A stretch of DNA of 64,000 bases, from positions 4,037-68,036 of the forward strand of contig DAIUAL010000001.1 in NCBI GenBank assembly GCA_036847245.1, in the 5' to 3' direction. The notes beneath the pieces are model-generated. The model was given only the letters and a program-made list of their open reading frames with translations. It had not been told where the DNA came from and did not search any database. Origin of the DNA: Candidatus Kapaibacterium sp. (GTDB lineage Bacteria > Bacteroidota > Ignavibacteria > Kapaibacteriales > UBA4661). Shown here one piece after another: positions 1 to 64,000 of the stretch (within the stretch, counting starts at the first letter, position 1; every line of letters starts with the position of its first letter). The translations under genes and the position numbers were made by a program.

Positions 1-100
1 AAGAAGAGAAATATGTCATCACGAGAAATTTCCTCAAACTCCTTGCGGTAAATGCTATGTTGTAGTTTTGTGTTTGTATTGTTCATATCAGCGTCAAATT

Positions 101-1228
101 ATGATTTTCCCTGCATCAAGACGGAAGTTTCTCGTAGGTCGTACATCAAGGGTATTCTTGCTCTTTGTGGTTTGGATCTGTCTGCTCTGGAGTAGTGCAG
201 GAGTCCGGTGCGTAGCACAGACTTCACGATTGTCTGCCCATAGCATCTTAACCGTAACAGTCGGGACGCTTATCTCACATACTCTGGCAGAGGAACAATT
301 GTGGACACTCATACCAATTCAACAGAGCCGTGGGGGAAATAGTGGAGTACAGGGCATACCAATGTCATCTTATCTTTTGGCAATCTGTGGCACAGAGTAT
401 TGTGGTGATTCGTTAGTGGTGTATGTATGGCAACGTGGTCGCGAGGAGTCACCGGAGCGAGGGCTGTACCGCTGTGTAGCGCAGTTGGCACTATCGTACA
501 ATGAGTATTATCCGCCTAAACAACAAAGTGCCCTGATTCGTCATGACAGCTTGATAATTAGTTCGGAATTATCCGAACGTGCTACGCGCATTACGCTCAT
601 GTATCGATGGGATACAACGCAGACCTATTGGCGAATTATGGGCTATACGGTAGTCGATTCATCAGAAATTCTCCTTACCCAAGCGCGTGCAGAGATTGCA
701 CAAGGTCGTTTCGGATCGGCAGTGACGACATATCAGAAAATCATGTATCCGGAGTCATATTATGATGTGCAAGACGAGGCAATCAAGATGATTCAATCTG
801 CTGCAGAATATGCACGCAGTGCCGCTCGGCGCAAGGATATGCAAACGGCGTATGCCATCTTGGATACGGTCTTTGCTACGCCCGATGGCGAGTATTTTTT
901 GAATTATTCAACACTCGATGAATTACTTCAAGATTTCTCTATGCTTGATGAGCCGACGATCAATTTCAATGGTTTTCGGGATATTGTCGCGGACTATGCA
1001 CTGTATGCTCTGCGATGCCAGCACTATGACCGCAGCATCGAACTTGCCTCGTATCTCCTCACACTCGATGCCACATATGCTCCGGCGCGACTATGGCTTG
1101 CCGATGCACAATTTGGTGCAGGTGAAAAAGCAATCGCACGGCGTGAATATAAACGCTATCACGATATGATGACGAGTGCAGGCAAGCAAAAAGATATTCC
1201 CAAGCGCGTGGTAGAGCGAGTAAGATAG
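101..1228 (+). CDS. hypothetical secreted protein (alpha-helical/TPR-like), signal peptide
   Basis: Reading frame is open to window position 2 and the ORF-track start at 68 is TTG. The first ATG, at 101, gives a signal-peptide-like N-terminus (RKFLVGRTSRVFLLFVVWICLLWSSAGVRCVAQ). No catalytic motif recognised. TAG stop at 1226-1228. Confidence 0.4.
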   Translation: MIFPASRRKFLVGRTSRVFLLFVVWICLLWSSAGVRCVAQTSRLSAHSILTVTVGTLISHTLAEEQLWTLIPIQQSRGGNSGVQGIPMSSYLLAICGTEYCGDSLVVYVWQRGREESPERGLYRCVAQLALSYNEYYPPKQQSALIRHDSLIISSELSERATRITLMYRWDTTQTYWRIMGYTVVDSSEILLTQARAEIAQGRFGSAVTTYQKIMYPESYYDVQDEAIKMIQSAAEYARSAARRKDMQTAYAILDTVFATPDGEYFLNYSTLDELLQDFSMLDEPTINFNGFRDIVADYALYALRCQHYDRSIELASYLLTLDATYAPARLWLADAQFGAGEKAIARREYKRYHDMMTSAGKQKDIPKRVVERVR

Positions 1229-1583
1229 TGCTTTATCTTCACTGATGACCCTCAGCGTATTACGTAGACAAGGGTCGCTTCATCTTAACGTGAATACCAC
1301 GAATGGATACGCATGATGTTGGAGTATCATGGCGAGAAGAATGTATTCTCATGGTAATGTGCAGGATTGCGAACGATGTAGAGGCTGATGTCACAATATG
1401 CCTCTGCGTTGCGAATGCGAAGATCATGAATCCGCTCTTGTCAGTCGAAGTCAAAACCCAACCGATGAGTATGGCGAGAAACAGCGGATTTGTAGGAACA
1501 AACGATGGTAGAAATCAAATGAGATTTCGGTGAAATTCGGGATAAAAATTCATGACGATTTTCCGTTGGTTGGTGTTGTTGAA

Positions 1584-1629
1584 GAGACGTTGCACTCATG
1601 CTGAGAGCAGTCGAAGCGTGCAACGTCTC
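1584..1629. other. 12-bp perfect inverted repeat (gagacgttgcac / gtgcaacgtctc) with a 22-nt loop, in the convergent intergenic region
   Basis: Read directly. Arms at 1584..1595 and 1618..1629. Lies between the stop of the plus gene (1228) and the stop of the minus FtsW-family gene (1693). No flanking T-tract, so not a canonical intrinsic terminator. Confidence 0.5.
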
Positions 1630-1692
1630 TACGTCATGGGCATTGGTATCATATAGATTTTGGGGTATGATGATGATGAACCTGCCCTATCT

Positions 1693-2922
1693 CTACGGCT
1701 CAACAATTCCTTCGCGCTCAAAGGTGGTTTTGTCGCGGGGATACACGCCGGCTTGTGCTGACACATTGAGCAGAATACCCAATGCTGATGCCGTAAAGAG
1801 AATAGCTGTTCCGCCATAGCTGATAAAAGGCAGTGGCAAGCCCGTGGTAGGGAGCAAACCTGTATTGATGCCCATATGCAAAAAGGCATACAAACCAATG
1901 ATAATCGTTACTCCTGCGGCAAGATAGCGACCAAAATCATCGGGTGCGCGTCGTGCGGTAACAAAGCCACGCCAAATAATCATCATAAAGGCAAGGATAA
2001 TCAAGCCCGCACCGACAAAGCCATATTCCTCACCGATAATTGAGAAAATAAAATCACCATACGACTCCGGTAAAAACCAATTACGCTGAATGCTATTGCC
2101 CGGACCAACCCCAAATAATCCACCATTGGCAAAGGCGAGAATACCTTGGTGGAGTTGATAATTGGCTTCGCTGATCGATGTTGCGCCATCGGTTGATTGT
2201 GCTACCCCAAGGAATTGATCTTTGAATGCCAAGAGTCGTTTCATACGATACGGTGCAGAAATAGCATATGCCGCACCGGCGACTATGCCCAACGGAATGA
2301 CGACAGCAATATGGCGGAATTTGACATTCCCTAAAATCAACACAAACGAGGCAATAGTAAAAATAACTGCGGCAGTCGAAAAGTTAGGTTGCAGAGCAAT
2401 CAAACCGCATACCATGCAAATCCATAGGAAAATAGGTGCAAAACCCGTTTTGAAGTCGTGTAGATAATCTTTCTTGAGTGCGAGGAGCGTTGCGATGTGA
2501 AAAATAAGTGCGTACTTGGCAAGCTCGGACGGCTGAAAGTTGAGAATGCCGATATTTACCCAGCGTGTCGCCCCTTTAATGCGCGTACCGGCGATGAAGA
2601 CAAAGACCAAAAAACCGATGGCGATCAGCAAAATATATTTCGAGAATTTTTGAACGATATGATAATCAAGTCGCGCAAAAAAAATAATCAGGATAATGCT
2701 CGCAATGACGCGAATACCATGATTCCAAAAGAGTTTTTCGCTCGAACCAAACTTGACACTGGCAAAGTATGCACTTGCCGAATAGACAAAGGCAACACTA
2801 AACAGCATTAAGCCGATTGCCGGAAGCAGGAGCCACCAATCAACATGGGCATTGCTTTTTTTGAAAACAATGCTCAGTCGAGCCGCAACGAAATCACGTA
2901 GAGTCGTGAGTAAATGTTTCAT
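1693..2922 (-). CDS. FtsW/RodA/SpoVE-family peptidoglycan glycosyltransferase (SEDS protein)
   Basis: Multi-TM protein with SEDS-family hallmarks (…NFQPSELAKYALIF…, …LPESYGDFIFSIIGEEYGFVGAG…, …PFISYGGTAIL…). Start placed at ATG 2922 (MKHLLTTLRDF…). The long-ORF start at 2952 lies inside a tandem repeat. Confidence 0.8.
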   Translation of the reverse strand: MKHLLTTLRDFVAARLSIVFKKSNAHVDWWLLLPAIGLMLFSVAFVYSASAYFASVKFGSSEKLFWNHGIRVIASIILIIFFARLDYHIVQKFSKYILLIAIGFLVFVFIAGTRIKGATRWVNIGILNFQPSELAKYALIFHIATLLALKKDYLHDFKTGFAPIFLWICMVCGLIALQPNFSTAAVIFTIASFVLILGNVKFRHIAVVIPLGIVAGAAYAISAPYRMKRLLAFKDQFLGVAQSTDGATSISEANYQLHQGILAFANGGLFGVGPGNSIQRNWFLPESYGDFIFSIIGEEYGFVGAGLIILAFMMIIWRGFVTARRAPDDFGRYLAAGVTIIIGLYAFLHMGINTGLLPTTGLPLPFISYGGTAILFTASALGILLNVSAQAGVYPRDKTTFEREGIVEP

Positions 2923-2928
2923 AGGGGT

Positions 2929-2992
2929 AAATGCAATCAAGACGAAATGCAATCAAGACGAAATGCAATCAAGACGAAATGCGATCAAGAGG
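2929..2992. repeat. 4 x 16-bp tandem direct repeat (aaatgcaatcaagacg x3 + aaatgcgatcaagagg) immediately 5' of the FtsW-family gene
   Basis: Read directly. Three perfect copies and one degenerate copy at 2929..2992. Lies 7 nt upstream of the proposed minus-strand start codon. Confidence 0.9.
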
Positions 2993-3030
2993 AAATATCA
3001 GCAAAAGCAAAAGGCAGTCTGTGATTTTTG

Positions 3031-3690
3031 TCAGATCATGCTCTTCATCTCGAAGTAGTCGCGAACGGCATCTTCAAAAACACTTTGACGATGGGCAGGG
3101 TTGATAAAATCACCGGCAACTGGTGTCGAAGGGGAAAAAAGAATCATCGCATTCGAGGCACCACGTTCCGCATCGGTGGTAATGAGGTATTCAGCTGCTG
3201 TACTGACGGCTTGTTCTAATGTTTCCACGCATAGGCATCGTACCATAGTGCTAAAATGCTGAAAATAGCGTTCGGCAACTTTGCCATATGCTATGATGCA
3301 CTCTACTGATGTACGAACATGTTCATGGAGAATCGGAAAATCAACCTGACTGTCCGTACGAAACTCCTCGCCACCGACAAGAAGAATCGTGGGGCTTGTT
3401 GCATATTCTGCTAATGCAAACCATGTTGCATTGATGCTTGAACTTTTGGCATCATTCACAATATGAAGCGTACCGCATAAAGGGTGGGCAAGAGAAGAGA
3501 AAATAAATCGTTCCGCCAACGAACCCGTAAAGCAATCGCGGAGATTCTCATCGCGGAGTTGCCATACTTTTTCGGATAAACGAGATGATAAAGAGTGTGA
3601 TACATTGTGGGCACAATGTTCAGGTGTGTCGGAAGCAAGAATAGAGCTATGCTCTGCCTGCTCCGATGAATCGGATAGGAAAAGGGACAT
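3031..3690 (-). pseudogene. murD: C-terminal fragment of UDP-N-acetylmuramoylalanine--D-glutamate ligase (MurD). N-terminal and central domains absent.
   Basis: C-terminal ~160 aa align with the MurD C-domain (…LHIVNDAKSSSINAT…ILLVGG…ILFSPSTPVAGDFINPAHRQSVFEDAV, cf. E. coli WINDSKATN…LLLGG…[23 protein letters not shown]). The first ~55 aa show no MurD similarity. No upstream ORF supplies the missing ~250 aa. A 478-bp noncoding stretch follows. Confidence 0.5.
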
Positions 3691-4168
3691 ACAACCTCTT
3701 TATAAAAAAACTGCATGATGTTTTTGCATAAACCCGAACTGCCTTCGGGTTGAGTTGTGGAACTGCCAAGACACAATACTCAGAGCAAAAATGAAATCTC
3801 TCGAAAATACTATCAGCAAAAAGCATTATCAAGAAATAGTTTTCAACATCTTGAAAAATAAGATGTTATCTCATGTGTTTGAAAGTAAAAAAATGGTCAA
3901 AATGGTAGGGAGATAGTGAGTGAAAAGTTTAAGAAAAGAGAAAACCGATAATCAGTCACTGTGCGTATGGGGCGAAGTAATCCCACATGGTGGTGAGAGA
4001 GTACCTTGATCTGTTGTGTGGCGTTCCTAGTGACGATAGCACAATAGACGCAATATACAGGGGCGAACTCATGTGTTGATGCAATGTTTTATCGCTTTCT
4101 GTGAAGAGTAGAAACAAGTACAACTGTCAATCTGTTAACGAAAAAATCTTTGTATTGTCAATTAACTG

Positions 4169-4777
4169 TCATGTAACGATGGTACGAAAGGTCAAATTGA
4201 CACGAGGTTGTGTTATGGTTGTTGTCGGTGGTAATCGATGAAGCCAGTGAGTTTGTGTTGTTCCTGCCATGAGTAGAATGCTCCCATGCTCAAGAATGAG
4301 TGATACACGTTCGCCGGAAATTTTATGTTTGAAAAAAAACTTACGCTCTGCACCAAAACTTACCGAGCCGATAGCACCATCTTTTTGCAGGTCTTTTTCG
4401 TTATCGCTGTGCCAGCCCATACCCTCCGCGCCATTATGATACAAATTCAGTAAACAAGAATTGTATGTAGCATTGGTCGTGCGTTCGACAATGTGTTTGA
4501 GTGTGAGTAATTCCTTTGTCCACGTGAGAGCGTATTTGTTGATATTGGAGTAGGTATATTCAAAGGGTTGATCGCCATACCATGCAACTTTACGTTTGGT
4601 GGTCAGCACTTTACCAAAAATGCGTGCCTGATCATTCTGCCATGCAATATTCTGAAGTAATGACCGTAGAAAAGTATTCGATTCTTCTTCCGAAAAAACT
4701 TTTCCAAAATAAAGTACGGTCCCATCGTAGGGCAGGATATTATGCGGATTGGCAATGTCAGCCGGAAAGAGCATCAT
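4169..4777 (-). CDS. AlkB-family Fe(II)/2-oxoglutarate-dependent dioxygenase (alkylated-DNA repair type)
   Basis: Motifs WHSDNE (HxD), THWLHRLPP (His) and RVNLTFR (RxNxTxR). Start chosen at ATG 4777, 4 nt after the kdsB stop. The longer 4900 start would overlap kdsB. Confidence 0.65.
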   Translation of the reverse strand: MMLFPADIANPHNILPYDGTVLYFGKVFSEEESNTFLRSLLQNIAWQNDQARIFGKVLTTKRKVAWYGDQPFEYTYSNINKYALTWTKELLTLKHIVERTTNATYNSCLLNLYHNGAEGMGWHSDNEKDLQKDGAIGSVSFGAERKFFFKHKISGERVSLILEHGSILLMAGTTQTHWLHRLPPTTTITQPRVNLTFRTIVT

Positions 4778-4781
4778 ATAA

Positions 4782-5594
4782 TCATACAACTGTCGAGCGT
4801 GAACGCAATGCCGATTCGACTTGTGCAACATCATCGGGTGTATCGATAGCATATAACACACTGTCGGTAGGTACGCAATGGTAATATGCACCGGCTTCAA
4901 GCAGTCGGAGTTGCTCTAATTGCTCTGTTTGTTCCAACACGGAGGGAGCAAGTCGAACAAACTGCTCCAAGGCAGAGCGGCGATATGCATAGATACCGAT
5001 ATGTTTCATGTAGGGATAGTGCGCCAGCATGTCCGCAGTTGTCAAACCTGTCGAAGTCATAGCACCTCGAACATAAGGAATCGGCGAACGAGAAAAATAT
5101 AATGCGCGCCTTGTTTGTGTCATTGCGACGGTAACGACAGCAGGATTGGTTAAATCATTGGCATTGATAATTCGTGTAATCGGTGTTGCGACATCGGCTT
5201 GAGGAGTACTTTGTAATGCTTCTACCAAGGGGTCGAGAACATCGGCTGATATGAGCGGTTCGTCACCTTGAATATTCACAATAGTTGAAAAGTGTGTTGC
5301 TGAGTCGGCTTCGTATTGTGTAAGTGCGGCTACAATGCGGTCGGTGCCCGAAGGAAGATCGGAATGTGTCATGACCACCGGAATGCCATGATGGCGACAC
5401 TCCTCGGCAATGGCAGAATGATCGGTTGCGACAACAACAACATCAATGAGTTTCGATGTAATTGCTCCTTCATACACATGGCGAATCATACTTTTGCCGA
5501 GCAAATTCACTAAAGGTTTTGCAGGAAAACGAGTAGAAGCGTACCGAGCAGGAATAATACCTATCGTAGATTGCGTCATGATAGACTTAGTCAA
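4782..5594 (-). CDS. kdsB: 3-deoxy-manno-octulosonate cytidylyltransferase (CMP-KDO synthetase)
   Basis: IGIIPARYASTRFPAKPL…GKSMIRHVYE…VVVATDH…GTDRIVAA…NIQGDEPLI: KdsB signature blocks. Confidence 0.85.
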   Translation of the reverse strand: MTKSIMTQSTIGIIPARYASTRFPAKPLVNLLGKSMIRHVYEGAITSKLIDVVVVATDHSAIAEECRHHGIPVVMTHSDLPSGTDRIVAALTQYEADSATHFSTIVNIQGDEPLISADVLDPLVEALQSTPQADVATPITRIINANDLTNPAVVTVAMTQTRRALYFSRSPIPYVRGAMTSTGLTTADMLAHYPYMKHIGIYAYRRSALEQFVRLAPSVLEQTEQLEQLRLLEAGAYYHCVPTDSVLYAIDTPDDVAQVESALRSRSTVV

Positions 5595-5623
5595 GAAGCG
5601 ATGAGCAAGAATGAAGAGAAAAA

Positions 5624-5908
5624 CTATTCGATAACTTTCGGCACTTTGAAAAACACTTCATTGTGTTTGGGGGCATTAGCGAGTGCTTCTTTTGTGGAGA
5701 GCGATGGCTCAACAACATCATCGCGGAAGACATTCCCATATTCCATAACGGTTTTTAGTGGTTCTACACCCTCGGTATCGACAGCAGCAAGAGCATCAAA
5801 ATACTCGACGATATTACCGAATGATGATGAAAAAGCGTTAAGCTCTTCTTCGGTGAATTTGAGGCGCGAAAGCACGGCAATGTTTTCGATTTCTTCTCGT
5901 GTAACCAT
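5624..5908 (-). CDS. gatC: Asp-tRNA(Asn)/Glu-tRNA(Gln) amidotransferase subunit C
   Basis: MVTREEIENIAVLSRLKFTEEELNAFSSSF…PLKTVMEYGNVFRDD is a typical GatC. Start trimmed to ATG 5908 (95 aa). Confidence 0.8.
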   Translation of the reverse strand: MVTREEIENIAVLSRLKFTEEELNAFSSSFGNIVEYFDALAAVDTEGVEPLKTVMEYGNVFRDDVVEPSLSTKEALANAPKHNEVFFKVPKVIE

Positions 5909-5972
5909 ACTGCGTTGTCTTAGAGAAATGAATGTAGAAATGTGAATAAGTGATTGCAATTTACAACTCATT

Positions 5973-6010
5973 ATCCATATTCATCGTCTCCATCCATATT
6001 CATCGTCTCC
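5973..6010. repeat. 19-bp tandem direct duplication (atccatattcatcgtctcc x2) in the intergenic region upstream of gatC
   Basis: Read directly. Copies at 5973..5991 and 5992..6010. Confidence 0.9.
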
Positions 6011-6030
6011 ATTCAGAGCATGGGTTTATG

Positions 6031-6594
6031 CTACACATTCAGCGGATCGGTAGGTGAAGCAGAATACGACGATGGGGCTGATGGTGAGGATTGTACAGAC
6101 GACGACACAGGGCTAGCGGCTGTGGTTGAATTTGTCTGCGGGGCATGTGTTTGTGGAGTCTGTGCTTGTACCGATGCTTTGTCAATAGACTGTCGTAAAT
6201 GCTTATCCTCGATTGATTGTTCTAAGTGCATTGTATAGCTGCGTAAATCTGCAAGATTTTGTCGTAGTTCACGAAGTTCTTCGATGACTTCGGGTGATGA
6301 TGAAGATCGTGTATTTTCTGTTGCCGCGATTTTCTTTGAAAGAAAAGCCGTTGCCACTGCCGCACCGGCAACAGCAAAAACAGGAAGCATAAGTGCTTTA
6401 GTGCCGCCCATTGCCACGAGTGGTATAGAAATACCTGCGATACCAACAACCATACCCCAAATTTCTTGAATTAATTTGAGTGTTGGGTTTTTACGACCTT
6501 GCTCTAACTCAATCGTTTTCTCAAGTAGTTTTAAATCTTTTTTACTGCGTACAAACTCTTGATTTTGCTTTATCATGTCATGCAATGTACTCAT
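6031..6594 (-). CDS. hypothetical small membrane protein (2 TM + C-terminal coiled coil + S/T/P-rich tail), paralog A
   Basis: Shares with the adjacent ORF the blocks IQEIWGMVVGIAGISIPLV / IKTIWGCVVGLAGISIPLI and LADLRSYTMHLEQSIEDKHLRQSIDKA / ISDLRGYVMHLEQSIDDKQLRLAIDKA. No known family recognised. Confidence 0.5.
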   Translation of the reverse strand: MSTLHDMIKQNQEFVRSKKDLKLLEKTIELEQGRKNPTLKLIQEIWGMVVGIAGISIPLVAMGGTKALMLPVFAVAGAAVATAFLSKKIAATENTRSSSSPEVIEELRELRQNLADLRSYTMHLEQSIEDKHLRQSIDKASVQAQTPQTHAPQTNSTTAASPVSSSVQSSPSAPSSYSASPTDPLNV

Positions 6595-6605
6595 GTGTAT
6601 CTCCT

Positions 6606-7031
6606 TTATTGAGCATCCTGCGGAGGCAGTTGCTGTTGTTGTTGGGCTTGTTTTTCGGCTTTATCAATCGCTAAGCGGAGTTGCTTGTCGTCGATGGATT
6701 GTTCCAAATGCATGACATAACCACGCAGATCGCTAATGCTTTGTTGTATTGCTTGGAGCTGTTGATACGACTGTGTATCGGGCATTGACGGCAGGGTCAT
6801 GGTTGGTGCACCACTATTACGTGTACGCCAAATAACAAGAGAAGAAATTGTTGCGCCTACAACCCCAATAATGGGGAGCATCACCATACCCGGTTCATTC
6901 GAAACACCAATGAGTGGTATGGATATACCGGCTAATCCGACAACACAACCCCAAATGGTTTTAATCAAACTGATCGGACTTTTGCTTCGTTCTTCGTGAA
7001 GACGTAAGTATTCCAAGACATTGTTATTCAT
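6606..7031 (-). CDS. hypothetical small membrane protein (2 TM + coiled coil), paralog B
   Basis: Paralogous to 6031..6594 (see there). Q-rich C-terminus. Confidence 0.5.
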   Translation of the reverse strand: MNNNVLEYLRLHEERSKSPISLIKTIWGCVVGLAGISIPLIGVSNEPGMVMLPIIGVVGATISSLVIWRTRNSGAPTMTLPSMPDTQSYQQLQAIQQSISDLRGYVMHLEQSIDDKQLRLAIDKAEKQAQQQQQLPPQDAQ

Positions 7032-7128
7032 GACGACAAGGGATCAAAAGAGTTAAGAAAATCATAACGCACATGCAGAAGCATACGAGCAATTGTTAAA
7101 AAGGTTGCTGTGAGTACTTACTGCACAT

Positions 7129-8175
7129 TCATTCTGCAGGCACTTCGCTTAGCGGTGTTGATGGATGTTCCTGCTCCGAGTCTGCTTGCTTTTTCCGTTT
7201 TTGTTCGATGATCTTGTCGCGTCGCTCATAAGCATCAATAATTTCTGCAACCAATTTATGGCGTACAACATCGGCTTTGCTGAAGCTCGCAAACGCGATG
7301 CCTTGGATATTCTGCAAGGTGTCGCGTGCATCAATCAAACCTGACCGTGTTTTTGTAGGAAGGTCAATTTGAGTAACATCACCGGTAACGATAGCTTTCG
7401 AGTTGCGTCCTAAACGTGTGAGAAACATTTTCATTTGTGTCGGAGTTGTGTTCTGTGCTTCGTCCAAAATGATGAAAGAATTATTCAAGGTTCTGCCACG
7501 CATATATGCAAGCGGAATGATCTCAACAACTTTTTTATCCATCATACTCTTGAGTTTTTCAGCACCTGCCATTTCCACCAAAGCATCTAGTAATGGACGT
7601 AAATACGGATCAACTTTTTCCATAAAATCCCCCGGCAAAAAACCAAGTGATTCCCCTGCTTCGACAACCGGTCGTGTAAGAACAATACGACTGACTGCTC
7701 GGCGTTTGAGCGCCGAAAGTGCTAAGGCAATTGCCATATAGGTTTTGCCTGTACCTGCCGGACCGATAGCAAAAACAATATCGTTCTTTTGCACTTTGTC
7801 GGCATATTCTTGTTGTGCTGTATTACGTGCTTTGATGGTTTCGTTAGTTGCGGGATAAATCACTGCAGGCATGGCACTGCCTTCTTTGGTTGATGTTGAT
7901 CGCTCGCCGATACCACCGCCTACCAGATCAATTACTGTCATAACATCATTAGTCGAAAGAGAATTCGTACGCCGAATAATGTACTGTAATTCGAGGAGGA
8001 TTTTTTCGATAGTGCGTACATCATTACTGTTGCCTCGTATAATCAAAGAGTCGCCCCGCAGTGCAAGCGTTGCATCAAAACGATTTTCGAGCAAAAGCAA
8101 ATTGCTGTCATTATATCCAAAGAGCGTGAGCGTATCAATGTTTTCAAGGCGTATTTTTTTTTCGACAAAGTCCAT
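7129..8175 (-). CDS. phoH: PhoH-family ATPase with N-terminal KH-like domain
   Basis: Walker A IGPAGTGKTYMAIALA. PhoH core …RPVVEAGESLGFLPGD…DPYLRPLLDAL…ILDEAQN…. Confidence 0.85.
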   Translation of the reverse strand: MDFVEKKIRLENIDTLTLFGYNDSNLLLLENRFDATLALRGDSLIIRGNSNDVRTIEKILLELQYIIRRTNSLSTNDVMTVIDLVGGGIGERSTSTKEGSAMPAVIYPATNETIKARNTAQQEYADKVQKNDIVFAIGPAGTGKTYMAIALALSALKRRAVSRIVLTRPVVEAGESLGFLPGDFMEKVDPYLRPLLDALVEMAGAEKLKSMMDKKVVEIIPLAYMRGRTLNNSFIILDEAQNTTPTQMKMFLTRLGRNSKAIVTGDVTQIDLPTKTRSGLIDARDTLQNIQGIAFASFSKADVVRHKLVAEIIDAYERRDKIIEQKRKKQADSEQEHPSTPLSEVPAE

Positions 8176-8329
8176 AAGCAGTGTTGCGAGAAATGGTGAA
8201 AAAGCCGAAGAATAAGAAGATAAGAGATTAGTATTGCAAAAGAATGAACGAAGATTCCGCTAAAAGCAAACGTCCTGCAACCAAAAAATAGCAGGACGTT
8301 TGCACAAAGTTTATGACGCAAAAAGAATG

Positions 8330-9241
8330 TTAGTTAGCACCGCTTTTTGCTTTGGAGTCAGAAGGTTTTGTGACTTCTTTTTTTGCATCGGGTGTTGTTG
8401 TACCTGCATTTGACTCTGCTTTTTCAGCAGCTATACGTTTGTTGCGGAAATAGCGACGTTCTGCTTTTTTCTCATCATCAGATTTGTCGGTTTTCTTGGG
8501 GATTTCCAATTTTTGACCGGGTTGAATGATGTCAGGATTGCGCACTAAGTCTTTGTTCGCAAGCCATACTTTCGTCCACATAAACGGATCATCATAGATG
8601 TCAGCTTTGCCTGCGATATTCCACAAACAGTCGCGGTCTTTTGCCCATGTACCAACTGTGTAGAATTTGGTTTTGGGTTCGCGGTACAAACCTTTGATGT
8701 CTTTGGCAACAGCGATAACACGATTGAAAAATTCAGGTAAGACCGCAATTTTTTCTCCGCGCAATTTTGTTACTTCCGCATCAAGTTCACGCACTTCTGC
8801 TTGACGCTCCAAGAGTTGGTCATCATTGAGTGCTTTTAACTCGCGGACGCGACCTTCGAGGCGACCAAGTCGCTCACGAAAACGATTGATATCATCTTTG
8901 CTTCCACCCACGAGAGCAAGTAAATCATCTTCGCATTTTTTTGCGGCAGCTTGCAAGGAGGCAAGTTGCTTTTCGTTGTCGGCAAGTTGCTGTTGGCGCT
9001 TTGCAAGAATGGCATCGAGCTGGCGCAATACTTCTTGAAATTCCGCGATAGCAATTTTGCCGTCTTCTTCAGTCATTTGTTTTTGCAATTCCTCAAAACT
9101 TCCCGATAAGATGATCGTGCGAGGATTTTTAGGGTCTTTGCTGGTGTATTGATACAGCGGGGGCAATTGTTGTGCAAGCAGGGTACTGCCGACAAAAGCG
9201 ATTGCACAGAGTGCTGTAAACCATGTTCGTAGATTTTTCAT
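8330..9241 (-). CDS. secreted coiled-coil protein with C-terminal LysM peptidoglycan-binding domain
   Basis: Signal peptide, then long coiled-coil/heptad region. LysM-like block WNIAGKADIYDDPFMWTKVWLANKDLVRNPDIIQPGQKLEIP. Confidence 0.7.
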   Translation of the reverse strand: MKNLRTWFTALCAIAFVGSTLLAQQLPPLYQYTSKDPKNPRTIILSGSFEELQKQMTEEDGKIAIAEFQEVLRQLDAILAKRQQQLADNEKQLASLQAAAKKCEDDLLALVGGSKDDINRFRERLGRLEGRVRELKALNDDQLLERQAEVRELDAEVTKLRGEKIAVLPEFFNRVIAVAKDIKGLYREPKTKFYTVGTWAKDRDCLWNIAGKADIYDDPFMWTKVWLANKDLVRNPDIIQPGQKLEIPKKTDKSDDEKKAERRYFRNKRIAAEKAESNAGTTTPDAKKEVTKPSDSKAKSGAN

Positions 9242-9271
9242 GTAAAAAGCTCCGATGAATAAGAGTTGCGA

Positions 9272-9628
9272 TTATTTTTGCTTTTTGGCGTTTGTGTCGT
9301 TGACCGGTTCGGGTACTGCCTTGGTTGTGTCTTTGGGAGCAGGCGGTGTCCAATCAGGCCATACATTAGGCCATGTAGCAAGGCGACTTTGCACGCCCGC
9401 TTTACGATCTTCGCACTCTTTCACATCGGCTTGACGTGCTTTGAGTTCTGGCTCGAGTCGAGCAATATCTTGCTCAACTTTGGCAATTGCTTCGCGCTTC
9501 TGACCTTCTTCGCGCTTCATAGTCATGAGTTGGTTGTATTGCTCTTGCGTCAGTTTGGGGGTACATGCCGTGAGAGCGGCAATGCACATGCCTGCTGAGG
9601 CAAAACGCAGAAGACGTGCTTTTTTCAT
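9272..9628 (-). CDS. hypothetical coiled-coil lipoprotein
   Basis: Lipobox-like N-terminus (…AALTAC) followed by a coiled coil. Co-directional with the LysM protein and phoH. Confidence 0.5.
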   Translation of the reverse strand: MKKARLLRFASAGMCIAALTACTPKLTQEQYNQLMTMKREEGQKREAIAKVEQDIARLEPELKARQADVKECEDRKAGVQSRLATWPNVWPDWTPPAPKDTTKAVPEPVNDTNAKKQK

Positions 9629-9930
9629 CGTTCTTCCTTTACTTGAGTGAAACAGAATGTGAGGAGAAAATTATACTCTATAATCCAAATGATGAAGCGA
9701 TGACTTCATCGCATATCATGACTCGTGCTATGCATATCCTTGCGTAGGACGGTCATGTAACGTACACAACAATCCGCAATATACGATTTCCATGTTTTTT
9801 TCGGGAACAAATGGAAACCGACCGGAAGAGCCGTAACTTTGTGCTTGCCTATAGTTGCTTGGGGCAATTGCTATGCCAACTCTCTTTGTGCTACTGTTAT
9901 TTGTTTTTGCTGTTTCTTTGGGAAAGTCTT

Positions 9931-10866
9931 ATGAGCTATGTGCCTATGCGTCCGCATGTGTTGGGAATAACGGTAGTGGATGATATTCCACTGACTACTT
10001 TACGAGAATACATTGATTGGACACCCTTTTTTTTGTCATGGGAATTACGTGGAAAATACCCTGCCATCTTTGATGATCCGGTTGTCGGCGAAGAGTCGCG
10101 TAAACTCTTTGCAGAAGCAAATGTGCTGATTGATCGCATTGTTGCCGAAAAATCACTCCGCGCCAAAGCTGTGTGCGGATTGTTTCCGGCGAATGCACTT
10201 GACAATGACGACATTGAAGTTTATGCCGATGATACGCGCACATCAGTGCTTGCTACCTTGCATTGTTTGCGACAACAATCGCAAAAATCAACTACGGTGC
10301 CGAATCTTTCGTTGTCGGATTTTATTGCGCCAAAGCGTACAGGTATTGCCGACTATATGGGGGCATTTGCGGTTACTGCAGGGCATGGCACAGATGAATT
10401 GTGTGCTTACTACGAAAAACAGAATGATGATTTTTCTTCGATTATGGTCAAGGCAATCGCCGATCGTTTTGCTGAAGCGGCAGCAGAATGGCTTCACGCG
10501 CAAGTACGCACCACATGGTGGGGCTATGCACCCGATGAACATCTCACGAATGAGTCGCTTATCAAAGAAGAATATCAAGGAATTCGACCTGCTCCGGGGT
10601 ATCCGGCATGTCCTGATCACACGGAAAAACGCACACTCTTCAATTTGCTGTCCGTCGAACAACACACAGGTATGTTTTTAACGGAGAGCTGTGCAATGTT
10701 TCCTGCGGCATCGGTATCCGGTTGGTATTTCGCACATCCGAAAGCAAAGTATTTCCCTCTAGGGCGTATCAATAAAGATCAAGTTGTTGATTATGCTCGA
10801 CGGAAAAATATGTCCGTTGATGAAGTCGAACGATGGCTTGCACCAAACTTGGCGTATGATGTGTGA
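9931..10866 (+). CDS. stand-alone methionine synthase (MetH) reactivation / AdoMet-binding domain protein
   Basis: Near-collinear match to the E. coli MetH C-terminal activation domain. Example: [23 protein letters not shown] vs [23 protein letters not shown], plus [17 protein letters not shown]…HTGM.[15 protein letters not shown].HP…YARRK.[13 protein letters not shown].YD. Start trimmed to ATG 9931. The 9811 extension is hydrophobic junk. Confidence 0.75.
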   Translation: [311 protein letters not shown]

Positions 10867-10944
10867 GACGGAAGATTACCGTGCCAATAAAGACGTTCTG
10901 ATGATGTGCTGATGACAAGCACAGAGCGCGTATGTGCGGCATGA

Positions 10945-12291
10945 TTATCGATGTCCTTGTGATGGTTCTTCTTTTTTCACAAAGATACCCGCAGACAGTG
11001 CCGAGCCATCGGTTGCAGAGGGCGAAAGCCGCACGTACACTTCGCGTGCCGAACCACCGATGATATAAACACCATAATTGGGTTCAACAAGATCAGTCAT
11101 GCCATTCGGCAGAGGGTGAAGAATTTTCTGTACGGCAAAATACTCCTGAACAACCCATCGGTGTGGTACTGCCATTGCCAGCGACAATTGCCATATTTCA
11201 TGAGATACCGATTTGCCGATTATGACATCATCGCCTTCGCACCCATAATCGGATTTCAATACCCAGCGATCTTTATCCATTAAATCGAGGTGAAATTCAG
11301 GATGCAGAACAGAAGCTGTTTGCAAATCGCTCAAACGATAGGTACGTGGCAGGTAGGTGCGGATAATTGACTGCTCATACGCCGAAAAGCGGTCGCAATA
11401 ATGCCACAGTAATGCCATGCTGATTTTATTTTGCGTGAGAATTGCACCAAAAGGATTCACAATACAGGTCGTGCTATGATACTCGGCATTACATAAGAGC
11501 ATGATTTCGCGATGTAGAGGGGTATTGTCAGGCAGAGGGAGCTCGTCGCTCCACGGCGATTGTCGTTCTGTCCACCAATCTGTTTTATAATGACGAATCA
11601 CAATGTCGATGGCTTCCCCAAACATACCAATACGATGAGGTGCGCTATCATGGGGCATCGGATGGAGATTAAACGGCGAACCAAGGACGCACTGCCACCC
11701 GCGCTTTTCGAACCACGAACGGTACAATGCGATCATGGGCATATCCTCGGTAATTTCAGTTGGATAAAGCAAGGCAATACGTGGAGTTTCGGTGAGCAGT
11801 GTAGGATCAATAGTTGCTGTATAGCTTTTCCAGAGCATTGTACAGAAGCGTTCTTCCATCATGTCGTTGGGATCATGCCATGTTGAAGAATGCCCCGCCA
11901 TACTGCGAAAGATACGATTGAGCAATACAGCTTCGGGTTCTCCGCTCGGCGTATCGCTATTCATTTCGCAGACTTGAATGCGTCCATCCTCGCAAACAAA
12001 AGCATCAATGCGTGCAATACCATGCCATGCACCGCCGGAGGCAGACCACAAAAGTTGTTGATAGGGGAGAAATCCATACCACTCTTGTACAATGTCCGGT
12101 TCGGCAAGCAAGAGATCACACAAGCTATCATGCACTTGAGCAATACCTTCGGCAACATGGCAGAACTTTTCATAGAGTGCCGCGGATAAGATGCAAGGAT
12201 TCGACGAAAAACGAGGCTTACCGTCAAGCCAAGGATCAGTAAGAATGCGCGTTGCAATTAATTGCTCAGCGAAGTGCGAGTAAGTATCCAT
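10945..12291 (-). CDS. glutathionylspermidine synthase-like (pre-ATP-grasp) family protein
   Basis: N-terminal block …GKPRFSSNPCIL…YEKF…WHGIARIDAF…VCEMNSDTPSG is typical of the GspS/YgiC-like family. Confidence 0.65.
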   Translation of the reverse strand: MDTYSHFAEQLIATRILTDPWLDGKPRFSSNPCILSAALYEKFCHVAEGIAQVHDSLCDLLLAEPDIVQEWYGFLPYQQLLWSASGGAWHGIARIDAFVCEDGRIQVCEMNSDTPSGEPEAVLLNRIFRSMAGHSSTWHDPNDMMEERFCTMLWKSYTATIDPTLLTETPRIALLYPTEITEDMPMIALYRSWFEKRGWQCVLGSPFNLHPMPHDSAPHRIGMFGEAIDIVIRHYKTDWWTERQSPWSDELPLPDNTPLHREIMLLCNAEYHSTTCIVNPFGAILTQNKISMALLWHYCDRFSAYEQSIIRTYLPRTYRLSDLQTASVLHPEFHLDLMDKDRWVLKSDYGCEGDDVIIGKSVSHEIWQLSLAMAVPHRWVVQEYFAVQKILHPLPNGMTDLVEPNYGVYIIGGSAREVYVRLSPSATDGSALSAGIFVKKEEPSQGHR

Positions 12292-12389
12292 GTGAAAAGA
12301 GCCGTAATTTGAAAAGAGCCGAAATTTGAGAGGAAAAATTTGTCATGACACAGTAACTTGAGTAAAATACTTTTTTCTTTGATGTAGAA

Positions 12390-13157
12390 ATGCACACAGA
12401 CACAACACAACAGCATATTTCGTTACGTATGAGCAAGCATGATAGTATTCAGGGTATTGCTATTGCCCTGACGATTATCGTGGCATGGTGTGTTATGCTA
12501 TACCTTTTACTTCATTTTGATGTAGATACTCATCGTTGGTTTATTTTCCCGGCTTGCCTTGCAATGACCTTACTCTACACGGGACTTTTTATCACGGCAC
12601 ATGATGCCATGCACGGTTCAATTGCACGCCATTTCCGGCGCAGTAATACATTACTTGGTATCATCGCGGTTGCGCTCTATGCCGTTTTTTCATACCGAAA
12701 ACTATGGTTTAAACATTGGGAACATCATCGGCATGTAGCGAGTAGTCAAGACCCCGATTATCATGATGGTGTGCGTACGGGATTTTGGGCATGGTATGGT
12801 CATTTCTTACGCAATTATGTTAGTGTTGGTCAGATCTGTGCTATGGCAATTATCTTCAATGTGTTGCATCATGGTGCGCATATTCCCTTGGGTAATCTTC
12901 TGCTCTTTTGGGTTGCTCCCGCTCTTCTGAGTACACTGCAACTCTTCTATTTCGGCACCTATCGACCGCACAGAGAACCGGAACATGGCTATGACAATCG
13001 GCATCGCTCAACCAGTAATGATTTTCCCGTGTGGTTGTCATTTCTCACTTGTTATCATTTTGGGTATCATTGGGAACATCATGAGTATCCCTCCGTGTCG
13101 TGGTGGCGACTGCCTCGTATTCGGCAACAACGTACAGAGAAATCCATTCATCCATGA
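12390..13157 (+). CDS. crtW: beta-carotene ketolase-like membrane desaturase (CrtW family)
   Basis: 255 aa, four TM helices, histidine boxes HDAMHGS / HWEHHRH / HWEHHEYP in the CrtW spacing (HDxxH, HxxHH, HxxHH). Confidence 0.65.
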   Translation: MHTDTTQQHISLRMSKHDSIQGIAIALTIIVAWCVMLYLLLHFDVDTHRWFIFPACLAMTLLYTGLFITAHDAMHGSIARHFRRSNTLLGIIAVALYAVFSYRKLWFKHWEHHRHVASSQDPDYHDGVRTGFWAWYGHFLRNYVSVGQICAMAIIFNVLHHGAHIPLGNLLLFWVAPALLSTLQLFYFGTYRPHREPEHGYDNRHRSTSNDFPVWLSFLTCYHFGYHWEHHEYPSVSWWRLPRIRQQRTEKSIHP

Positions 13158-13187
13158 TACACCCATCAAAGATGTTTGATGAGTGAA

Positions 13188-14183
13188 TTACAAACTTGCA
13201 TTGACCGTAATGCGATGTGCCATACCTGCCGCACCAAACGAACTGAATCCATAATCCATGCGGATAGATTTTACGACAATACCAATGCCTGCGGTAACAC
13301 CGGATAAGCCAGCTGAACGCTCAGGTGCAAGAGCTTGACGGCGATTGTTGTTGTATCCTACACGCACAAGTGCATTTTTACTAAGGGTAATTTCGCCACC
13401 CACAGAAAAATCTCGAAAGCGTGAAATGAAATCACCATTCTGCCGATTAACGCTATTAAATGAAAAATTGAAGAGCATCGGTAAACCACGTAAAGCATGA
13501 TTAAAGCCCACACGTAAATCAGCGGGCAGACCAAAACGTTCGCCTGTGTACGTGCTTGTTTGTACGCCTGCGTGAATAAGTGCTACCGCTAAATTCACTC
13601 GCTGCTTACTGATGCGATACAACATGCCTGCACTCAAACTCATGCCTGTTGCTCCTGCGTCATCTAATTGGCTGGCGATAAAAGTACCGCTCACACCATA
13701 AAACCAATTCGTATCTAATTGATTGGCATACATGAACGATACTGCCATATCAAATGCCGAAAATGTTCCGGTAATATCACGTCCATTGGTGGTACGGTCA
13801 AATGAACCATAATTGATGTAATTCACAGCAACGCCTGCTGTGCCGCGTGTGCGCAGACCATATCGCTCTAAGGGTGAAGCAAATGCAATCGTGCCTGCAT
13901 TGATGTCGGCAATATGTTTGAAAAAGGTTGCTTCAAAGTTATAGTCCAAGGAGGTCGCAAGAATAGCAGGATTCATCATGCTTGCCGCTACATCACCCTC
14001 TAAAGCAATCCCTGTCCCGCCCAGTCCGGCAATACGAGCTGACGGCTCATTACGCAAAAAGGAAAAACCTGATATTTGCCCAAAGGCGGGTGTAGAAACT
14101 ACAAAAGCAATCAGACAGAATACGCAAGATCGTAGCACGAAGAAGGGCAAATCACAAGAAAAAACACAATGAAATATTCGCAT
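13188..14183 (-). CDS. outer-membrane beta-barrel protein, PorQ/PorV-like (T9SS-associated family)
   Basis: Signal peptide. N-terminal …ARIAGLGGTGIALEGDVAASMMNPA block is typical of the Bacteroidota PorQ/PorV barrel family. Alternating amphipathic pattern throughout. ~330 aa. Confidence 0.4.
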   Translation of the reverse strand: MRIFHCVFSCDLPFFVLRSCVFCLIAFVVSTPAFGQISGFSFLRNEPSARIAGLGGTGIALEGDVAASMMNPAILATSLDYNFEATFFKHIADINAGTIAFASPLERYGLRTRGTAGVAVNYINYGSFDRTTNGRDITGTFSAFDMAVSFMYANQLDTNWFYGVSGTFIASQLDDAGATGMSLSAGMLYRISKQRVNLAVALIHAGVQTSTYTGERFGLPADLRVGFNHALRGLPMLFNFSFNSVNRQNGDFISRFRDFSVGGEITLSKNALVRVGYNNNRRQALAPERSAGLSGVTAGIGIVVKSIRMDYGFSSFGAAGMAHRITVNASL

Positions 14184-14235
14184 ACAGCAAGAGATGTCGT
14201 AACAGAAGAGGAAAGAACTTTATGAAAAAGAAAGA

Positions 14236-14694
14236 TCATGAAGCAGAAATGTTCTGCGAGCGATGAGCATAAGTCATCAAAGCATCAAAAAACCATTGTG
14301 GCGGGCGGATCGGTTTGACCGTACCGGTTTGAGCAAAAGCAAGTTTAGTGTGCCCTTGTACAATCAGTGTTTCCGAACCATCCTGTTCTTTACGAGTAAT
14401 CTTGTACTCAAGGTGCAGAATAGGGCTTCGCTGAATGGTTGCTGTAGTATGGATATACAGTAAGTCATCATACCTCGCCGGAGTTTTGAATTGCAATGTA
14501 GTTTCAATGACGGGAAAAATCACACCACGAGCTTCAATCTCTGCATATGGCAGACCCGCTGCTCGAAGCAATTCTGTACGACCTATCTCAAAATAATACA
14601 GGTAGTTACCATGCCAAACAATTCCCATTTGGTCTGTTTCACCATAACGGGTACGGAGTTCTGAGCGATGATACACTGTAAGTGGTTCGAGCAT
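14236..14694 (-). CDS. acyl-CoA thioesterase (4HBT / YbgC-like hotdog fold)
   Basis: HRSELRTRYGETDQMGIVWHGNYLYYFEIGRTELL is a YbgC/4HBT N-terminal signature with catalytic Asp. Confidence 0.7.
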   Translation of the reverse strand: MLEPLTVYHRSELRTRYGETDQMGIVWHGNYLYYFEIGRTELLRAAGLPYAEIEARGVIFPVIETTLQFKTPARYDDLLYIHTTATIQRSPILHLEYKITRKEQDGSETLIVQGHTKLAFAQTGTVKPIRPPQWFFDALMTYAHRSQNISAS

Positions 14695-14811
14695 GAAAGC
14701 ATTCAAAAAATAACGAGAAGAAATTGGAACTTCGCTGCATCAGTCCGTGCAAAGATGATAAGACTCCATCAAAGAGTATGTCTTCTTATCTGAAAAAAGT
14801 TAGGCATAGCA

Positions 14812-15867
14812 CTACAATTGTACTTGTAGAAGCAGGTCACGTAAGCGCTCTAAGTCATCCGTAGAGTAGAATTCTATTTCGATGGTACCACTGCCATCTG
14901 TACGTGAGCGTACTTTGACCTGTGTTGCTAAGACCTGCTGTAATTCATTCGCTACTGACTCCTCATTAGGGGCAGCCGTAGTTGTAGATTCGTCAGTCGA
15001 AGAAGTTTGCTTGCCTGATTTTTTATTGGGCGCAGAAGATTTTGTTGAAGATTGTCCTTGCACGGCTTGCTGATTTGGTGCCATTGGAGGAGCAACGGCA
15101 ATTGCCGAGAGTGCTTTGGATAAGGTTGTACCATGCTCAACGACTTTTACCAATTCTTCTGTTTTTCGTACTGAAAGTTCGTGCTCTACAATAGCATGAT
15201 ACATATCAGTCATGTCGCTTTCTTGTGATAATGCAAGCAACGAGCGTGCATGACCCATGGTGATTTGCTTAGTACGCAATGCCGTTTGTACATCGCCCGG
15301 TAGACGAAGTAATCGTAAAAAATTGGTGACGGTGGTTCGGTCTTTACCGACTTTTTTTGCAACCTCTTCTTGAATCAAACCACATTCATCCATCAGACGG
15401 CGATAGCCCAGAGCAACTTCAATCGGGTTCAAATTCTCGCGTTGAACGTTCTCGATCAATGCCAATTCCAACATTTCGACATCATGTTCGATATCGAGAA
15501 TGTATGCGGGAATTTTTTTGAGACCAATTTCACGTGACGCACGGAATCGACGTTCACCGGCAATAATTTCATAGCCACCTTCGACTCGGCGAACAGTGAT
15601 CGGTTGGATAACACCTTTTTCTTTGATAGACTTTTTCAAATCTTCGAGTGCAACGGGATCAAAATCTTCGCGAGGTTGCATTTTGTTCGGACGTATTTTC
15701 TCTAATCCGACCATTGCCGTAATGCCGACAGACTGCCCGTCATCGCTACCGGAGATAAGTTGTTGAGCCGGCGCGAATGGATTAATACCACTACCCCCCG
15801 TCATTTGTGTCGGGAGTAGTGCCTCTAAACCTTTGCCAAGTCCTGTAAGTTGTTTTGTTTTTGCCAT
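14812..15867 (-). CDS. parB: chromosome-partitioning protein ParB (Spo0J)
   Basis: ParB box …IQPITVRR…YEIIAGERRFRAS…, HTH …VAKKVGKDRTTVTNFLRLLRLP. Start trimmed to ATG 15867 to avoid overlapping parA. Confidence 0.85.
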   Translation of the reverse strand: MAKTKQLTGLGKGLEALLPTQMTGGSGINPFAPAQQLISGSDDGQSVGITAMVGLEKIRPNKMQPREDFDPVALEDLKKSIKEKGVIQPITVRRVEGGYEIIAGERRFRASREIGLKKIPAYILDIEHDVEMLELALIENVQRENLNPIEVALGYRRLMDECGLIQEEVAKKVGKDRTTVTNFLRLLRLPGDVQTALRTKQITMGHARSLLALSQESDMTDMYHAIVEHELSVRKTEELVKVVEHGTTLSKALSAIAVAPPMAPNQQAVQGQSSTKSSAPNKKSGKQTSSTDESTTTAAPNEESVANELQQVLATQVKVRSRTDGSGTIEIEFYSTDDLERLRDLLLQVQL

Positions 15868-15925
15868 GTTTCTTCTTGAGTAAAAATCTTCTTCGATAAA
15901 ATCGTCTATGTGAAAATGCTTGTTA

Positions 15926-16849
15926 TTACTGCGGATTGATGACAGATTGCTCGGTTGCAGTATGTATTGGAGCAATGGTTTTAGCCGCATGATGTGTGCC
16001 ATTATGTGGATGTTCGGCGACGACAGTATCTATTGTCTGTGTCGTTTCGGGTGGGGCTACGGATACAACTCCTTGCGGAATTGATATGCCATTACGGCGC
16101 ATGATCTCTGTAGCAAGCTCCATATAATGCTTCGATCCGAGCGAAAGTGCATCATATAGTAAAACAGGTTTCCCATGACTTGGCGCTTCAGAAAGCCGCA
16201 CATTACGAGCGATGAGGGTTTCGAGAACATTGTTGCCAAGCAAGCGTTTGACCTCTTGCACGACCTGATTGGATAAGCGCAAACGACTGTCAAACATCGT
16301 CAGTAGAATACCTTCAACGGCAAGATTAGGATTCAGTAATTGCTTTACCCGAGAAATGGTGTTGAGCAATTGCCCAAGACCTTCGAGTGCGTAGTATTCA
16401 CACTGTACCGGAACTAAGATAGAATCTGCCGCTGTAAGTGCATTTAGAGTAAGCAAACCAAGCGATGGGGGGCAGTCAATCAAAATAAATGCATATTTAC
16501 GACGGAGTTCTTCAAGTTTATTACGGAGAACATAGCTTCGATTATCCTCATGCACGAGTTCAATTTCCGCACCGACAAGATTGATATGCGAAGGTAACAA
16601 ATCCAGAAAAGGCATTTCGGTTGCATGAACGGCATCAACACCCGGCAGATCGGTTACCATCAACTCGTAAATCGTGTTTTCTAAATTTTTGACATCAACA
16701 CCAACACCGCTGGAGGCATTGGCTTGAGGATCAATATCAATGATAAGAGTTCTTTGCTCCATCGCGGCGAAGGAGGCAGAAAGATTTACGGCAGTAGTGG
16801 TTTTTCCAACACCGCCTTTTTGATTGGCAATCGCTATAACTTTACCCAT
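15926..16849 (-). CDS. parA: chromosome-partitioning ATPase ParA (Soj) with ~55-aa C-terminal extension
   Basis: Deviant Walker [14 protein letters not shown]. ParA-family blocks follow. Extended C-terminus. Confidence 0.85.
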
Positions 16850-17097
16850 ATGTAGAAAATCGGAGATTCATGGAGAAACAATCATGATCTGTGTTATTGT
16901 ATGTATGCACACACATCATACACAGAGTAGGAAGAATGAAAAGAGGGGCAAACTTACCGAAAATCACCGAAAGCATCGAATACTACCCGCATGATGTCTC
17001 CATATCGAGCTAAAGCAGGAGATAGAGCGCGACTATATTCGTGTTTATGGAAACAATATGGCTAGTCTACATAATCGCATAGCGTAAGAAAATATGC

Positions 17098-18162
17098 TCA
17101 AGGAACACGAAAGAATTGTATCAAATTATCAAGCTGTGAATGCGACAGTGCAATAATCAGACGATCATTGCGTTGAAGGATATATGCCGGGTCGGGCGGA
17201 AAAAAGAGTTTGCCGTCATGTGCAACGATAGCAAGTGCCATAGCATTATAAATGCTCCGTACATCAATATCGGCAAGTGTTCTGCCGATGATGCTTTCTT
17301 TGATAATGATAAATTCTTCGATGACAACATCGAAGGAATATTTCCCGGTAGCTAATTGAAAGGTATCAATAATGCTTGTTTGCAAAAGCATGAGCGTCAG
17401 TCGTGCGGCACCCGAATCATACGGTGATGCTACTTTATTGGCACCGGCGCGAATAAGTTTCGGCACAGTCGAAGCAACATCAGAGCGTGCGACAATATGT
17501 AAATCAGGATTTAAGCCACGAGCAGTGAGAGTCACAAATACATTGAGTGCATCATCGCTGAGGGCTGAAACAAGACCCTTGGCAACACGGATACCGGCTT
17601 GCTCTAAAACTTCTTCTGATGTCGCATCGCCGATGATATGAGGAATACCCAACTCTTTAAGGGTTTTTCTTGTGTCAGGATTTTGATCAATAACGACAAA
17701 GTCCTTACGTAGAGATTGGACTTCGCTTGCAATGCGGTGTCCGATGCGACCATAACCGCAAATAATGTAATGATTATTCATGGCACGAATTTTCCGAAGG
17801 TTTAATCGTTGATAAAGAATTTCTGAATGTAAAATACTTTGGGCAATAATCGTAACTGTATACGACAAACTGCCTACGCCAAGAAAAATAAGACCTATAG
17901 TAAAGACTCGACCATAAAATGATAAGGGATGAATTTCACTAAACCCAATGGTAAACACGGTAATAATGGTCATATACAAGCTGTCGAAGAAATTCCACTG
18001 TTCGATGAACATATAGCCTGTTGTACCTGCAGCAAAGACAAATCCCATGACGCATAAGAGCAGAATAGGTGTATTACTTCGAATACGCCGGAATACGCGC
18101 AAGACAGAGGATTGTGCTTTCATAATGAGTTGTGGAGAGATAGTTGGCGAGAGAGTGTACAC
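17098..18162 (-). CDS. 2-TM pore-loop cation channel with RCK (TrkA-N/TrkA-C) domains; non-canonical selectivity filter
   Basis: Pore region …FFDSLYMTIITVFTIGFSEIHP… (TIGFSE instead of T[VI]GYGD). Rossmann-like RCK block HYIICGYGRIGHRIAS. Alternative start at ATG 18123. Confidence 0.7.
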   Translation of the reverse strand: MYTLSPTISPQLIMKAQSSVLRVFRRIRSNTPILLLCVMGFVFAAGTTGYMFIEQWNFFDSLYMTIITVFTIGFSEIHPLSFYGRVFTIGLIFLGVGSLSYTVTIIAQSILHSEILYQRLNLRKIRAMNNHYIICGYGRIGHRIASEVQSLRKDFVVIDQNPDTRKTLKELGIPHIIGDATSEEVLEQAGIRVAKGLVSALSDDALNVFVTLTARGLNPDLHIVARSDVASTVPKLIRAGANKVASPYDSGAARLTLMLLQTSIIDTFQLATGKYSFDVVIEEFIIIKESIIGRTLADIDVRSIYNAMALAIVAHDGKLFFPPDPAYILQRNDRLIIALSHSQLDNLIQFFRVP

Positions 18163-18218
18163 ATGAGGATTGATACGAATCTATTAAATTCTGCCTTCAA
18201 CCGTGTTCGTTCTTCTTT

Positions 18219-19607
18219 TTGGTTTTTTATTTCATGACTTCACAGATGGCTTCTTCATGGCGAGCATGGGTACTTCTTGCTCTTCTACTCTTAGCATATA
18301 TTTCTTCTATTGTTGATCGTGTAGTGATTTCCTTTGTTGTGCAGCCCATGAAACTTGCTTTTGGGGTGAATGATACGGCAATTTCTTACTTGGGGGGGAT
18401 TGCTTTTACCTTGTTTTATGCAATATTGGGTGTGCCGATTGCCCGCTATGCCGATCGTTTAAATCCCCTCGGTAAAAGCCGACAAATTCTGATTGCAAGC
18501 GGTGTTGGGGTATGGAGTATTGCGACTGTTCTCTGTGGATTTACGACAAGTTACAACAGTATGTTCGCCGCACGGGTGGGTGTTGCTGTAGGTGAGGCAG
18601 TATTGGGTCCTGTGGCATATGCGCTATTGGCGAGCAATTTTACGGAGCGTCAGCGTGGTTTAGCACTCAGCATCTATGGTTTAGGAATTCCCTTTGGGCA
18701 GGGGATTGCTTTTTGGATAGCAGGCAAAGCCGTGCAGTATGCAAGTGGCTTTGCGCAACTCCCCCTATCGAATATCATGGGAGATTTTTTTTCTTCATCC
18801 ATCGGTGCGATGACAATTCCGGGCTGGCAAATTATTTTTCTGGTGGTGGGCATGCCGGGTTTGTTGGTTGCTTTCGCACTTGCACTGTTGCCTGCGCGCT
18901 ACAGTAGTGCAGCTTTTGAAGAACGCCACCATGCAGAGCAACGAACACTCGGTGAATATCTAAGGAACAACATTGCAGCGATTTTGTGGCATTGCGTAGG
19001 TTTTGGAGTTTTTGCCATGTATTATCAAGGGTGTGGCTTTTGGTTTGTCGAGCATTTTGTACGGAGTTATGGGTGGAATAAAGCAGATATTGGTGCGGCG
19101 TATGGTATATGTGCTGCTGTCTTTGGTACCGGTGGTTTAATCATTGCCGGTATGACAAGCAGAGTAGAGCATGGTGATGTACAGCATGGTGATGTACAGC
19201 ATGATGTACGAAACACATTGCATCGCAAATATCATTTACTTCGTATAGGGTCGGTGATGTTATGTTTCGTAGGTGTATTTATGCCGCTTATGCCAACCGG
19301 TATCGGCTCGGTGATTGTTTTGGGAATGGTATGCTTTGTAGGATTAGCACCGTATGGTATTGCGGCAGCGGTTATTCAAGATACAACGCCCGTCTATTTG
19401 CGAGCACAGATGGGAGGTGTGTACTTGTTGGTATTGAATGTTATTGCAGGGGTGTGCGGACCCGTTGTCGTATCATGGATCACGGAGTATGCTTTTGGGT
19501 ATTCGGGTGCATTACGATATAGCATCAGTATCATTGGCGGTGTCTGTGGTATAGTGTCGTGGTGGATGTTTGGTCGTGCGCAAGCAGAATACGATAAGAT
19601 TGTGTGA
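18219..19607 (+). CDS. MFS-family transporter
   Basis: 12-TM architecture and MFS motif region (…VDRVVISFV…). Contains an in-frame 15-bp tandem repeat at 19169..19209 encoding HGDVQHGDVQHDV. Confidence 0.75.
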   Translation: MVFYFMTSQMASSWRAWVLLALLLLAYISSIVDRVVISFVVQPMKLAFGVNDTAISYLGGIAFTLFYAILGVPIARYADRLNPLGKSRQILIASGVGVWSIATVLCGFTTSYNSMFAARVGVAVGEAVLGPVAYALLASNFTERQRGLALSIYGLGIPFGQGIAFWIAGKAVQYASGFAQLPLSNIMGDFFSSSIGAMTIPGWQIIFLVVGMPGLLVAFALALLPARYSSAAFEERHHAEQRTLGEYLRNNIAAILWHCVGFGVFAMYYQGCGFWFVEHFVRSYGWNKADIGAAYGICAAVFGTGGLIIAGMTSRVEHGDVQHGDVQHDVRNTLHRKYHLLRIGSVMLCFVGVFMPLMPTGIGSVIVLGMVCFVGLAPYGIAAAVIQDTTPVYLRAQMGGVYLLVLNVIAGVCGPVVVSWITEYAFGYSGALRYSISIIGGVCGIVSWWMFGRAQAEYDKIV

Positions 19608-19780
19608 TAAGGTGTTGTCGTAGAGACAAGCAGAGAATTCCTTCGCCATTAAAGGAGCATTTGCAGTAATTTTGAGTAGTTTTCTTGCTGTTAATCGACA
19701 TTTATTCAGTGTGTTAAACTGTTCGGTGGATAGAATGTTGTTTTGCTTTATGAACTAAGAAATATCAATCAGTATCAATC

Positions 19781-20596
19781 ATGATAAAGTATCCGAGAGT
19801 CTGTAGTCCAAGTTTTATTCTTGCCATGGTTACGTGGAGTTTGTCGTGCTTTCTTTCGCTTTCAGCACAAGGAATGTCACAAGAGCGCGATACCACACGT
19901 CGTGTGCCGATTATTCGAACTTTGCCGGAGGGTGCTTCATCGCAGGGGTTTGATTCATTGAAAAGTATGCGCATTGTACGTGATACGAGCATTGGCACAA
20001 CAGCGCCTGGTGAGTATCCATATTCGCCGGAGCAGGATAGTGCATACTATGCGGCACTGGGTTTAGACGTACCAACTTCTTCACGCTTTATGGCATTTGT
20101 ACGACTGACACAGCCGCAATGGCTTGCTCTTAAGGAAATGAAACGTCTTTCGCCCACCGAGGCAATCATCGCCAATATGAATGCTATTCCTGCTTCGGCA
20201 TTCAAACCACGCGGACAAGATTTGGCATTATATCAGTACAATCTCCAGCAGGCACTGTCAATTCCCGGGATTTATGATTTTAATCCTGCTATGCAGCAGT
20301 ATCGTGGTGTGCAGATACCGCTTTCATGGATTGGCTCGTTGCTTGGTCTGACTGAAGATGTGTCGCCTCGTATAAAGTATACAGTTGAGCGAGATAGCTA
20401 TGTTGAAATTGTGATTTATTCTACACAAGCTGTTGCCATACGACGTTTATTTGCAGGACATCAACCACCGGGTGATTATTCTATGTTTTGGGATGGTAAT
20501 ACCGATGGGGGCTATAAACCGGGTAAAGGTGATTATGTTGCTGAAGTCCGCATTGGGGAAAGTGGTATTGTTCGGAAGCGTATTCGGTTTGATTAA
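19781..20596 (+). CDS. hypothetical secreted protein with C-terminal beta-sandwich (FlgD-Ig-like) segment
   Basis: Signal peptide. C-terminal block …YSMFWDGNTDGGYKPGKGDYVAEVRIGESG resembles FlgD-Ig/FLgD-like domains. Otherwise unrecognised. Confidence 0.4.
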   Translation: MIKYPRVCSPSFILAMVTWSLSCFLSLSAQGMSQERDTTRRVPIIRTLPEGASSQGFDSLKSMRIVRDTSIGTTAPGEYPYSPEQDSAYYAALGLDVPTSSRFMAFVRLTQPQWLALKEMKRLSPTEAIIANMNAIPASAFKPRGQDLALYQYNLQQALSIPGIYDFNPAMQQYRGVQIPLSWIGSLLGLTEDVSPRIKYTVERDSYVEIVIYSTQAVAIRRLFAGHQPPGDYSMFWDGNTDGGYKPGKGDYVAEVRIGESGIVRKRIRFD

Positions 20597-20722
20597 GGTA
20601 GTTTCTGCGCGATAACTGTGTGCCTCTTCATCGCGCCACGACCACAATAATCGGCATACTTATTGCCCACTACTCCATGTAAAGGGTCTATTCGTTGAAT
20701 AATTACCATTTGCGGAGGGCAT

Positions 20723-21406
20723 ATGAAGCCTCGCACTATTCTTTTGCAATACCTCGTATATGCACCTAAAGCAACTATGCTGATCTGCATGTGGGGTGTA
20801 TTGCTGCTTGTTGGTTGTAGTTCTTCACGCACAGTTGATTCAGCAAAAAACACAAAAAAGCAATCTTCGGTCAGTATGAAAGGCGGTGGTACGCTGAGTA
20901 GCAAAAAAATCGGCGAAGTGCAGTACAAGGTTGCCTCGACACCAAAAGTTTTATCGCCTTCACTAACACCGCTCCACAAAAAAATTATTGCCGAGGCAGA
21001 ATCATGGCTTGGTGTGCCGTACAGCTATGCAGGAATAACGCGCTTTGGTATTGATTGTTCTGCCCTAATGATGAACATTTACAATGCTTTAGGTATACCG
21101 ATACCACGTACAGCCGCCGAGCAATTTGAATTCGGTACAGAGGTCGCACGCGAGGAAATGCTTCCGGGTGATTTGGTGTTTTTTAATACGACCGGTAGTC
21201 CTGCTTCGCATGTAGGAATTATGAGCAGTTCGGAGGAATTTATCCATGCGTCTTCATCGATTGGTGTAACAAAACAAAAATTATCAGATACGTATTTCTC
21301 GACGCGATGGAGTGGTGCAAGGCGGATTATCTCCTTGCCCAAACCAAAGGCAAAGCAGAAAGTCGGAAAAGAATCATCGCAGCAAGATGAATATCATGAG
21401 GAATGA
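20723..21406 (+). CDS. NlpC/P60 (C40) family cell-wall peptidase lipoprotein
   Basis: Lipobox (LLLVGCSSS). Catalytic Cys block GIDCSALMMNIY. His block …GDLVFF…ASHVGIM. True start is probably at 20774 or 20786. Confidence 0.75.
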   Translation: MKPRTILLQYLVYAPKATMLICMWGVLLLVGCSSSRTVDSAKNTKKQSSVSMKGGGTLSSKKIGEVQYKVASTPKVLSPSLTPLHKKIIAEAESWLGVPYSYAGITRFGIDCSALMMNIYNALGIPIPRTAAEQFEFGTEVAREEMLPGDLVFFNTTGSPASHVGIMSSSEEFIHASSSIGVTKQKLSDTYFSTRWSGARRIISLPKPKAKQKVGKESSQQDEYHEE

Positions 21407-21410
21407 AGAA

Positions 21411-21815
21411 TTAAAAACAATTTTTATGGTGGCGAATGATAGTGTTGCCATGGTGCGATTCAATAGCAACGACATCAAAACGGCAGGGTGTATCGTTGAT
21501 ATTGTGAAAGGCAAGATAGCTTTCTGCCATGCGTCGAATCGTACGTTGTTTGGAGGGCGTAACTGCTTCTTCAGGAGTGCCATAGCGTGTACTTCGACGA
21601 AGTTTTACTTCGACAAACACAAGAGTATCTCCGTCACGTGCAATGATATCGATTTCTCCCATTTTGCCGACGCGGTAGTTAAGCGTAACAATGGTGATGC
21701 CTTGTTCAATGAGATGGTTTATGGCAAGTGCTTCGCCTTGTGTACCAATCTTACGATTGTTTGCATGAGTTTTTTGTGGTACTGTAGATGATGAAGTATT
21801 CGTGCTCTTGTTCAT
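21411..21815 (-). CDS. YraN/UPF0102-family predicted endonuclease
   Basis: GEALAINHLIEQGITIVTLNYRVGKMGEIDIIARDGDTLVFVEVKLRRS…RFDVVAIE is the YraN family core. Preferred over the overlapping plus-strand ORF 21312..21791, which has no recognisable content. Confidence 0.6.
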   Translation of the reverse strand: MNKSTNTSSSTVPQKTHANNRKIGTQGEALAINHLIEQGITIVTLNYRVGKMGEIDIIARDGDTLVFVEVKLRRSTRYGTPEEAVTPSKQRTIRRMAESYLAFHNINDTPCRFDVVAIESHHGNTIIRHHKNCF

Positions 21816-21831
21816 TGTATGATAAATAGAT

Positions 21832-24800
21832 TTATGCGGCGATGTTTTTCGCTCGTGCTTTGCGAATGCCATCTTCGACAGCTGTACGAGGAATAGCAAC
21901 ATCGAACCCTGTTCGTACCACTGTATTTGTGGTATCCAAGCGTGTTAGCACCTGACGGAAAGTTTGCTCTGCTTCTTCCCACCGACCAAGATAGAGTAGC
22001 GCATAAGCACGTAAATGCCGAGCATAGTTTTGTTCAGGAACAAATGTCAATGATAAATCTGCAAAGTGGAGTGATTCCTCATACTTGCGTTGATTGCCTA
22101 CAAGATTTGCTAAAGAAGCCGCTGCATTTGCTGCTAAGTGCTTCGGAAGATTACCGATCTGTAAAGCAAAGAGCAGTGCTTGTTCAGCTTGATCGAAGAC
22201 ATGCATGAAATTCAGCGTTAAGCCGAGTTGAAGCCATGCGTAGGCATTCTCCGGTTCTTCTTTAACATGCTGAAGCAAGAGTCGATAATTACGATCCATT
22301 TTTTGTTTCATGATGGTCATGTCTTGATCATAACCAAGATGTTCGATCATAATATCTGAATCAGCAATACCACCCCCCGCCTCAAGAATACTGGTGCTGA
22401 TTTGCTCATGGACACGTCCTATGAATTTGACCTTAGGATAGCCATAGTTACGAAAGAGACGCGGGTATGCACCAACATGATGTTCAGTATCCATGTCATT
22501 TTGGCGATGTTTACTTTTGATCATACATAAGAATGCTCCAATCTTCTCATCCGCCTCTTCAACAATAGTACGAAGACCTGCTCCTTGCTCCGGTATCAAC
22601 CGCTCATCGGCATCGAGATAGAGTATCCACTTACCGGTACAGTGTTCGAGCGAGTTATTACGCGCCGATGCAAAATCATTCGTCCATGCACGATGATAAA
22701 TTTTTGCGCCAAACTCTTGAGCAATAGTAAGAGTGCGGTCAGTCGAACCTGTATCAGTGATAATGATTTCATCAACAATCCCACGCACGCTCTCTAAACA
22801 GCCCGGTAGAAAATGTTCTTCATTTTTCACAATCATGCTGAGTGAAATTAATGGAGGTTGCGCATGTTCTGATATACTTGACTGAGGAGTCAAACGAATA
22901 GAAAAAGCCGATGCAAAAGTATGAAGATGTGTACGGAATGTTGCCAGTTCTTGTGTAGCAGACTGTGCGGGCAAAAGACGGACTAAGGTTTGCACGATAT
23001 GTTGTGCTTGTGGAATACGTTCGTGCCAAATCGTCGGGCGGTGTGCATCTAGTGCTTGCATATAATTCATGAGCAGTACTAAGCGTTCGCCTGCTGCCGC
23101 GTAGTGCCCCAGCATATACGAGGCAAGAACATCATACCATAATGCTTCGCGTTGATTCGGGAAATATGCTAAAGATTGTCGAGCAACATGCAGCAAGCGT
23201 GTGTAATCAGTTTGTGCAAGTAGGTGTCGGGCATAAATATTTAAGACGACTGCACATTTTTGTGGTGTTGCTTTGGGGTGTGTCAGCAGTTTGCTGAGAG
23301 CATTCAGCATCTCATCATTCGAGAGATTTTCTCCAAAGGTGAGTATATGCAGAACATATTGAAAAGCACCTTCATCATTTGTTGCGCCTTGGCGCATCAA
23401 TTCAGCTTCGAGGAGGGCTGTGTAACGACGAAATTTTTCACCGGTCGGCAATGTTGAATAGTGATAAAAAACGATAGAAGGATCGAAGAGTATTTTTAAG
23501 CCCAAGCGCGTAATGCTTGCTGTTACTTGCTCGTGGATAATGCCTTCATACTGAATAGCGGGGTGTCGGCGAAAAAGACGAAGAATTTCTGTCTGTGCAT
23601 GAGCATCCGACTCTTTGCTGGTAGGTGTGTGACGAATCGAAGAAATATATCCACCAATGTCGGTAGGAGCATTGCTAATGAGTGAACGAATGTGTGTGCC
23701 AATTTCCGTATTGAACCATTCATCGGAGTCAAGCATTAATACCCATGAACCGGAACAGTGTTGCAGAGCATGATTACGAGCTTGGCTATAATCATTTCGC
23801 CAAATCGTATGGACAATCTGTATGGGGGGGATATGTCCGGATTGTTCATGATGACCTTGTTCGCGAAGAGTACGGACAACATTGAGTAATTGAGCATCAT
23901 CGTGCGAAGTACGATTGACAGCATTATGACTGATAATAATTTCATCGCAGCACGAAGCAAGTGAAGATAAAGCACGCAGAAGATATGGCGTATTGCTTTC
24001 TGTAAGAGAGCCGACAATGATTGCGCCGGAGAGTAATATTGTGCGAGAAGAATTGTCATGGTCCTGTGCTGATCCTTGAGTAGTGAATGCCTGTAATGCT
24101 TGTTCAGCTTGAGCAAGAAACTGCGGTAGATCAGTACGTTGCGGTTGAAGGTGAATTGCTTGCTTAAGTAGTGCTACAGCATCGGCAGGTCGTTGGAGCC
24201 GTAAAGCAATATTAGCTTCACCAACAATGCAAGCAATATCATTGGGAGCATGTTTACGACCTTCGTGAAAACAGAGAAGTGCACGATGCCATTCTTGCAA
24301 GCCTGTATAACATTGTCCCATCTTAAAATAAACTTGTTCAGGAACAACATGGTACTCACTCTCGAATCCTGAGGTCGGTTCAGCTAATGTTCGATGTAAG
24401 TCTTCAAAGATTGACAGTGCTGAACGAAAATCAGATTCAGCCAAGAGAACATCGCCCGCGATCAATGATGCTAGTGTCTGTCGTGGCTTTCTGCGTAAAG
24501 ATTCACGAGCAATACGCAAACTCAAATCGAGTTGTTTGGTTTGATACAATGCTAACGCATAAAAATTGAGTGCTTCGATGACTAAATGTTCAGCGAGCTT
24601 TGGCGTAGATATATGGTGCATATGATCGGTTGCCGGTAGATGCATCGCACGCAAGATATTGTCAAGAGCCATGTGGAAATCGTCAAGTGCTTCTGTATGG
24701 CGACCAAGTGCAAGCAGTGTTTTTGCTCGTTGAAAAAGAGCATAGCGGTTATCAGGTGTTGTCTGGAGTGTCGTATTGAGCATAGCGAGATTACGCTCTT

Positions 24801-25368
24801 GTTTCTCACGCATAGCAGTTGGAGAAAGATTATATCCCAAATGCGTGAAGACAATAGTCGAAGGTTGGATGAGGAGACCTGCTTGTTGAATGGCATCGGT
24901 AATTTGTTCATGAATGATACCCTGCCAACGGATGCGATCATCACGCCGAAAGATTCGTGTTGCTTGCGCAGTAAAAACATCACTGCCACCATTAGTCCGA
25001 GCAGAGTGTGAGCGCAAATGAACAAGTATGCCACCAACTTCTTGCGGAGCAGTACGCAAGATATCAGCACATGTTGAGGCATTTTCAAGTCGTTCGTCTG
25101 CGTCAATACTGAGTATCCATGGTGCTTGTGCGAATTCGAGACAAACATTGCGTGCTTGAGCAAAATCATTCTGCCATGTAGACTGGATGACGTGACAACC
25201 AAGCGATTCAGCTAATGGTTGTGTGCCATCAGTTGATCCCGTATCAACAACAATGAATTCAACGGGAAATGCTTCAGCAAGTGGTCGTACTGAAGCGATA
25301 CAATCCGCAAGCATGTAAACTTCATTTTTAGTAATCAGACAGACAGAGAGAAAAGGAGTCGAATTCAT
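21832..25368 (-). CDS. giant tripartite glycosyltransferase: three tandem [GT2-like domain - conserved linker - TPR] modules in one 1178-aa polypeptide
   Basis: GT2 blocks appear three times. Module 1: VCLITKNE…VVDTGSTDGT…WQNDFAQARN…WILSIDADERL. Module 2 (degenerate): …IIISHNAVN…WRNDYSQARN…WVLMLDSDEWF. Module 3: IVKNEE…ITDTGSTDRT…WTNDFASARN…WILYLDADERL. Each is followed by an I.x.G.IHEQ linker and TPR-like helical repeats. Start set at ATG 25368. Confidence 0.8.
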   Translation of the reverse strand: MNSTPFLSVCLITKNEVYMLADCIASVRPLAEAFPVEFIVVDTGSTDGTQPLAESLGCHVIQSTWQNDFAQARNVCLEFAQAPWILSIDADERLENASTCADILRTAPQEVGGILVHLRSHSARTNGGSDVFTAQATRIFRRDDRIRWQGIIHEQITDAIQQAGLLIQPSTIVFTHLGYNLSPTAMREKQERNLAMLNTTLQTTPDNRYALFQRAKTLLALGRHTEALDDFHMALDNILRAMHLPATDHMHHISTPKLAEHLVIEALNFYALALYQTKQLDLSLRIARESLRRKPRQTLASLIAGDVLLAESDFRSALSIFEDLHRTLAEPTSGFESEYHVVPEQVYFKMGQCYTGLQEWHRALLCFHEGRKHAPNDIACIVGEANIALRLQRPADAVALLKQAIHLQPQRTDLPQFLAQAEQALQAFTTQGSAQDHDNSSRTILLSGAIIVGSLTESNTPYLLRALSSLASCCDEIIISHNAVNRTSHDDAQLLNVVRTLREQGHHEQSGHIPPIQIVHTIWRNDYSQARNHALQHCSGSWVLMLDSDEWFNTEIGTHIRSLISNAPTDIGGYISSIRHTPTSKESDAHAQTEILRLFRRHPAIQYEGIIHEQVTASITRLGLKILFDPSIVFYHYSTLPTGEKFRRYTALLEAELMRQGATNDEGAFQYVLHILTFGENLSNDEMLNALSKLLTHPKATPQKCAVVLNIYARHLLAQTDYTRLLHVARQSLAYFPNQREALWYDVLASYMLGHYAAAGERLVLLMNYMQALDAHRPTIWHERIPQAQHIVQTLVRLLPAQSATQELATFRTHLHTFASAFSIRLTPQSSISEHAQPPLISLSMIVKNEEHFLPGCLESVRGIVDEIIITDTGSTDRTLTIAQEFGAKIYHRAWTNDFASARNNSLEHCTGKWILYLDADERLIPEQGAGLRTIVEEADEKIGAFLCMIKSKHRQNDMDTEHHVGAYPRLFRNYGYPKVKFIGRVHEQISTSILEAGGGIADSDIMIEHLGYDQDMTIMKQKMDRNYRLLLQHVKEEPENAYAWLQLGLTLNFMHVFDQAEQALLFALQIGNLPKHLAANAAASLANLVGNQRKYEESLHFADLSLTFVPEQNYARHLRAYALLYLGRWEEAEQTFRQVLTRLDTTNTVVRTGFDVAIPRTAVEDGIRKARAKNIAA

Positions 25369-25469
25369 AAGAGAACAACAGCTACACAAAAAGAATACGA
25401 TTCAGAAGAATGCTGATAGACACAGGGCATGTGTTTATGTACAGACTTTACAAGTTAGGTTGTTGGTTG

Positions 25470-27785
25470 CTAGTGCATACCAATAGGGGTAAGAAAAAAT
25501 GTCTGCATGACGCCTTTGCCTTTAACCTCAATAGGTTGACGGGATTCGACTACAATATCTAAAGGCATACCAATTTGCTCAATAAGTGTACAACGGTATG
25601 TATTTGGTGCAATTTCTTCCACACCCGGTGAATTGAGTAGTACTTGCATGAAACGCTCGGATACATGGATGCGTCCTTCTGCACCGTGAGATTCCATACG
25701 CGACGCGGTATTCACCGAATCACCCCATAAATCGTAAGCAAATTTATGCTTACCAATAACGCCTGCCACACAAGGACCACAGTGTATTCCGATGCGAAGA
25801 TTGACATTGGTAGCAGTGATTTCCCGAATGGTATTCAACGAACGCAGCATGCTGGCGGCAAAAAATGTTATCCGCACGGCATGAGCATCTGTAACCTCGG
25901 GAATACCACCGGCAATCATGTAGCAATCTCCAATTGTTTTGATTTTTTCTAATTGATACAGCAGCGAGGCATCATCAAATTCGCTGAACATCCAATTAAG
26001 AAGTTGCACAAGTTCGCTGGCAGAAGTACGTGCAGAAAGCTTCGTAAATCCAACCATATCTGCAAAGAGTACTGATACATTGTCATAGCTGTCGGCAATG
26101 AGTTCACTTCCTAATTTAAAACGCTGACCAATTGAACGTGGGAGAATGTTGCTCAAGAGTTTTTCGGATTGTTCTTTCTGTTCTTCAATTAAATGTTTCT
26201 GCTCTAAAATTTCTGCATTCTGAAGTTGAATTTCTGAGTTCTGTGCTTGTGTCTCTTCGAGAAGATCAGCGATGCGTTGTTGCGCTTGTGCTGACGCAAG
26301 TACAGAAGCAATATTATCAGCGAGGGCTCCAAAAAGATCAAGATCTTGTTGAGTAAATGACTCCATTGAGCCAAACTCTGCAACGGCTAAACAAGTATCT
26401 TGAAAGATGAATGGTACAGCACAATAGTGCTGTGCTTGCAGTGTGCCAAGGGCACTGGCAACACCGTGATGAGCTAATGATTGTAAAGTATAGTTTTCTG
26501 TTTGCGGTGATGTTGCAGAAACAGATTGATGATGCCGGACAGGTTCGGTAATGCGACTGTTTTGTATGTCAGCTTGGATGATAGAACGATGCTCGTAGCT
26601 ACTCCCGATAATGCCTTCACCAGTACAAAATGTCTGGCGAATAGAACTTGGGTCAGGACAACTATATGTTGCATTAAGTTCAAGATATACTTGATTGTTG
26701 ACAGTACGAACTTTTCGCAGATACAATGATGCCGTGATGCTGCTTGTTAGCTCAGCAAGCATACGGAGGATATCGGTTGTAAGTGTGTCAAGATGGTTAG
26801 CATTACGTGCGAGTGAGGCAATACGATAGCGAAGATCGTCATAATACTTCTGCGTTTCGATTGCTTCCATTGAAGTATTCATAAGTGCAGCAAGTGTAGC
26901 AAGTTCATCATTTTTCTTTTTGATAAACTGTAGCTTCTTCTTGCGCTCTGACGACGATGATTGAAATGCTTGTGTAATGGTGCGAAAGGAGAAACGTATT
27001 CTACGGAGAATAACAATGGTCGAAGCGATAAGAAATGTCAATAGAATAGTCGTGCCAACCACCGCGGTAATATTTTTTATACGATCAAGTTCTTGCTCGT
27101 GGAGCATGACTGTATCTGCACCACGATGAACCAGAGCATGAAGTTCACTACTTCGTAGAGACAACTCTCGGCAATACTCAGAGAGTCGCTGTGCTTCAAG
27201 CCTATATTCCGCTTCCCCAAGCAACTCATCTTCATCAAGGATCTTTCTGAGGGTGAATTGGATATCATTTCTGATAATGATTATAGACTTCGCAACCGCT
27301 ATTTCATGAGGTTCCGTTAAGGCAAAGAATGTTTTTTGCCATATAGTCTCAGACTCATTCATTCCCTGCTCAATTTGCATGCGTAGTTGTTTAATACCAC
27401 TTTGAAAGGAATCTTGAGTACTGCTACTAGAAGGGGTATCAGAAGACTTCTTATATTCGATCAGTAGGTTAGGTAGGGCAGTTGTATACCACATCTGTAG
27501 GCGGTAGAGACCATTCATGGACTGAATGCGATGCATGTACATATCCTGCATGGAGGCCATGGTCTGCTTTTTTAAGTAAAGAACTGTACCGCCCAATATT
27601 CCTACAAAAACGGCACAAATAATCATAAGCCGGGTAATCTGCTGAGCAATCCATGATTGCTGTTTGGCGGAGCGCGAGGCACCTTGTGCAGATTGGGGAG
27701 TGGGTATAGTAGATGATTGAGCAGTAATCTTCTTTTTCAATGACAGATGAAGATCTTGCCAAGAATCTCGATAGGAATTACTCAT
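25470..27785 (-). CDS. membrane-anchored class III adenylate/guanylate cyclase with GAF domain
   Basis: Two TM segments, coiled coil and a GAF-like region (…TGEGIIGSS…). C-terminal CYC domain (…VLFADMVGFTKLS…IKTIGDCYMIAGG…RIGIHCGPCVAGVIG…WGDSVNTASRME). Confidence 0.85.
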   Translation of the reverse strand: MSNSYRDSWQDLHLSLKKKITAQSSTIPTPQSAQGASRSAKQQSWIAQQITRLMIICAVFVGILGGTVLYLKKQTMASMQDMYMHRIQSMNGLYRLQMWYTTALPNLLIEYKKSSDTPSSSSTQDSFQSGIKQLRMQIEQGMNESETIWQKTFFALTEPHEIAVAKSIIIIRNDIQFTLRKILDEDELLGEAEYRLEAQRLSEYCRELSLRSSELHALVHRGADTVMLHEQELDRIKNITAVVGTTILLTFLIASTIVILRRIRFSFRTITQAFQSSSSERKKKLQFIKKKNDELATLAALMNTSMEAIETQKYYDDLRYRIASLARNANHLDTLTTDILRMLAELTSSITASLYLRKVRTVNNQVYLELNATYSCPDPSSIRQTFCTGEGIIGSSYEHRSIIQADIQNSRITEPVRHHQSVSATSPQTENYTLQSLAHHGVASALGTLQAQHYCAVPFIFQDTCLAVAEFGSMESFTQQDLDLFGALADNIASVLASAQAQQRIADLLEETQAQNSEIQLQNAEILEQKHLIEEQKEQSEKLLSNILPRSIGQRFKLGSELIADSYDNVSVLFADMVGFTKLSARTSASELVQLLNWMFSEFDDASLLYQLEKIKTIGDCYMIAGGIPEVTDAHAVRITFFAASMLRSLNTIREITATNVNLRIGIHCGPCVAGVIGKHKFAYDLWGDSVNTASRMESHGAEGRIHVSERFMQVLLNSPGVEEIAPNTYRCTLIEQIGMPLDIVVESRQPIEVKGKGVMQTFFLTPIGMH

Positions 27786-29710
27786 AACATTGCCCCGGAA
27801 GTGAGTGACGCTGTTATGGTACTATCTGCATGTTGTAGTGAATGGGTGGCATGATCTGACTGTTCAGATTGCCTCATGCTGAGTTGAGAGGAGTCCAAGA
27901 TATGGTTGTGTCGATAAGTTAATAGTGCCAGTGCGATACTTTCACCGATAATTGATGCTAATGTTTGTTGCTGATGATTTATGGAATGAAGACAAGCGCA
28001 TTCAATAACGGCAAGAACTTCTTTTTTATAGAGGCAGGGAATTGCCATCATGTAGTGTGGTGCTGTACGCCCAGCCGCCGATACGACAAAAGTAGGGCTG
28101 CCAGATAATGATGAAGTACTATTCTCAGCATTATCGGGAGTCGATTCTCCCAAGGACATAATGACAATTGTACCATTCCGCACAGATTGTCCGCAAATAC
28201 CTTCACCTGTGCGAAAACGTACAAGTGGGTGTTGGTGAGAAACAGCAAACCCTCCTATAAACTCAAACAGATCTTTATGTGCAACTTGGTCGTATGGATG
28301 GGTAGAAGAGGCAACAAAATGATTCTGATTGTTGTGAGCAATATCACAGCGAGTGTACAGACATACAACAGAAGAGTCAAGATATTTGGCAATAAAGCTC
28401 GAAATATTGAGAGATAGTTCGTGCAGAGAGGTACTTTCCTGAATAATACGGGCAGCAGAAGACTGACCTTCCTTCAGCCATAACACTTGTTGTTCTGCAA
28501 TACGCAATGTTTCAATTTCATTACGTTGCTGTTCCATCGCACGAATAGTTTTTGCTTGCTTGCGCGCATTTCGAACCAAGTAAAAAAAACTCAGAGCAAC
28601 AAAAACAGCAATGATGACAATAATTGATCGAGTTAAAACTTCTTGTCGTTGACTAGAGAGAGCGAGCTTGTCAGCAGATGCTTTGTGCTCCCACTCATTC
28701 TCAAGATGAGTAGCTTCTGTTTCAAACTGAATTTTACGATGAGTGATCGTTATAATGAGCCGAGAGTAGTAATTGCTGTATTTATAAGCGGAGTCATATT
28801 GTTTGAGCGATGCATAAATATTTCGCAAAAGTTCTACGGCACTTTCTTCATCCGGCTCGTTTGAAAGTTTTTTTGCACGCGCCAATGCTTGTTGAGCCAA
28901 TGAAATTGCGTCTTTTGCTTTGCCTAATGCAAAGAGAATTTCCGCCTTTTCTTGGTATGCATTGTTTTTTTCATACGTTGATCGATTAGTTTCTGCCAAA
29001 TAAATGGCAGAATCAATCATAAGTGTAGCCGGTTTTAACTGCCCCATGGTTTTGTAAAATCGTGCCAAATAAACATACGCCGTGGTGATATTGGCAGTAT
29101 CTTTAATCGAGTGATGTGATCGCAAGAATAAGCAACGTTGATAGTTAATGTTTGCCTGAGTATAATTATCCAATTCTTTATACAAGTCACCGAGGCGTAA
29201 TGCCGCATATGCCATGCCGATGGTATCGTTTTGTTCGGTGAACATTTGCTGACTTTCCGACATATAGGAGAGAGCTTCACCGAATTTTTTTTTATACACT
29301 AGCATTTCACCGATATTCAGCTTGCAATAGGCGAACTCGCGCGGGGTCTGCGCACTTATTCCTAACGATTCAATTTTTTTGAAAACATCCAAACCACGAT
29401 CATAGTCCTTGATATTGCGAAAAATGATGCCGATATAGTTTGCCGGCTCAATGAATCGTTGGGGTAGTCGAAAATTTGTAGCTAACTCCATCGCTTCTCT
29501 GCCATAGCGAACTGCGGCATTAATGTCATTCTTACGATAGAGCCATGCTAAACGCGTCAGTGGAGCAATACGAGAAGTATCATTGTAGGTAAGCAAGAGA
29601 GACTTTAAACTATCCGCTTCAGAGATTTGTGCACGAAGACGACAAGAAGAGAATAGGAGACCAATGCCAAGCAGAAGACCTATGCCAATATATTTGGTGA
29701 TTCTACACAT
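27782..29710 (-). CDS. TPR-repeat / TM / GAF sensor protein without output domain
   Basis: Signal/anchor (MCRITKYIGIGLLLGIGLLFSSC), extracytoplasmic TPR repeats, a TM helix (IIVIIAVFVALSFFYLV), then coiled coil plus GAF-like (…TGEGICGQS…). Stop overlaps the cyclase start codon (ATGA, 27782..27785). Alternative start at 29764. Confidence 0.7.
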   Translation of the reverse strand: MCRITKYIGIGLLLGIGLLFSSCRLRAQISEADSLKSLLLTYNDTSRIAPLTRLAWLYRKNDINAAVRYGREAMELATNFRLPQRFIEPANYIGIIFRNIKDYDRGLDVFKKIESLGISAQTPREFAYCKLNIGEMLVYKKKFGEALSYMSESQQMFTEQNDTIGMAYAALRLGDLYKELDNYTQANINYQRCLFLRSHHSIKDTANITTAYVYLARFYKTMGQLKPATLMIDSAIYLAETNRSTYEKNNAYQEKAEILFALGKAKDAISLAQQALARAKKLSNEPDEESAVELLRNIYASLKQYDSAYKYSNYYSRLIITITHRKIQFETEATHLENEWEHKASADKLALSSQRQEVLTRSIIVIIAVFVALSFFYLVRNARKQAKTIRAMEQQRNEIETLRIAEQQVLWLKEGQSSAARIIQESTSLHELSLNISSFIAKYLDSSVVCLYTRCDIAHNNQNHFVASSTHPYDQVAHKDLFEFIGGFAVSHQHPLVRFRTGEGICGQSVRNGTIVIMSLGESTPDNAENSTSSLSGSPTFVVSAAGRTAPHYMMAIPCLYKKEVLAVIECACLHSINHQQQTLASIIGESIALALLTYRHNHILDSSQLSMRQSEQSDHATHSLQHADSTITASLTSGAML

Positions 29711-29997
29711 ACATGGTAGGAGAAAATAAAGATGAGTCTCTGAGCAAGAGTTTCTGATATACAATATGCTTGATGTGTACGATGATTCTATAATCTAAGT
29801 AACCGTAAGCATTTGCTTCTCATTTTAAAAATTGGCAGAACGTAATCGCCAACTGAAATTTAAGTAAATTGGATTGTGTTCTTTGCAAAAAAGTAGAGAC
29901 AAAATCGAGGAAACACACAATATTCCTTGCTTTCTTTTATGCAAAGTAGCAGAACACGATATTTCTATTTTTTCTTTTCATTTTTTAGAGATACACT

Positions 29998-30174
29998 ATG
30001 TTTGGTTTAGGAACACCCGAATTACTTATTATCGGTCTCGCCCTTGTCTTGATGTTTGGTGCGCGAAAAATTCCTGAATTAATGCGTGGTTTAGGTTCGG
30101 GGATTAAAGAATTCAAGAAAGCATCTTCGGTCGAAGATGATGATGCTTCCAATAAACCCGCAATGAAATCATAA
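29998..30174 (+). CDS. tatA: twin-arginine translocase subunit TatA (58 aa; not in ORF track, <60 aa)
   Basis: [42 protein letters not shown]: canonical TatA TM plus amphipathic helix. Confidence 0.8.
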
Positions 30175-30280
30175 ATAACCCTATGCTTCGCGTGTGACAA
30201 ACAGTCATGATCTTGCACGAATAAGGCTTGATTGGAGCATGTCTGCGATGTTCTCTTGATTTTCATTATCATCAACATAT

Positions 30281-30715
30281 ATGTTTGATATTGGTGGTGG
30301 TGAATTGCTCCTGATTGTTCTGGCAATTCTCCTTCTTTTTGGTCCAAAAAAAATACCTGAGCTTGCACAAATGTTTGGAAAAGGTTTGGCACAATTTCGT
30401 AAAGCTCAAACCGAATTTCAACGCAATCTTAATGCTGTAAGTGATGAAATTCAGCAAGAAGCAGTCGCTGTCCAACAGCACATTGAGTATGTACCACCAA
30501 GCGGTGCTGTACCAACTGTTCATGATACAATGGTCGCACACGCAGAAAGTATAGAAAGCACGACGCACTCTTCGATAAATATATCGAATCATGATAAGCG
30601 TGCCGAGACAACGCACAATGTTGAGAATAATACACCGGAAAGTAGTCCACTCAACGAAGTTCCAGTTCAACCTATCGTTATTCGACCGGCTTCTACTTCG
30701 GTTGCGCGTTCGTAG
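30281..30715 (+). CDS. TatA/TatB-family protein (longer, TatB-like)
   Basis: MFDIGGGELLLIVLAILLLFGPKKIPELAQMFGKGLAQFRKAQTEF… has the Tat hinge/amphipathic signature with an extended acidic, P-rich C-terminus. Confidence 0.65.
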   Translation: MFDIGGGELLLIVLAILLLFGPKKIPELAQMFGKGLAQFRKAQTEFQRNLNAVSDEIQQEAVAVQQHIEYVPPSGAVPTVHDTMVAHAESIESTTHSSINISNHDKRAETTHNVENNTPESSPLNEVPVQPIVIRPASTSVARS

Positions 30716-30850
30716 TCAATAATGTTTTATTATTTATCCTTGAAGGTCATTTTAAGATAATATTCGGCTATCATACTCCGATATATACATCATGTTCGAC
30801 CTATTTGTTGTTTTGACGTTTTTCTTTTCTTTTTCTCTTGTTACTGTTAT

Positions 30851-32272
30851 ATGACTTTTTCGTATCTGCATGACCGTCGTGCTTTTCAAGAACAAACGCT
30901 TACCTGTGTAGCACGTACTCAAGAGTGTCTTGAGCGTATTCATGAATCAGCTAATCTTAATATCTTTATCACGGTCACCGGGGAGCATGCGATTGCTTCG
31001 GCACAAGAGTCTGATGCACGGTTTGCGCAAGGTAATCCACGTCCTTTAGAGGGAATGATTATCGCTATTAAGGATAATATTTCAACGAAGGGTGTACGAA
31101 CAACATGTGCCTCAAAAATTCTACATAACTATGTGCCTGTATACGATGCGACAGTGATTGAGCGGCTACAGAATGCAGGGGCAATCCTCATTGGCAAGAC
31201 CAATATGGATGAGTTTGCAATGGGGTCGTCGAACGAGAACTCTGCATACGGTGCAGTACGTAATCCCATACATCAAGAATATGTTCCCGGAGGGTCTTCG
31301 GGAGGATCTGCGGCCGCAGTTGCGGCGGGCATGTGTCATACTTCACTCGGTTCTGATACAGGTGGTTCTGTACGTCAACCCGGATCATTTTGTGGCTTAG
31401 TTGCCCTTAAGCCGACATATGGACGTGTGTCGCGCTATGGGCTGGTTGCATTTGGTTCATCGCTCGATCAAATTGGTGTCTTTGCAACAAATGCCGATGA
31501 TTGTTCAGCGGTGTTAGATGTTATCGCAGGCAAAGACGATCGCGATGCTACTAGTGCTCCGATTGCCAATAGCCGAGCGCATGAAGAATTAAAACTGCCT
31601 TTGCCGGAGAAATTTACTCTTGCAGTGCTTGATATAGCACAACTGCAAGGATGCGATGCAGAAGTTCTGAGTGCCTATCAGTCCATGCAAGAACGTTACA
31701 AAGCATTAGGGGCAATCATAGAAACAGTCAAGATTGATCTTGCTGACCTATCTATTCCTACATACTATGTGATTGCAACAGCAGAGGCATCATCTAATTT
31801 GGCACGGTATGATGGTATTCGTTTCGGCTTACGTGTCAATGGAGTGAATGACGATGACGACGTATATGTTATGTCGCGTACGCAAGGCTTTGGTGCAGAA
31901 GTAAAGCGTCGTATTATGCTTGGAAATTATGTTTTATCCTCCGGATATTACGATGCATACTATACAAAGGCTCTTAAAATTCGGCGCTTGATGGCAGAAA
32001 GCTATAAGCGTATTTTTACTCGTGCACATGCTTTGCTTTTGCCTACATCACCGGTATTGCCTTTCAAATTGGGCGAAAAAACATCTGATCCTCTTGCTAT
32101 GTATCTTGCCGATATTTTTACAGTCTCGGCAAATTTGGCAGGCATTCCGGGTTTATCGATACCGGCAGGCGTATCCGCAGAGGGTTTACCTATTGGTATG
32201 CAACTTTTGGGTGATCATTTTAAAGAAAGCGAACTCCTTCGATATGCTCACTATGCTCTACAATCCGCGTAA
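30851..32272 (+). CDS. gatA: Glu-tRNA(Gln)/Asp-tRNA(Asn) amidotransferase subunit A
   Basis: Amidase-signature block GGSSGGSAAAVAAGMCHTSLGSDTGGSVRQP and GatA-typical ends. Confidence 0.9.
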   Translation: MTFSYLHDRRAFQEQTLTCVARTQECLERIHESANLNIFITVTGEHAIASAQESDARFAQGNPRPLEGMIIAIKDNISTKGVRTTCASKILHNYVPVYDATVIERLQNAGAILIGKTNMDEFAMGSSNENSAYGAVRNPIHQEYVPGGSSGGSAAAVAAGMCHTSLGSDTGGSVRQPGSFCGLVALKPTYGRVSRYGLVAFGSSLDQIGVFATNADDCSAVLDVIAGKDDRDATSAPIANSRAHEELKLPLPEKFTLAVLDIAQLQGCDAEVLSAYQSMQERYKALGAIIETVKIDLADLSIPTYYVIATAEASSNLARYDGIRFGLRVNGVNDDDDVYVMSRTQGFGAEVKRRIMLGNYVLSSGYYDAYYTKALKIRRLMAESYKRIFTRAHALLLPTSPVLPFKLGEKTSDPLAMYLADIFTVSANLAGIPGLSIPAGVSAEGLPIGMQLLGDHFKESELLRYAHYALQSA

Positions 32273-32324
32273 TTCTTTGATATTTCATGTGTATGTATCA
32301 GCATTATCTTTCCTTCAATTGATA

Positions 32325-34271
32325 ATGCTCAGCATGGTGTTGTGCTTTATAGCAACTCATCCAGTTGTTGCTCAAACAGATACTGATCGGCGCAAAGAGC
32401 AGGTCGCCCAATCATATGAACAAAGTGGCGATTATCGCAGTGCAGCGCGTTTATATCAAGAATTGTACGCTCAATATCCTGCTTCGGAAGAATATTTTTC
32501 CGGTGTGGTGCGATCATTAGGTGGCTTGAATCAATATGCCGCATTGGTGCCAATTATTGAAGAGCGTATGGCAAAATACCCTTCGGTTGAGGTTGCAGGA
32601 TTATATGGAGAAGTCTTGTGGCGCATAGGGCGTACGAAAGATGCAGAAGCAATATGGGACAAGGGAATAAATATTGCTCCTCAGGAAGAAAAAACATATG
32701 CTACACTCGCTCAAGCATGTATCCGCGCACGGGCTTCAGAGCGGGCAATTATTGTTTTGAAAGAAGCGCGATTTCGATTGAAGAATAAAACAATTTTTGC
32801 AGACGAATTGTCGCAATTGCTTGGTTCTGCCGGCTTATACGAAGAGGCTGTCACAGAAACAATTGGGGTCTTGCAACGCGGGCGTAATATTGCTGTGGCA
32901 CAAGCACGAATTAGCGCGTATCTGACAAATGACAAAGCAATCAAAGAGACAACAAAAGCACTTGAAAGTATTGCCGCGAACGACCGTAACAATGTTTTGT
33001 TGCAGTATGTCTATGCGTGGTTCTTGCGCGAGATTAAGCAATATCCTAAGGCACTTGCCGTTACTCGAATTCTCGACGAGATCAGCCGTGCTCAGGGACG
33101 TGAATTATATCTGTATGCAGAATTAGCGCGTAATGAAGGGTTTTATGAGGAAGCGATTCAAGCGTACAATGATGTGATTGCCAAAGGAAAAAACTCGCCC
33201 AATACCATTGCTGCGCTGTATGGCTATGTACGAGCTTTAGAAGGCAAATTACAGGGGTTTGCAAGTGAGAATACCATGTTTTCTATGCAAAGTATTGCAG
33301 AAGATCAGATCAAGGACCTTATCGAGCGGTATAGCGCTATTTATCGGGAATATCCGCAGACACCTTTTGCCGCTGATGCCCTCCTACGCATAGCTACATT
33401 ATATGCTGAACGACTGTTTCAGATCGAACAAGCACAGAGCACATTACGACGTTTGTTGACCCAATATGGTGGTATGGAGTCTGCGGCTATCGGGTATATT
33501 CAATTGGGAAAACTCTTTATTGCACAAGCGCGACTCACAGAAGCAGAAGAAGTTTTCCGACAAGCCATCAGTGCCTTAAAAAATTTTCCTGATCAAGTAG
33601 GCGAAGCACAATTTTTGCTCGCAGAAATTGCTTTATATCGTGGTAACCTTGATACAGCGCAAACATTATACCAAGACCTTGCAGGTAAGCCGAATACAGA
33701 TATTGCTAATGATGCTTTGGAGCGATTATCTCTACTAGAATCTGTCATGAATGAGAAACAGCGCTCTGCTTTGAAGCTTGTTATGCAGGCCGAATTGCGA
33801 GAGAAACAACGCCGTACGGATGAAGCGGTCGTCTTATATCATGATGCTATTGTAGCGGCACCACGTTCCTTGTTACATGAGCGAAGTCTCTTTCGTCTAG
33901 CGCGGTTGTATGCGCAAGAACAAGTACGAAGCCAGCGAAGTACTGCATGGCAATCAGCCATTGCTATGTGTGATACTTTAGTGATGCAATTTTCTGATGG
34001 TGTTTTTGCTGATGAAGCGCTAATGCTATGGGGGCAGTTGCTCATGGATCGAGCTATGAGTGTCGAGCAGGAAGCTGAGCAACTCAAAGCAAAAGTAACC
34101 GATAAAGCATCGCCAAATGATCCTGCTGTCATACTGACCTTGATGGAGGAAGCTAAACAGCGTCGAGCAGAAGCGGTATATGTAATTACGCAAATTCTCA
34201 TCAAATTCCCTAAATCTCCCCTTGCCGGTTCTGCACGTAAACGTATTCGTGCCCTTCGTGGTGATGTGTAA
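32325..34271 (+). CDS. TPR-repeat protein with signal peptide
   Basis: Start moved to ATG 32325 (signal-like MLSMVLCFIATHPVVAQ). The 32022 extension overlaps gatA out of frame. TPR-like repeats throughout. Confidence 0.6.
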   Translation: MLSMVLCFIATHPVVAQTDTDRRKEQVAQSYEQSGDYRSAARLYQELYAQYPASEEYFSGVVRSLGGLNQYAALVPIIEERMAKYPSVEVAGLYGEVLWRIGRTKDAEAIWDKGINIAPQEEKTYATLAQACIRARASERAIIVLKEARFRLKNKTIFADELSQLLGSAGLYEEAVTETIGVLQRGRNIAVAQARISAYLTNDKAIKETTKALESIAANDRNNVLLQYVYAWFLREIKQYPKALAVTRILDEISRAQGRELYLYAELARNEGFYEEAIQAYNDVIAKGKNSPNTIAALYGYVRALEGKLQGFASENTMFSMQSIAEDQIKDLIERYSAIYREYPQTPFAADALLRIATLYAERLFQIEQAQSTLRRLLTQYGGMESAAIGYIQLGKLFIAQARLTEAEEVFRQAISALKNFPDQVGEAQFLLAEIALYRGNLDTAQTLYQDLAGKPNTDIANDALERLSLLESVMNEKQRSALKLVMQAELREKQRRTDEAVVLYHDAIVAAPRSLLHERSLFRLARLYAQEQVRSQRSTAWQSAIAMCDTLVMQFSDGVFADEALMLWGQLLMDRAMSVEQEAEQLKAKVTDKASPNDPAVILTLMEEAKQRRAEAVYVITQILIKFPKSPLAGSARKRIRALRGDV

Positions 34272-34331
34272 TATGGTAGAGCCGAAACGATTGACAAGAA
34301 ACTTTTGTACCTTTGTGGGGAGCATATAGCC

Positions 34332-35159
34332 ATGCAACTTGATTGTTTTGTTCAAACATTGTCGACGATCTTACCGCCTGCAACAGCCATGAAAGGTGAT
34401 AGAATTGGGTTACAATTACAAAGCGGAAGAACAGAATTTTCAACGCTCTTTATCACAATGGATCTTACTGAAGAGGTAGCACGCGAGGCAATAGCATGCG
34501 GTGCAGAGTGTATTCTAACATTTCATCCGTTACTTTTTTCTCCTTTAACAACGTTGACCGAAGAAGATCGAGTTGGTCGGATTGCAACTATGCTTGTTCA
34601 GCATCGCATTGCAGTAGTTGTTGCACACACAAATTTTGACGCTTTTCCGCGTGGTACAAGCACATTGCTGGCAGAGGCATTAGGATTGACGGTACAAACA
34701 TTTTTAGTTCCTGATGGAGGATGCACAGGTTTCGGCATGGGAGTTGTATGTGAAATGACAGAGGGTCTTTCACTAGATGAACTGCTTCAGCGTATTGCCG
34801 ATGTTACTCATGCGCCACTTCGCTTTACTGAGGGCAAAAACGCGATGCTTTATCGTATAGCCATTGTGGGCGGAAGCGGTATGTCGCTTGTTGACGCAGC
34901 TCTTAGTGCAAAAGCCGATGTGTTTATCACAGCTGATGTGAAATATCATGATTTCCATCGTGTACGTGGTACCATGGCGTTGATTGATCCCGGACACTAT
35001 GAAATGGAGCAATTTGTTGCTCGTGGTTTACAAGAGGTCGTACAAAAAATGCCCAATCAACCGGAACGAATTGTATTGTCGAAAACATTGCCTAACCCGG
35101 TACGATACTATCCTGCATCGCACTATATCAGCAAGCAAGTTGAGGCTTTACACAAGTAA
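34332..35159 (+). CDS. Nif3-family dinuclear metal-centre protein (GTP cyclohydrolase I type 2 homolog)
   Basis: MQLDCFVQTLSTILPPATAMKGDRIGLQLQ… and …VVAHTNFD… are typical Nif3/YqfO blocks. Confidence 0.8.
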   Translation: MQLDCFVQTLSTILPPATAMKGDRIGLQLQSGRTEFSTLFITMDLTEEVAREAIACGAECILTFHPLLFSPLTTLTEEDRVGRIATMLVQHRIAVVVAHTNFDAFPRGTSTLLAEALGLTVQTFLVPDGGCTGFGMGVVCEMTEGLSLDELLQRIADVTHAPLRFTEGKNAMLYRIAIVGGSGMSLVDAALSAKADVFITADVKYHDFHRVRGTMALIDPGHYEMEQFVARGLQEVVQKMPNQPERIVLSKTLPNPVRYYPASHYISKQVEALHK

Positions 35160-35275
35160 AAAGTTCAGATGCTTGCGCCTCACGTAGGATTGTTACTCGG
35201 AGTATACCATAGCAAGCGAAAAATGACGAATAGCAGACTTCATATATTTTCATTCACACTCTTAAGGAAACAGCA

Positions 35276-36040
35276 ATGATAAAAGATCAACTCACGACAC
35301 TTGCACGGTTGGCGGCAATTGACACACAGTTGGAGGAGTTGGAAGAAGAGCTAGGGGAGCTTCCTCAGGAGGTCAAGCAGTTAGAACGTGCGATGCGTGC
35401 CAAGCAAAGTGTCTTAGATGATATACGATTGCAGTTAGAAGAAGCTCAAACTGCACGTAGTAATGCACGTGTGCGCGTGCAAGAACTTCATGATCGCGAA
35501 AAGCTACTTGGCGAGCAGCAAAAAACCGTCCGTAATAATCGTGAGTTTGACGCAATTACCCGTGAAATTGAAGCAATCAGAGCAGAATTGAAAGAGCAGG
35601 AGCGATTAATTGGATCAGTGAATCTTACTGAAGAAAATTTGCAGCAACGTATCGGCGAACAGGAAAAAGATTGTAATGATGCGCAAGAACTCTTGCAAGC
35701 TAAAGAAGATGAGCTTCGTAAGGTCGCTGAAGAGCACGATGAAGACACAAAAAAACTCATCGACGATCGTATTCTCTTGATTGGCACATTACCTTCAGAA
35801 GCTCGTGCATTGTATGAACGAATTCATGAGCGGTTTGCAAATGCCGCAGTACTCATGCGTCATCCACGTGGCAGTAATGGTCAGCCGGTGTATAGTCGTG
35901 GTGCATGCTCGGGCTGTTTCAGTGCAGGCTCATCTTTACGTATTCAGCAGATTCGTAAATACGATGCAATACATCAATGTGAGCACTGTAGTCGTATTCT
36001 CTTTACCGATGAATGTATTCCCGCCGAGAGCGAAGATTAA
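35276..36040 (+). CDS. zinc-ribbon/coiled-coil protein (COG1579 family), conserved partner of Nif3
   Basis: Coiled coil (…IDTQLEELEEELGELPQEVKQLE…) plus C-terminal CxxC…CxxC (CSGCFS…CEHCSRILF). Confidence 0.7.
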   Translation: MIKDQLTTLARLAAIDTQLEELEEELGELPQEVKQLERAMRAKQSVLDDIRLQLEEAQTARSNARVRVQELHDREKLLGEQQKTVRNNREFDAITREIEAIRAELKEQERLIGSVNLTEENLQQRIGEQEKDCNDAQELLQAKEDELRKVAEEHDEDTKKLIDDRILLIGTLPSEARALYERIHERFANAAVLMRHPRGSNGQPVYSRGACSGCFSAGSSLRIQQIRKYDAIHQCEHCSRILFTDECIPAESED

Positions 36041-36051
36041 GTGAATAAAGT

Positions 36052-36675
36052 ATGGCAATCATGACATTCCAGTATGCTAGGATAGTGCTGTCATCATGGA
36101 TGATGGCACTTTTTATTGGTAGTTTTCTTCCCTTATATGGAGTTGGAAGAGAACATTATATTCACGAGGGTCAAGTATTGCATTTGCCTGTTAGTGATGA
36201 TGGAATATTGCACCCGATTCATCTCAGCTATATGGAAATGCATTTTAATCCAAGCACAAAAGTCTTTGAAACAACGCTCAAAGTATATCTTGATGATATT
36301 GAAGCAATGATTAAGCGTACGCAAAACATTGAAATGAAGCTCTCCTCACCCAAAGAGCATCCGCAATCAACTGAACTTATGATGCAGTATATCAAGAGTA
36401 CTTTTTCGGTGGAAGTGAATGGCAAAAAACTTTCCGAAACGCGCTTTATCGGCAAAGAATATGACCTTGAAGCTGTATGGCTTTATTTTGAAATTCCTCT
36501 TTCCAACGATGGTTCTGTAGCGGACATGACCTCACCGACAATGCTGACAATTCGGAATGCCATCTTGCATGATATGTATGCCGATCAGAACAACATGGTG
36601 CATTGCACTATCAGAGGGGTCAAAAAAAGTATTCTCCTTCGTAAAGGACGCGATGTAGAACAGATACGATTCTAA
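36052..36675 (+). CDS. hypothetical protein (signal/anchor), appended 12 nt after the nif3/zinc-ribbon pair
   Basis: Clean 207-aa ORF. No family recognised. Confidence 0.4.
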   Translation: MAIMTFQYARIVLSSWMMALFIGSFLPLYGVGREHYIHEGQVLHLPVSDDGILHPIHLSYMEMHFNPSTKVFETTLKVYLDDIEAMIKRTQNIEMKLSSPKEHPQSTELMMQYIKSTFSVEVNGKKLSETRFIGKEYDLEAVWLYFEIPLSNDGSVADMTSPTMLTIRNAILHDMYADQNNMVHCTIRGVKKSILLRKGRDVEQIRF

Positions 36676-36742
36676 TGCTTGTTCACTATACCTTGTATCC
36701 CAATTCGCACCAAAGATGAGCTTTTCTCTATGATATATTTGA

Positions 36743-39700
36743 TCATGAAGAGGAAAGGGGTGGCTTTGCTGTTGGTAATTCCACAATGAATGTTGCACCA
36801 TGACCTAAAGTAGATTCGCACCATACTCGACCACTCATGTGCTCAACCATTTTTTTTACAATGCTCAATCCCAATCCTGTACTATGTTCTCCGGCAGTTG
36901 GTTTTGGTGTTAAGCGCGCAAATTTCCCAAAGAGTTTTTTGAGATCATCGTTGGACAAACCCGGACCTTGATCTTGTACTTCGATGCGGACACAGCCGAT
37001 TTTTTCGGTTATACGAATAAATACACTACGTGACAGTGGTGAATACTTGATAGCATTCGAAATCAAATTATCAATGATTTGCTCTGTTGCATGTTGATCG
37101 GCAAAGACGCATTGTGAACCAAGAACTTGCAATTCAAGATGAATGTTTTTATCCTTGGCGGGTTGTCGATAAAAAGCAATGATATGCTCGACGAGGGGTA
37201 GCATGTCAAATTCTGTAAAATTGGTGGTAAAACCACCTCTTTCTAAACGATTGACATCTAAAAGATTAACCACAAGATTTAGCATACGTGCTGATGATTG
37301 CAAGATAGTTCGGAGTAATTCCGTTCGCATGTCGGTATCCATATGTTCTTCCGATTCAAGCATAAACTCGGCGGTTCCCTTTACCACCGTGATGGGATTC
37401 TTTAAATCATGCGATACAATACCCAAAAACTCATTCTTTTCGTTATTCAGTTCTAAGAGCCGTTCATTTTGCCTTTGCAGTTCTTCGGCTGTTTCGAGTA
37501 AGGCATGTGTTTTTTCGTCAACTAACTGCTGAAGTTCCTGTTTACGGTGCTCTAATCGTCGAACATTAATTTTCACAATACCCCACATTAGGACACCCGC
37601 TCCTGTACTAATGATAACCGATACCCACCACCGCTGATACCATGCTGGAGCAACACTGAAAGTAAAGACTAATGGTTCGCTCCAACGATATGCACCGTCT
37701 TGAATTGCACGCATTTCCAAGCGATATACGCCTTCGGGCAGGTCGAGAATGGTGAACTTTGACTCGACTTGTGATGGTGACCACGAAGTATCTGTTTGAT
37801 TGTTGAGCAAACGATATTGATAGTACATAGTGCTATTGCCAAATGCAATAGAAAGCACCTGCACTTGTATGCTAGAATGATATGGCAAAACAAATTCTTT
37901 AGTATTGGTATGCCTCGCACCCGGAGCAAACAAACCCGCACTTTCGAGTGCCGATAATGATTGCTTCGCATCACCTACCCTGATAGACGTGAAAAAAGGT
38001 GTTGCAGTTATTTTTTGTATAGCACTGGAAATAGGAATAAAAGCCATTCCTCCGACCGTACCAACTATGATACTATTTGTATGGCGGTCATAGAGCATTG
38101 CACGCAACACCGTCTCATTAGCAGGCAAGCCATTGAATTCATTCAAAAAGAAATATGAGCCATTGGGATAATACACCAACACGCCAAAACTCGTTCCAAT
38201 CCACAGTACACCTGACGAGTCACTCGTAATGGACTTAAAGTTCCTTACTTTCTCACCGGTTGAGGCATAAATGATAGGGATAGAATCGATACCCCGAGCC
38301 GTATGGTGGAATAGTCCTTGATTGGTACACAGCCATATATCATTCTGTTCTTTTGCCCATAGGGCATTAACTTCGAATCCGGGATGTATTGTGCCATCCG
38401 ATAGTGCAATACTGATGTCTTCAAACCGATCCCTTTGCTCCGAATACCGAAAAAGATATCCTACATTTCCCTGACTACGTCCAGCACAAAACAACGTACC
38501 ATCAGTTGTTTCGGAAAAAAACCGAATTACAGACATAAGTCCACGTCTTTCGTCATAGTGTTGTGCATTAGCATGCGCTAAAGAGGATGCCTGCTCGTCA
38601 ATACGCAGAACGCCGGCTGCCAGCTCCGCACATCCCCATAGCCTAGAGTGAGAATCTGCAAAAAGATGAAATATCGTCGGATTGCGTACCGTACCGGAAA
38701 GTGTAGGTATAGATTCATGCTTGCTCAATGTCTTAACATGGTATTTTGCTTCAGCATATTTCTGTACTCGAAAAAGCTGTCCTTCGATGGTACTATACCA
38801 TACATAGTGCTCTGTGGTGGCGACTGAGAGAATATCACCACCGATTCGCGTAGAAGAACTAACATTCTCTATTTGTGGAGAATAGTCACTATGCGCTGTA
38901 ATCTTATACATGCTACTGCCATTTGATGTGTACAAGACACCTCGCCCACTGCTTGCAATCGCTTGAATATAGGTGGAAGCATCGGCTTCAACATCAACAG
39001 TCCGAATATGAATAGGATTTAACAGTACGAGTCCCTTGTCTGAGCTTGCCCATATTTCATGATTTGGTGTACTAAGAATGGCATTAATGGTTTTGAATGG
39101 TATTTGACAGGATTGAGGTGAAAAAAACTTGGTTGAAAGAGTCGGTAACAATGCAGTGAACAGACCGTCATTCCATGTGCCAATATATAGTCGACCGTCA
39201 GTGGCTTTGTGCAAAGAAGAAATTCCACCATGATTCCACCATGGAGTACAGCCCAGTACATTTCCCTGTGCATCGATACGCATCTCGGTAATGCCTTGAG
39301 AATGACCTATCAGCAGAACGCCTTGACGTATAGGTAGGAGCGCAGAAACTGCCTCAAAACGTGTGCCGCGAGGTAGCTCTAATGCAATAAATGTATCTTG
39401 TACACGATTATACCAAAAGCAGTAACCGCTCTGTGAGACGACAATAAAACTGCCAAAACCATCGGGTACAAAAGAAAACGATCGAAGGAAGCTATTCGTC
39501 TGACAATAAGACGGAAAGGAGTAACGGCGCAGTGTTTTGTTCTGATAGCGCGAAATAGACCTTGACTGTGCAATCCACAGTGCCCCTTGTTCATCTTGAT
39601 AGAGATCTTTGGGGTAATTCACTGTTGTGTCGTTCTCTGTGCGATCGCCGAGCACTAAGGGTGTAAAACGTACAGAGTCTATCGCTACTGCAATCTCTGC

Positions 39701-40009
39701 AACACCTAAATCATGTGAGACGAGCAAACGATTGTCGGGCGTACGATAGAGATATTTGATGTACTGTGAGGGTAATTGTATCCGAAAATTTTGAAAATGT
39801 TCTCCATCAAACCTTGATAAGCCTTCATCGGTACCAACCCATAAATAGTTATAACTGTCTTGAGCAAGTACTTTTGTAGAGTTTGTCGGTAAGCCCTCGC
39901 GTGTTTTATAGAGAGAAGTTTTAAAGAGAGGAGCTGGCTGTGCAATTGCGCAGTACGAAACGATCCATATCAGAATGCTACTAATAACTATTCGCCGAAG
40001 AGCATACAT
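36743..40009 (-). CDS. sensor histidine kinase with periplasmic two-component-regulator-propeller and Y_Y_Y domains (no receiver/AraC output)
   Basis: Beta-propeller repeats, Y_Y_Y segment before the TM (…FTFSVAPAWYQRWWVSVIISTGAGVLMWGIV), HisKA (…VSHDLKNPI…) and HATPase (…DQGPGLS…GLGLSIV…). Start at ATG 40009 (signal MYALRRIVISSILIWIVSYCAIAQ). Confidence 0.85.
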   Translation of the reverse strand: MYALRRIVISSILIWIVSYCAIAQPAPLFKTSLYKTREGLPTNSTKVLAQDSYNYLWVGTDEGLSRFDGEHFQNFRIQLPSQYIKYLYRTPDNRLLVSHDLGVAEIAVAIDSVRFTPLVLGDRTENDTTVNYPKDLYQDEQGALWIAQSRSISRYQNKTLRRYSFPSYCQTNSFLRSFSFVPDGFGSFIVVSQSGYCFWYNRVQDTFIALELPRGTRFEAVSALLPIRQGVLLIGHSQGITEMRIDAQGNVLGCTPWWNHGGISSLHKATDGRLYIGTWNDGLFTALLPTLSTKFFSPQSCQIPFKTINAILSTPNHEIWASSDKGLVLLNPIHIRTVDVEADASTYIQAIASSGRGVLYTSNGSSMYKITAHSDYSPQIENVSSSTRIGGDILSVATTEHYVWYSTIEGQLFRVQKYAEAKYHVKTLSKHESIPTLSGTVRNPTIFHLFADSHSRLWGCAELAAGVLRIDEQASSLAHANAQHYDERRGLMSVIRFFSETTDGTLFCAGRSQGNVGYLFRYSEQRDRFEDISIALSDGTIHPGFEVNALWAKEQNDIWLCTNQGLFHHTARGIDSIPIIYASTGEKVRNFKSITSDSSGVLWIGTSFGVLVYYPNGSYFFLNEFNGLPANETVLRAMLYDRHTNSIIVGTVGGMAFIPISSAIQKITATPFFTSIRVGDAKQSLSALESAGLFAPGARHTNTKEFVLPYHSSIQVQVLSIAFGNSTMYYQYRLLNNQTDTSWSPSQVESKFTILDLPEGVYRLEMRAIQDGAYRWSEPLVFTFSVAPAWYQRWWVSVIISTGAGVLMWGIVKINVRRLEHRKQELQQLVDEKTHALLETAEELQRQNERLLELNNEKNEFLGIVSHDLKNPITVVKGTAEFMLESEEHMDTDMRTELLRTILQSSARMLNLVVNLLDVNRLERGGFTTNFTEFDMLPLVEHIIAFYRQPAKDKNIHLELQVLGSQCVFADQHATEQIIDNLISNAIKYSPLSRSVFIRITEKIGCVRIEVQDQGPGLSNDDLKKLFGKFARLTPKPTAGEHSTGLGLSIVKKMVEHMSGRVWCESTLGHGATFIVELPTAKPPLSSS

Positions 40010-40154
40010 TACATAGTGCATCATACAGCTGATACACCAATATCGGGTACTCATAATCTGAAGGTGAAAGCTATGGAAGAAATTCATACCACAGAGAGTA
40101 ACTTATTAGGAAGATTGATCTAAAACATAGCACACAGCACACTGTCAAACTCTA

Positions 40155-40661
40155 CTATGTCAGTCTTGTATGTCGTACGAAAATTTCTATCACATGTTCT
40201 AATCCTTGCTGATCATCATGATCAAATCGCGCATGGAGAGGACTGTCGATATCTAATACGGCAACAAGGTGATCATCAACAAGGATAGGTAAAACAATTT
40301 CCGAACGTGAAGCAGAATCGCAAGCGATGTGCCCCGGAAATGCTTCCACATCATCGACAAGAACCGTTTCTCGGGTCGTAGCACAATGTCCGCAAACGCC
40401 ACGTCTGAAATCAATCCGTACGCAAGCCGGTTTGCCATGAAATGGACCCAAGACGAGTTCATTCTTCTCGTTGGTAGAGCGATTAATATAAAAACCAACC
40501 CAGTTAATGTCGGGTAGCACTGCCCATAAAAGCGAAGATAAATTTGCCATGTTGGCAATCATGTCCGGTTCGCCGATGAGAAGAGCTTCGGTTTGCCGAA
40601 CAAGTTCTGCGTAGAGTTCTGTTTTGGATTGGAGAGCGGTCGTATCAGCAACAACAAACAT
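40155..40661 (-). CDS. GAF-domain protein, free methionine-(R)-sulfoxide reductase (fRMsr/YebR)-like
   Basis: Block …NWVGFYINR…LVLGPFHGKPACVRI…GVCG… matches the YebR-type GAF. Confidence 0.65.
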   Translation of the reverse strand: MFVVADTTALQSKTELYAELVRQTEALLIGEPDMIANMANLSSLLWAVLPDINWVGFYINRSTNEKNELVLGPFHGKPACVRIDFRRGVCGHCATTRETVLVDDVEAFPGHIACDSASRSEIVLPILVDDHLVAVLDIDSPLHARFDHDDQQGLEHVIEIFVRHTRLT

Positions 40662-40726
40662 TGATTTACAGTAAAAGAAATGATAAAACAGAAGTATTTA
40701 CTTTATTGACAATTATTTATTCACCA

Positions 40727-43204
40727 TTACTCTCCACAGCCAATTGGTTGACCGGGTGGCGGCAACAGTGGCTTTGGTACAACAGTTGTTTTAGGACTAC
40801 GCACGAAATCACCGATCTGGCTTATGGCAAGCATATACGCAGCTTTAGTCGATTCATCTTTGACTGTTTTACGTTGTATATCGAGCCACGTTCTAAGATT
40901 ATCTAATTGCAATAAACTAATGGCGCGAGTTTGTGCTGTTGCTTCTTCGTCTTGCACAAGGCGCATGAGCGCATGAAGAACTGTTGTGTTGATGGTGCGT
41001 TGTACTTCTGCTAAATACGGATTTATGGGTAAAGAGCTTCTCCAAGTTGCTGAGAGAGTGCTGTTAATGATTTCAGCAAGTGAAGGCAAGCGTGGATCGC
41101 GAGCATGATATTCAATCAAACGTGCAGAGCGTTCGGGATTGAAGAGAAACATTGTTGTGTGATGCACTGCGGCTTCAACCGCCGAGAGTGCGTCAAAAGG
41201 AAGTCCTGTCCGATTTTTGAAGGACTCACGTGTACGTTCAAATCCCGAAGCATGAGGGGGAATAAGCTTGAGCAATTGTTCCGGAAGTGCAAGGGCATTG
41301 ACATTGATGGTTGCAAGCAATGCCTGTAGAGCACTACGCTGCTGATCGGCGGGAATCATAGCCGTAGGTTGTTGTCCGTCGCCACGGAGAGCAAAACGAT
41401 AATCTAGACCACCGATAGATTTACTTACTGCTTCTACCTGATAGCGATGAAGGAAATACATCGGCACCAATGTTTCATCGAGCGAGGACATGGGCTGTCC
41501 TTGAGCAATATTGTTGGCACTGAATGAACGTAAGACTTTTTCTCGTAGTCTCATCAAGCGATTTAATTCTTCGACTGCGTTCTTGCCATTATCCCATAGA
41601 TGTGCCGAAGGATGCGCACCGCCCACCGGACGAGCATCATCATCGGTGATATAATACATGCCAAGTGCGTGAGCAGAATCAAGCAAACGTCGTAAGCTCT
41701 GCTGTTCATTCCCGGAGAATTCTCCGTAGCCAAACTGAATAGAAACTTTATCCCATTCCCCAATGCCGGTAGCATAAGCATTCGCAAGCGTAATAGTGCC
41801 ATTCGGCATGGTATCAATGTGAGGATGCGGATAATCCATGACGGACGTGCGACCTTTCGCAAGTGCACTTGCCGCAAAGTTGTGTGATAATCCCAGAGTA
41901 TGCCCGATTTCATGAGCTGAAAGTTGGCGCAAGCGTGCAAGAGCCATGGCTTTGAGTGAATCAGAAACATTCTTGCCTTCTTCGTAAGCGGCAATCAAAC
42001 CGCTGGCAATGAGATAATCTTGACGCACACGCAAAGATCCGAGAGTAACATGACCCTTGAGAATTTCCCCTGTTCGTTGATCGGTTACGCTTGATCCATA
42101 CTACCATCCCCGTGTTGATCGATGCACCCACTTCACGACATTATATCGTACATCCATGGGGTCAACTGTATCGGGAAGAATCTTTACTTGAAAAGCATTG
42201 ACAAAACCTGCTGCCTCAAATGCTTGGTTCCACCATGTTGCGCCTTCATAGAGTGCTGTACGAATCGGCTCCGGTGCTGCATGATCAATGTAATACACGA
42301 GTGGTTCCCGTGCCTCACTTCGTGCTAAACCGGGATTCTTTTTTTGTAAGCGGTGTCGTGTAATAAAGCGTTGTACAATCGGCTTATCAAAGGGCGTAGC
42401 ATAGTCCATATAGCTTATCGGAAAATATCCAGCTCTTGGATCATATTCACGCATGGTGTACGGATACTCTTCTTTTAGATCAGGTAACTCGATAAATGAA
42501 TGATGCTGACGTACGCTGACATTGGTCGGTGTTGGTGTGACTTCACGAATAAATTGCCCGGTGGGTTCACCAACAAGAGTAATTAACGCTTCAAATTCAG
42601 TGTTCTTCGGAAAACTTTTTGTACGTGGCATAAACATTGCCGACTGACCGGGTGCAAGAGCGTATGAACCCTGACCTGTAGCACGTAATCTACCTGCAAC
42701 ATCATGAGCATCACGTATAAAAAAACTGCTTGCCTCAACAAGTATTGTTTGCTCGTCTTCAGTATCGATCGCAAAACCAAAAAGGACAGAGCGCGCAAAT
42801 GATTCAGCCACAGCATCCTGTTCGCTCTTGTTGTTCGTTACAGCACGATCCCATAAGTTGGGCTGTACCAAGAGTAATTTTGGACCATGACGCTCCAAAC
42901 GTACGACACGCTCGCCGCCAAGTTGACCGCGATCAAGTCCGATATCATTTGAGCCAACGCCTTGTGGTAAAGATACTGAGTAGAGAAAATCTTTTTCTAG
43001 GCGTTTCTTGTCAATTGCCAACCAAATTTTGTCGCTTTTGCTGTCATGATAAAAAGTGAAAAAACCTGAGAATTTTTGCAAACCCGCCACACGTTGTTCA
43101 ATCGGTGATCCTACAGTTTGCGAGGGAGTACTTTGTGCGGACAGTGATTGTATCCGTATTGAGAAGAGTACAATATAGGTGAAGATGAGAAGGAATCGAT
43201 TCAT
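40727..43204 (-). pseudogene. secreted zinc-dependent metalloprotease (HExxH; Bacteroidota DUF5117/DUF4953-type), interrupted by one in-frame TAG at 42101..42103
   Basis: ORFs 42101..43204 and 40727..42034 are in the same frame. The translation reads …[42 protein letters not shown]… with no other stop. The HEIGHTLGLSHNF zinc motif is in the downstream half and the signal peptide in the upstream half. Confidence 0.6.
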
Positions 43205-43273
43205 AATGCAAGGCTCACAAAAAGAAGTAAAAATCGGAGCAATGGATGAATTAAGACGTAAAGAATAATACGA

Positions 43274-44155
43274 TTAAAACTTTGCATGAAATTCCGTGAT
43301 TTCGCGTTTACCCATGCCGAGTTCTGTCAGTTCACTATCGCTCAGAGAACGCTGTTCTTTGAGCATCCTTTGAATTGCTTGATATTCCATGCGAGAAAAC
43401 TTGATGGAATGCAAAATATAGTCTTCAAATGCTTCGTAAGCAACCGGAACAATCTGCTTGATAATGTTTGCAATGGCTTCACCATAAACACGAATTTCAT
43501 ACTGTGCATGGCTATCCATACGCAGACGCAAAAAGTGAAATAAATTATGCAAGTCAATTTTCCAATACCACTCTGTGTACATTGACAGTGGAAGATTGAT
43601 ACGTGCCATTTCGCGGGCAAGGTCTTGCGCTAAGTATCCTTCGTATTCCTGATACATTTGCTGTTGCGATGCAGAAAATTGATCGACAATTTCTTGTGCC
43701 ACTATAGGGTCAAGCGCCGTATCGCTTCGTCCTTGCTTGTTGATATTGCTTTGTGGACGAATTTGTGAGAGCTCAGGAACATAAAATTCGTCTTTCATAA
43801 CAGAGTAACGGCCACTGTATTCATTGACATTTGCTGTACGATGCCGAATCCATTGGCGCGCAATAAAGATGGGGAGTTTGATATGAAATTTAAACTCAAC
43901 CATTTCAAAAGGTGTCGTGTGGAGGTGGCGAAGCAGATAGCGAATTAATCCACGATCTTCATTCAGCTTTTTCGTGCCATCGCCATAGGAAACACGGGCA
44001 GCTTGTACAATCGAAGCGTCATCACCCATATAGTCAACAAGACGCACAAAACCTTTGTCCAAACAATCTATCGTAAGTCCTTTGAGATTGTGTGCAGGTG
44101 CAGAAAGATAATCAGGTGCAGAAGAGACAGGTAGAGAAGAACTATGCTCAGTCAT
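43274..44155 (-). CDS. thyX: flavin-dependent thymidylate synthase
   Basis: ThyX motif RHRTANVNEYSGRYS and surrounding blocks. Confidence 0.85.
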   Translation of the reverse strand: MTEHSSSLPVSSAPDYLSAPAHNLKGLTIDCLDKGFVRLVDYMGDDASIVQAARVSYGDGTKKLNEDRGLIRYLLRHLHTTPFEMVEFKFHIKLPIFIARQWIRHRTANVNEYSGRYSVMKDEFYVPELSQIRPQSNINKQGRSDTALDPIVAQEIVDQFSASQQQMYQEYEGYLAQDLAREMARINLPLSMYTEWYWKIDLHNLFHFLRLRMDSHAQYEIRVYGEAIANIIKQIVPVAYEAFEDYILHSIKFSRMEYQAIQRMLKEQRSLSDSELTELGMGKREITEFHAKF

Positions 44156-44410
44156 AACAGAAGAAAAATAACAAGGAAGAAAAATGAAAAATAAAAATTG
44201 TAGTCAGTACGGTGTGTTGATAAGAACATATAACGAGTAATTGTAGGGAGCAATTTACAGTATTCTTGAGAGTAAAACTTTGTGAGGAAGCAGTTGTAGC
44301 AAAAAATCGTAGCGATATCCGTTGGAATCAGAAAAAAACGTGCTTATATTGACATTCGCACTCTACAAGAGTACCCGCAAACAAACTCATAACTCAAAGA
44401 GAAGCTTCCC

Positions 44411-45106
44411 ATGATTATCGAATATGTCTTTCGGATAGACGGAGAAGATAAGTTTCAATTTACCATTGATACAAATCGCACTACCACGATGCTCAAACCG
44501 GGCGAAGAACCAAAGGCATGGACAGAACTTGATTTCTATAAGTGTCCTAACTGTCCGTTATCGTCAGAGACACATAAACATTGCCCTGCGGCGCTTGATA
44601 TGCAAGATGTAACAGAGCAGTTTTCAGCGGTAATTTCTTTTCAAGGCATTGAAGTAATTGTGAAAACACCACTTCGCGAGTATCGCAAAATTACTGATGC
44701 ACAGAACGGGGTCTTGGCAATTAATGGTTTAATCATGGCAACGAGCGGATGCCCGATTTTGTCCCGCTTTGGTGCTATGGCAGATTTTCATTTGCCTTTT
44801 GCCTCGCTCGAGGAATCTATTTTTCGATCAGCAAGTTCATACTTAATTAGCCAGTACTATGTTTATAAAGATGGTGGTGTGCCGGATTTTGAGTTTAAAG
44901 GGTTGGAGGCATTTTACAATGAAATCAACAAGGTCAACGCTGCGCTCAAAAACCGTGTGTTTGAGGCATCGTCTGCTGATGCGAGTATCAATGCTTTTGT
45001 GCAATTGTTCGGCTCATCTGCGTTGCTTACGATGATGCTTGAAGAACAGCTTGAGGAAATGCGCGAAAAATTCTCCAAACTTGCACCACGTGTTTCAACA
45101 CAATAG
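44411..45106 (+). CDS. hypothetical protein (CxxC…HxxC cysteine cluster near N-terminus)
   Basis: Clean 231-aa ORF divergent from thyX. No family recognised. Confidence 0.45.
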   Translation: MIIEYVFRIDGEDKFQFTIDTNRTTTMLKPGEEPKAWTELDFYKCPNCPLSSETHKHCPAALDMQDVTEQFSAVISFQGIEVIVKTPLREYRKITDAQNGVLAINGLIMATSGCPILSRFGAMADFHLPFASLEESIFRSASSYLISQYYVYKDGGVPDFEFKGLEAFYNEINKVNAALKNRVFEASSADASINAFVQLFGSSALLTMMLEEQLEEMREKFSKLAPRVSTQ

Positions 45107-45161
45107 AGTGAGTGTGCCTGCACAGTGATATGCTGCTGTCGCATTATATTGCTAGCATGTG

Positions 45162-46550
45162 CTATGCTTTTTCGACTATGAGAGTTTTTATGTTCGTAAA
45201 CTCATAAAACCCGAAGATCGAGAGTTCGCGTCCGTAGCCTGACATTCCTATACCACCAAAAGGCAATCGAGGATCAGATCTTACCATATCATTGATTGCA
45301 CACATACCTACATTGAGTCGATATTCTGCAATTTCTTTGGCTTGATGAAGATCACGAGTAAAAATTGCTGCGCCCAAACCATAATGAGTACGATTAGCCA
45401 CTTCGACAGCATGACGAACATTGCGCGCGATGATGATTGGAGCCACTGGACCAAAAGTTTCCTCTTCGAGAACAAGCATCGAAGTATGTACATTAGTGAG
45501 AATAGTTGGTAGAAATGATGCACCCTTTCCCACACGATGTGAGCCACCCAAACGTGGAATAGCTCCTTGAGCAATAGAGCGATCCACTTGTTCCGCGAGT
45601 GTAGTGCGTAAGTGTTCTGTGGCGAGTGTACTAATATGTGTTGAGGGGTTTTCAGGGTGATCAATTTGATACGAAGAAAATTCGTGTACCAGAGCTTCGG
45701 TAAATTCTTCTGCTCTGTTTTTATGAACAATAAATCGCTTTGCTGCAATACAGCTTTGACCGTTATTTAAGAGTCGAGAGGTTGCACAGACGCGTGCCGC
45801 TTGTTTGATATTAGCATCATCAAGTACGATGTAAGGATCACTACCGCCGAGTTCTAAAACAGATTTTTTAATCGAACTACCTGCCACTTCGGCAATTGCG
45901 CTACCTGCACGTGTACTGCCGGTGCAAGCAACTCCTTTGACAGCGGCATGTTGGATGATAAGAGCTGTATAGGTTTCCACTTTTTCAGGAGCGATTAATA
46001 CTACGCGTAGAGCATTATTCAGAAAACCCGCTCTCCGAAATAAGTCTTCCAGCATCAGAGCACAACCTGTAACATTAGGTGCATGTTTGAGAATAATGGT
46101 GTTGCCCACAGCCAGCGTAGGAAGAGCAAAGCGAATGACTTGCCAAAAAGGGTAATTCCACGGCATTACACCTAGGATTACACCTAATGGACGATGAAGG
46201 ACATAGCTTTGATGATATCCCATTCTGATGCGTTGCGGTGTTAAAAATTTTTCCGCATTGTTCGCAACATATTCACAGCAGAGAGCACATTTTTCGATTT
46301 CAGCGAGCGATTGTGTAATGGGTTTACCCATCTCGCGTGTAATAAGAAGGGCGAGATCATGAATTTCATTGCGGAGTAGTTCTGCCAATTTGTGCATAGG
46401 AGCAACACGCTCGGCAACTGACATATCTGCCGTTTCATGTGATGTGTGGTATACTTTTTCAATCGTCGAAAAAATTGTCGTCAACGAATGTGCTTTGTAG
46501 CGAGCAATTTTTTCATTTGTGAAAGGATTAATTGAAACAAGCTGGATCAT
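45162..46550 (-). CDS. NAD(P)-dependent aldehyde dehydrogenase (succinate-semialdehyde dehydrogenase-like)
   Basis: ALDH blocks …ELGGSDPYIV…, catalytic Cys region …NNGQSCIAAKRF…. Start trimmed to ATG 46550 (MIQLVSINPFTNEK…). Confidence 0.85.
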   Translation of the reverse strand: MIQLVSINPFTNEKIARYKAHSLTTIFSTIEKVYHTSHETADMSVAERVAPMHKLAELLRNEIHDLALLITREMGKPITQSLAEIEKCALCCEYVANNAEKFLTPQRIRMGYHQSYVLHRPLGVILGVMPWNYPFWQVIRFALPTLAVGNTIILKHAPNVTGCALMLEDLFRRAGFLNNALRVVLIAPEKVETYTALIIQHAAVKGVACTGSTRAGSAIAEVAGSSIKKSVLELGGSDPYIVLDDANIKQAARVCATSRLLNNGQSCIAAKRFIVHKNRAEEFTEALVHEFSSYQIDHPENPSTHISTLATEHLRTTLAEQVDRSIAQGAIPRLGGSHRVGKGASFLPTILTNVHTSMLVLEEETFGPVAPIIIARNVRHAVEVANRTHYGLGAAIFTRDLHQAKEIAEYRLNVGMCAINDMVRSDPRLPFGGIGMSGYGRELSIFGFYEFTNIKTLIVEKA

Positions 46551-46699
46551 GACAGTGAATGAAAAGCGAAGGAAGAAACAACGATAACTTGGCAAACATA
46601 CGCAGAGCGGTCAAAGAACAAGGAGAAGAAAATAAAAAACGGTACTCAACAAAAAGAGAGTACCGTTTTTTCTAAGGAGTGCTGTATGAGAACACGAGC

Positions 46700-46864
46700 T
46701 GTAGGGGTAGGAGTCGAACCTACACGGGGCGGTTAGCTCTGCGCCGGCGAGAAGAAAGACGAGTGGTATGGTTCGTATCTTTCTTCTCGTTCGAGCAGAA
46801 TTTTTTCCGGAATCCCCACCGCCGAGACTGGGCGGCATGGCTGCCAAAATTTCATCACCCTACA
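46700..46864 (-). ncRNA. tRNA-like / structured RNA candidate (~165 nt): canonical T-arm and 7-bp acceptor pairing flanking a 12-bp perfect hairpin
   Basis: On the minus strand: 5'-TGTAGGG (rc of 46858..46864), then T-arm GTAGG-TTCGACT-CCTAC (rc of 46707..46723), then CCCTACA-G 3' (rc of 46700..46706). Internal 6-bp/7-nt-loop hairpin (46818..46836) and a 12-bp perfect hairpin cgagaagaaaga/tctttcttctcg (46748..46759 / 46778..46789). Too long for a tRNA and too short for tmRNA. Confidence 0.25.
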
Positions 46865-47044
46865 ATGTCAAAGAAGTTGCTCAATAATTGTAAACTGAGA
46901 AATCAGTATGTTTATCATTGAACTAGTACAAACTTAAAGAAAGGGTTTAGTTGTTGCAAATAATTTTATGAAATAGCTTAATTTTTAGATAATTTTGAAT
47001 AAAAATTATATTTTTTATCAAAATGTTAAAATTGATAGGCTGAT

Positions 47045-47644
47045 ATGCATACCCATTTACAAATTGGCAAACACCATGACCGCTCAGTCGAAGAGGATTT
47101 AGATGAACTTGATTTGCAGATCTTGCATTTGCTCTTGCAAAATGCACGCATGCCTTATACCGATATAGCGGATAAGGTACATACATCGAGCGGCACTATT
47201 CATGTACGCATGAAAAAAATGGAACAGCTTGGTATTGTGCGAGGTGCGCATTTGCAGATTGATGAGGCACTATTAGGATATGATATTTGTGCCTTCTTGG
47301 GGATTTATTTGGAAAAAGGTTCACTTTACAAGCAGGCTGTTAAAGATTTGGAGCAAATCCCTGAGATTGTTGAAATGCACTATACAACAGGTAATTACAG
47401 TATTTTGGCAAAGCTTATTTGTCGTGATACGCGGCATTTACAAGCGGTGCTGAATGATAAAATTCAGGCAGTATCCGGTATTGAGCGGACAGAAACATTC
47501 ATCTCATTGGAGCAGAGTATGCAACGACCACTACAATTGCTCCAACCTGTTGCGAAAGAAGAAAAACATGCAAGACATACCGTAGCACCGTCAGGAGCCA
47601 AAATGAAGACACAATCTGGTGCAAGCACGCGCATTAAAAAGTAG
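47045..47644 (+). CDS. Lrp/AsnC-family transcriptional regulator (with C-terminal extension)
   Basis: LDELDLQILHLLLQNARMPYTDIADKVHTSSGTIHVRMKKMEQLGIV is an AsnC-type HTH. RAM-like domain follows. Very AT-rich upstream region. Confidence 0.75.
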   Translation: MHTHLQIGKHHDRSVEEDLDELDLQILHLLLQNARMPYTDIADKVHTSSGTIHVRMKKMEQLGIVRGAHLQIDEALLGYDICAFLGIYLEKGSLYKQAVKDLEQIPEIVEMHYTTGNYSILAKLICRDTRHLQAVLNDKIQAVSGIERTETFISLEQSMQRPLQLLQPVAKEEKHARHTVAPSGAKMKTQSGASTRIKK

Positions 47645-47659
47645 TATCACGCTTTTTCG

Positions 47660-49861
47660 TCAGGACAAAGACAACTTCTCATCCAAGTGCACAACACGAT
47701 GTTCCCGTAGTGACTGTACAGCAGCAAAGGTTGCTTGTGTAACAGCGTGAATTTCTTGATAGGAAATCGGCATAGGCGAGCCACGCTGAATAGCTGAAAG
47801 TGTAGCTTGCAGTTCGGTGGCATGACCCTTGTCGCCATTGTATGAGCGAGTATTGATTGTACCATCTTCGGCAGAACGTAGATGCGTAAAGTTATCCATG
47901 ACGACACTGCGTCCTTCGCAATGCACTTCAAAGTATTCTTTAGGAAGTGCACGATCGCCATTAGCAAAATACTGTATGCTACCAATTGAACCATCGGCAA
48001 AGCTGAGCGTAAGAATTATGGTGTCTTCTGTAGCACTCCCTACGCCTTGTATGCTAATTGTCGAAACACTGACGGGTAAAGAGCCACTGATGAAGGTCAT
48101 ACAGTCGATAAAATGACACACTTCGCCAATGATTCGCCCGCCTTGTGCAGAGTCTTGAATCCAATGTGATGGGGATATTGCACCTGCATTCACACGATAC
48201 ATCATAGCAAGTGGTGCATACCGATGCTCTTGGTGTTTCATCAAAATGTCGCGCATGTCAACAAAAGGAGCAGAAAATCGTCGGTTGAATCCTACCATGA
48301 TGCTACTGCCGTTCAGACCATTGTGTATGAGTGCTGTGTCGATTGCAATAAGCTCTTCAGGGGTAATTGCTAAAGGTTTTTCGACAAAAACAGGTTTCTG
48401 TTGTGTAATTGCAGAAATAACTATTTGTGCATGTGAGTCATGACGTGAGCAGGCAATAATTGCATTCACATTCGGGTGCTCGATAACGGCATTCATATCG
48501 GTTGTGAACTCTTCAAAACCATGAAGTTCGGCGGCAGATTTTGCACTTGCCGAACTTGAAGTTGCAATTGCACGTAGGTGTAATGGTGCCTTACGGCGAT
48601 AATTTTGTAGATGCGGAATGATATGTGTACGTGCAAAGTTACCTGCGCCAATCATACCAATATTGATACTATCCGCTGTTATATATCTGGTATGCGAACT
48701 TTTACCGAAAATGACAGGTAAAGCCCCTTCACGTTCAGGATATGATACGACAATCCCGCAATAGGGTTGATAGTCCTTGCTTGATTCTTTCGTGGTAATA
48801 AGTCGATATGCTTGCGCAATATCTTGAATAGCAAAGGAATGTGTAGTGATATATTCTGTTGACACTGCGCCGCTCTCAAGCAATTGAACGAAGTGCTCCA
48901 TATTGCGTCGTTCGCTCCAACGCACATAATGTGGAGGATAATCTATGCCTTTTTCCTCGTAAAGCGGATCATAGCGACCAGGTCCATAGCTACAGGCGAT
49001 GGTCAGTTGGACTTCTTTTTCATAGAAAGGCGAACGAGGTATATCCATAGCAACAGCGCCAACTACCACCACACGTCCACGCTTGCGTACCGCAGAAAGC
49101 GCAAGCGTCATTGGTTGATTGTTTGCTGCTGATGCGGTGATTAATACGGCATCGGCGCCAAGACCATTTGTCATCGAAGCTATTGTCTTGAGGCATGAGC
49201 CGTTCGATGGAAAAACTGCTTCAGCACCACACTGTTTAGCACGTTCACGCAGATCGGCACGAGGTTCGATACCAACGACACGGCACCCTGCTGACCGAAG
49301 CATTTGAACGGTCAACAAACCGATTAAGCCCAAACCTACAACCACCACGACCTCGCCCAAATGCGGTTCTGCTTGCCGAATACCTTGCAAGGCAATTGCA
49401 CCAATGGTAGTATACGCTGCACTATCCGTTGAGACATTCTGTGGGAGTGCTACCGTCAAATTTTTGGGGGCAGTGATAATCTCCGCATGATATGCATAGG
49501 TATTGCCGGCACATGCGACACGGTCGCCGGGTTTAAATTCAGCGCAGCGTGAAGCAATGACCTCACCGGCAACGCTATAGCCAAGGGGACGGTAAGCATC
49601 CAATACTCCTTGAACTTTTCTGAGTGTTGCTGTCAATCCATCTTTCTTTATGCTGTCCAATACGGTCTGTACTGCTTCGGGTTGCTTGCGAATACGTTCC
49701 AAGATGCCGGACTTTGCTTTTGTTACGGAGGTTCTTTCTGTGCCGGCACTAATAACAGAATGGGAAACACGTACCAAAACACCTCCTTCAATACATTGTG
49801 GTGCAGGGATGTCTTCGACGATGATCTCGCCACTTTTTTGGTATTGGAGTAACTGAAGCAT
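47660..49861 (-). CDS. bi-domain oxidoreductase: N-terminal MDR/zinc-ADH-like domain fused to C-terminal Gfo/Idh/MocA dehydrogenase
   Basis: N-terminus GroES-like plus Rossmann (VVVVGLGLIGLLTVQML). C-terminal half begins INIGMIGAGNFARTHIIPHL (Gfo/Idh/MocA NAD-binding). Confidence 0.8.
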   Translation of the reverse strand: MLQLLQYQKSGEIIVEDIPAPQCIEGGVLVRVSHSVISAGTERTSVTKAKSGILERIRKQPEAVQTVLDSIKKDGLTATLRKVQGVLDAYRPLGYSVAGEVIASRCAEFKPGDRVACAGNTYAYHAEIITAPKNLTVALPQNVSTDSAAYTTIGAIALQGIRQAEPHLGEVVVVVGLGLIGLLTVQMLRSAGCRVVGIEPRADLRERAKQCGAEAVFPSNGSCLKTIASMTNGLGADAVLITASAANNQPMTLALSAVRKRGRVVVVGAVAMDIPRSPFYEKEVQLTIACSYGPGRYDPLYEEKGIDYPPHYVRWSERRNMEHFVQLLESGAVSTEYITTHSFAIQDIAQAYRLITTKESSKDYQPYCGIVVSYPEREGALPVIFGKSSHTRYITADSINIGMIGAGNFARTHIIPHLQNYRRKAPLHLRAIATSSSASAKSAAELHGFEEFTTDMNAVIEHPNVNAIIACSRHDSHAQIVISAITQQKPVFVEKPLAITPEELIAIDTALIHNGLNGSSIMVGFNRRFSAPFVDMRDILMKHQEHRYAPLAMMYRVNAGAISPSHWIQDSAQGGRIIGEVCHFIDCMTFISGSLPVSVSTISIQGVGSATEDTIILTLSFADGSIGSIQYFANGDRALPKEYFEVHCEGRSVVMDNFTHLRSAEDGTINTRSYNGDKGHATELQATLSAIQRGSPMPISYQEIHAVTQATFAAVQSLREHRVVHLDEKLSLS

Positions 49862-49975
49862 AAACGGTAAAAATGGGTAGGAAGAAATGCAGACAGTGAG
49901 AGTGTGTGTAGCAGATGATAGCGATGCGTAGCATTACGCATTGAATCGCATCTCAAATTAGCATATCAACCACAT

Positions 49976-50020
49976 AAAAAAAATCGTACTTGCTTGTCGA
50001 GAACAAATACGATTTTTTTT
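49976..50020. promoter_or_regulatory. 13-bp perfect inverted repeat aaaaaaaatcgta-N19-tacgatttttttt in a divergent promoter region
   Basis: Read directly. Arms at 49976..49988 and 50008..50020. Lies between divergent starts 49861 (-) and 50363 (+). Confidence 0.5.
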
Positions 50021-50362
50021 GTCGAAAAACAGCAGAATTTATGCTGTTGCTTTTGCAGCTTTTTTCGCAGCATTTCTTTTCTGTTGGCTTGGGCGGGAAT
50101 TACCGCTTGAACCTGAGAAAATTTTTCCGCGTCTTGTGCGTTTATCGCCTTTACCCATGACTGAACCGAAAAAATGTGAAACAATACACGAAGTGTGTAC
50201 AACATTGGAGGGCAAAAATACATAGAAAGGATGTATCTCGAATCATAAAGTTATGAGCTGCGGTTAAGATTCTTCTGATTAAAAACATCCTGTCTTGCCG
50301 TAGCTTTGCATACAGAATAATGATATCGTTCTTCTTTTTGTTGCAGCATTACCGATAGTCTT

Positions 50363-51649
50363 GTGAGTATTCAACCCCTTTTTCAAAATCTCCGAAATCT
50401 TGTACAAAGACTCAATTTCTGCGGTGTGTTATTACTGTTGGTCGTTCACTCTAGTGGTGTAGCACATGCAGCTACACATTTTGTCATACAAACAGATTCA
50501 ACTTTTCGTGTACAGCTTACGCCGTTCCCGACGATTGGTACGCCTCAGACATCAATTGCATTACTACCAACACTTGCATTTTTGCCGGAAACGCGAATCA
50601 TTGGCGGCTTGGTGGTACAAGCACTGTTACGAAATAATGAAGATATAGGTTTTTCAACGAAGCCAAGTATGATTCAACCACGTGGGAAATTTTCGCCCTC
50701 GATTATCGGTGATCTCAATGCAATTTCTGATGAATCGCATCAGGAAAGCGAATCTCGACGAGTGCGTCCATCTCGTGTTGTGTTGAATGCTTTATATACA
50801 CAGAATAAGCAAACAATTCTCTCTTTTGAGCCGGATTTGTGGTTGCATCATGACTCTTTGCATTTATATGCATTTGCCGAGTACACAAATTTCCCTGATA
50901 AATTTTGGGGTCTTGGTGCGCATACGCCATCAATACAAGAAGAGCAGTTTAGTGGTAAGTATTACACATTGCAAGCCAGTGTGGAGTGGTTACTTGCACC
51001 GAGCATATATGCCGGTACACGTTATGAATTTCAAAGAACCTTTATTGAAGGTGAGCAAAATTCAATGATCAATTCAGGTACTGTTCCCGGTACAGCGCCA
51101 ACAACAGTTTCTGGGCTGACGCTTTTTGCGACATATGATAGCCGTGATAATCTTTTTGCAACCGAACAAGGATCATTCCTACAAGTCGTGGTAAGTAATT
51201 TTTCAACCTTCCTCGGTAGTGACATCAATTTTATGCGTGCAAGTATTGATGCCCGTACATTTATGACACCGTATCGTGGTGGAACACTTGCATTGCAAAG
51301 TATTATGTCGGTTGCGTCGGTTGGTACACCATTTCGACAGATGGGATTGTTAGGTGGGCAACGGTTGCTTCGTGGTATTCGACGTGGTCGCTTTGTTGAT
51401 AACACGATGGTCGTTACGCAGGCTGAATGGCGGCAACATCTTTTTTGGCGCATTGGAGTTGTCGGTTTTGCAGGTATCGGCACGGTTGCCCCTTCGCTTG
51501 ATAAAATTGAAATTAATGATGTAAAAATAACCGCCGGCTTGGGGTTACGGTTTGCTCTCTTCCCTGATGACCGCTTAAATGTTCGATTTGATCTGGGGTG
51601 GAGTAAGTACGGTAGTGGTTTTTATATCAATATTGCGGAAGCATTTTAA
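50363..51649 (+). CDS. outer-membrane beta-barrel protein (Omp85/surface-antigen-like barrel, no obvious POTRA)
   Basis: Signal peptide. Amphipathic beta-strand periodicity. C-terminal …GSGFYINIAEAF with terminal Phe. Confidence 0.5.
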   Translation: MSIQPLFQNLRNLVQRLNFCGVLLLLVVHSSGVAHAATHFVIQTDSTFRVQLTPFPTIGTPQTSIALLPTLAFLPETRIIGGLVVQALLRNNEDIGFSTKPSMIQPRGKFSPSIIGDLNAISDESHQESESRRVRPSRVVLNALYTQNKQTILSFEPDLWLHHDSLHLYAFAEYTNFPDKFWGLGAHTPSIQEEQFSGKYYTLQASVEWLLAPSIYAGTRYEFQRTFIEGEQNSMINSGTVPGTAPTTVSGLTLFATYDSRDNLFATEQGSFLQVVVSNFSTFLGSDINFMRASIDARTFMTPYRGGTLALQSIMSVASVGTPFRQMGLLGGQRLLRGIRRGRFVDNTMVVTQAEWRQHLFWRIGVVGFAGIGTVAPSLDKIEINDVKITAGLGLRFALFPDDRLNVRFDLGWSKYGSGFYINIAEAF

Positions 51650-51664
51650 CGAAGTAACAAGCGT

Positions 51665-52930
51665 ATGAAGAATCAAGAAATTGTTGCTCTTACGGATAAT
51701 GAACGTCGTATACAATTGCGTTCAATGCGCATCTTCGCTACATCATTATTGGGTGGTATGGCGGTACTTTTTGTTGTTGGTACTTTGTACGAATCGCAGA
51801 TGCCATGGCTTGGATTTGTACGCGCATTTAGCGAGGCAGCGATGGTAGGAGCGTTAGCTGATTGGTTTGCTGTAAGTGCACTGTTCCGTCATCCATTTGG
51901 TTTGCCGATACCTCACACAGCGATTATTCCTATGAACAAAGATAGGATTGGCGAGAGTTTAGGCAATTTTGTGGAAAAGAATTTTTTGTCCGTTGAGATT
52001 GTTAGTGAAAAACTTCGTTCCACGGATATTGCTCGTATTGCAGGAGGATGGCTTGCCAAGCAGAGCAACGCTGAGGGGCTTGCTGAGCGCATCGTTTCGG
52101 CAATACCTTCGATTCTTCATGCATTTGATGATGAAGCAATTCATCGTTTGATTCGTGAAACGATTACAGAGCGTATTAAAGCTATCGAAGTAGCACCGTT
52201 GGCGGGTACGATTCTCAATGCGCTCACCGCCAACAATCGCCATCAAGGATTGCTTGATGAAGCAATCAAACTTTCAGTACGATTACTTGAAGAAAACAAA
52301 GTTGCTATTCGTGAAAAGATAAAAGAAGACAGCCCTTGGTATATTCCGGGTTTTGTTGATAATAAAATTTATGAGAAAATTCTTACCACCGCAGAAACAA
52401 CACTCTCTGCTGTTAGTACTAATCCACATCATGAGTTACGTACTAAGTTTCATCGTTCAGTACAAGAATTTATTTATCGCTTGCGTACATCCGATGAGTA
52501 TCGAGACAAAGGCGAGGAATTAAAAACTGCACTACTGGAGCACCCTGTATTACAGCAGTATTTTTCATCGTTGTGGATCGACCTGAAAGCACTGATTCTT
52601 CGTGATGTATATGATCCACATTCTCGTATAAAAAACCAGATTGTAAAAACAGTTCAGCAATTCGGTGAGCGGTTGCACGATGATGAAGAATTACGATCCA
52701 CCATCAATCGGTGGATCGAAGAAGCTGTAAGTAATCTTATCGTGTCACGGAAACATGATATTGCTGATTTGATTAGTTCAACTGTACGAAAGTGGGATGC
52801 ACAAACAATGACGGAGAGAATTGAACTCTATGTAGGACGTGATTTGCAATTTATTCGGATTAATGGTACTATTGTCGGAGGCTGTATTGGTGTGCTGATC
52901 TATCTTATAGCAATGCTTTTACGTTCATAA
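51665..52930 (+). CDS. DUF445-family membrane protein (YjiN-like)
   Basis: N-terminal TM then …FRHPFGLPIPHTAIIPMNKDRIG… block. C-terminal TM. Confidence 0.55.
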   Translation: MKNQEIVALTDNERRIQLRSMRIFATSLLGGMAVLFVVGTLYESQMPWLGFVRAFSEAAMVGALADWFAVSALFRHPFGLPIPHTAIIPMNKDRIGESLGNFVEKNFLSVEIVSEKLRSTDIARIAGGWLAKQSNAEGLAERIVSAIPSILHAFDDEAIHRLIRETITERIKAIEVAPLAGTILNALTANNRHQGLLDEAIKLSVRLLEENKVAIREKIKEDSPWYIPGFVDNKIYEKILTTAETTLSAVSTNPHHELRTKFHRSVQEFIYRLRTSDEYRDKGEELKTALLEHPVLQQYFSSLWIDLKALILRDVYDPHSRIKNQIVKTVQQFGERLHDDEELRSTINRWIEEAVSNLIVSRKHDIADLISSTVRKWDAQTMTERIELYVGRDLQFIRINGTIVGGCIGVLIYLIAMLLRS

Positions 52931-52974
52931 ATTCTGTACTATGTTTAATATCATCATTTTTATGGTGCACCATC

Positions 52975-53340
52975 ATGACGCATAATGACATACGTGCCTA
53001 TTGTTTGGCAAAGCCGGGTGTAACAGAAGAAACACCTTTTGATGATGTTACGTTAGTGTATAAAGTTATGGGAAAAATGTTCGCTTTAGCAGGCTTTGAC
53101 AATGATTTTATTAACCTGAAATGCGATCCTGATAGTGCGATAACACTTCGGGAACGGTATGATGCAGTTCAGCCCGGTTATCACATGAATAAGCGATTGT
53201 GGAACTCTGTGTATTACCTCGACGGTGCACTGCCTGATTCTTTAGTGTACCGCTGGATTGATGATTCCTATAATCTTGTTGTTGCAGGTCTGCCAAAAAA
53301 AGTGCGTACAGAACTAACGAATCTTACCAAAGGTACATAA
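52975..53340 (+). CDS. MmcQ/YjbR-family protein
   Basis: MTHNDIRAYCLAKPGVTEETPFDDVTLVYKVMGKMFAL is a YjbR family N-terminal signature. Confidence 0.6.
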   Translation: MTHNDIRAYCLAKPGVTEETPFDDVTLVYKVMGKMFALAGFDNDFINLKCDPDSAITLRERYDAVQPGYHMNKRLWNSVYYLDGALPDSLVYRWIDDSYNLVVAGLPKKVRTELTNLTKGT

Positions 53341-53507
53341 TATAGGTGGTGTGGTTATAAAAGTGATACTATTATTTTTTGTGCACAGCATATTATAAGT
53401 ACTGAAAAGATCATTGTAGCGAAGAAAAACAATCCTGATTGTGTAAATAAGATAAGTGTGTCGTATAATCATGGCACATCTTTTGTCTATTTGATATTTC
53501 AAGAAAG

Positions 53508-55832
53508 TTGTTGAGTACGTTGAAGGAAATGGCTATGTCTTTGTCTTTGCGCTCGGTTATTTCAAACATTACCCGGCAGGGAATTCAGGCAGATGCTACG
53601 GAAGCCGATATCCGTAGGCATCAGGCAGGCATATTGATAATACTAATGGCAATGATACTGATTGCTACAGATATAATCACATTACATTTTCTACATGTCA
53701 ACACCACATTGTCAATCAAGGTAACAAATGTTTGTGCCTATGTTGTTGCTCTATTTCTATATCGACGAGGTCATACATTCATTGGTGCCTATATTGCTAT
53801 TGGTATAGCTAACTTAGCAATCTATGTCGCATCCATTGAGGACGGAAAAAATTCACTGACAGTCGTGTGCTTTCTAACGACAACTATTTCACCGTTTATA
53901 TTCTTTTCGTTACGCCAGTGGCGGTGGATTGCCTTTTCAGTGTTTTGGTCATGGTTTTTCGCGGTCTTAACCCTCGTATACAACTATCAGTTACCACCCG
54001 CACTTGCTTGGTTAGGCATTATTACCAGTACAAAACCAACGGATGTAGTATCAATTGTCACTCTGAGTATAACTATTTTTTTTGTTGCTGGGACAACTCT
54101 TTTTCTTGTATTCCTCAACGATCATTCCGAACAAGTTGCATGGCAACAAGTACATGCCGCCAAAAATAATGAAAGACGTCTTACGTCTGTGTTGTCTTCC
54201 GTAACAGATCCGATATGGATTACCGATATCAATCTAAAAGTTGTTATGGCAAATGCTGCATTTCATACAGTGTATAAGGCACGTTATGGAAGAGAATATG
54301 ACAAGGAAAGTATCGATGAAATTCCCAATTTACCCGAAGAAGAAGTACTGTGGAAACCACGGTATGCCGATGCTATCAAAGGTAAGACGGAAGAGTTTTA
54401 CAATTCCTTTGTCGGTGTTGATGGACAACGAGTTTGGGAAGCGGTAACTTTGACACCACTGAAATTAAATGATTCTATTTCCGGTGTTGTAGGAATTGCA
54501 CGAAACATTACAGCAGTAAAAGAAGCAGATGCAAGTATTTCTGCTACAGCGATGCAATTGCAAGCATTGGTTGCATCTCTTGATGACATTGTTTGCCAAG
54601 TTAATCGTACAGGATTTGTTCTTGCCGTTTGGGCATCGCATCATTCGCCATTGTCAGAGTTTGCAAAGAGTTTACAAGGTAAACATATTCGCCTTCTTGC
54701 TGACGATGCAGGTGCAGCAATGATGAATGCAATTAATAATACGTTTATCACACAGCGTCCGCATTCTATTGAGTATTATCTCCAACGAGTTCGTCGTTGG
54801 TATCAAGCCAAACTTTCGTACGTTACAGAGAATAACTCTGTAACAATTCTTCTGGCGGATGTTTCAGATCGCAAAGCTAATGACGAGCACATTCAAGGAT
54901 TAAATAATCAATTGCAAGAACTGAATGCTTTATACTCAGAAGCAAATCGAAATCTTGCAGACAATAATGCACAGCTCGAACAGCGCGTCAGTGAGCGTAC
55001 TGCTGAATTGCAACGTATGACCGAACAATTACAAGAGGAAAATGGTATCCGTAAGCATACCGAAGAAAGGTTGTCACGCGCTCTTCAACGCGAACAGAGC
55101 TTTAGTGACATGAAGTCACGGTTTGTCACGATGTTGTCTCACCAATTCCGCACACCACTGACTTTGGTTCAAAATGGGCTCGATATTATTACTTCCTTAC
55201 TGATCCGAAATACGAGTATTTCTCATGAACAGGTTGCTAAACATCTCTCATCGATGATGGGGGCTACTGACCAGATTGTTGAGCTACTGGAGCGTGTAGC
55301 AACTTTATCGGATATGCAGATCAATCTTCTCGAAGAAAAGCCACACCAATTTGTACTTGAGCCACTTTTACGCACTATTATACATGAGTGCGCTATGCAG
55401 GATGAAAACAATGTTGTTAAGCCATTGGAGCGTATTCAAGTAAGGTTGCAGGGAGACATTCCTTCCCTGTATACAATTGAAACAGCACTACACAGAGCCT
55501 TGATGGAAGTAGTGAAGAATGCGTTGCACTACAGCGACGAGAATTCGCCTATTGTAATTTCAGCTGAAGTCGACAGAATACATTCTCATCGTGTACATAT
55601 TACCGTTACCAATCAAGGCAAACAGCTATCCGAAGAAGAATATCGGATGATTTTTGAAAACTTTTACCGCACAGGTCTTGCACAAACCGTTGGGAGTCAG
55701 CGTGGTTTAGGAATTGGTTTAGGAATTGCGCAGTTTTGCATGCAAACACTTAATGGCATTATCGTGTGTACGAATTCTGAATCAAATTTGACTCATTTTC
55801 ATTTGGAATTTCCTGCTGTTCTTCCGCAATAA
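53508..55832 (+). CDS. sensor histidine kinase, multi-TM N-domain + 2 PAS + coiled coil + HisKA/HATPase (paralog 1 of 3)
   Basis: About 6-7 N-terminal TM helices. PAS-like (…DPIWITDINLKVVMANAAF…, …LDDIVCQVNRTGFV…). S-helix ERTAELQRMTEQLQEEN. H-box MLSHQFRTPL. N/G boxes (…NALHYS…, GLGIGLGIA). Confidence 0.8.
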   Translation: MLSTLKEMAMSLSLRSVISNITRQGIQADATEADIRRHQAGILIILMAMILIATDIITLHFLHVNTTLSIKVTNVCAYVVALFLYRRGHTFIGAYIAIGIANLAIYVASIEDGKNSLTVVCFLTTTISPFIFFSLRQWRWIAFSVFWSWFFAVLTLVYNYQLPPALAWLGIITSTKPTDVVSIVTLSITIFFVAGTTLFLVFLNDHSEQVAWQQVHAAKNNERRLTSVLSSVTDPIWITDINLKVVMANAAFHTVYKARYGREYDKESIDEIPNLPEEEVLWKPRYADAIKGKTEEFYNSFVGVDGQRVWEAVTLTPLKLNDSISGVVGIARNITAVKEADASISATAMQLQALVASLDDIVCQVNRTGFVLAVWASHHSPLSEFAKSLQGKHIRLLADDAGAAMMNAINNTFITQRPHSIEYYLQRVRRWYQAKLSYVTENNSVTILLADVSDRKANDEHIQGLNNQLQELNALYSEANRNLADNNAQLEQRVSERTAELQRMTEQLQEENGIRKHTEERLSRALQREQSFSDMKSRFVTMLSHQFRTPLTLVQNGLDIITSLLIRNTSISHEQVAKHLSSMMGATDQIVELLERVATLSDMQINLLEEKPHQFVLEPLLRTIIHECAMQDENNVVKPLERIQVRLQGDIPSLYTIETALHRALMEVVKNALHYSDENSPIVISAEVDRIHSHRVHITVTNQGKQLSEEEYRMIFENFYRTGLAQTVGSQRGLGIGLGIAQFCMQTLNGIIVCTNSESNLTHFHLEFPAVLPQ

Positions 55833-55899
55833 GAGCAACCACAAATAAGAATACCCGCTGCTAAGTAGTATATTTTCTTCTCTCTTTTTAATCGTTGTC

Positions 55900-58203
55900 A
55901 TGTCGGTGCTTGCAGAGTTTATCCTCTCGCTTACTCAAGCTGGAATGAGTGATGATATCACGACGCATGATCAAAAGCGTTTTCGTGTGATGAATATTGC
56001 TTTCCTTATTGGGATTGCGATATGTCTCATCTTAACACTCTTCTATGTATTGCATGGTGCTCATAGTTATGTGTGGACATCGATTGCTTCGACAAGTTTA
56101 TTGATTATGTGCTTTGTCCTTCGCATTATTGGATACACAAATGGAGGAAACTTTTTTGCATTATTGATCATGAACATTGTGATTTTTATGGCGGAATATA
56201 GTTTCCCTGTAGGATCTGATATACATCTCCTTTATCTGCTCCCGCTTGCAACACTGTTTCTTGCTTATGAGCCAACGGAGTGGCGGTATATTAGTTTTTT
56301 TACAATTTTTCCTCTTATCCTACATACCATAGTCTTGATTACAGAGTATGTACCACCCGTGTTAATGGCAGGCATTATTGTTGAGGAAAAAAGCATACCG
56401 CCTCATGTTATGGCTTATTTAAGTTTTGTTATTGCCGTCTTAGGTGTCATTGCTTTTGTGATTGTCTATGCTAATGAAAATTATCGAACCGAGAAGATTC
56501 TAGAGCGTCAAGTATCAACCATCCGTGAGCAAGAGCAGAAGTTATCCAGCATTTTGAATGCAATTCCTGACCCTATTTGGCTGATTGATACTAACTACAC
56601 TGTCTATGTGGGTAATGAAGCAATGGCGCGACATAATGAAAACCGAACGGGATATCGTTTGGCAATTGGTGCTGTCGTTTCTAATTCAATTTATACACCG
56701 GAAGAGCTTCGCATGTGGCAGGCAAAGTACTCATCAGCATTTGCCGGCAATTATGAAAGCTTTGAATATACAAGTGTTTATTCCGATGGCCGACGATGGT
56801 TTGCTATCACAGTTGCACCGGTGGTGATTGCCAATCGTATTACCGGCGCGGTTGGTATTCTCCGTGATATCACAGCAATAAAACGTACTCAGCAAGGTAT
56901 CATTCGCAGTGAGGCAAATTTAAAAGCGGTAATATCATCGTTGGATGATATCATCTTTCAAATCAATAAAGAGCATCAAATCGAGAATGTATGGACATCC
57001 GATCATTATGCGTTTTCTAATGTTGGCGAATTGATTGGTAAATCAGTAGCACCGTTCTTCTATCAAGCCAGCCAGCAAGTTTCTAGTGCGATAGATATGG
57101 TGTTTGCAACTCACAAGCCTCAAAGTGTTGAATTTTATATCGAGCAAATGCGTCGATGGTATCGTGCAAAAATTTTGTACGTCATGATTAGTGGTAAAGA
57201 GACAGTTACTGTGCTCCTTGCAGATGTTTCTAGTCGCAAACAATATGAACAAGAGATTCTTAACTTGAATGGAAGACTGACACAGCTCAATGAAAATCTT
57301 GAAGAACGTGTTGCGGAGCGTACACAAGAACTAAAAAGCCTTGCATCAGAACTTCAAAATGAAGTCAGAATTCGCACCCATGCAGAAGAACGCTTATCGG
57401 TTGCCTTGGAACGTGAACACCTTTTCAGCGAGATGAAAACACGTCTTGTTACGTTGCTGTCACACCAATTTCGTACGCCGCTCACATATATTCAATCTGG
57501 TGCTGACATTATTGAACATTCGATGCGCACGGGGCGTACTCTTCTTCCTGAGCAAATCAATAAGTACTTAGAAGGTGTCTATGTTGGTACAGAGCAAATT
57601 GTTAATCTTATTGACAATGTGTCGCGGTTGATGGACGTGCAGACTGCTATTCTGCAAGACGACGCTGAAGACTTTAATCTGACAGACCTTGTTCAAAATA
57701 TTGTTAAAGAGTTTAACTACAGCGATGATTTGCATGGATTGGAGGCAATTGAGCGAGTACGTATTTCGGCACCTGCTCTGTTGAATGTTCATACTGTACA
57801 ATTGGCTATTCGTGCCGCTGTACAAGAATTACTCAAAAATGCACTTACGTATTCATTACCTAAAACGCCGATTTCTATTGATATTGTATCGCAAAAAGAT
57901 GATAGTCTTACGAATGATGAAGATGAGATAACAAGCATATCACCGCAGATTGAGATACGTATTACCAATATGGGGTATGGTATTGCTCCAAATGAAATTG
58001 AGTCTGTTTTTGAGTACTTTTATCGTTCGGGTGAACATGATGCTGTGGGGAAAAGTCGTGGTTTGGGCATCGGACTTGGTTTAGTCAAATTCTGTGCTGA
58101 GGCAGTGCGTGGAAGTGTAAGATTGGACACGGATTTAACAGAAAAAGACATAACCAAAGAGACAACATTTACATTTATTTTCCCCCAGAATGCTACTTTG
58201 TGA
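55900..58203 (+). CDS. sensor histidine kinase, multi-TM + PAS + HisKA/HATPase (paralog 2 of 3)
   Basis: Collinear with paralog 1: …DPIWLIDTNYTVYVGNEAM…, LDDIIFQINKEHQI…, ERTQELKSLASELQNE, LLSHQFRTPL, GLGIGLGLV. Confidence 0.8.
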   Translation: MSVLAEFILSLTQAGMSDDITTHDQKRFRVMNIAFLIGIAICLILTLFYVLHGAHSYVWTSIASTSLLIMCFVLRIIGYTNGGNFFALLIMNIVIFMAEYSFPVGSDIHLLYLLPLATLFLAYEPTEWRYISFFTIFPLILHTIVLITEYVPPVLMAGIIVEEKSIPPHVMAYLSFVIAVLGVIAFVIVYANENYRTEKILERQVSTIREQEQKLSSILNAIPDPIWLIDTNYTVYVGNEAMARHNENRTGYRLAIGAVVSNSIYTPEELRMWQAKYSSAFAGNYESFEYTSVYSDGRRWFAITVAPVVIANRITGAVGILRDITAIKRTQQGIIRSEANLKAVISSLDDIIFQINKEHQIENVWTSDHYAFSNVGELIGKSVAPFFYQASQQVSSAIDMVFATHKPQSVEFYIEQMRRWYRAKILYVMISGKETVTVLLADVSSRKQYEQEILNLNGRLTQLNENLEERVAERTQELKSLASELQNEVRIRTHAEERLSVALEREHLFSEMKTRLVTLLSHQFRTPLTYIQSGADIIEHSMRTGRTLLPEQINKYLEGVYVGTEQIVNLIDNVSRLMDVQTAILQDDAEDFNLTDLVQNIVKEFNYSDDLHGLEAIERVRISAPALLNVHTVQLAIRAAVQELLKNALTYSLPKTPISIDIVSQKDDSLTNDEDEITSISPQIEIRITNMGYGIAPNEIESVFEYFYRSGEHDAVGKSRGLGIGLGLVKFCAEAVRGSVRLDTDLTEKDITKETTFTFIFPQNATL

Positions 58204-58312
58204 TAGAAGAACTTATTATTGAAAGCCTTCCATAGTCAATACAATCATATCTATGATGAGTGGGTAGGTGTCTCAGTTGAGATCCTACTCTCGATTGTGT
58301 TGATACATTTAT

Positions 58313-60325
58313 ATGATTTCATTGATCTCCACTGCCGTGCAGAGAACACTTTTTACATATCTCCAAAAGCTCTTTCCTGACCGTGGTAATGCCACTACTG
58401 CATATAAAGTTGGTAGTACCGTTTTTGATCTATCCGCTCATCATGAATCTGCTCGGCATATCGCGGCAATGGTACTTCTTTTGCCTACAATGCTGTGCTA
58501 TTTATTTACGGTAGTTTTTTATGCTTTAGGACTACCGCGAAGTGGTATGGGCTTTTTTATTGTTGCAATCGGATTTACTTGTTGTACATGGTTTGGGCAC
58601 TATAATCAGCAACGAGCTACCGAAGCTGTTCTCGTGTGGGCAGTAATAGCGGTATTTCTTATGTCGCATATTATTCCGCAAGGTGAGCTTACATATCCTT
58701 ATTATTTCATGATACAATTAGGAGCATTGTTTGTTTATGGTATTCGGCGTTTAAAGGGAGTGATAATTTTTGCATTGCTGCCCATAGTTCTACATACGAT
58801 AGCAATGTTCTACACACTACCGGCATATGGAGCTTATTTCGTGGAGGAAGCACATATACCAATGAATTTTTTGACCTTATCACGTTTTCTCATTGTTACT
58901 TGTGTGCTGTGTTTGGTGATACTTCTTCAGCAAAAAAGTACATTAGAAATAGAAGCAATTGTTGACAAAAGTATTGAAGCAACTCGTATTCATCAGCAAC
59001 AGTTAAACGATATTGTTACTGCTATTCAGGAAGCGATATGGCTTACAGATGCAACGGGCAATATTATTTTAAGCAATCCTTCACTGCAGCAATCGTTGGT
59101 AAATCGTTTTCATATCATGTTTGGTAATCGTTTTGATATGATCGAATATTTTGAGCCGCATGAAAGAGAGCTTTGGCGTGAGCAGTACCAAAAAGTATTT
59201 CGAGGTGAAACAACCTCTTTCACTACCGAATGGCAAGACAAAGTACATAATAGAATGCATTGGTGGGAAATTACGCTTCTACCATTATCTGATCGTGGTT
59301 TGATCTATGGTGCCGTGGGTGTTGGGCGTGAGATAACTGAACAAAAAGAATTTGCCGAGAGGATTCTTGCACTGAATCAAGAGTTGTCGGTTATGACACA
59401 CCGGCTTTCTTCAGCAAATGAAAATCTTGAATCACGTATCGTCGAGCGCACAGCCGATCTCGCTCAACTCGCGAAAGAATTACAACAAGAGAATGTCGAG
59501 CATCGTAAGACAAAAAAAAGTTTGGCTTCGTCTTTAGAGCGCGAAAAACGCTATGGGGATATGAGAATGAAATTAGCTATGATGCTATCGCACCAATTTC
59601 GTACGCCGATGGCCTATATTAAGTCGGCAAGCGATCTCATGGAAGCCTATCTTCGACGTGGTAAAGAGATTGATGAAGCACGCTTGCGAAATTTATTGAA
59701 TTCTATCGATCGCGGTACATCAGAAATGGAAAAACTGATGAATGATATTTCTAATCTTTTAGAAACACAAGCAGAGTTACAGCAAGAACAACCACAACAG
59801 TTCAATCTTGTTTCTGTTGTACGAGAAGCATTACAGCTCCAGATTAGCCCGGGAGACTATCAAGATCCCTTGATTGGACATTCGTTGTTGGTAGATGTTG
59901 ATGAAGATTTGATCGCCTTTACACGGCTTCATGCTTTGCGTACAGCGCTCTTTGAAATTATTCGTAATGCTGTGCAATATTCAGAGAAAGGTTCAACGAT
60001 TAGTATTACTTCTTCATCTGTAAATTCACTCGAAACCAATGAAAAGATATATTCGATAGCCATTCACAATACGGGAAGTCAAATACCAATTGGCGAAGAG
60101 CATAATATCTTTGAGTTTTTCTATCGTGCGGGTCGTGAACATGAGGTCGGAGCATCCCGAAGTTTGGGTATAGGGCTTGGGCTTGCAAAGTATGCAGTGG
60201 AATTATTAGGCGGCTCGGTTATCTGTGTGCGTGGTCTGCTCAACGAAGCAAAGTTTACTATAACATTTCCACAAAAATTGCCGACCAATCTATATGATGT
60301 ACCATCTGTACACATAACAATGTGA
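58313..60325 (+). CDS. sensor histidine kinase, multi-TM + PAS + HisKA/HATPase (paralog 3 of 3)
   Basis: Collinear with paralogs 1-2: …EAIWLTDATGNIILSN…, ERTADLAQLAKELQQEN, MLSHQFRTPM, GIGLGLAKY. Confidence 0.8.
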   Translation: MISLISTAVQRTLFTYLQKLFPDRGNATTAYKVGSTVFDLSAHHESARHIAAMVLLLPTMLCYLFTVVFYALGLPRSGMGFFIVAIGFTCCTWFGHYNQQRATEAVLVWAVIAVFLMSHIIPQGELTYPYYFMIQLGALFVYGIRRLKGVIIFALLPIVLHTIAMFYTLPAYGAYFVEEAHIPMNFLTLSRFLIVTCVLCLVILLQQKSTLEIEAIVDKSIEATRIHQQQLNDIVTAIQEAIWLTDATGNIILSNPSLQQSLVNRFHIMFGNRFDMIEYFEPHERELWREQYQKVFRGETTSFTTEWQDKVHNRMHWWEITLLPLSDRGLIYGAVGVGREITEQKEFAERILALNQELSVMTHRLSSANENLESRIVERTADLAQLAKELQQENVEHRKTKKSLASSLEREKRYGDMRMKLAMMLSHQFRTPMAYIKSASDLMEAYLRRGKEIDEARLRNLLNSIDRGTSEMEKLMNDISNLLETQAELQQEQPQQFNLVSVVREALQLQISPGDYQDPLIGHSLLVDVDEDLIAFTRLHALRTALFEIIRNAVQYSEKGSTISITSSSVNSLETNEKIYSIAIHNTGSQIPIGEEHNIFEFFYRAGREHEVGASRSLGIGLGLAKYAVELLGGSVICVRGLLNEAKFTITFPQKLPTNLYDVPSVHITM

Positions 60326-60387
60326 GTTCATGTCTAAGTTACAGCAGATACGGCTATCTACTTTTACCATATTGTTGGTGATTTTTT

Positions 60388-61758
60388 ATGGTTGATTGTA
60401 TTGTCCTCGGTGGTGGTTTTGCCGGTGCGAGAGCTGCACAAATGCTCGCTGAAAAAAAATATAGAGTCTTGTTGATAGAGGCCCGTTCTGCGTTAGGTGG
60501 GCGTGTAACAGACATTGTTGATCGCACCACTAACGAAACAATCGACAATGGTCAACATGTTATGATGGGGTGCTACACATCGGCACTGAGTTTAGCAGAA
60601 ACGCTTGGTACACGACATATTTTACAGACACAAAATGCATTACGTGTGCAGTTTCGCGAGCGAAGTGGTGTTGATCTACTCGATGCAGGTGGGTTTATGC
60701 AATTGTTATCCCGTACTCTGGGTGTTGCTTCTGGCATGCTGCGCTTACAGGGTATCTCATTGCAGGAAAAATTCCATTTGATCATGTTCGCCACTCGACT
60801 ACGAGTGGGCTTGGTAGATGCCGACGGTTTGACTTGTTATGAATTGCTGCGCCGCTATCATCAAAGTGATCGATTGATCACACGGTTGTGGGAGCCAATT
60901 ATTCTTGCAACGCTGAATACTTCGGTCAAAACTGCCTCAGCAAATCTTCTTATGACTGTCCTGCGATTAGCATTTTTTGCTGGAGGTACAGCATCCCAAA
61001 TGCTGCTACCTAATCGTAGTTTAGGAAATTTACTTTCTCCGCTGCCGCAATGGCTTAGTAAAAGAGGCGGTAAAGTATTGTTTTCAACAAAAGCAACAGG
61101 AATTGCCCATTATCAAACTACTGATGACCTTGTTTTTTCTGTGGAAACGAATGTAGGCAATACATATCATGCACGATCTGTTATCTGCGCTCTGCCGTCG
61201 TATGCAGCAAAGCAAGTACTTCCCGGAGAAGTGCTTACTTCCTCGGCACAGGAGTGGTTACGGAGGGTTACATATTCTCCCATTGTGTCGGTCTATTTAT
61301 GGTTGGATCAGAATATTATAACAGAAGATTTTTCTGCCTTACTGGGTACAACAGTACAGTGGCTCTTTAATCGAAGAGTACTGTGCGAAACACATCCGGT
61401 CGCACGATTTCATTATCCTGGACATATTGCATTGACAATCAGTGCTGCTCATGATATTGCCATGAGCAAGCATGAAGAAATTATTGCATTGTGCATGGAG
61501 GAGCTTCGATCGGTGTATCCGAAATTCCATACAGTAAATCTCTTACATAGTCGAGTAGTGATTGAGCGTATGGCAACGCCGATGCTGATACCACAGATGG
61601 ACGCAACACGTCCATCTGCAAAGACTCTTCAGGATGGTTTATATCTTGCCGGTGATTACACTGCAACAGGTTTACCCGCAACAATCGAGAGTGCAGCACG
61701 AAGCGGAGAAATTGCTGCCCGCGAGGTAGAACACTTTCTTGCATGTAATGAACGATAA
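60388..61758 (+). CDS. FAD-dependent oxidoreductase, amine-oxidase/desaturase superfamily (HpnE-like)
   Basis: N-terminal dinucleotide fold VDCIVLGGGFAGARAAQMLAEKKYRVLLIEARSALGGRV plus …DNGQHVMMGCY… are typical of HpnE/squalene-associated desaturase-like enzymes. Confidence 0.6.
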   Translation: MVDCIVLGGGFAGARAAQMLAEKKYRVLLIEARSALGGRVTDIVDRTTNETIDNGQHVMMGCYTSALSLAETLGTRHILQTQNALRVQFRERSGVDLLDAGGFMQLLSRTLGVASGMLRLQGISLQEKFHLIMFATRLRVGLVDADGLTCYELLRRYHQSDRLITRLWEPIILATLNTSVKTASANLLMTVLRLAFFAGGTASQMLLPNRSLGNLLSPLPQWLSKRGGKVLFSTKATGIAHYQTTDDLVFSVETNVGNTYHARSVICALPSYAAKQVLPGEVLTSSAQEWLRRVTYSPIVSVYLWLDQNIITEDFSALLGTTVQWLFNRRVLCETHPVARFHYPGHIALTISAAHDIAMSKHEEIIALCMEELRSVYPKFHTVNLLHSRVVIERMATPMLIPQMDATRPSAKTLQDGLYLAGDYTATGLPATIESAARSGEIAAREVEHFLACNER

Positions 61759-64000
61759 CTATTTCACTACAACAAAAAGCTGTGTGCTTGTATGCGTGCC
61801 AATAGTCATTCGCCATACATAGACACCTTGTAACAATTGCGATGATGGTATTTCTGCATGATAGTGATAAAGCAGTGAGTCGCTCCGCTCAAGGACTATG
61901 CGCGGTTGCGCAACAACATGTCCTTGCATTGAGAAAATCTGTGCGGTAGGTGGTGGAAGCATGGCAAGGTCAAATGAATTGCCCGATAATTCTATGTCTG
62001 CCATGATCGATTCGTCCCTATGAGTAATCGGATTTGGATAAATATTTGACTGACCAATCCGAATATTACCACGTTGAGTTGAAAGAGAAGAAATAATGGC
62101 TGTACAGCGTGAAGTGCCTGATAATTGCGTACCAATACCTTGTCCTCTAATGGGAATACGAAATGCACCGCATTCCCGTGAAATCCACACAGTATCGACT
62201 ATTGCTTGGTTTGAGCGTGGTGCAAAGCAAATACTCATTGTACGCTCTTGAAGGGGTGGAATCATCAAAGGAAACTGACCCAAGGGCGTAGAGAATTCGA
62301 TGTTTGTTGACAAAAAAGTTCGTTGAATATAGAATGTATCCATCGGATGAGTATTACGGATACGAACATCGCGGCATCGCAGTGCTCCAAATGCAACGGA
62401 GTCAAATCGAATACTCCCACCGCTGACGGTTTCGACAATTTGTAATTGTCTTCCACCTTCGAAAAAACCGACTTCTATAGGTGCCGATACTGTCGAGCAG
62501 TCGTTCGCATCAGTAACACGAACGGTGAAAATACCATTGCTCCGTACAATAAGAGTTGGCGTTGTTGCTCCATTTGACCAAAGATAGCGTGTAAAACCCG
62601 GTGTTGCTGTCAGAATAATGCTGTCCCCACGGCAGGCTTGTTGAGCATTGGCAGTAATACTTACTTGAGGCAAAGGTAAAATAGTAATCGATAAAGATGA
62701 AGAACTCATGCATCCACGTATGTTTTGTACACGAGCAGTATAGGTGCCGGTGGTATTTGCTATATAAAGAGCTTCTTGCTGTGGCGATATAATGGTGGTG
62801 GTTGAGAGGACTCGACCATCAAGAAGCCATGTTACTGTTAGGGGGAAAAGAGTTCCATTGGTATTATTGGTAAAGCGAGATGACAGTGTGATACCGGAAC
62901 CAAAACAAGTACGCAGTTGAGATTGCGATGACGTCAATTCAATGCGAGAAAGGGGAGTAACAGTAATTGTTACTGCTTGTGATGTACGACGACAATTCCC
63001 TTGTTCGGTAATAGTAACAGTATATGTGCCTGCTTGGCGAATGATAATCGATTGAGTTGTGGCACCATTTGACCATTGATAGCGAAGTGGTAGAGTACCA
63101 AGAGGTGCGGGGGCTTGAAGTATGGTGCTATCCCCTTCACAGAGTTGTGTGCCACCGATAACTGTGATGATCGGTTCGGGTAATTGCGAAGTTTTGTATA
63201 CGCCTTGCCCCACGACAAATCCTATGGTATCATTGACGAACCAAATGTCATCGAGATCAGCATCGGGGGCAATGCCACAATTACGGTATTCCCATGAGAT
63301 ACCGGCATTGGTTGTATAAACGACAGACCCACCCGAACCGGCTCCCCAACCTCGTGCACTATCAATCACAAATGCACCATACATGGGTTTACCTGTTGAA
63401 AATTTACGCCAGGTACGACCTGTGTCCGAGCTACACCACATGCCGCCATCATCAAGTGAGCCACTGCACGAAGTTGGTCCACCTGAGTATGGAATAATAA
63501 ATGTACCCCGTCGGTAAGCCATTTCTTCTTGCCATGAGCGTTCGCCCAAGTCAGAAAATGGTCGCCATGTCCTTCCTGTATCAAGCGTACGCCATACTAT
63601 GCCACTGGATTGAGCATATCCCAGTCCCGGCGTCAGAGGTGCAGGGTAGCCGAGCGTGTTTGTAATGACGGCATCACTTAAACCTGAGCCACTAACACTA
63701 CCCTCGAATAGCGTCCATGAGGAGCCGCCATTGGTTGTTCGCCAAAATTGTTGTTCCAAACCACATCCACTTCCCATAAAGATCCCAATATCACGGGTAA
63801 GGAAAAAGCATCCCCACAAACTATATGGTGTCGGAGGCATAATATCACGCCATGTGCGACCACCATCAATAGATTTGAAAATACCTGCTGGACCAGATGT
63901 ATAACCTACTAAACTATCAACGAATTGTATGCTTTCAAGCATTCCTCGTCGTAATGGATCCGCATCAATTGTAACACCTTGCCATGTTTCTCCTCCGTCC
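61759..64000 (-). CDS. secreted BNR/Ig-like repeat protein with T9SS C-terminal sorting domain (5' end beyond window)
   Basis: Frame is open to the window end, so this is a partial gene. Multiple SxDxGxTW BNR motifs (…DGGRTW…, …DTGRTW…, DGGETW at the window edge). Ig-like repeats. C-terminal …LLQGVYVWRMTIGTHTSTQLFVVVK is a T9SS CTD. Confidence 0.75.
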   Translation of the reverse strand, partial: DGGETWQGVTIDADPLRRGMLESIQFVDSLVGYTSGPAGIFKSIDGGRTWRDIMPPTPYSLWGCFFLTRDIGIFMGSGCGLEQQFWRTTNGGSSWTLFEGSVSGSGLSDAVITNTLGYPAPLTPGLGYAQSSGIVWRTLDTGRTWRPFSDLGERSWQEEMAYRRGTFIIPYSGGPTSCSGSLDDGGMWCSSDTGRTWRKFSTGKPMYGAFVIDSARGWGAGSGGSVVYTTNAGISWEYRNCGIAPDADLDDIWFVNDTIGFVVGQGVYKTSQLPEPIITVIGGTQLCEGDSTILQAPAPLGTLPLRYQWSNGATTQSIIIRQAGTYTVTITEQGNCRRTSQAVTITVTPLSRIELTSSQSQLRTCFGSGITLSSRFTNNTNGTLFPLTVTWLLDGRVLSTTTIISPQQEALYIANTTGTYTARVQNIRGCMSSSSLSITILPLPQVSITANAQQACRGDSIILTATPGFTRYLWSNGATTPTLIVRSNGIFTVRVTDANDCSTVSAPIEVGFFEGGRQLQIVETVSGGSIRFDSVAFGALRCRDVRIRNTHPMDTFYIQRTFLSTNIEFSTPLGQFPLMIPPLQERTMSICFAPRSNQAIVDTVWISRECGAFRIPIRGQGIGTQLSGTSRCTAIISSLSTQRGNIRIGQSNIYPNPITHRDESIMADIELSGNSFDLAMLPPPTAQIFSMQGHVVAQPRIVLERSDSLLYHYHAEIPSSQLLQGVYVWRMTIGTHTSTQLFVVVK

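Follow-up and report, generated by a model that had tools for sequence, protein, structure and literature searches.

The window analysed here, i.e., the whole stretch of 64,000 nucleotides, contained four co-directional open reading frames (ORFs) on the minus strand. They encode a TPR–TM–GAF protein, a cyclase of class III, a GT2–TPR protein with three repeated units, and YraN. A preliminary description of this DNA had placed these four genes head-to-tail, and their coordinates were confirmed by the ORFs and by the NCBI gene calls for an identical sequence (GCA_002405405.1, DHLT01000051.1), in which the proteins had 642, 771, 1178, and 134 aa, in agreement with the ORFs. The features of the locus were as follows:

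27782..29710, minus strand: output-less co-sensor, 642 aa from ATG 29710 (ORF, NCBI gene call, TPR profiles, hydropathy, AF2, ortholog)
28730..29632, minus strand: extracytoplasmic TPR sensor module of the co-sensor, approximately aa 45–345 of the 660-aa ORF (TPR profiles, AF2, alignment to the TPR–TM–cyclase protein P0003)
28574..28639, minus strand: single TM helix of the co-sensor, aa ~376–397 (Kyte–Doolittle peak 2.51)
27920..28489, minus strand: cytoplasmic GAF of the co-sensor, aa ~426–615 (sub-threshold GAF_2, BLAST, hhalign)
27782..27785, minus strand: ATGA stop/start overlap of co-sensor and cyclase (sequence read: GGG GCA ATG TTA TGA over ATG AGT AAT)
25470..27785, minus strand: receptor-type class IIIa adenylyl cyclase, 771 aa (ORF, profiles, PDB matches, hydropathy, residue alignment)
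26295..26855, minus strand: cyclase GAF, aa ~311–497 (PF01590, 23.8 bits against a cut-off of 22.4, residues 332–495; hhalign)
25488..26096, minus strand: cyclase catalytic domain, aa 564–766 (PF00211, 188.3 bits against a cut-off of 21.9; AC5 alignment)
25369..25469, minus strand: spacer of 101 nt between the cyclase and GT2 genes, without a terminator-like or sigma-70-like site
21832..25368, minus strand: triplicated GT2–TPR glycosyltransferase, cytoplasmic, 1178 aa; a neighbour, outside the two-gene unit proposed below (profiles, BLAST, hydropathy)
24034–25368, 22864–24033, and 21835–22863, minus strand: GT2–TPR units 1, 2, and 3, respectively (self-comparison)
21411..21815, minus strand: yraN (UPF0102), 134 aa; a neighbour, outside the two-gene unit (PF02021, 100.9 bits against 23.6; NF009154, 123.9 against 109)

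The ATGA reported between the sensor stop and the cyclase start was read in the sequence at 27782..27785. The gap between the cyclase and GT2 genes had been given as 80 nt, a value that stood only for a 1185-aa GT2 ORF from a TTG; with the GT2 start at ATG 25368 (1178 aa) the gap was 101 nt. The gap between the GT2 gene and yraN was 16 nt rather than 17 nt. A scan for sigma-70 promoters and terminators found none in the gaps, with counts equal to the shuffle expectation and with Bacteroidota-type promoters outside the scan. Rfam and tRNA scans of the 64-kb window returned no match. Three tandem histidine kinases were also present in the window, at 53.5–60.3 kb.

The TPR–TM–GAF protein, hereafter the co-sensor, had a mechanical ORF of 660 aa when read from TTG 29764. 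Its N-terminal signal/anchor was followed by approximately eight helix pairs of TPR type and a long helical stalk; after the one TM came, on the cytoplasmic side, a coiled coil and a GAF, and the protein ended in a short tail of low complexity. The TPR region matched TPR_12 (47.9 bits) and TPR_MalT (45.1 bits), and an AF2 model of this part had pLDDT values of 75–90. The segment directly after the TM was rich in K/R (LVRNARKQAKTIR), which is consistent with the positive-inside rule. The GAF fell under its Pfam threshold (GAF_2, 19.8 bits against a cut-off of 28.6; E 9.5e-4), and its assignment was made because of an hhalign match to the cyclase GAF and a BLAST match to a Pfam-positive GAF protein. 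The hhalign comparison, against the cyclase GAF and a GAF from a related locus (L001), gave a probability of 98% (E 2.8e-13). By BLAST the region matched a 4HB_MCP–GAF protein of L001 at E 2e-9, itself a GAF_2 match at 43 bits, and the cyclase GAF at E 2e-4. An AF2 model of the GAF region, built on a two-sequence alignment, had pLDDT values of 25–55; its order of strands and helices was compatible with a GAF but the model was too poor for a fold search. Profile searches found no kinase or other catalytic output domain in the co-sensor. The preliminary description of a sensor with an extracytoplasmic TPR domain, one TM, a cytoplasmic GAF, and no output domain of its own was thus borne out, with the GAF resting on hhalign and BLAST.

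The adjacent protein had been described as a GAF–nucleotidyl cyclase. Both of these domains were found, and the description was incomplete in that the protein also carried two TM helices and an ectodomain. It began with TM1, an extracytoplasmic helical domain of ~170 aa, and TM2, after which came a HAMP-like linker and the GAF; a signalling helix connected the GAF to the catalytic domain. Because two TM helices flank the extracytoplasmic domain, the cyclase is predicted to be a receptor in its own right that would in principle need no partner. A 4HB_MCP assignment for the ectodomain was not significant (E 0.16). The profile and BLAST comparisons showed the GAFs of the cyclase and of the co-sensor to be paralogs within one GAF subfamily.

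The solved structures nearest to the catalytic domain were AC5, AC8, AC9, and mycobacterial Cya (PDB, E 1e-68 to 1e-44). In a residue-by-residue alignment to AC5 C1 and C2 every motif was matched and all six catalytic residues were present: the metal Asp residues in FADMVGF and IGDCYM (aligned with AC5 C1), the transition-state Asn and Arg in VNTASRME (aligned with AC5 C2), and the substrate Lys in KIKTIG and Asp in YDLWG (aligned with EKIKTIG and YDIWG of AC5 C2). A Lys/Asp substrate pair is characteristic of adenylyl cyclases and a Glu/Cys pair of guanylyl cyclases. The cyclase should therefore be ATP-specific, as predicted from its Lys/Asp pair. In a word-indexed homolog search generic cyclase domains dominated to the point that full-length relatives could not be picked out, and the top match was the ANP receptor; a guanylyl cyclase identity was ruled out by the Lys/Asp residues.

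Downstream of the pair, triplication of the GT2–TPR protein was confirmed by the similarity of its units to each other: unit 1 and unit 3 were 36% identical (E 5e-43), and unit 2 matched units 1 and 3 at E ~1e-23. Three stretches matched Glycos_transf_2 (PF00535, 167.6 bits), with TPRs in addition. The DxD motif was DADE in units 1 and 3 and DSDE in unit 2, and in unit 2 the DTGSTD motif upstream of the DxD was degenerate (NRTSHD). The match to the SunS family TIGR04195 reached 176.3 bits summed over the three units, under the cut-off of 350. The best solved matches of unit 3 were GmaR (1.4e-30), SunS (3e-21), and ThuS (1.4e-19). GmaR is the flagellin O-GlcNAc transferase of Listeria, and SunS and ThuS are peptide S-glycosyltransferases (PMC9638930). 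In these enzymes, as in the window protein, a GT2 catalytic domain is followed by TPR; unlike them, the window protein had three GT2–TPR units per chain and no antirepressor domain. It is a putative cytoplasmic glycosyltransferase of the protein or peptide type, typical of Ignavibacteria and Kapabacteria. Altogether, the Guanylate_cyc, cyclase GAF, TPR, Glycos_transf_2, and UPF0102 calls held in profile searches.

The sensor–cyclase pair was found in one further organism. In this relative (L001) a sensor 46% identical to the co-sensor overlapped by 4 nt (11860/11863) with a homolog of the cyclase N-terminus. A longer JGI/NCBI contig, belonging to the same cluster of proteins, had a full 750-aa Guanylate_cyc protein after the sensor, again with a 4-nt overlap (3788/3791). 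Gene order and overlap were therefore kept in both of the two organisms with the sensor, each of which is known from metagenomes only. The relative also encoded a 4HB_MCP–HAMP–GAF protein, 11 nt upstream.

An exhaustive HMMER search of 1.84 billion protein representatives yielded only two full-length matches to the co-sensor architecture (P0001 and P0002). No relative was found when GTDB representatives, a collection from which the source genome is absent, were scanned with the sensor alignment. Two scans of JGI metagenomes, one with the cyclase N-terminus and one with the sensor GAF, found no further pair. A literature search on TPR, GAF, and adenylate cyclase in Bacteroidetes found no paper. 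As judged from these sequences, the pair is real and conserved, on two independent instances and with thin conservation statistics.

The preliminary description had read all four genes as one module, in which the triple GT2–TPR protein and YraN would be controlled by the sensor–cyclase pair or expressed together with it. This reading draws on the co-directional genes and their short spacing (the overlap, 101 nt, and 16 nt); on gaps free of terminator-like sites, so that co-transcription of all four is conceivable here; and on one double GT2–TPR homolog that is preceded, 28 nt upstream, by a signalling protein of another kind (a hybrid histidine kinase). Synteny, which the preliminary description had itself named as a ground for refutation, spoke against it. 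At none of the 85 other GT2–TPR loci (L003–L087) did the flanks of ~10 kb contain yraN, a cyclase, or a homolog of the sensor. Upstream of the closest triple-GT2 homolog (64% identity, in the nearest relative) lay a divergent proB, and yraN was missing from this locus. The second sensor–cyclase locus continued with convergent pyrF, an epimerase, and surE, and lacked both GT2 and yraN. In addition, YraN is a widespread housekeeping family. The four-gene reading was rejected because synteny was absent both at the GT2–TPR loci and at the second sensor–cyclase locus, and such an operon is very improbable. A link of the pair to glycosylation, which had been suggested by its position beside the glycosyltransferase, was likewise not borne out, as the pair and GT2–TPR were unlinked elsewhere. 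Tight co-directional packing by itself had suggested a false module, and the glycosyltransferase link should not be carried forward. From their gene neighbourhoods, the GT2–TPR gene and yraN appear to be lineage-specific neighbours of the pair.

While the full output-less architecture of the co-sensor was very rare, its TPR–stalk–TM module was common. Among the 65 best relatives of this module, 64 carried a catalytic domain in cis: HATPase_c (29), SpoIIE (PP2C phosphatase; 21), and Guanylate_cyc (14). A cyclase domain with 35–53% identity to that of the window cyclase was present in 15 of the 148 best relatives. In the single-chain protein P0003 (TPR–TM–cyclase), the TPR module aligned over its entire length with that of the co-sensor (27% identity over 335 aa, E 3e-29); the cyclase half shared 44% identity with the window cyclase (E 2e-61). 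A further locus (L088, JGI contig Ga0394881_0011391) encoded TPR–GAF–cyclase chains of 841 aa and 789 aa. A partnership of sensor and cyclase is supported by these single-chain fusions, which join homologs of the TPR module and of the cyclase in Rosetta-stone fashion. Simple fission of a TPR–GAF–cyclase gene was rejected as an origin of the pair: the downstream gene opens with its own TM–ectodomain–TM and not with the catalytic domain. Judged by its relatives, the pair appears to belong to an ordinary family of bacterial receptors, as a very rare variant.

On this evidence the functional unit probably consists of two genes, those of a receptor adenylyl cyclase and of an output-less co-sensor that would influence it in trans by an inferred mechanism. 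The product of the first gene is a membrane co-sensor with a periplasmic TPR domain, one TM, a cytoplasmic GAF, and no catalytic domain. That of the second is an adenylyl cyclase of class IIIa with all the parts of a receptor, predicted to make cAMP as a homodimer. Both proteins would be produced jointly and would come together in the membrane, with contacts most plausibly formed by their related GAFs and juxtamembrane helices. By analogy with FimS-type sensors, a peptide-like or protein-like periplasmic ligand may bind the TPR domain and modulate cAMP synthesis, and this input would act alongside the signal of the cyclase's own ectodomain. The proposal of a split two-protein cNMP unit in the preliminary description is supported in that order and 4-nt overlap recur in the other organism, the module is fused to outputs in relatives, and single-chain counterparts exist.

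Tandem signalling genes often do not interact, and the histidine kinases of the window and four tandem cyclases in L088 are examples that count against a two-gene unit. Co-sensor and cyclase could accordingly be two independent receptors, adjacent by chance, with the GAF-only protein signalling elsewhere or decaying after loss of a catalytic domain. Tandem clustering of signalling genes in the lineage, the completeness of the cyclase as a receptor, and the small number of known instances (two) are compatible with such independence. It is nonetheless unlikely given that order and overlap were retained at 46% protein identity, that the co-sensor GAF was specifically related to the GAF of the adjacent cyclase, and that catalytic output was needed by all but one of the 65 module relatives. 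Decay in particular is argued against because the GAF half was as conserved as the TPR half: identity to the ortholog was 46% over the full length and 49% in the TM–GAF part. Purifying selection on both halves, as these identities suggest, is counted among the support for the pair.

If the two proteins do associate, the effect could also be negative. Class III catalytic domains function only as dimers, and a partner with a related GAF and helix and no catalytic domain could heterodimerise with the cyclase and block its catalytic dimer. Alternatively, the co-sensor GAF could bind cAMP, as the GAF domains of certain cyclases do (e.g., CyaB1/CyaB2), and signal inside-out to the periplasmic TPR domain. 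The sequence does not separate inhibition from activation, and throughout the family the position of the TPR–stalk–TM module is N-terminal to the outputs, like that of an input module. A dominant-negative or feedback partner is accordingly regarded as improbable, and the co-sensor is preferred as an input to the cyclase.

A broader version of the trans-acting co-sensor is offered tentatively and is rather doubtful: output-less receptors of one GAF subfamily may dock as interchangeable sensor modules on one GAF-bearing adenylyl cyclase. The candidate docking receptors would be the TPR–TM–GAF protein here and the additional 4HB_MCP–HAMP–GAF protein in the relative. If so, one cyclase would integrate several periplasmic inputs via hetero-oligomeric GAF and helix contacts; to our knowledge, no such case has been described for bacterial class III cyclases. 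If this translationally coupled partner, with its standard sensor module and no enzyme domain, truly acts through the adjacent cyclase, the pair would be a small, testable two-protein system in which sensory input arrives in trans via paired GAF domains. Its value is limited by its presence in two organisms only and by the inferred nature of the interaction.

Among known sensors, FimS of Porphyromonas gingivalis (FimS–FimR) has a periplasmic multi-TPR sensor domain between two TMs, with an unknown ligand (PMC11053733). The co-sensor resembles it in that its periplasmic TPR domain is flanked by a hydrophobic segment at the N-terminus and by a TM helix. The output of FimS is a histidine kinase (HisKA, HATPase_c), whereas the co-sensor is without a kinase domain. 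The NCBIfam FimS model NF053520 matched co-sensor residues 145–417 (E 4.7e-9), and because the score of 35 bits was far under the cut-off of 600, the co-sensor is judged from this profile match not to be a FimS ortholog.

The closest counterparts were the single-chain TPR–TM–(GAF)–class III cyclases of Bacteroidota-like bacteria. They share with the co-sensor the signal–TPR–stalk–TM module at the N-terminus, and with the window cyclase a catalytic domain of class IIIa (identity of 37–44% in the L088 proteins and of 35–53% in TPR–cyclase representatives). In some of them a GAF separates the TM from the cyclase, but it belongs to another subfamily (no BLAST match). In the window, unlike in these relatives, TPR–TM–GAF and cyclase lie on two polypeptides, and the cyclase chain adds a second sensor module.

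Bacterial cyclases of class III are as a rule one-component receptors, whose single chain holds both the sensor and the enzyme. In the cyanobacterial GAF-regulated class III cyclases CyaB1 and CyaB2, the GAF lies N-terminal to the catalytic domain, as it does here. The class IIIa membrane cyclases (mycobacterial Rv1625c/Cya and mammalian AC5/8/9) share with the window cyclase the full set of metal, substrate, and transition-state residues, but have six TMs where the window cyclase is anchored by two TMs with an ectodomain. Compared with both types, the window cyclase has a single GAF and an extra GAF partner encoded in trans. In RetS–GacS, one sensor modulates another through hetero-oligomerisation. 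Those proteins are histidine kinases without homology to the pair, and the likeness is one of concept only: a receptor that uses the output of its partner.

The stretch from 21411 to 29764 contained four ORFs, all on the minus strand:

27782-29710 (-), sensor, a TPR–TM–GAF protein without a catalytic domain
25470-27785 (-), class III cyclase
21832-25368 (-), giant GT2–TPR glycosyltransferase
21411-21815 (-), yraN

The identical sequence at NCBI (GCA_002405405.1, contig DHLT01000051.1) carried gene calls of 642, 771, 1178, and 134 aa. The sensor gene ended in ...GCA ATG TTA TGA, and the ATGA overlap at 27782–27785 reported in the preliminary description is real, because the cyclase start ATG shares TG-A with the sensor stop. 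Two spacers given there required correction. The 80-nt gap before the glycosyltransferase gene held only for a longer ORF starting at TTG, whereas the 1178-aa start (ATG 25368) left 101 nt; yraN did follow directly, but 16 nt rather than 17 nt separated it from the glycosyltransferase stop. YraN scored above its equivalog threshold and yraN is a housekeeping gene. Between two assemblies of the source organism YraN differed at one residue and the cyclase at two (P0010 on a 22-kb contig, P0289 on a 72.7-kb contig; locus L002).

The flanking genes were ordinary chromosomal ones. One side carried parA/parB, a Trk-like K+ channel, an MFS transporter, and NlpC/P60, and the other side two tatA-like genes, a gatA-type amidase, NIF3, and a Reg_prop histidine kinase. 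Scans of the window returned no tRNA and no Rfam family. Other features in the window were:

~29985-30160 and 30272-30670 (-), TatA/E-like tandem pair directly upstream of the sensor; the first a 58-aa TatA_B_E, the second with the same MF.IGG.ELL motif at its start plus a ~90-aa C-terminal extension, and no Pfam match at E 1e-4
53508-60325 (+), tandem, co-directional genes for three histidine kinases of 774, 767, and 670 aa; HisKA and HATPase_c in each, PAS_4 in addition in the third, and large N-terminal regions lacking a Pfam family at E 1e-5 in the first two
61759-63942 (-), 727-aa ORF without a Pfam family at E 1e-5

The TPR–TM–GAF domain order proposed for the sensor was confirmed. TPR_12 and TPR_MalT exceeded their Pfam thresholds, and hydropathy revealed a hydrophobic N-terminal segment and a single strong TM helix (~376–397) with a K/R-rich stretch after it, which together put the TPR domain on the outer and the C-terminal domain on the inner side of the membrane. 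GAF_2 scored 19.8 bits in Pfam, below the 28.6 cut-off, and the C-terminal domain is assigned as a GAF by homology. It matched a 625-aa protein of the relative's locus (L001; BLAST E 2e-9) that itself scored 60.7 bits for 4HB_MCP_1 and 43.2 bits for GAF_2. It also matched the cyclase GAF (BLAST E 2e-4), and hhalign of the sensor GAF gave a probability of 98% (E 2.8e-13, 27% identity). An AF2 model from a two-sequence input was confident for the TPR part (pLDDT 75–90), contained one long helix through the membrane, and was unreliable for the GAF part.

The GAF–class III cyclase call also held, with Guanylate_cyc at 188 bits and GAF at 23.8 bits, both above cut-off, but it had missed a receptor module. 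TM helices at 53–71 and 242–263 (hydropathy) flanked a ~170-aa domain, which makes the cyclase itself a receptor. A 4HB_MCP identity for this domain was rejected (E 0.16). Aligned to AC5, the single chain combined the two metal aspartates of C1 with the Lys, Asp, Asn, and Arg of C2, and established residue rules predict a class IIIa adenylyl cyclase that works as a homodimer. The closest solved relatives were AC5, AC8, AC9, and mycobacterial Cya.

Judged from the sequences, the sensor and cyclase are probably a unit. Apart from the query itself, a word-indexed search with the sensor returned a single homolog, P0002, at 46% identity. The same two proteins were the sole full-length matches when 1.84 billion representatives were searched exhaustively with HMMER; in about 26,000 further proteins the match was confined to the signal–TPR–stalk–TM module (profile positions ~25–420). 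Both organisms have the cyclase gene directly after the sensor, with a 4-nt overlap; GTDB representatives and JGI metagenomes yielded no further pair. The two sensors shared 46% identity over their whole length and 49% over the TM–GAF part; since both halves are equally conserved, the sensor is no decaying fragment. Catalytic output was encoded in cis in 64 of the best 65 relatives of the sensor module (HATPase_c 29, SpoIIE 21, Guanylate_cyc 14), and 15 of the 148 best matches had a cyclase domain that shared 35–53% identity with the window cyclase. One single-chain TPR–TM–cyclase (P0003) was a natural fusion of the two halves, encoded on a contig with two single-chain TPR–GAF–cyclases. Since the TPR module had a kinase and not a cyclase as its closest relative, the fusion argument is supportive rather than exclusive. 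The preliminary interpretation is partly supported: the split two-protein cNMP unit stands, as a probable cAMP unit, on the conserved order and overlap, the sensor without output, and the intact cyclase residues. The contig of P0003, from a JGI metagenome (L088, 1057-10347), encoded four class III cyclases in tandem, with TPR, TPR–GAF, TPR–GAF, and MASE2 sensor modules.

The output-less sensor-type module adjoins and overlaps an active-looking adenylyl cyclase of the same GAF subfamily. The two proteins would be co-produced and would assemble in the membrane via their GAF domains and helices, and through the TPR domain cAMP synthesis would gain a second input from the periplasm. The analogy with the TPR sensor FimS (PMC11053733) suggests that this input could be peptide-like. 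Control might be exerted either by activation or by dominant-negative inhibition of dimerisation. The relative encoded a third output-less receptor 11 nt upstream of the sensor (L001 8112-9989; 112-1917 on the longer JGI 3300059473 contig; 601–625 aa), comprising 4HB_MCP, a weak HAMP, GAF, and a PAS-like C-terminal ~170 aa. Its presence is a hint that one cyclase may receive input from several sensors. The window contained no counterpart, and the ORFs scanned in it included no cAMP receptor gene.

The giant protein consisted of three GT2–TPR units, bearing out the described triplication (unit 1 vs unit 3, 36% identity, E 5e-43; unit 2 vs both, E about 1e-23), and had no TM segments by hydropathy. 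DTGSTD and DADE motifs were kept in units 1 and 3. Unit 2 (22864-24033, -) kept DSDE (DxD), while the nucleotide-binding DTGSTD had become NRTSHD; this first motif was missing from unit 2 in all five known triples (HTG in their consensus). From these motifs, the middle unit may be non-catalytic or of altered specificity. More than 250 homologs were found, nearly all from Ignavibacteria, Kapabacteria, and Melioribacter-type MAGs and mostly ~760-aa double-unit proteins. The glycosyltransferase is lineage-typical, and the triple form, with five clusters, is uncommon, not unique.

The extension of the pair to a four-gene module ending in yraN does not stand: the quartet was syntenic at none of the other loci searched, the outcome that the preliminary description had named as refuting it. 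The sensor, the cyclase, and YraN had no tblastn match in any of the 85 other GT2–TPR loci (L003–L087), 80 of which were further loci from GTDB species representatives with 10-kb flanks each. The 64% identical triple (L003) lacked yraN, and the gene upstream of it was a divergently oriented proB. A 42% identical triple and one double shared a conserved S21 – GT2 – GT2-TPR context, preceded by GT9 and GT4 genes and followed by ABC and HtrA genes; another double had a hybrid kinase upstream. At the only other sensor locus, the sensor and a 750-aa cyclase were followed by convergent pyrF, a UDP-GlcNAc 2-epimerase-family gene, surE, a CBS-domain enzyme, cysS, and kdp. The relative's triple lay on a separate contig from the same sample, with similar G+C. 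The S21-containing order (GT9 heptosyltransferase-like, GT2, small ORF, ribosomal protein S21, 333–337-aa GT2, GT2–TPR; about 6 kb upstream of the GT2–TPR gene) occurred in two distinct genomes, GCA_002483085.1 (L004) and GCA_028284775.1 (L007); L005 was a second copy of the L004 contig. The S21/GT9 context suggests an envelope-glycan setting for the multi-unit family.

Among solved proteins, the giant protein came closest to GmaR, SunS, and ThuS, all of them TPR-bearing glycosyltransferases that act on proteins or peptides (PMC9638930). For the pair, no paper was found in the literature on an output-less TPR–TM–GAF sensor paired with a cyclase having its own sensor, and the split architecture had two members in the databases searched. 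Its importance would grow if trans-acting, GAF-mediated sensor docking were demonstrated. Neither the individual domains nor a TPR–(GAF)–cyclase architecture in one chain is new; what is unusual is the split, in which an output-less TPR–TM–GAF protein is paired with a cyclase that already owns a sensor.

Follow-up and report, generated by a model that had tools for sequence, protein, structure and literature searches.

Two motif-complete GT2–helical-repeat modules flank a motif-deficient third copy in a glycosyltransferase of Candidatus Kapaibacterium

Bacterial cytoplasmic glycosyltransferases (GTs) include a large class of GT2–TPR fusions, almost unstudied besides SunS/ThuS and GmaR. SunS-family enzymes are peptide S-glycosyltransferases that attach a hexose to Cys, and their genes sit in glycocin clusters with genes for a precursor peptide, an exporter and disulfide-bond formation, as in the sun operon. 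SunS and ThuS (PDB 7MSN, 7MSP and 7MSK; NCBIfam TIGR04195) are glycocin S-/O-glycosyltransferases with one module per chain, in which a GT2 GT-A core is followed by a helical TPR-like domain. GmaR of Listeria monocytogenes is a flagellin O-GlcNAc transferase as well as an anti-repressor of MogR, and works in the cytoplasm on a protein substrate; its GT domain (PDB 22AO) is followed directly by TPRs and then by a C-terminal linker and a MogR-binding anti-repressor domain, and recognition of flagellin by the TPR domain has been put forward as a proposal only (PMC9638930). OGT/SPY and FlmG (PMC7591256), which are TPR-guided protein O-glycosyltransferases of the cytoplasm, are alike in principle, with a helical repeat domain that picks the protein on which the attached catalytic domain will act, but their catalytic domains have GT-B or other folds, lie C-terminal to the TPRs and are not homologous to the GT-A cores described here. 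Several GT-A cores per polypeptide are found in the K4CP chondroitin polymerase (PDB 2Z86) and in multi-module O-antigen and capsule GTs (PMC11231755, PMC5974469); multi-module proteins are standard in O-antigen assembly (PMC11231755), and TPR domains mediate oligomerization of capsule polymerases (PMC5974469). Such enzymes build polysaccharides, in K4CP-like polymerases by two different GT-A domains that extend the chain in alternation; their domains belong to different GT types and are not paralogous copies of one module, and no degenerate copy figures in their descriptions. We found no relevant literature on pseudo-glycosyltransferases or tandem GT2–TPR proteins.

In the 64-kb window (the whole stretch of DNA analysed, 64,000 nucleotides), one continuous open reading frame occupies 21832..25389 on the minus strand and has 1185 codons when counted from a TTG. 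For the identical contig, NCBI places the start at the ATG at 25368, for a product of 1178 amino acids; this agrees exactly with the coordinates of the earlier note (21832-25368), and the product is identical to P0001 (NCBI assembly GCA_002405405.1). The earlier note had described three collinear modules (M1 to M3), each a GT2 domain with helical repeats, in one polypeptide. Comparison of the thirds of the protein by BLASTP bore this out, revealing significant internal repeats with similarity far above chance level: 36% identity over 218 residues for M1 and M3 (E = 7e-43), 30% over 243 residues for M1 and M2 (E = 2e-24) and 26% over 318 residues for M2 and M3 (E = 1e-22). The features are as follows.

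21832..25368, minus strand: whole gene, 1178 codons plus stop from ATG; the TTG at 25389 adds seven codons
24829..25356, minus strand: M1 GT-A core, residues 5-180, all motifs intact
25321-25332, 25228-25245, 25093-25104 and 24904-24912, minus strand: M1 motifs TKNE, DTGSTD, DADE and HEQ, respectively
24055..24828, minus strand: M1 helical repeat region, residues 181-438, about 12 helices in the AF2 model, TPR by sequence
23449..24033, minus strand: M2 degenerate GT-A core, residues 446-640
23995-24012 and 23911-23928, minus strand: M2 replacements, GSLTES for VKNEE and HNAVNR for DTGSTD, respectively
23719-23730 and 23527-23535, minus strand: M2 retained motifs DSDE and HEQ, respectively
22894..23448, minus strand: M2 helical region, residues 641-825, about 9 helices, a copy diverged from its counterparts in M1 and M3
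22327..22854, minus strand: M3 GT-A core, residues 839-1014, all motifs intact
22816-22830, 22738-22755, 22603-22614 and 22402-22410, minus strand: M3 motifs VKNEE, DTGSTD, DADE and HEQ, respectively
21835..22326, minus strand: M3 helical repeat region, residues 1015-1178, about 8 helices, weakly TPR by sequence

All three cores are recognizable as GT2 domains. Pfam PF00535, which has a gathering score of 23.3 bits, matched every third above that score (62.8 bits for M1, 33.6 for M2 and 77.3 for M3), confirming the GT2 assignments by profile. The M1 alignment begins at profile position 1, and that of M2 spans profile positions 51-117 only, leaving the N-terminal third of the profile unmatched. 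A GT-A Rossmann-like α/β core is present, and the DxD motif, which in GT-A enzymes generally is the metal/diphosphate motif (PMC8476585), stands at aligned positions as DADE in M1, DSDE in M2 and DADE in M3. The HEQ motif likewise occurs in all three. M1 and M3 carry the full set of KNE, DTGSTD, ARN, DADE, HEQ and HxGY, and their retention of KNE and DTGSTD is as the earlier note had stated. M2 has neither the N-E motif after strand 1 (GSLTES, against TKNE in M1 and VKNEE in M3) nor DxGSxD in the first Asp block ((II)SHNAVN, against DTGSTD in both other modules); considered whole, the gene does belong to GT2. A 19-residue insertion in the M2 core is common only to P0002. The motif strings quoted in the earlier note are all present, with regular expressions that proved slightly too strict, M3 reading FASARN where F.QARN had been given and VKFIGRVHEQ where I..G.IHEQ had been.

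The AF2 model has a mean pLDDT of 89 and an identical order of strands and helices across the three modules; its whole-chain pTM is only 0.47, and the relative placement of the modules is not given by the model. A model of M2 alone was weaker (pLDDT of 79), departing from the full-length model at around residues 140-190, and was used for fold-level statements alone. In the full-length model HEQ lies between strands of the GT-A core, with another core strand after it, and not in a linker to the helices, as IxxGxIHEQ had been interpreted. Consistent with this placement, HEQ aligns within the approximately 180-residue GT domain of GmaR (domain limits from PMC9638930) and also within SunS, and its H and E are invariant in 39 orthologues. 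TPR helices had been claimed for every module: in M1 they score above the Pfam cut-offs (TPR_2 49.7 bits, TPR_1 43.3 bits), whereas M2 has no Pfam TPR match by sequence. The M3 helices scanned alone stay below cut-off (TPR_12 25.4 bits, TPR_1 22.5 bits) and align to the M1 helical region with a probability of 99.3% and E = 7e-21 (hhalign). The protein begins at strand 1, and an N-terminal hydrophobic segment is absent, which is consistent with a cytoplasmic location.

GmaR is the nearest solved relative by sequence. Its GT domain is the best PDB match of the M3 core (E = 1.4e-30, GmaR residues 7-202), and it matched the M2 profile with E = 3e-28; at E ≤ 0.001 the match is limited to the 204-residue GT chain. 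The modules share with GmaR the GT domain followed directly by TPRs, but its linker and anti-repressor domain have no counterpart in the triple, in which each module ends in helical repeats with no extra domain after them in the AF2 model. SunS and ThuS matched by sequence with E values of 1e-19 to 3e-21 and by fold (Foldseek, E = 4e-16 to 3e-14, target TM of 0.52-0.69) over 308-384 columns, a span that takes in both the core and the helices. The modules have the same build of a GT-A core and a C-terminal helical domain, as the fold matches to 7MSN, 7MSP and 7MSK attest; the matches of M2 span 235-256 aligned residues, and the N-E, D, ARN, DxD and HE motifs of SunS/ThuS align with those of the modules. 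Identity to SunS/ThuS is only about 20%, however, three modules are fused here where those enzymes have one, and the middle module is without the donor-side motifs. The TIGR04195 score of 176.3 bits, summed over three stretches, does not reach the equivalog cut-off of 350. OGT and SPY appear among the fold matches through their TPRs, and K4CP through the generic GT-A core only (target TM of approximately 0.25).

M1 and M3 are orthologous to the two modules of an approximately 760-residue enzyme found in MAGs of Kapaibacteriota, Ignavibacteria, Chlorobiota and Bacteroidota. In 36 such two-module proteins, all uncharacterized (P0005-P0040; loci L002-L023, L029 and L067), module 1 bears the M1 signature SIDADER/GIIHEQ, module 2 bears the M3 signature YLDADER/GRVHEQ, and KNE and DTGSTD are intact in both cores. 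Nearest neighbours in the distance matrix agree, pairing M1 with module 1 and M3 with module 2. The two-module proteins reach 50–57% identity to the triple in the best segment and share its type-specific signatures, but have no middle module, and both their cores carry the full motif set that M2 is without. The triple is a rare elaboration of this common, uncharacterized two-copy enzyme, and no new kind of system. The earlier note had judged a triple architecture unusual; three cores occur in 47 of the 260 relatives retrieved (four in 4, five in 1), a sample biased to multi-module proteins, and what is rare is the particular middle module.

Searched exhaustively with HMMER, 1.84 billion representatives yielded the N-terminal part of M2 only in P0001 and P0121-P0123; with P0002-P0004 added, the M2-bearing proteins number seven. 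In all seven, M2 has no Asn/Glu after strand 1 and no first Asp, which upholds the motif losses first noticed here and extends them to every orthologous middle module; GmaR and SunS carry N-E and D at the positions lost. M2 was monophyletic in 47 of 60 neighbour-joining bootstraps, and is an inserted extra copy that is lineage-specific and arose once. Its sister was the module-1 type in 32 of 60 bootstraps and the module-3 type in 2 of 60, suggesting a weak affinity for the former. A two-residue GY indel, considered as a further clue to the origin of M2, is an M3-specific insertion and uninformative on M2.

The pattern of conservation in M2 is that of a retained domain. ARN, the GG loop, R.FR, DxDE and HE(Q/S/T) are kept in all seven orthologues (HEQ itself in five), and of 37 positions at which the two active module types are both conserved, M2 retains 23-26. 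It is also without HxGY and the C-terminal RN motif, and substitutions of its own have become fixed: Ser to His and, in the RN motif, Asn to Tyr. Among four triples, core identity is 0.48 for M2, 0.51 for M1 and, on average, 0.68 for M3, the most conserved module; helical identity is 0.37 for M2 and 0.38 for M1, with only 0.17 in the inter-module linker. Because ARN, DxDE and HE(Q/S/T) are kept and its conservation equals that of M1, M2 looks like a maintained pseudo-glycosyltransferase rather than a decaying relic. The earlier note had suggested a catalytically dead, possibly scaffolding copy, which is a reasonable reading; since most residues of the catalytic centre are kept, the inactivity that we infer from the motif losses is no more than probable.

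Taken together, these observations favour a SunS/GmaR-type soluble cytoplasmic GT in which M1 and M3 probably act on a protein or peptide side chain, with M2 as a non-catalytic insert. M1 and M3 would be the two catalytically competent units of the ancient two-module enzyme. Each most likely binds a UDP-sugar and a divalent metal through KNE, DTGSTD, ARN and DADE, with motif roles assigned from general GT-A/GT2 knowledge (for example PMC8476585) rather than family-specific data, and each most likely glycosylates a side chain of an acceptor protein or peptide. Acceptor recognition, inter-module packing or both may fall to the helical domains. M2 appears to be without the part of the donor site that binds uridine and would for that reason probably not turn over UDP-sugar; under apparent purifying selection, it could serve between the two active sites as a pseudo-enzyme with a structural, spacing or ligand-binding role. 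The analysis establishes the architecture, the orthology, the motif losses, the conservation and the predicted fold, whereas the kind of donor, a protein as acceptor, and the inactivity and role of M2 are inferred.

It is possible, although we would not put it at even odds, that M2 has been repurposed more specifically. With its metal/diphosphate and acceptor side kept (ARN, GG, DxDE and HE), it might act as a reader, holding UDP or an acceptor that already carries its sugar, or might couple the active sites of M1 and M3 allosterically; the triple would then glycosylate proteins processively or in two ordered steps. Modules without the first Asp are also present independently in other multi-module relatives, and so the pseudo-GT solution may have arisen repeatedly. 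If M2 is a functional pseudo-enzyme, it offers a clean natural example of a GT domain recruited to a non-catalytic role; otherwise the triple is an ordinary domain duplication, implying no new biological system. A two-site version is conserved across the whole lineage of Kapaibacteriota, Ignavibacteria and Chlorobiota, a small subclade having inserted the third, conserved, motif-deficient copy, and the seven triples with their many two-module orthologues form a ready comparison set for what the middle module contributes.

Genomic context bears on a somewhat unlikely alternative, an envelope-glycan enzyme (LPS, EPS or capsule-type) whose two active cores would successively attach different sugars to a glycan that is lipid-linked or growing. 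Its helical domains would serve oligomerization or contacts with pathway proteins rather than binding of a protein acceptor, as the oligomerizing TPRs of capsule polymerases and the multi-module GTs of O-antigen assembly make conceivable. In three of the seven triples (P0003, P0004 and P0121) the gene directly follows one for a stand-alone fourth module, in a region with GT9, GT4, GT1, GT2 and methyltransferase genes, and the adjoining GT9, GT4 and GT1 genes are more typical of envelope-glycan assembly. However, the window, P0002 and the two-module loci are without glycan-synthesis neighbours, neither a membrane anchor nor a transporter partner was seen, and the closest relatives by sequence and whole-module fold, GmaR, SunS and ThuS, modify proteins or peptides, whereas K4CP matches in the generic core alone. 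No acceptor candidate emerged either: the 64-kb window contains no genes for flagellin or other flagellar components, MogR, a glycocin precursor, a transporter, a peptidase-containing ABC exporter or thiol-disulfide chemistry. A comparison of window ORFs with those of 80 related loci found no conserved synteny, generic histidine-kinase domains alone being shared, and the loci of the other triples had nothing in common with the window outside the triple gene itself. Around 24 two-module loci, clustered neighbours gave clade-local synteny of a housekeeping kind (FeoB, a DtxR-like regulator, RuvA and an aminotransferase). A promoter and terminator scan around the gene gave counts not above shuffles and was uninformative.

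Returning to M2 as a non-catalytic insert, we consider it unlikely that M2 is instead still catalytic, with a donor site reshaped to take another nucleotide or donor or to bind the donor through other residues, which would give the protein three active sites. The motifs kept in all seven orthologues, a rate of evolution no faster than that of M1, a confident GT-A fold in the AF2 model and replacements that are fixed by clade, not randomly decayed, would all suit such an enzyme, and in the M1 of P0003, an active-type module, the first Asp is itself Asn, which suggests that this position tolerates some change. Yet every orthologue is without the two motifs of the uridine side, the N-E that follows strand 1 and the first Asp, HxGY and the C-terminal RN are lost as well, and the N-terminal third of the GT2 profile goes unmatched. 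The first Asp block moreover varies between orthologues (SHNAVN, SMNAPE, NNGSTD, HTGSSP, HTGSSL, NTGGAP and ITTTLP), which argues against a new conserved donor pocket.

Finally, single-module genes that stand in tandem arrays in related genomes (L058, L074-L076, L078 and L080, and L081 with five) make a spurious fusion of adjacent paralogues by MAG mis-assembly or frameshift conceivable, but we regard this as wholly improbable, given that seven independent assemblies (NCBI and Logan) share the continuous collinear architecture, the linkers between modules are short and keep the frame, and M1 and M3 match fused two-module orthologues from related genome loci. The tandem genes, in Melioribacteraceae and others, were also considered as unfused M1 and M3 orthologues, an idea that found no support; both members of each pair score closer to the M3 type, which is the slow-evolving one.

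The window protein (P0001, 1,178 aa) is a GT2–TPR enzyme of the type represented by SunS, which with ThuS belongs to the glycocin S-/O-glycosyltransferases, and by GmaR, the TPR-containing O-GlcNAc transferase of Listeria flagellin; here three modules are fused and the middle one, though degenerate, is conserved; there is no sign that the system itself is of a new type. NCBI annotates the identical protein in assembly GCA_002405405.1 (contig DHLT01000051.1), with an ATG start at window 25368, in agreement with the coordinates in an earlier note made from the sequence. Residue numbers follow the 1,178-aa protein, and the window coordinates of its parts were confirmed by translation.

Window 21832..25389, minus strand: uninterrupted single ORF encoding the window protein
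Window 23848..23904 region, minus strand: 19-residue insertion in the middle module (residues ~489–507), after the degenerate DTGSTD position

By cutting the protein into thirds and comparing these by BLASTP, we found that the first and third modules (M1 and M3) share 36% identity over 218 aa (E = 7e-43), M1 and the middle module (M2) 30% over 243 aa (E = 2e-24), and M2 and M3 26% over 318 aa (E = 1e-22). The GT2 profile PF00535 matched three stretches of the whole protein (E = 3e-49) and exceeded the cut-off in each third scanned alone, bearing out the internal triplication. An AF2 model built from 39 orthologues (mean pLDDT of 89) shows one and the same succession of strands and helices three times over, with 8–12 helices after each core; with a whole-chain pTM of only 0.47, it does not fix how the modules are placed relative to one another.

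The best solved sequence relative is the GT domain of GmaR (E = 1.4e-30), followed by SunS and ThuS. A fold search with the whole model ranked SunS and ThuS highest (E = 4e-16 to 3e-14, 308–384 aligned columns), the match spanning core and helical domain alike, and the best NCBIfam model is the SunS equivalog, at 176 bits far below its cut-off of 350. On these grounds each module is a unit of the SunS/GmaR type, in which a TPR-like helical domain comes straight after a GT2 GT-A core. The observation in the earlier note stands, but its interpretation is only partly supported. What it called an IxxGxIHEQ linker is not a linker: in the AF2 model, HEQ (residues 153–155 in M1, 612–614 in M2 and 987–989 in M3) lies between strands inside the GT-A core, and the core strand that comes next ends in HxGY. 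HEQ also aligns inside SunS and inside GmaR residues 7–202, where the GT domain comprises about 180 residues and the TPR domain begins at residue 183 (PMC9638930). Its H and E are invariant across the 39 orthologues. By analogy to the GT-A common core of DxD, G-loop and C-terminal His (PMC8476585), they are probably part of the catalytic and metal centre, as is an invariant His further on.

The earlier note held a triple GT2–TPR fusion to be unusual, but three modules as such are not; what is rare is the M2-type middle module. Among 260 relatives, a sample biased to multi-module proteins, 50 had one GT core, 158 two, 47 three, four had four and one had five, and only seven proteins with an M2-type middle module are known, every one a singleton cluster. 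A word-indexed search recovered three of these, P0002 (64% identity), P0003 (37%) and P0004 (42%), together with about 36 two-module proteins of 720–790 aa from Ignavibacteria and Bacteroidota MAGs. When M2 was searched exhaustively with HMMER against 1.84 billion cluster representatives, its distinctive N-terminal stretch of 80 residues was matched in no proteins but P0001 and the three-module proteins P0121–P0123; the next matches (E about 1e-44) aligned from query position ~79 onward. A scan that took one genome from each species confirmed 568 relatives. The 80 loci retained from it contained no three-module gene; their strongest matches were about 21 two-module ORFs in Kapaibacteriota, Ignavibacteria and Chlorobiota MAGs, and single-module genes were numerous.

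By motif signatures and distances, M1 is the counterpart of module 1 of the two-module proteins (SIDADER/GIIHEQ) and M3 that of their module 2 (YLDADER/GRVHEQ). The middle modules form a separate long-branched clade (47 of 60 bootstraps) that leans to the M1 type (32 of 60, versus 2 of 60 for M3). The three-module form is best read as the two-module enzyme of this lineage with one extra copy inserted once between both original modules. Single-module GT2–TPR genes also occur in tandem (loci L058, L074–L076, L078 and L080, and five consecutive in L081, a Gemmataceae MAG, 90–7927); the pairs tested gave no clear assignment as M1-type and M3-type orthologues. The P0003, P0004 and P0121 genomes carry a stand-alone module gene (~325–337 aa, with a motif-intact SunS/GmaR-like core and a short TPR-like tail) after rpsU (ribosomal protein S21) and immediately upstream of the three-module gene, and thus have four consecutive modules, of which three are fused and one stands free. 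This gene is absent from the window.

L083:6985-7971: stand-alone fourth-module gene, P0003 genome
L084:7067-8041: stand-alone fourth-module gene, P0004 genome
L085:6911-7924: stand-alone fourth-module gene, P0121 genome

Homology to GmaR and SunS favours a protein or peptide acceptor. Such an acceptor would also fit substrate selection by helical or binding domains in other enzymes, as proposed for the GmaR TPR domain (PMC9638930) and shown for the N-terminal flagellin-binding domain of FlmG (PMC7591256). A role in envelope glycans is a serious though less likely rival, given the multi-module glycosyltransferases and TPR-mediated oligomerisation of capsule and O-antigen enzymes (PMC5974469, PMC11231755). 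Three of the seven three-module genes lie in glycosyltransferase-rich regions (GT9, GT4, GT1 and a methyltransferase). The 64-kb window contained no flagellin, glycocin or exporter gene, and no neighbour was conserved across the 80 related loci.

Window 25470..29764, minus strand: adenylate/guanylate cyclase gene (771 aa) and, upstream, a TPR_MalT-like gene (660 aa)

These two genes overlap by 4 nt, and 101 nt separate the end of the cyclase gene from the start of the glycosyltransferase gene on the same strand; co-transcription is possible. The arrangement is not conserved at the other three-module loci. Downstream lie genes for UPF0102, NlpC/P60, an FlgD_ig-like protein and an MFS transporter, and the remaining window genes are housekeeping and signalling genes.

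All seven orthologous middle modules proved to share the loss of the KNE and DTGSTD motifs: none has the N-E behind strand 1 or the Asp that opens DTGSTD, both of which GmaR and SunS carry at the aligned positions, and the replacements of DTGSTD differ (SHNAVN, SMNAPE, NNGSTD, HTGSSP, HTGSSL, NTGGAP and ITTTLP). M2 has also lost the G-Y of HxGY and the C-terminal RN motif, and its PF00535 match is confined to profile positions 51–117. A TPR in every module, as the earlier note had it, was not recovered, the Pfam scan detecting no TPR family in the M2 helical part; that part is nevertheless homologous to the M1 and M3 helices (hhalign probability about 92%, E = 7e-7), and an A..SL...P.Q motif is common to all three in the alignment.

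M2 retains W.ND[FY]S.ARN, the GG loop, R.FR, DxDE and HE, and 23–26 of the 37 positions conserved in both active module types, and the full-length AF2 model predicts its fold with confidence. Among four three-module proteins, it is about as conserved as M1.

Mean identity among four three-module proteins
Cores: M1 0.51, M2 0.48, M3 0.68
Helices: M1 0.38, M2 0.37, M3 0.55
Inter-module linker: 0.17

M2 is a maintained copy whose donor site no longer has its uridine side, and most likely a pseudo-enzyme. Activity with an altered donor is less likely; M2 does have fixed replacements of its own (His in place of Ser, and Tyr for the Asn of the C-terminal RN motif). The 19-residue insertion, present in P0001 and P0002 and missing from the other middle modules, lengthens a long helix (H488–507) in the full-length model. 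The first Asp of DxGSxD is missing independently in ten modules of other relatives, mostly multi-module proteins (P0142, P0181, P0162, P0058, P0191, P0211, P0104, P0241, P0135 and P0219), hinting that degeneration of one module recurs in this class. In P0003 an otherwise intact M1 has Asn in place of this Asp. The main value of the protein is as a natural comparison of pseudo-enzyme and enzyme modules; it also points to a large uncharacterised family of two-site glycosyltransferases in the Kapaibacteriota/Ignavibacteria group.

Elsewhere in the window, we noted several further genes.

Window 53508..60325, plus strand: three histidine-kinase genes in a row (774, 767 and 670 aa), the third with a PAS domain
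Window 36743..40087, minus strand: 1,114-aa ORF
Window 61759..63942, minus strand: 727-aa ORF
Window 42101..43204, minus strand: DUF5117/DUF5118 ORF
Window 40727..42034, minus strand: DUF4953 Met-zincin ORF

The C-terminal ~250 residues of the 1,114-aa ORF match histidine kinases in other loci, and its large N-terminal region had no similarity to the sequences compared. The 727-aa ORF has no Pfam family at E <= 1e-5 and resembles (22–28% identity) paired ~1,085-aa sortilin/BNR-like proteins with Por_Secre_tail, whose genes immediately precede the two-module gene in L002, L004 and L013; the likeness is probably coincidental because the ORF lies 36 kb from the glycosyltransferase gene. Within 40727..43204 (minus strand), the last two ORFs share a frame, separated by one in-frame TAG at 42101-42103 ('STRGW*YGSSVTDQRTGEIL'), and look like one ~820-aa metalloprotease gene broken by an amber codon, which could reflect a pseudogene, a MAG consensus error or read-through.

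Follow-up and report, generated by a model that had tools for sequence, protein, structure and literature searches.

The gene considered here lies on the minus strand at 40727..43204 of the window, by which we mean the whole 64-kb stretch of DNA that was analysed. Its translation, Pfam domains and homologs identify it as the gene of a zinc-dependent metalloprotease of the DUF5118, DUF5117 and DUF4953 (Met-zincin) type. Read from 43204 to 40727, it has 825 codons followed by a terminal TAA, and the translation contains exactly one internal stop. This stop is an in-frame TAG at codon 368 (42101..42103, minus strand). It replaces the Ser of the RGW-S-YG motif, as is seen from the translation, from the homologs and from a sister assembly described below. 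The two open reading frames listed for the region, 42101..43204 and 40727..42034, share one frame. Hence, the original prediction of a same-frame nonsense interruption, made by a single TAG in about 825 codons and not by a frameshift, is correct. With the TAG at codon 368 the gene lacks, in the window, the uninterrupted frame of a functional gene.

Upstream of the stop are a hydrophobic, signal-peptide-like N-terminal segment, MNRFLLIFTYIVLFSIRIQSLSAQ (43133..43204, minus strand), which was read by eye from the translation, and the DUF5118 (residues 43-81) and DUF5117 (residues 93-289) domains, placed by Pfam at 42338..43078 on the minus strand. Downstream of it is the DUF4953 Met-zincin catalytic domain (41036..41953, minus strand; Pfam, E = 1.9e-67). 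The translation of this downstream part also carries HEIGHTLGLSH at residues 431-441 (41882..41914, minus strand), which is the HExxHxxGxxH zinc-binding motif. This is the arrangement that had been claimed, with the signal peptide before the stop and the zinc site after it. DUF5117 and DUF4953 follow each other from the N- to the C-terminus and both exceed the gathering score (126.9 bits vs 27 and 228.2 bits vs 24.2, respectively), which assigns the protein to the family; DUF5118 reaches 28.7 bits vs 27.

The domain order of the split gene is that of uninterrupted homologs of about 826 aa. The read-through protein matches thousands of such proteins with the same three domains, and the top homologs, which are metagenomic orthologs, are 81% and 77% identical to it over the full length. 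Against 120 homologs of ~810-900 aa the colinearity is end to end, with 95-100% of the query covered. The C-terminus of the family, ...PPGQPIGCGE, is kept, and the gene is otherwise colinear with the ~826-aa orthologs. The family itself is widespread in Bacteroidota, Ignavibacteria/Kapaibacteria and other groups. The protein from the window shares with it the domain order, the length, the zinc-binding motif, the RGWSYG...DPRTGE stretch and the C-terminal sequence. Among named genomes, MAGs of Ignavibacteria and Candidatus Kapaibacterium are the closest. Loci of the nearest relatives share parts of the gene neighbourhood. As in the window, thyX is the gene immediately upstream of the protease gene in L002 (P0002), and the GAF gene immediately follows the protease gene in L001 (P0001). 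A PDB sequence search gave no solved structure for the protease, and a sequence search gave no NCBIfam model for it.

In the alignment of the 120 best homologs all 120 have Ser in the column of the stop, which lies inside the invariant R-G-W-S-Y-G. Among all fetched homologs that contain the motif, Ser is present in 284 of 285 and Gly in one. The codons in 83 orthologous loci are TCT (33), TCG (14), TCA (12), TCC (10), AGT (10) and AGC (4). The nearest relatives have TCG, a codon that a single C→A change converts to TAG. The inspection of the ortholog codon, recommended together with the original prediction, therefore gives a clean result: Ser is invariant and the nearest relatives use TCG. 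Homologs that end or start at the stop site are absent among the 289 fetched, and thus the orthologs do not naturally end at this point, which had been named as the observation that would speak against the interruption.

The rest of the gene is well preserved. Of the near-invariant columns 156 of 158 are kept, and the two that deviate, stop368 and Gln376, are both within a short patch, which is discussed below. The gene has no indels. Since only two of 158 columns deviate and the C-terminus is kept, the gene is not an old, decaying pseudogene. A long-standing pseudogene, or relaxed selection, was considered separately and rejected, because it cannot give nine changes in 69 bp and leave the other 2.4 kb clean.

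The ThyX protein of the window (43274..44155) has an exact match on a scaffold of the NCBI assembly GCA_002405405.1. This assembly (L004, L005, L007 and L009) is the sister assembly of our comparison. The alignment of L005, L007 and L009 with the window covers 47,098 bp, with 99.93% identity and a single indel site. Judged by it, GCA_002405405.1 and the window come from two assemblies of what is essentially one strain. In the sister the protease frame is open from the start codon until an N-run gap about 40 codons before the normal end of the gene. Codon 368 is TCG (Ser) there, and the sister differs from the window at the stop by one change, C→A on the coding strand, that is G→T on the plus strand at 42102. 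The stop is thus absent from the second assembly of the same strain, as is expected of an artefact.

The total number of mismatches between the window and the sister is 35, and the background is about one per ~1,800 bp (5.5e-4 per base). Nine of the 35 are concentrated in a patch of 69 bp at 42078..42146 in the sister alignment, at positions 42078, 42088, 42094, 42095, 42102, 42107, 42119, 42133 and 42146. The expected number in 69 bp is 0.038, and the Poisson probability of nine is ~5e-19, or ~2e-14 when corrected for all positions. Substitutions affect about 13% of the patch, indels are absent from it, and its span is less than one short read. From the sister to the window, the changes on the plus strand are A→T (four), G→T (three), C→A (one) and T→C (one). 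Hence, 7/9 are purine-to-T changes on the plus strand, and in the same seven the coding strand acquires A.

Four of the patch changes are synonymous (CGT→CGA twice and GGT→GGA twice), and five alter the protein (Q358K, S368stop, A371S, I373V and P376Q). Three of the nine, giving K358, stop368 and Q376, each introduce a residue unseen in the family or a stop. Gln376 (CAA, 42077..42079, minus strand) is eight codons past the stop, at a position where 120/120 homologs have Pro and the sister has CCA (Pro). Lys358 (AAG, 42131..42133, minus strand) replaces the Gln or Asn of the homologs, and the sister has CAG (Gln). At the nine patch sites the closest ortholog, L001 (81% aa identity), has the base of the sister in 8/9 and that of the window in 0/9, and therefore the patch bases of the window are private and derived. 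Nor are the variant bases supplied by any relative in the 83 loci. As the TAG is one of nine clustered substitutions, its framing as a single event in the original prediction does not hold. The question to be answered becomes that of a corrupted patch and not that of a nonsense mutation.

Outside the patch the protease gene has a tenth private aberrant base. It is located at 42850 and gives Asp119 (Y119D; GAT, 42848..42850, minus strand); at this position all 120 homologs show Tyr, Phe or His, and the codon of the sister is TAT (Tyr). In all, the ORF of the window differs from the family by the TAG at the invariant Ser and by Lys358, Gln376 and Asp119, none of which is attested in the family, whereas the sister assembly of the same strain has family-normal residues at these aberrant codons.

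The differences between the two assemblies were also considered as a whole. The ratio of transitions to transversions over all 35 is 8:27, with p = 0.21 against 1/3 transitions and p = 1e-7 against 2/3 transitions. The ratio is consistent with random base replacement, whereas a natural spectrum dominated by transitions is excluded. The codon differences comprise 15 nonsynonymous and 9 synonymous changes, a proportion close to that of unselected random changes, and 8 further sites are intergenic. Four differences are adjacent dinucleotides, at 21611/2, 25884/5, 51437/8 and 52815/6. Compared with the 120 homologs, the window has four family-foreign residues and the sister has one, F762, at a position occupied by I, V, M, L or T in the window and the homologs. 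The aberrant F762 of the sister indicates that errors or unselected changes occur in both assemblies. A third, run-level assembly (Logan SRR5324757) agrees with the sister against the window at 46775-46791; its contigs cover 37689..40858 and 46772..48316 and do not reach the TAG. Taken together, the spectrum, the codon counts, the dinucleotides, F762 and the third assembly imply that most differences between the assemblies are noise and not evolved strain divergence.

Further copies of the strain were sought among genome and metagenome contigs with a degenerate 73-nt pattern that accepts either allele over the patch, and 0 matches were obtained. The exact 367-aa product upstream of the stop has no record in an exact look-up. 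Pieces of the repaired protein (290 aa and 547 aa) gave nothing above 83% identity, in searches whose hits were apparently filtered by length relative to the query. Literature that mentions the run or assembly accessions was not found.

Several explanations of the TAG that go beyond error and recent mutation can be weighed against these data. Programmed decoding of UAG (readthrough, a suppressor tRNA, pyrrolysine or a reassigned code) would yield the full-length protease, and the sole point for it is the open, conserved frame that flanks the stop on either side. With known UAG recoding systems the case has in common an in-frame UAG inside a conserved ORF; unlike in those, no second case occurs in the 64 kb, other genes end with UAG and the relatives have Ser. 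TAG ends 14/52 long ORFs in the window, and its use as a genuine terminator at 1226-1228, where it ends a long ORF, is as originally predicted. At residue 231 the DUF6901 gene (44411..45106) ends with TAG, in exact register with the TAA that ends its ortholog, and the terminal TAG of the GAF gene likewise coincides exactly with the TAA of its ortholog. Therefore, reassignment of the code, previously called unlikely, is excluded. Six same-frame stops in the window have 100 or more open codons both before and after them, and only the protease TAG among these is inside a single conserved gene, so that the split does not result from two ORFs that happen to be adjacent. Within the 64-kb window there are no tRNA genes and no Rfam families at the gathering score. 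The 123 nt from the stop fold no better than shuffled sequences (z = +0.45), and the base following the TAG is U; a U after the stop is a strong termination context in E. coli. Against UAG decoding stand also the TCG of the same strain in its second assembly, the lack of a stop or an end at the site in any homolog, with Ser codons in all 83 loci, and the eight neighbouring substitutions, since damage to invariant residues around the stop is not expected at a recoding site. We thus regard UAG decoding as highly improbable. The original shortlist had named sequencing error, a very recent mutation and programmed readthrough or suppression; its first two members survive, and the third is unsupported, given the TCG of the sister, the uninterrupted homologs and the absence from the window of a downstream structure, tRNA genes and Rfam families. 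The patch could also have been acquired as a short recombination tract from a divergent lineage, or be a consensus chimera formed from cross-mapped reads of another species. The tract is short with sharp borders, the residues introduced by A371S and I373V occur in more distant homologs, and the four synonymous changes are in third positions. However, donor bases are absent from the 83 orthologous loci, where the closest relatives match the window at only 0-2 of the 9 sites, and no donor with the same nine bases is present among genome and metagenome contigs. Moreover, a functional donor could not carry the TAG, Gln376 or Lys358, as the Ser and the Pro are invariant. Import by recombination is therefore rejected on the ortholog DNA, and import or chimerism in general seems to us quite improbable. 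Adenine-centred hypermutation of the segment by a diversity-generating retroelement (DGR) is suggested by the seven of nine differences that involve a coding-strand A in one of the two assemblies. Nevertheless, a second (template) copy of the segment is absent from the 64-kb window, and the polarity is wrong, because the derived state is A, whereas DGRs turn a template A into any base. In addition, about 20 other coding-strand adenines of the patch are identical in both assemblies, and the segment is an invariant motif proximal to the catalytic domain and not a C-terminal variable ligand-binding region. With no template repeat in the window and the wrong polarity and pattern, a DGR target was rejected, and we give this reading next to no weight.

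The choice is then mainly between an error and a real mutation. We favour, with reasonable though far from complete confidence, a low-quality read patch that was fixed in the consensus. In this scheme, the local coverage of a low-abundance metagenome-assembled genome would dip over the patch, one low-quality read (or very few) would be the sole support across the dip, and the assembler would keep the miscalls of the bridging read and fix them in the consensus. Known Illumina errors are of a similar kind. On the Genome Analyzer G is called as T from the middle of the read, and A and C are also miscalled as T in later cycles, the so-called T accumulation (Kircher et al. 2009, PMC2745764); direction-specific runs of consecutive, sequence-specific miscalls have been described as well (Nakamura et al. 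2011, PMC3141275). The patch likewise consists of a series of substitutions free of indels, fits within one read and is direction-specific, with G→T and A→T predominating; as in consensus errors, the remaining differences between the assemblies are transversion-rich and unfiltered by selection. By this analogy, on which the naming of the platform depends, it looks like the poor-quality tail of a read. A read error would then be the cause in preference to a real mutation, and the specific chemistry would be T over-calling late in the reads; unlike in simple T over-calling, 2/9 patch changes (C→A and T→C on the plus strand) are not to T. Other points, too, count against an artefact. The contig of the window is apparently much longer than the gapped scaffolds of the sister, which could mean good coverage, and with good coverage a patch of nine errors should not survive. 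A signature of purine-to-T transversions is made in vivo, too, by SOS/Pol V-type error-prone synthesis. Finally, the sister possibly originates from a different sample, and the two strains could then truly differ. The competing explanation is a very recent real inactivation, in which one event of error-prone repair or translesion synthesis introduced nine substitutions at once, the TAG included, for instance during gap filling of the Pol V/ImuC type over ~70 nt with A inserted opposite template purines. The protease gene would then be a fresh strain pseudogene, and the secreted product would be the 367-aa fragment upstream of the stop, which lacks the catalytic domain. The strand coherence of the changes (7/9 purine to T on the plus strand), the undecayed rest of the gene, as expected for a very recent event, and the long, contiguous contig of the window are in line with this explanation. 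To our knowledge, nine substitutions in 69 bp in one natural event are far beyond the commonly reported multi-nucleotide mutations. SOS expression specifically induces strand-biased A:T→T:A and G:C→T:A transversions (bioRxiv 10.1101/2020.01.15.908301), and these classes match 7/9 patch changes. The known events of such untargeted SOS/Pol V mutagenesis are, however, single substitutions scattered genome-wide, and a cluster of nine in 69 bp is not described in bioRxiv 10.1101/2020.01.15.908301, where clusters are not mentioned. The other 26 differences between the assemblies are equally error-like and some of them are errors of the sister, which means that error is demonstrably present in these data. 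Besides, the window is contradicted by two independent assemblies at 46775-46791. On balance a real mutation of this kind is possible, but we doubt it, and we are more tentative still about the narrower proposal that the patch is the footprint of one tract of an error-prone polymerase in a wild uncultured Ignavibacteria/Kapaibacteria-like bacterium.

Hence, we suggest that an error in sequencing or assembly, or at most a one-off mutation, is the most likely origin of the TAG, rather than programmed recoding. The stop belongs to a patch of private changes that is absent from the sister assembly, where the codon is TCG. The sister assembly, the ortholog codons and the spectrum of differences together assign the stop to a locally corrupted stretch, and the interruption is best classed as not a real feature.

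Were the footprint of an error-prone polymerase true, it would represent a one-step knockout of a conserved secreted protease, and a natural mutation shower would have been caught before further decay. Reads proving the patch real would make it a modestly interesting case of multi-site mutagenesis in one event, still with no bearing on regulation or recoding. On this less likely reading the interruption is a fresh strain-specific pseudogene, which is commonplace.

We consider the result mainly as a caution, as an in-frame stop in a conserved gene of a MAG invites talk of recoding or readthrough. The locus may serve as a worked example of how a recoding candidate is told from a corrupted patch. 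The underlying gene is most likely, to judge by its homologs and the sister assembly, an ordinary, intact gene that has TCG (Ser) as codon 368 and encodes a secreted zinc metalloprotease of about 826 aa. We therefore advise against annotating it as a pseudogene or as a candidate for recoding; the annotation should be that of a putatively intact zinc metalloprotease with Ser368, and the corrected protein probably has also Tyr119, Gln358, Ala371, Ile373 and Pro376.

The 3′ end of the zinc metalloprotease gene (40725..40858) is broken both in the sister assembly GCA_002405405.1, derived from essentially the same strain, and in the run-level Logan assembly SRR5324757. The sister scaffold carries an N-gap corresponding to window positions 40725..40844, the Logan contig breaks off at 40858, and among the three assemblies compared the segment is bridged in the window only. 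The bridging sequence codes for the conserved C-terminus of the family, ...PPGQPIGCGE, and thus appears to be correct. The break common to both other assemblies hints at a local coverage problem around the protease gene.

A second small cluster of differences between the window and the sister assembly, comprising four mismatches and one indel site, is located at 46693..46791, in the intergenic region between the gene at 45162..46595 (-) and that of an AsnC-type regulator (47045..47644), and adjoins the end of the sister scaffold. At 46775, 46783, and 46791 the independent Logan contig has the bases of the sister assembly; hence, at these positions it is the window that deviates from the other two assemblies. 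At 40921, within codon 762 of the protease gene, the sister assembly has TTT (Phe) versus ATT (Ile) in the window. In homologs the residue at this position is I, V, M, L, or T, and the aberrant assembly here is the sister, not the window. The sister change is to T on the strand read, as are most changes in the window's patch of substitutions around the in-frame TAG. Therefore, private and probably erroneous bases are present in both assemblies.

Four further differences between the window and the sister assembly affect adjacent dinucleotides, for example GA versus AG or GC versus CG, and all four alter an amino acid: Q/E in a UPF0102-like gene (21611-21612, where the adjacent changed codon is synonymous), V/A in a guanylate-cyclase-domain gene (25884-25885), A/H in an Omp85 gene (51437-51438), and G/E in a DUF445 gene (52815-52816). 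These look like consensus errors in one or the other assembly.

Large proteins of the sensor histidine kinase type (Reg_prop / PAS / HisKA / HATPase_c) are encoded at several places in the window: 36743..40087 (-), 53508..55832 (+), and 55900..58203 (+). One such kinase lies directly downstream of the GAF gene, which is itself a neighbor of the protease gene. The gene neighborhood of the 77%-identity relative (L002) differs from this arrangement.

The homolog search was apparently limited to proteins of about 0.95-1.75 times the query length, which bears on any fragment search: with a 290-aa query all matches were of 508 aa or shorter, and the 81%-identical, 826-aa ortholog P0001 was absent from the list. 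The protein homology search listed many protease-family fragments of 300-500 aa on very long contigs, such as P0124 (305 aa, 1.5-Mb contig), P0224 (348 aa, 1.4-Mb contig), P0144, P0151, P0163, P0180, and P0195. None of the 300-500-aa fragments listed ends at the RGW site, the position of the stop in the window. Since their contigs are very long, truncation at contig ends is not obvious, and we suggest that these fragments may be split or truncated copies of the protease in other genomes.

Follow-up and report, generated by a model that had tools for sequence, protein, structure and literature searches.

A conserved family of tRNA-Asp-like RNAs with a giant variable arm in Bacteroidota and phages, and its possible role as an aminoacyl carrier

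In the window analysed here (by which we mean the whole 64-kb stretch of DNA), the minus strand upstream of an aldehyde dehydrogenase (ALDH) gene carries an element that resembles a tRNA gene, which raises the question of whether it encodes a functional RNA and, if so, what that RNA would do. A preliminary description had reported a T-arm (GTAGG-TTCGACT-CCTAC), a 7-bp acceptor-like helix, a hairpin GCCGCC-CAGTCTC-GGCGGT and a 12-bp perfect hairpin. All of these are present on the minus strand: the T-arm at 46707-46723, the hairpin at 46818-46836, the 12-bp hairpin as cgagaagaaaga/tctttcttctcg, and the helix as TGTAGGG (46858-46864; UGUAGGG, the 5' acceptor strand of the RNA), which forms a perfect 7-bp inverted repeat with CCCTACA (46700-46706) and is completed by a discriminator G at 46699. 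The acceptor and T-arm had thus been recognised, but a covarying 3-bp D-stem and the GG of the D-loop had been missed, and these make the element a complete cloverleaf. As a whole, 46699-46864 on the minus strand folds as a tRNA cloverleaf of 166 nt that runs from U1 to discriminator G73 and includes a 92-nt variable arm.

The individual parts follow the order of a tRNA. After the acceptor strand come U8, G9 and the D-arm (46837-46857), in which AUG (46853-46855) pairs with CAU (46837-46839) in a 3-bp stem that covaries in the family described below, and in which the loop AAAUUUUGGCAGC bears A14, A15, G18, G19, C20 and A21. The anticodon-like arm (46819-46835) has a 5-bp stem, CCGCC/GGCGG, that covaries and is paired in 99.5% of alignment cells, and a 7-nt loop that reads C32 A33 G34 U35 C36 U37 C38. 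The giant variable arm (92 nt, 46726-46817) has base helices and a middle helix that covary in the family. In the window it comprises a 4-bp base helix, GGGG/CCCC, a second helix of 3 bp, an internal loop with two conserved strands (GA...AAAA and GCUAAC) and a long distal hairpin, which includes the 12-bp stem and the loop ACCAUACCAC; the 12-bp stem sits within two 22-nt arms of 82% complementarity (46738-46759 and 46778-46799). G47, U48 and the T-arm GUAGG-UUCGACU-CCUAC (46707-46725), with a T-stem paired in 100% of cells, lead into the 3' acceptor strand CCCUACA and G73 (46699-46706). CCA is not encoded and the next base is C; G73 followed by C is also seen at canonical tRNA genes of the carrier genomes and phages. 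The window RNA therefore has all four stems of a cloverleaf (acceptor, 7 bp; D-stem, 3 bp; anticodon-like stem, 5 bp; T-stem, 5 bp), together with all of the tertiary-contact bases (U8, A14, A15/U48, G18G19, A21 and U54U55C56..A58). Invariant U48 and A15 fit a Levitt-type pair, and GGCA in the D-loop leaves no space for an extra base 20A. No second T-loop element, and no repeat of the hairpin sequence of the variable arm, was found elsewhere within the 64-kb window.

The preliminary description held that this structure was not the product of chance, a view that is borne out by folding and by an independent covariance model. Folding of the region, which had been proposed as a check, gave a minimum free energy of -64.9 kcal/mol for the window RNA compared with -51.1 +/- 4.0 kcal/mol for shuffled sequences (z = -3.45), and 0/200 shuffles were as good. 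The covariance model was built from 42 diverse bacterial and viral relatives with the window left out. It matched the window RNA end to end (model positions 1-146 of 146) with 112.5 bits and E=2e-29, the other family members scoring 90-150 bits, and this was its sole match in the window. Sequence-pattern scans placed relatives in at least 120 contigs from viruses, where they lie inside tRNA arrays beside tmRNA, and in at least 120 Bacteroidota species from Chitinophagales, Cytophagales, Saprospirales and Pedobacter. The locus is accordingly conserved in bacteria and viruses, rather than the unconserved random sequence that had been allowed for.

Covariation within the family supports the fold. 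Compensatory changes are found at 23/30 RNAalifold pairs of a 105-sequence alignment. In the diverse set of 42 sequences, again without the window, 95.4% of cells are paired compared with ~50% in slid controls, and double (compensatory) changes are found at 26/34 pairs, a value reached by 0/500 shuffles. Five of the seven acceptor pairs show compensatory changes, with 100% of cells paired, as do three of the five T-stem pairs; in the D-stem, 10:25 appears as AU, GC, UA and GU, and 11:24 as UA and CG. The U1-A72 pair is invariant, even in a scan that did not force it, as are G73, the tRNA tertiary-contact bases and the GUC "anticodon". The variable arm, by contrast, ranges from 35 to 100 nt (108-179 nt for the total RNA), is branched in many members and varies in its distal part, and about half of the phage copies have a hairpin inserted in the D-loop. 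The window RNA carries the family signature of U1-A72, G73, a G34U35C36(U/C)37 loop, D-loop GGCA and the arm-base strands GA... / ...YUAAN. It departs from the family in having A33 and in belonging to a minority type without the GACCAC motif in the arm. Together these comparisons indicate that the element is a real gene for a tRNA-shaped RNA, neither a chance structure nor a broken tRNA. Of the options first offered, that of a tRNA-like or novel non-coding RNA is the one upheld, in the form of a large conserved family with strong covariation.

Existing tools do not recognise this family, as had been foreseen for ARAGORN and Rfam. ARAGORN called 0 genes in the window and nothing at the element in 60 bacterial loci. 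At gathering scores, Rfam 15 placed no family at the element in the window or in 12 viral loci. At E<=10 it returned only noise for the window element and the Chitinophaga pinensis copy (tRNA-Sec at 15 bits, leader peptides), and even at this threshold the Rfam tRNA model (RF00005) did not match the window element. When the window element and one viral element were compared by BLAST with 50,697 records of cultured phages, only short T-arm matches to ordinary tRNAs were obtained. We found no description of the RNA family in the literature, and no matching motif in the main text of the paper reporting 224 motifs (PMC5737381). The family is large, absent from Rfam 15, unrecognised by ARAGORN and apparently undescribed.

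We next consider the genes that surround the RNA. In the window, an AsnC/Lrp-family regulator gene (47045-47644, plus strand; Pfam HTH_AsnC-type and AsnC_trans_reg) is divergent from the RNA gene. The best NCBIfam model for its product is AsnC PRK11179 (E=9e-50), at 168 bits and so below the equivalog cutoff of 227. A divergent AsnC/Lrp-type gene is found at 87/112 bacterial family loci, the window included, with orthologues at 48-62% identity; copies from Saprospiraceae and Lewinellaceae had no AsnC-like neighbour. RNA and regulator, for which a distance of ~80-420 nt from the RNA 5' end was accepted, are separated by a median of 159 nt in the family and by 180 nt in the window, where the interval is an AT-rich divergent control region with several inverted repeats (46865-47044) to which the regulator presumably binds. 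In E. coli, AsnC controls the divergent asnA gene. Around the viral copies, clustering of neighbour proteins at 129 loci revealed no translation, amidotransferase or AsnC-like genes; besides phage proteins that are uncharacterised, it yielded only a PD-(D/E)XK nuclease, a protein like RNase H and a glucosaminidase. At one viral locus GOLLD directly adjoins the element.

The RNA gene also has transcription signals of its own. A candidate promoter -7 box of the Bacteroidota type TAnnTTTG, TAAGTTTG, lies at 46929-46936 on the minus strand; its assignment in the window is putative, and a box of this type is present on the RNA strand in 74/127 upstream regions, mostly 20-40 nt from +1. Transcription from this box would leave a 5' leader of ~55 nt, to be removed at U1. 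On the other side, 28 nt 3' of the RNA, is a terminator-like hairpin (46634-46671, minus strand) consisting of a perfect 14-bp inverted repeat followed by UUUUUUAUUUU, and a hairpin with a T-run lies <=80 nt downstream in 92/127 family members. The ALDH ORF (45162-46550) follows on the same strand beyond this hairpin and, as read from the sequence, has its own TATGTTTG box past the terminator. The link to ALDH that was implied in the preliminary description is unsupported, since the RNA has its own terminator and the downstream genes vary between genomes (an AMP-binding enzyme in 20 loci, others elsewhere), and no shared ALDH cluster was found downstream of family copies; the conserved partner is instead the divergent AsnC/Lrp-type regulator gene upstream. 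A leader or riboswitch of the downstream gene is likewise contradicted, as no class of downstream gene is constant among the homologues. For the ALDH protein itself we found no identical copy and homologues of at most 53% identity, which makes synteny via ALDH uninformative. From this arrangement of signals, we conclude that the RNA gene is an independent transcription unit beside a divergent AsnC-type regulator gene.

What amino acid, if any, would such an RNA carry? AspRS relies on five strong determinants in tRNA-Asp, namely G73, G34, U35, C36 and C38 (PMC9976931), and all five are found in the window RNA. GUC is present in 126/126 viral and 129/129 bacterial copies, including those from a scan with the loop unconstrained, and the sole canonical tRNA picked up by the family model is tRNA-Asp. 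The additional bacterial determinants are missing: G10 is replaced by A10 in the window and by A in 100/126 bacterial copies, and G1-C72, which helps E. coli AspRS to place the tRNA 3' end (PMC9976931), is replaced by U1-A72. Canonical tRNA-Asp coexists with the RNA in phage arrays and at one Dyadobacter locus. Position 33 can be U, C or A in the family: most members have U, roughly one phage copy in four has C, and the window has A. At position 37, >97% of copies have U and essentially all have a pyrimidine. That position 33 is not fixed and that U37 is a pyrimidine both argue against decoding. Judged by these positions, the likeliest of the readings is that of a non-decoding tRNA-like carrier that would be charged by AspRS.

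Given the U1-A72 pair, we also considered whether aspartate on this RNA could be amidated. Two studies (PMC1635274, PMC4206432) describe U1-A72 as promoting amidation by GatCAB, and G1-C72 and U20A as blocking it. The window RNA shows the substrate features, with U1-A72, G18G19C20A21 and no extra base 20A, in contrast to a Dyadobacter tRNA-Asp, which has G1-C72 and GGUUAGA. As U1-A72 is present and base 20A absent, both GatCAB-blocking features of tRNA-Asp are missing, and on this basis we propose amidation to Asn. A gatA gene is present in the window (30851-32272; TIGR00132, 587 bits vs a cutoff of 481); gatB and gatC were not seen there, and gatA was not found near the RNA at other family loci. 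Table S1 of PMC4206432 lists gatCAB as present in Chitinophaga, Dyadobacter, Spirosoma, Emticicia, Pedobacter, Cytophaga and Belliella, and as absent from Bacteroides, Parabacteroides, Flavobacterium, Cellulophaga, Capnocytophaga and Sphingobacterium. Among the genome matches listed, all belong to lineages positive for gatCAB, and no match bears a name from Flavobacteriales or Bacteroidales, although this co-distribution is confounded by phylogeny and sets a 2014 table of few genera against the matches listed. The retention of GatCAB in organisms that also have AsnRS and GlnRS is a recognised puzzle (PMC4206432). Asp on the RNA may then be amidated by GatCAB, as far as these identity elements suggest.

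These data allow us to propose a mechanism, the steps of which, beyond the fold, we infer. The best explanation, which we put forward tentatively and as somewhat short of probable, is that the locus encodes, as a gene on its own, a stable RNA of tRNA shape that is charged with Asp, amidated to Asn and controlled by AsnC as a carrier outside the decoding pool. The primary transcript would begin with a leader, which RNase P would remove by cutting at U1; the 3' end would be trimmed past G73 and receive CCA. AspRS would read the invariant G73, G34-U35-C36 and C38 and attach aspartate, while A/C/U33, the pyrimidine U37 and the huge arm would exclude the RNA from decoding. With U1-A72 and no 20A, GatCAB would turn the bound Asp into Asn, giving an Asn-linked aminoacyl carrier apart from the decoding tRNA pool, and the phage copies in tRNA arrays would supply the same carrier activity during infection.

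Several observations count against this carrier. A10 and U1-A72 take the place of the Asp determinants G10 and G1-C72, and the D-loop hairpin of about half of the phage copies could disturb the way in which GatB reads D-loop size. A special carrier would be superfluous in organisms that have tRNA-Asn and whose AspRS is non-discriminating. At other loci gatA is unlinked to the RNA, the Saprospiraceae/Lewinellaceae copies are without an AsnC-like neighbour, and the score of the AsnC-like protein falls short of the AsnC equivalog cutoff (168 vs 227 bits). Phages that hold a canonical tRNA-Asp also carry the RNA, which the carrier would not obviously explain.

A more specific version, which we regard as unlikely, makes the RNA a dedicated non-decoding scaffold for amino-acid synthesis. 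A discriminating AspRS would load Asp by means of GUC, C38 and G73, GatCAB would amidate it by means of U1-A72 and the absence of 20A, the arm and U37 would bar the ribosome or recruit enzymes, and the AsnC-like regulator would switch the gene on when asparagine is scarce. If the scaffold reading is true, the RNA gene fills the place that asnA has beside asnC in E. coli, the phage copies sustain Asn supply, and the keeping of GatCAB by Chitinophagales, Cytophagales and Pedobacter despite AsnRS and GlnRS is explained.

An alternative is that the RNA is never charged and instead mimics tRNA-Asp, as a decoy or regulator that titrates a protein able to read the anticodon loop and acceptor end of tRNA-Asp, such as AspRS, tRNA-guanine transglycosylase (TGT), or a toxin or anticodon nuclease whose targets are GUN tRNAs, with the arm recruiting a partner or driving multimerisation. 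The invariant GUCU loop and G73, with position 33 free, fit protein recognition generally, and the quasi-palindromic arm motif GGU(C/U)GACC would make dimerisation possible. The setting of the phage copies, among arrayed tRNA genes together with tmRNA and in one case GOLLD, is what would be expected of a counter-defence or host-takeover RNA. A mimic would, however, have no need of a perfect 7-bp acceptor with open ends, of G73 with a tRNA-type 3' flank or of a full tRNA core, and the presence of the RNA on the chromosomes of hundreds of species, under a regulator of amino-acid type, is more in keeping with metabolism than with defence. TGT, moreover, requires U33, and that base is not conserved. 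We therefore think this explanation improbable, while granting it a real share of the probability.

Could the RNA instead be a true tRNA-Asp isoacceptor that ribosomes use for decoding under particular conditions, its variable arm being an extreme form of the class II type? It has a complete cloverleaf, the aspartate identity set and a GUC anticodon, most members have U33, and the phage copies lie among real tRNA genes. Decoding is nevertheless very unlikely with a pyrimidine at position 37, C at position 33 in about a quarter of phage copies and A33 in the window. The arm measures 35-100 nt, whereas that of class II tRNAs is ~10-24 nt, canonical tRNA-Asp genes coexist with the RNA, and tRNA models miss it. 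We consider it more unlikely still that the arm is an intervening sequence, that is, a new kind of bacterial tRNA intron whose removal would give an ordinary-sized tRNA-Asp-like molecule with U1-A72. The insertion exactly at the variable-loop position, the conserved closing helix and the widely varying length would suit an intron, but no ribozyme family in Rfam matches and group I or II introns are larger than this arm. In addition, its base helices and internal loop are conserved like a functional part, and U37 would remain after removal.

A Y-RNA-like (YrlA) or tmRNA-like function, in which a tRNA-like module tethers Ro60/Rsr or rescues ribosomes, is highly improbable. The T-arm, D-loop and acceptor are tRNA-like and the RNA frequently adjoins tmRNA in phages, and the UUGACC of the arm resembles one strand, the 3' one, of the helix that binds Ro in metazoans. 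Its candidate 5' partner, however, varies without covariation and pairs in the D-stem instead, the parts follow one another as in a normal tRNA whose acceptor ends are open, rather than in permuted order, and a scan of ~40 window ORFs revealed no TROVE protein. As for tmRNA, there is no tag reading frame and no G3-U70, no pseudoknot came to notice, and ARAGORN finds no tmRNA. Separately, a Ro-like helix between ACCAC of the arm and a 5' GUGGU was rejected, as positions 10-11 vary without compensation in that helix and instead covary with their D-stem partner. Least probable of all, to the point of being negligible, is a degenerate tRNA with a small palindromic insertion (the disrupted or inserted tRNA of the preliminary description) or a cis-acting leader or attenuator of the ALDH gene, for although the perfect hairpin of 12 bp has the look of a palindrome that was inserted, and the element is separated from the ALDH ORF by a terminator, the arm is conserved and covaries in hundreds of homologues, canonical tRNA-Asp coexists, the hairpin is unrepeated in the window, downstream genes differ and ALDH has its own box.

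To our knowledge, tRNA-shaped RNAs outside decoding are few, comprising tmRNA, YrlA and a handful of cell-wall tRNAs. The family would add to these a widespread class, spread over hundreds of Bacteroidota species and many large phages, that has an architecture of its own and, as a conserved partner, a protein gene, and it is overlooked entirely by present genome annotation pipelines. The RNA may bear an amino acid for a use other than ordinary protein synthesis. It offers a testable candidate GatCAB substrate in bacteria with AsnRS and GlnRS, and would exemplify the control of a tRNA-like gene by an amino-acid-responsive transcription factor.

Among the known systems to be compared with the family are tRNA-Asp and tRNA-Asn. 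With canonical tRNA-Asp(GUC) the family shares the cloverleaf, 7-bp acceptor, 5-bp T-stem, T-loop UUCGA, G18G19, U8 and A14, as well as G73, G2-C71 and an anticodon loop C/U-N-G-U-C-N-C with C38. It differs in U1-A72 rather than G1-C72, the lack of U20A, U37 rather than A37, an unfixed position 33, mostly A10, a 3-bp D-stem and an arm of 35-100 nt rather than 4-5 nt. The AspRS/GatCAB substrate tRNA-Asn has in common with it U1-A72, G73, G34 U35 and a D-loop free of a supernumerary base, on which GatCAB relies (PMC1635274, PMC4206432). The family differs from tRNA-Asn in its giant arm, U37 and anticodon GUC instead of GUU; a decoding use is not expected, and with GUC a discriminating AspRS could charge the RNA.

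Like tmRNA, the family has a tRNA-like acceptor and T-arm, is much longer than a tRNA, is often phage-encoded and, as proposed here, would be processed like a tRNA. It differs from tmRNA in having an intact anticodon-like arm and D-stem, no reading frame and U3-A70 instead of G3-U70; RF00023 and ARAGORN give no match, although the two RNAs lie side by side in many viral loci and ARAGORN and Rfam do detect the tmRNAs there. YrlA and other bacterial Y RNAs likewise have a tRNA-like T-arm, D-arm and acceptor-like stem and occur in bacteria and phages, and YrlA of M. smegmatis is cleaved by RNase P and acquires CCA (PMC4201824). YrlA is, however, arranged in the order T-arm, closed acceptor stem-loop and D-arm, ends in a Ro-binding stem GNCGAAN0-1G and is linked to rsr (PMC4201824); when topologies were compared with that account, none of the permuted order, Ro-binding stem or rsr link was seen here.

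Class II tRNAs, tRNA-Sec and allo-tRNAs have an extra helix between the anticodon stem and the T-stem, as does the family, in which the arm is several-fold longer, often branched and furnished with conserved motifs. The tRNA-Sec model (RF01852) aligns to the window in a forced manner at 15.1 bits and E=6.3, compared with a gathering score of 47. GOLLD and ROOL are also structured RNAs found by phage tRNA genes and on bacterial chromosomes (PMC5737381), but at 400-600 nt they are not tRNA-shaped and share neither sequence nor fold with the family. A functional parallel is offered by the cell-wall tRNAs, which, as proposed for the carrier, can be charged by a synthetase while changes at other sites of the molecule exclude them from translation. 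Staphylococcal tRNA-Gly serves cell-wall synthesis in this way, by non-ribosomal aminoacyl transfer. The cell-wall tRNAs differ in being of ordinary size with normal anticodon loops, whereas in the family the giant arm and U37 would keep the RNA apart from the ribosome.

The element is a tRNA-Asp-like RNA with a giant variable arm, lying on the minus strand of the window at 46699-46864 (166 nt). Every part reported in the preliminary description was found on that strand: TGTAGGG (46858-46864) and CCCTACA (46700-46706) are exact complements forming the acceptor-like helix, followed by G at 46699; the T-arm GTAGG-TTCGACT-CCTAC lies immediately 5′ of the acceptor 3′ strand; and both the internal hairpin GCCGCC-CAGTCTC-GGCGGT and a 12-bp perfect hairpin sit within the element. 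Folding of 181 nt gave -64.9 kcal/mol, whereas dinucleotide shuffles averaged -51.1 ± 4.0 (z = -3.45). Of the detectors proposed at that stage, ARAGORN reported no tRNA or tmRNA across the whole window and Rfam 15 gave no match in it at gathering scores, so that no family was called by either, whereas our own covariance model, built with the window excluded (model R1), matched the element from end to end (112.5 bits, E=2e-29).

The family behind this model was found by pattern searches. The pattern "TGTAGGG, 130-160 nt, GGTTCGANTCCNNNCCCTACA" matched nine viral contigs, whose interiors could be aligned to the window and carried compensatory changes. An internal pattern leaving the acceptor stem unconstrained matched at least 120 viral contigs, from which 105 distinct elements of 141-174 nt were extracted. 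All 105 have a covarying 7-bp acceptor helix (TGTAGGG, TGTAGAG, TGTCAGG, TGTTTCC, TGGTCGG and others), start with U1-A72 and end with G73. A third pattern with the seven loop bases unconstrained recovered essentially the same viral loci, and GUC was present in 126 of 126 loops (NNGUCUN in 125, CAGUCCC in one). Scanning species-representative genomes returned at least 120 records, and all 120 listed are Bacteroidota, among them Chitinophaga, Hanamia, Sediminibacterium, Terrimonas, Ferruginibacter, Dyadobacter, Spirosoma, Arcicella, Algoriphagus, Cyclobacteriaceae, Saprospiraceae, Lewinellaceae and Pedobacter; no Flavobacteriales or Bacteroidales names occur among these 120. The window host is also a member of the Bacteroidota, and the window encodes T9SS PorQ and a T9SS-sorted protein, but the protein database contains nothing closely related to it. 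Over 100 bacterial loci, model R1 detected 126 copies and a single ordinary tRNA, a tRNA-Asp.

The fold is supported by covariation throughout. RNAalifold predicted 30 pairs from the 105 viral sequences and the window, with double compensatory changes in 23. We then wrote the structure, a cloverleaf with three arm helices, on the 42 sequences used for model R1 (21 bacterial and 21 viral, pairwise identity at most ~75%). Standard pairs fill 95.4% of the 1,428 cells, compared with 46-56% in controls that shift the 3′ partners by 1-3 columns; both-sided changes occur in 26 of 34 pairs, and none of 500 shuffles attained any observed pairing measure. Support extends to all seven helices, including a 3-bp D-stem absent from the preliminary description. 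Unpaired positions that never vary belong to the tRNA core: U8, G9, A14, A15, G18, G19, A21, U48 and U54-U55-C56-G57-A58. We regard membership of the family and the tRNA-like fold as near certain, and the original argument that the element is not due to chance is borne out by a large covarying family; the finding is real, and of more interest than the sequence alone could reveal.

The 92-nt variable arm of the window RNA has the base common to the family (4 bp + 3 bp, with conserved GA.../...GCUAAC strands); distally it is a plain, long hairpin, a form shared by a minority of bacterial copies. The arm motif G(G/A)G(G/A)UNGACCAC is carried by nearly all viral copies and by 107 of the 126 bacterial ones. 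As G(G/A)G(G/A)U(N)GACCAC it often falls in an apparently unpaired region of the arm (for example L134:3130-3271 and L001:646-804; L-numbers denote family loci with locus-internal coordinates), and in the window copy the hairpin loop holds ACCAUACCAC only, in place of the full motif. The motif has a (quasi-)palindromic core, GGUCGACC/GGUUGACC, that could serve in dimerisation or protein binding. Many phage copies have an extra hairpin within the D-loop.

Short forms (108-125 nt), in which the variable arm is far smaller and the GUCU loop is always present, were overlooked by the sequence patterns and detectable by the covariance model only. They accompany a long copy in Pedobacter, where they lie between it and an AsnC-like gene (L131:1141-1254, L206:5234-5341, L211:5197-5310), and elsewhere (L226:42-150 and 358-466, L144:2755-2869, L148:5579-5703, L159:4507-4628). 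In Saprospiraceae, Lewinellaceae and some Cyclobacteriaceae the RNA is found as tandem arrays with two or three copies (L214:6974-7744, L137:3758-4451, L182:6343-6703, L224:3715-4120, L160:7366-7691, L220:5463-5814), often pairing one copy that has the GACCAC motif with one that lacks it; an AsnC-like neighbour is mostly missing from these lineages.

Clustering of flanking ORFs gave one standout neighbour, an Lrp/AsnC-family regulator (Pfam), which, where present, invariably lies on the other strand, immediately upstream of the RNA. It is present in 87 of the 112 copies whose available upstream sequence reaches 750 nt or more, at 81-421 nt (median 159 nt); Saprospiraceae copies lack it, and none was found in viral loci. 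The window regulator (47045-47644, +) lies 180 nt from the RNA, has AsnC as its best curated model (E=9e-50, below cutoff) and is 48-62% identical to the proteins of other loci. At 199 aa it is longer than those (~155 aa), with some 12 additional N-terminal residues and a 33-residue lysine-/serine-rich C-terminal tail. A suf operon lies beyond the regulator in ~25 bacterial loci; in many Cytophagales, sufB/sufD and a class-V, SufS-like aminotransferase come next after the AsnC-like gene, in the same orientation (for example L242:2452-5058), and the regulator may also head this Fe-S cluster assembly operon. In E. coli, AsnC controls the divergent asnA gene.

Beyond the demonstrated fold, conservation, transcription-unit signals and partner gene, we infer all function from established tRNA biology. 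The 3′ flank resembles that of local tRNA genes (G73 followed by C, CCA not encoded); given this flank and a 7-bp acceptor with free ends, maturation by RNase P and CCA addition is predicted. Five strong, evolutionarily conserved aspartate determinants are known, G73, G34, U35, C36 and C38 (PMC9976931). The window RNA has all five, and they are the family's most conserved non-core bases, making aspartylation plausible. The decoding positions are not kept (33 is U, C or A; 37 is a pyrimidine). Given that the aspartate determinants are retained and positions 33 and 37 are not, the RNA would most likely be a synthetase-charged, yet non-decoding, carrier.

The acceptor end departs from tRNA-Asp exactly where the tRNA-dependent amidotransferase GatCAB discriminates. 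Bailly et al. (PMC1635274) showed that amidation of tRNA-bound Asp by bacterial GatCAB is promoted by U1-A72, and that two features of tRNA-Asp, G1-C72 and the supernumerary D-loop base U20A, block it. In the family U1-A72 is invariant and the loop reads GGCA, with base 20A absent, and one RNA-bearing Dyadobacter has a canonical tRNA-Asp with G1-C72 and GGUUAGA. The window also encodes GatA (subunit A of Asp-tRNA(Asn)/Glu-tRNA(Gln) amidotransferase) at 30851-32272 (+), at a distance of 14.4 kb from the RNA; its TIGR00132 score of 587 bits exceeds the cutoff, and this predicted ORF shows that the host possesses a tRNA-dependent amidation enzyme. Alongside AsnRS and GlnRS, gatCAB is present in Chitinophaga, Dyadobacter, Spirosoma, Emticicia and Pedobacter, and it is absent from Bacteroides, Parabacteroides, Flavobacterium, Cellulophaga, Capnocytophaga and Sphingobacterium (PMC4206432 Table S1). 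This agrees with the lineages with and without the RNA among the matches listed, an agreement that is phylogenetically confounded and based on a small published table and those matches. Together with the E. coli AsnC/asnA precedent, these data suggest that the RNA might be an AsnC-controlled, tRNA-like scaffold for Asp to Asn conversion, a specific, testable hypothesis that we consider less likely than not.

Against these proposals, the family has not retained G10 and G1-C72, both of which add to aspartylation in bacteria, and no gatA was found near the RNA at other loci; the D-loop hairpin of many phage copies and the missing regulator of Saprospiraceae copies also count as weak points. A serious rival is that the RNA serves as a decoy or regulator, doing no more than binding AspRS or some other reader of tRNA-Asp. 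A charged, non-decoding carrier is still the reading we favour. Nor is the RNA simply the phage's tRNA-Asp, because the viral tRNA arrays in which it lies, on the same strand as the tRNA genes, also encode canonical tRNA-Asp(GUC) and tRNA-Asn. A tmRNA gene is often near the viral copies, and the tmRNAs of L001, L002, L004, L005, L007, L008, L054, L023, L082 and L045 have unusually long tag peptides (such as DVELSTMTFEDAMAFVGADYAVAA and GNVYNNMEIAGLLATSKVAA), with the short ANEYALAA type in other loci. In one case, L005, a full-length GOLLD RNA (7432-7854, -, 271 bits) lies between the element (7143-7311) and tRNA-Leu, with the tmRNA 1.7 kb beyond, placing three unusual structured RNAs in one phage tRNA array.

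Bacterial chromosomal copies are solitary. A TAnnTTTG box lies upstream on the RNA strand in 74 of 127 copies, mostly 20-40 nt from +1, and a hairpin with a T-run follows within 80 nt in 92 of 127; for the window RNA, a TAAGTTTG box is situated 64 nt upstream, and downstream there is a perfect 14-bp hairpin with T-run. These promoter-box and terminator signals show a predicted independent transcription unit. The position upstream of the aldehyde dehydrogenase (ALDH) gene (45162-46550, -), named in the preliminary description, does not make the RNA its leader, since genes on that side vary among loci, with ALDH in the window and an acyl-CoA-synthetase-like enzyme in others. The most plausible ALDH start is the ATG at 46550 (46548-46550, -), giving MIQLVSINPFTNE; no Shine-Dalgarno sequence precedes it, and a promoter box, TATGTTTG (46593-46600, -), lies ~40 nt upstream, beyond the RNA's terminator. 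Such signals are typical of Bacteroidota and suggest that ALDH is driven by its own promoter.

Elsewhere in the window, a 351-aa ORF (9811-10866, +) matches the C-terminal activation domain only of MetH (methionine synthase; model residues 925-1232) and may be a split or stand-alone reactivation domain. A 1,185-aa protein (21832-25389, -) combines a SunS-like peptide S-glycosyltransferase domain with TPR repeats, and is followed by two large unannotated ORFs (25470-27785 and 27782-29764).

No description of the family was found in the Rfam 15 library or in searches of the openly searchable literature, and we therefore regard the RNA as a new class that belongs to a known kind, the tRNA-like non-coding RNAs. 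It departs from tRNA in U33/R37 and arm length, and no detector calls it one. It is not a tmRNA either: the tag and G3-U70 are lacking, no pseudoknot was seen, and ARAGORN and Rfam are negative, although both detect the neighbouring tmRNAs. The sole Rfam 15 match at E ≤ 10 was a forced tRNA-Sec alignment, at 15 bits against the 47 needed. YrlA is likewise rejected, no TROVE gene having been seen among the ~40 window ORFs scanned: its arms are permuted (T, closed acceptor, D) and its ends lie in the Ro-binding stem (PMC4201824), whereas the arms of the present element follow the order of a normal tRNA.
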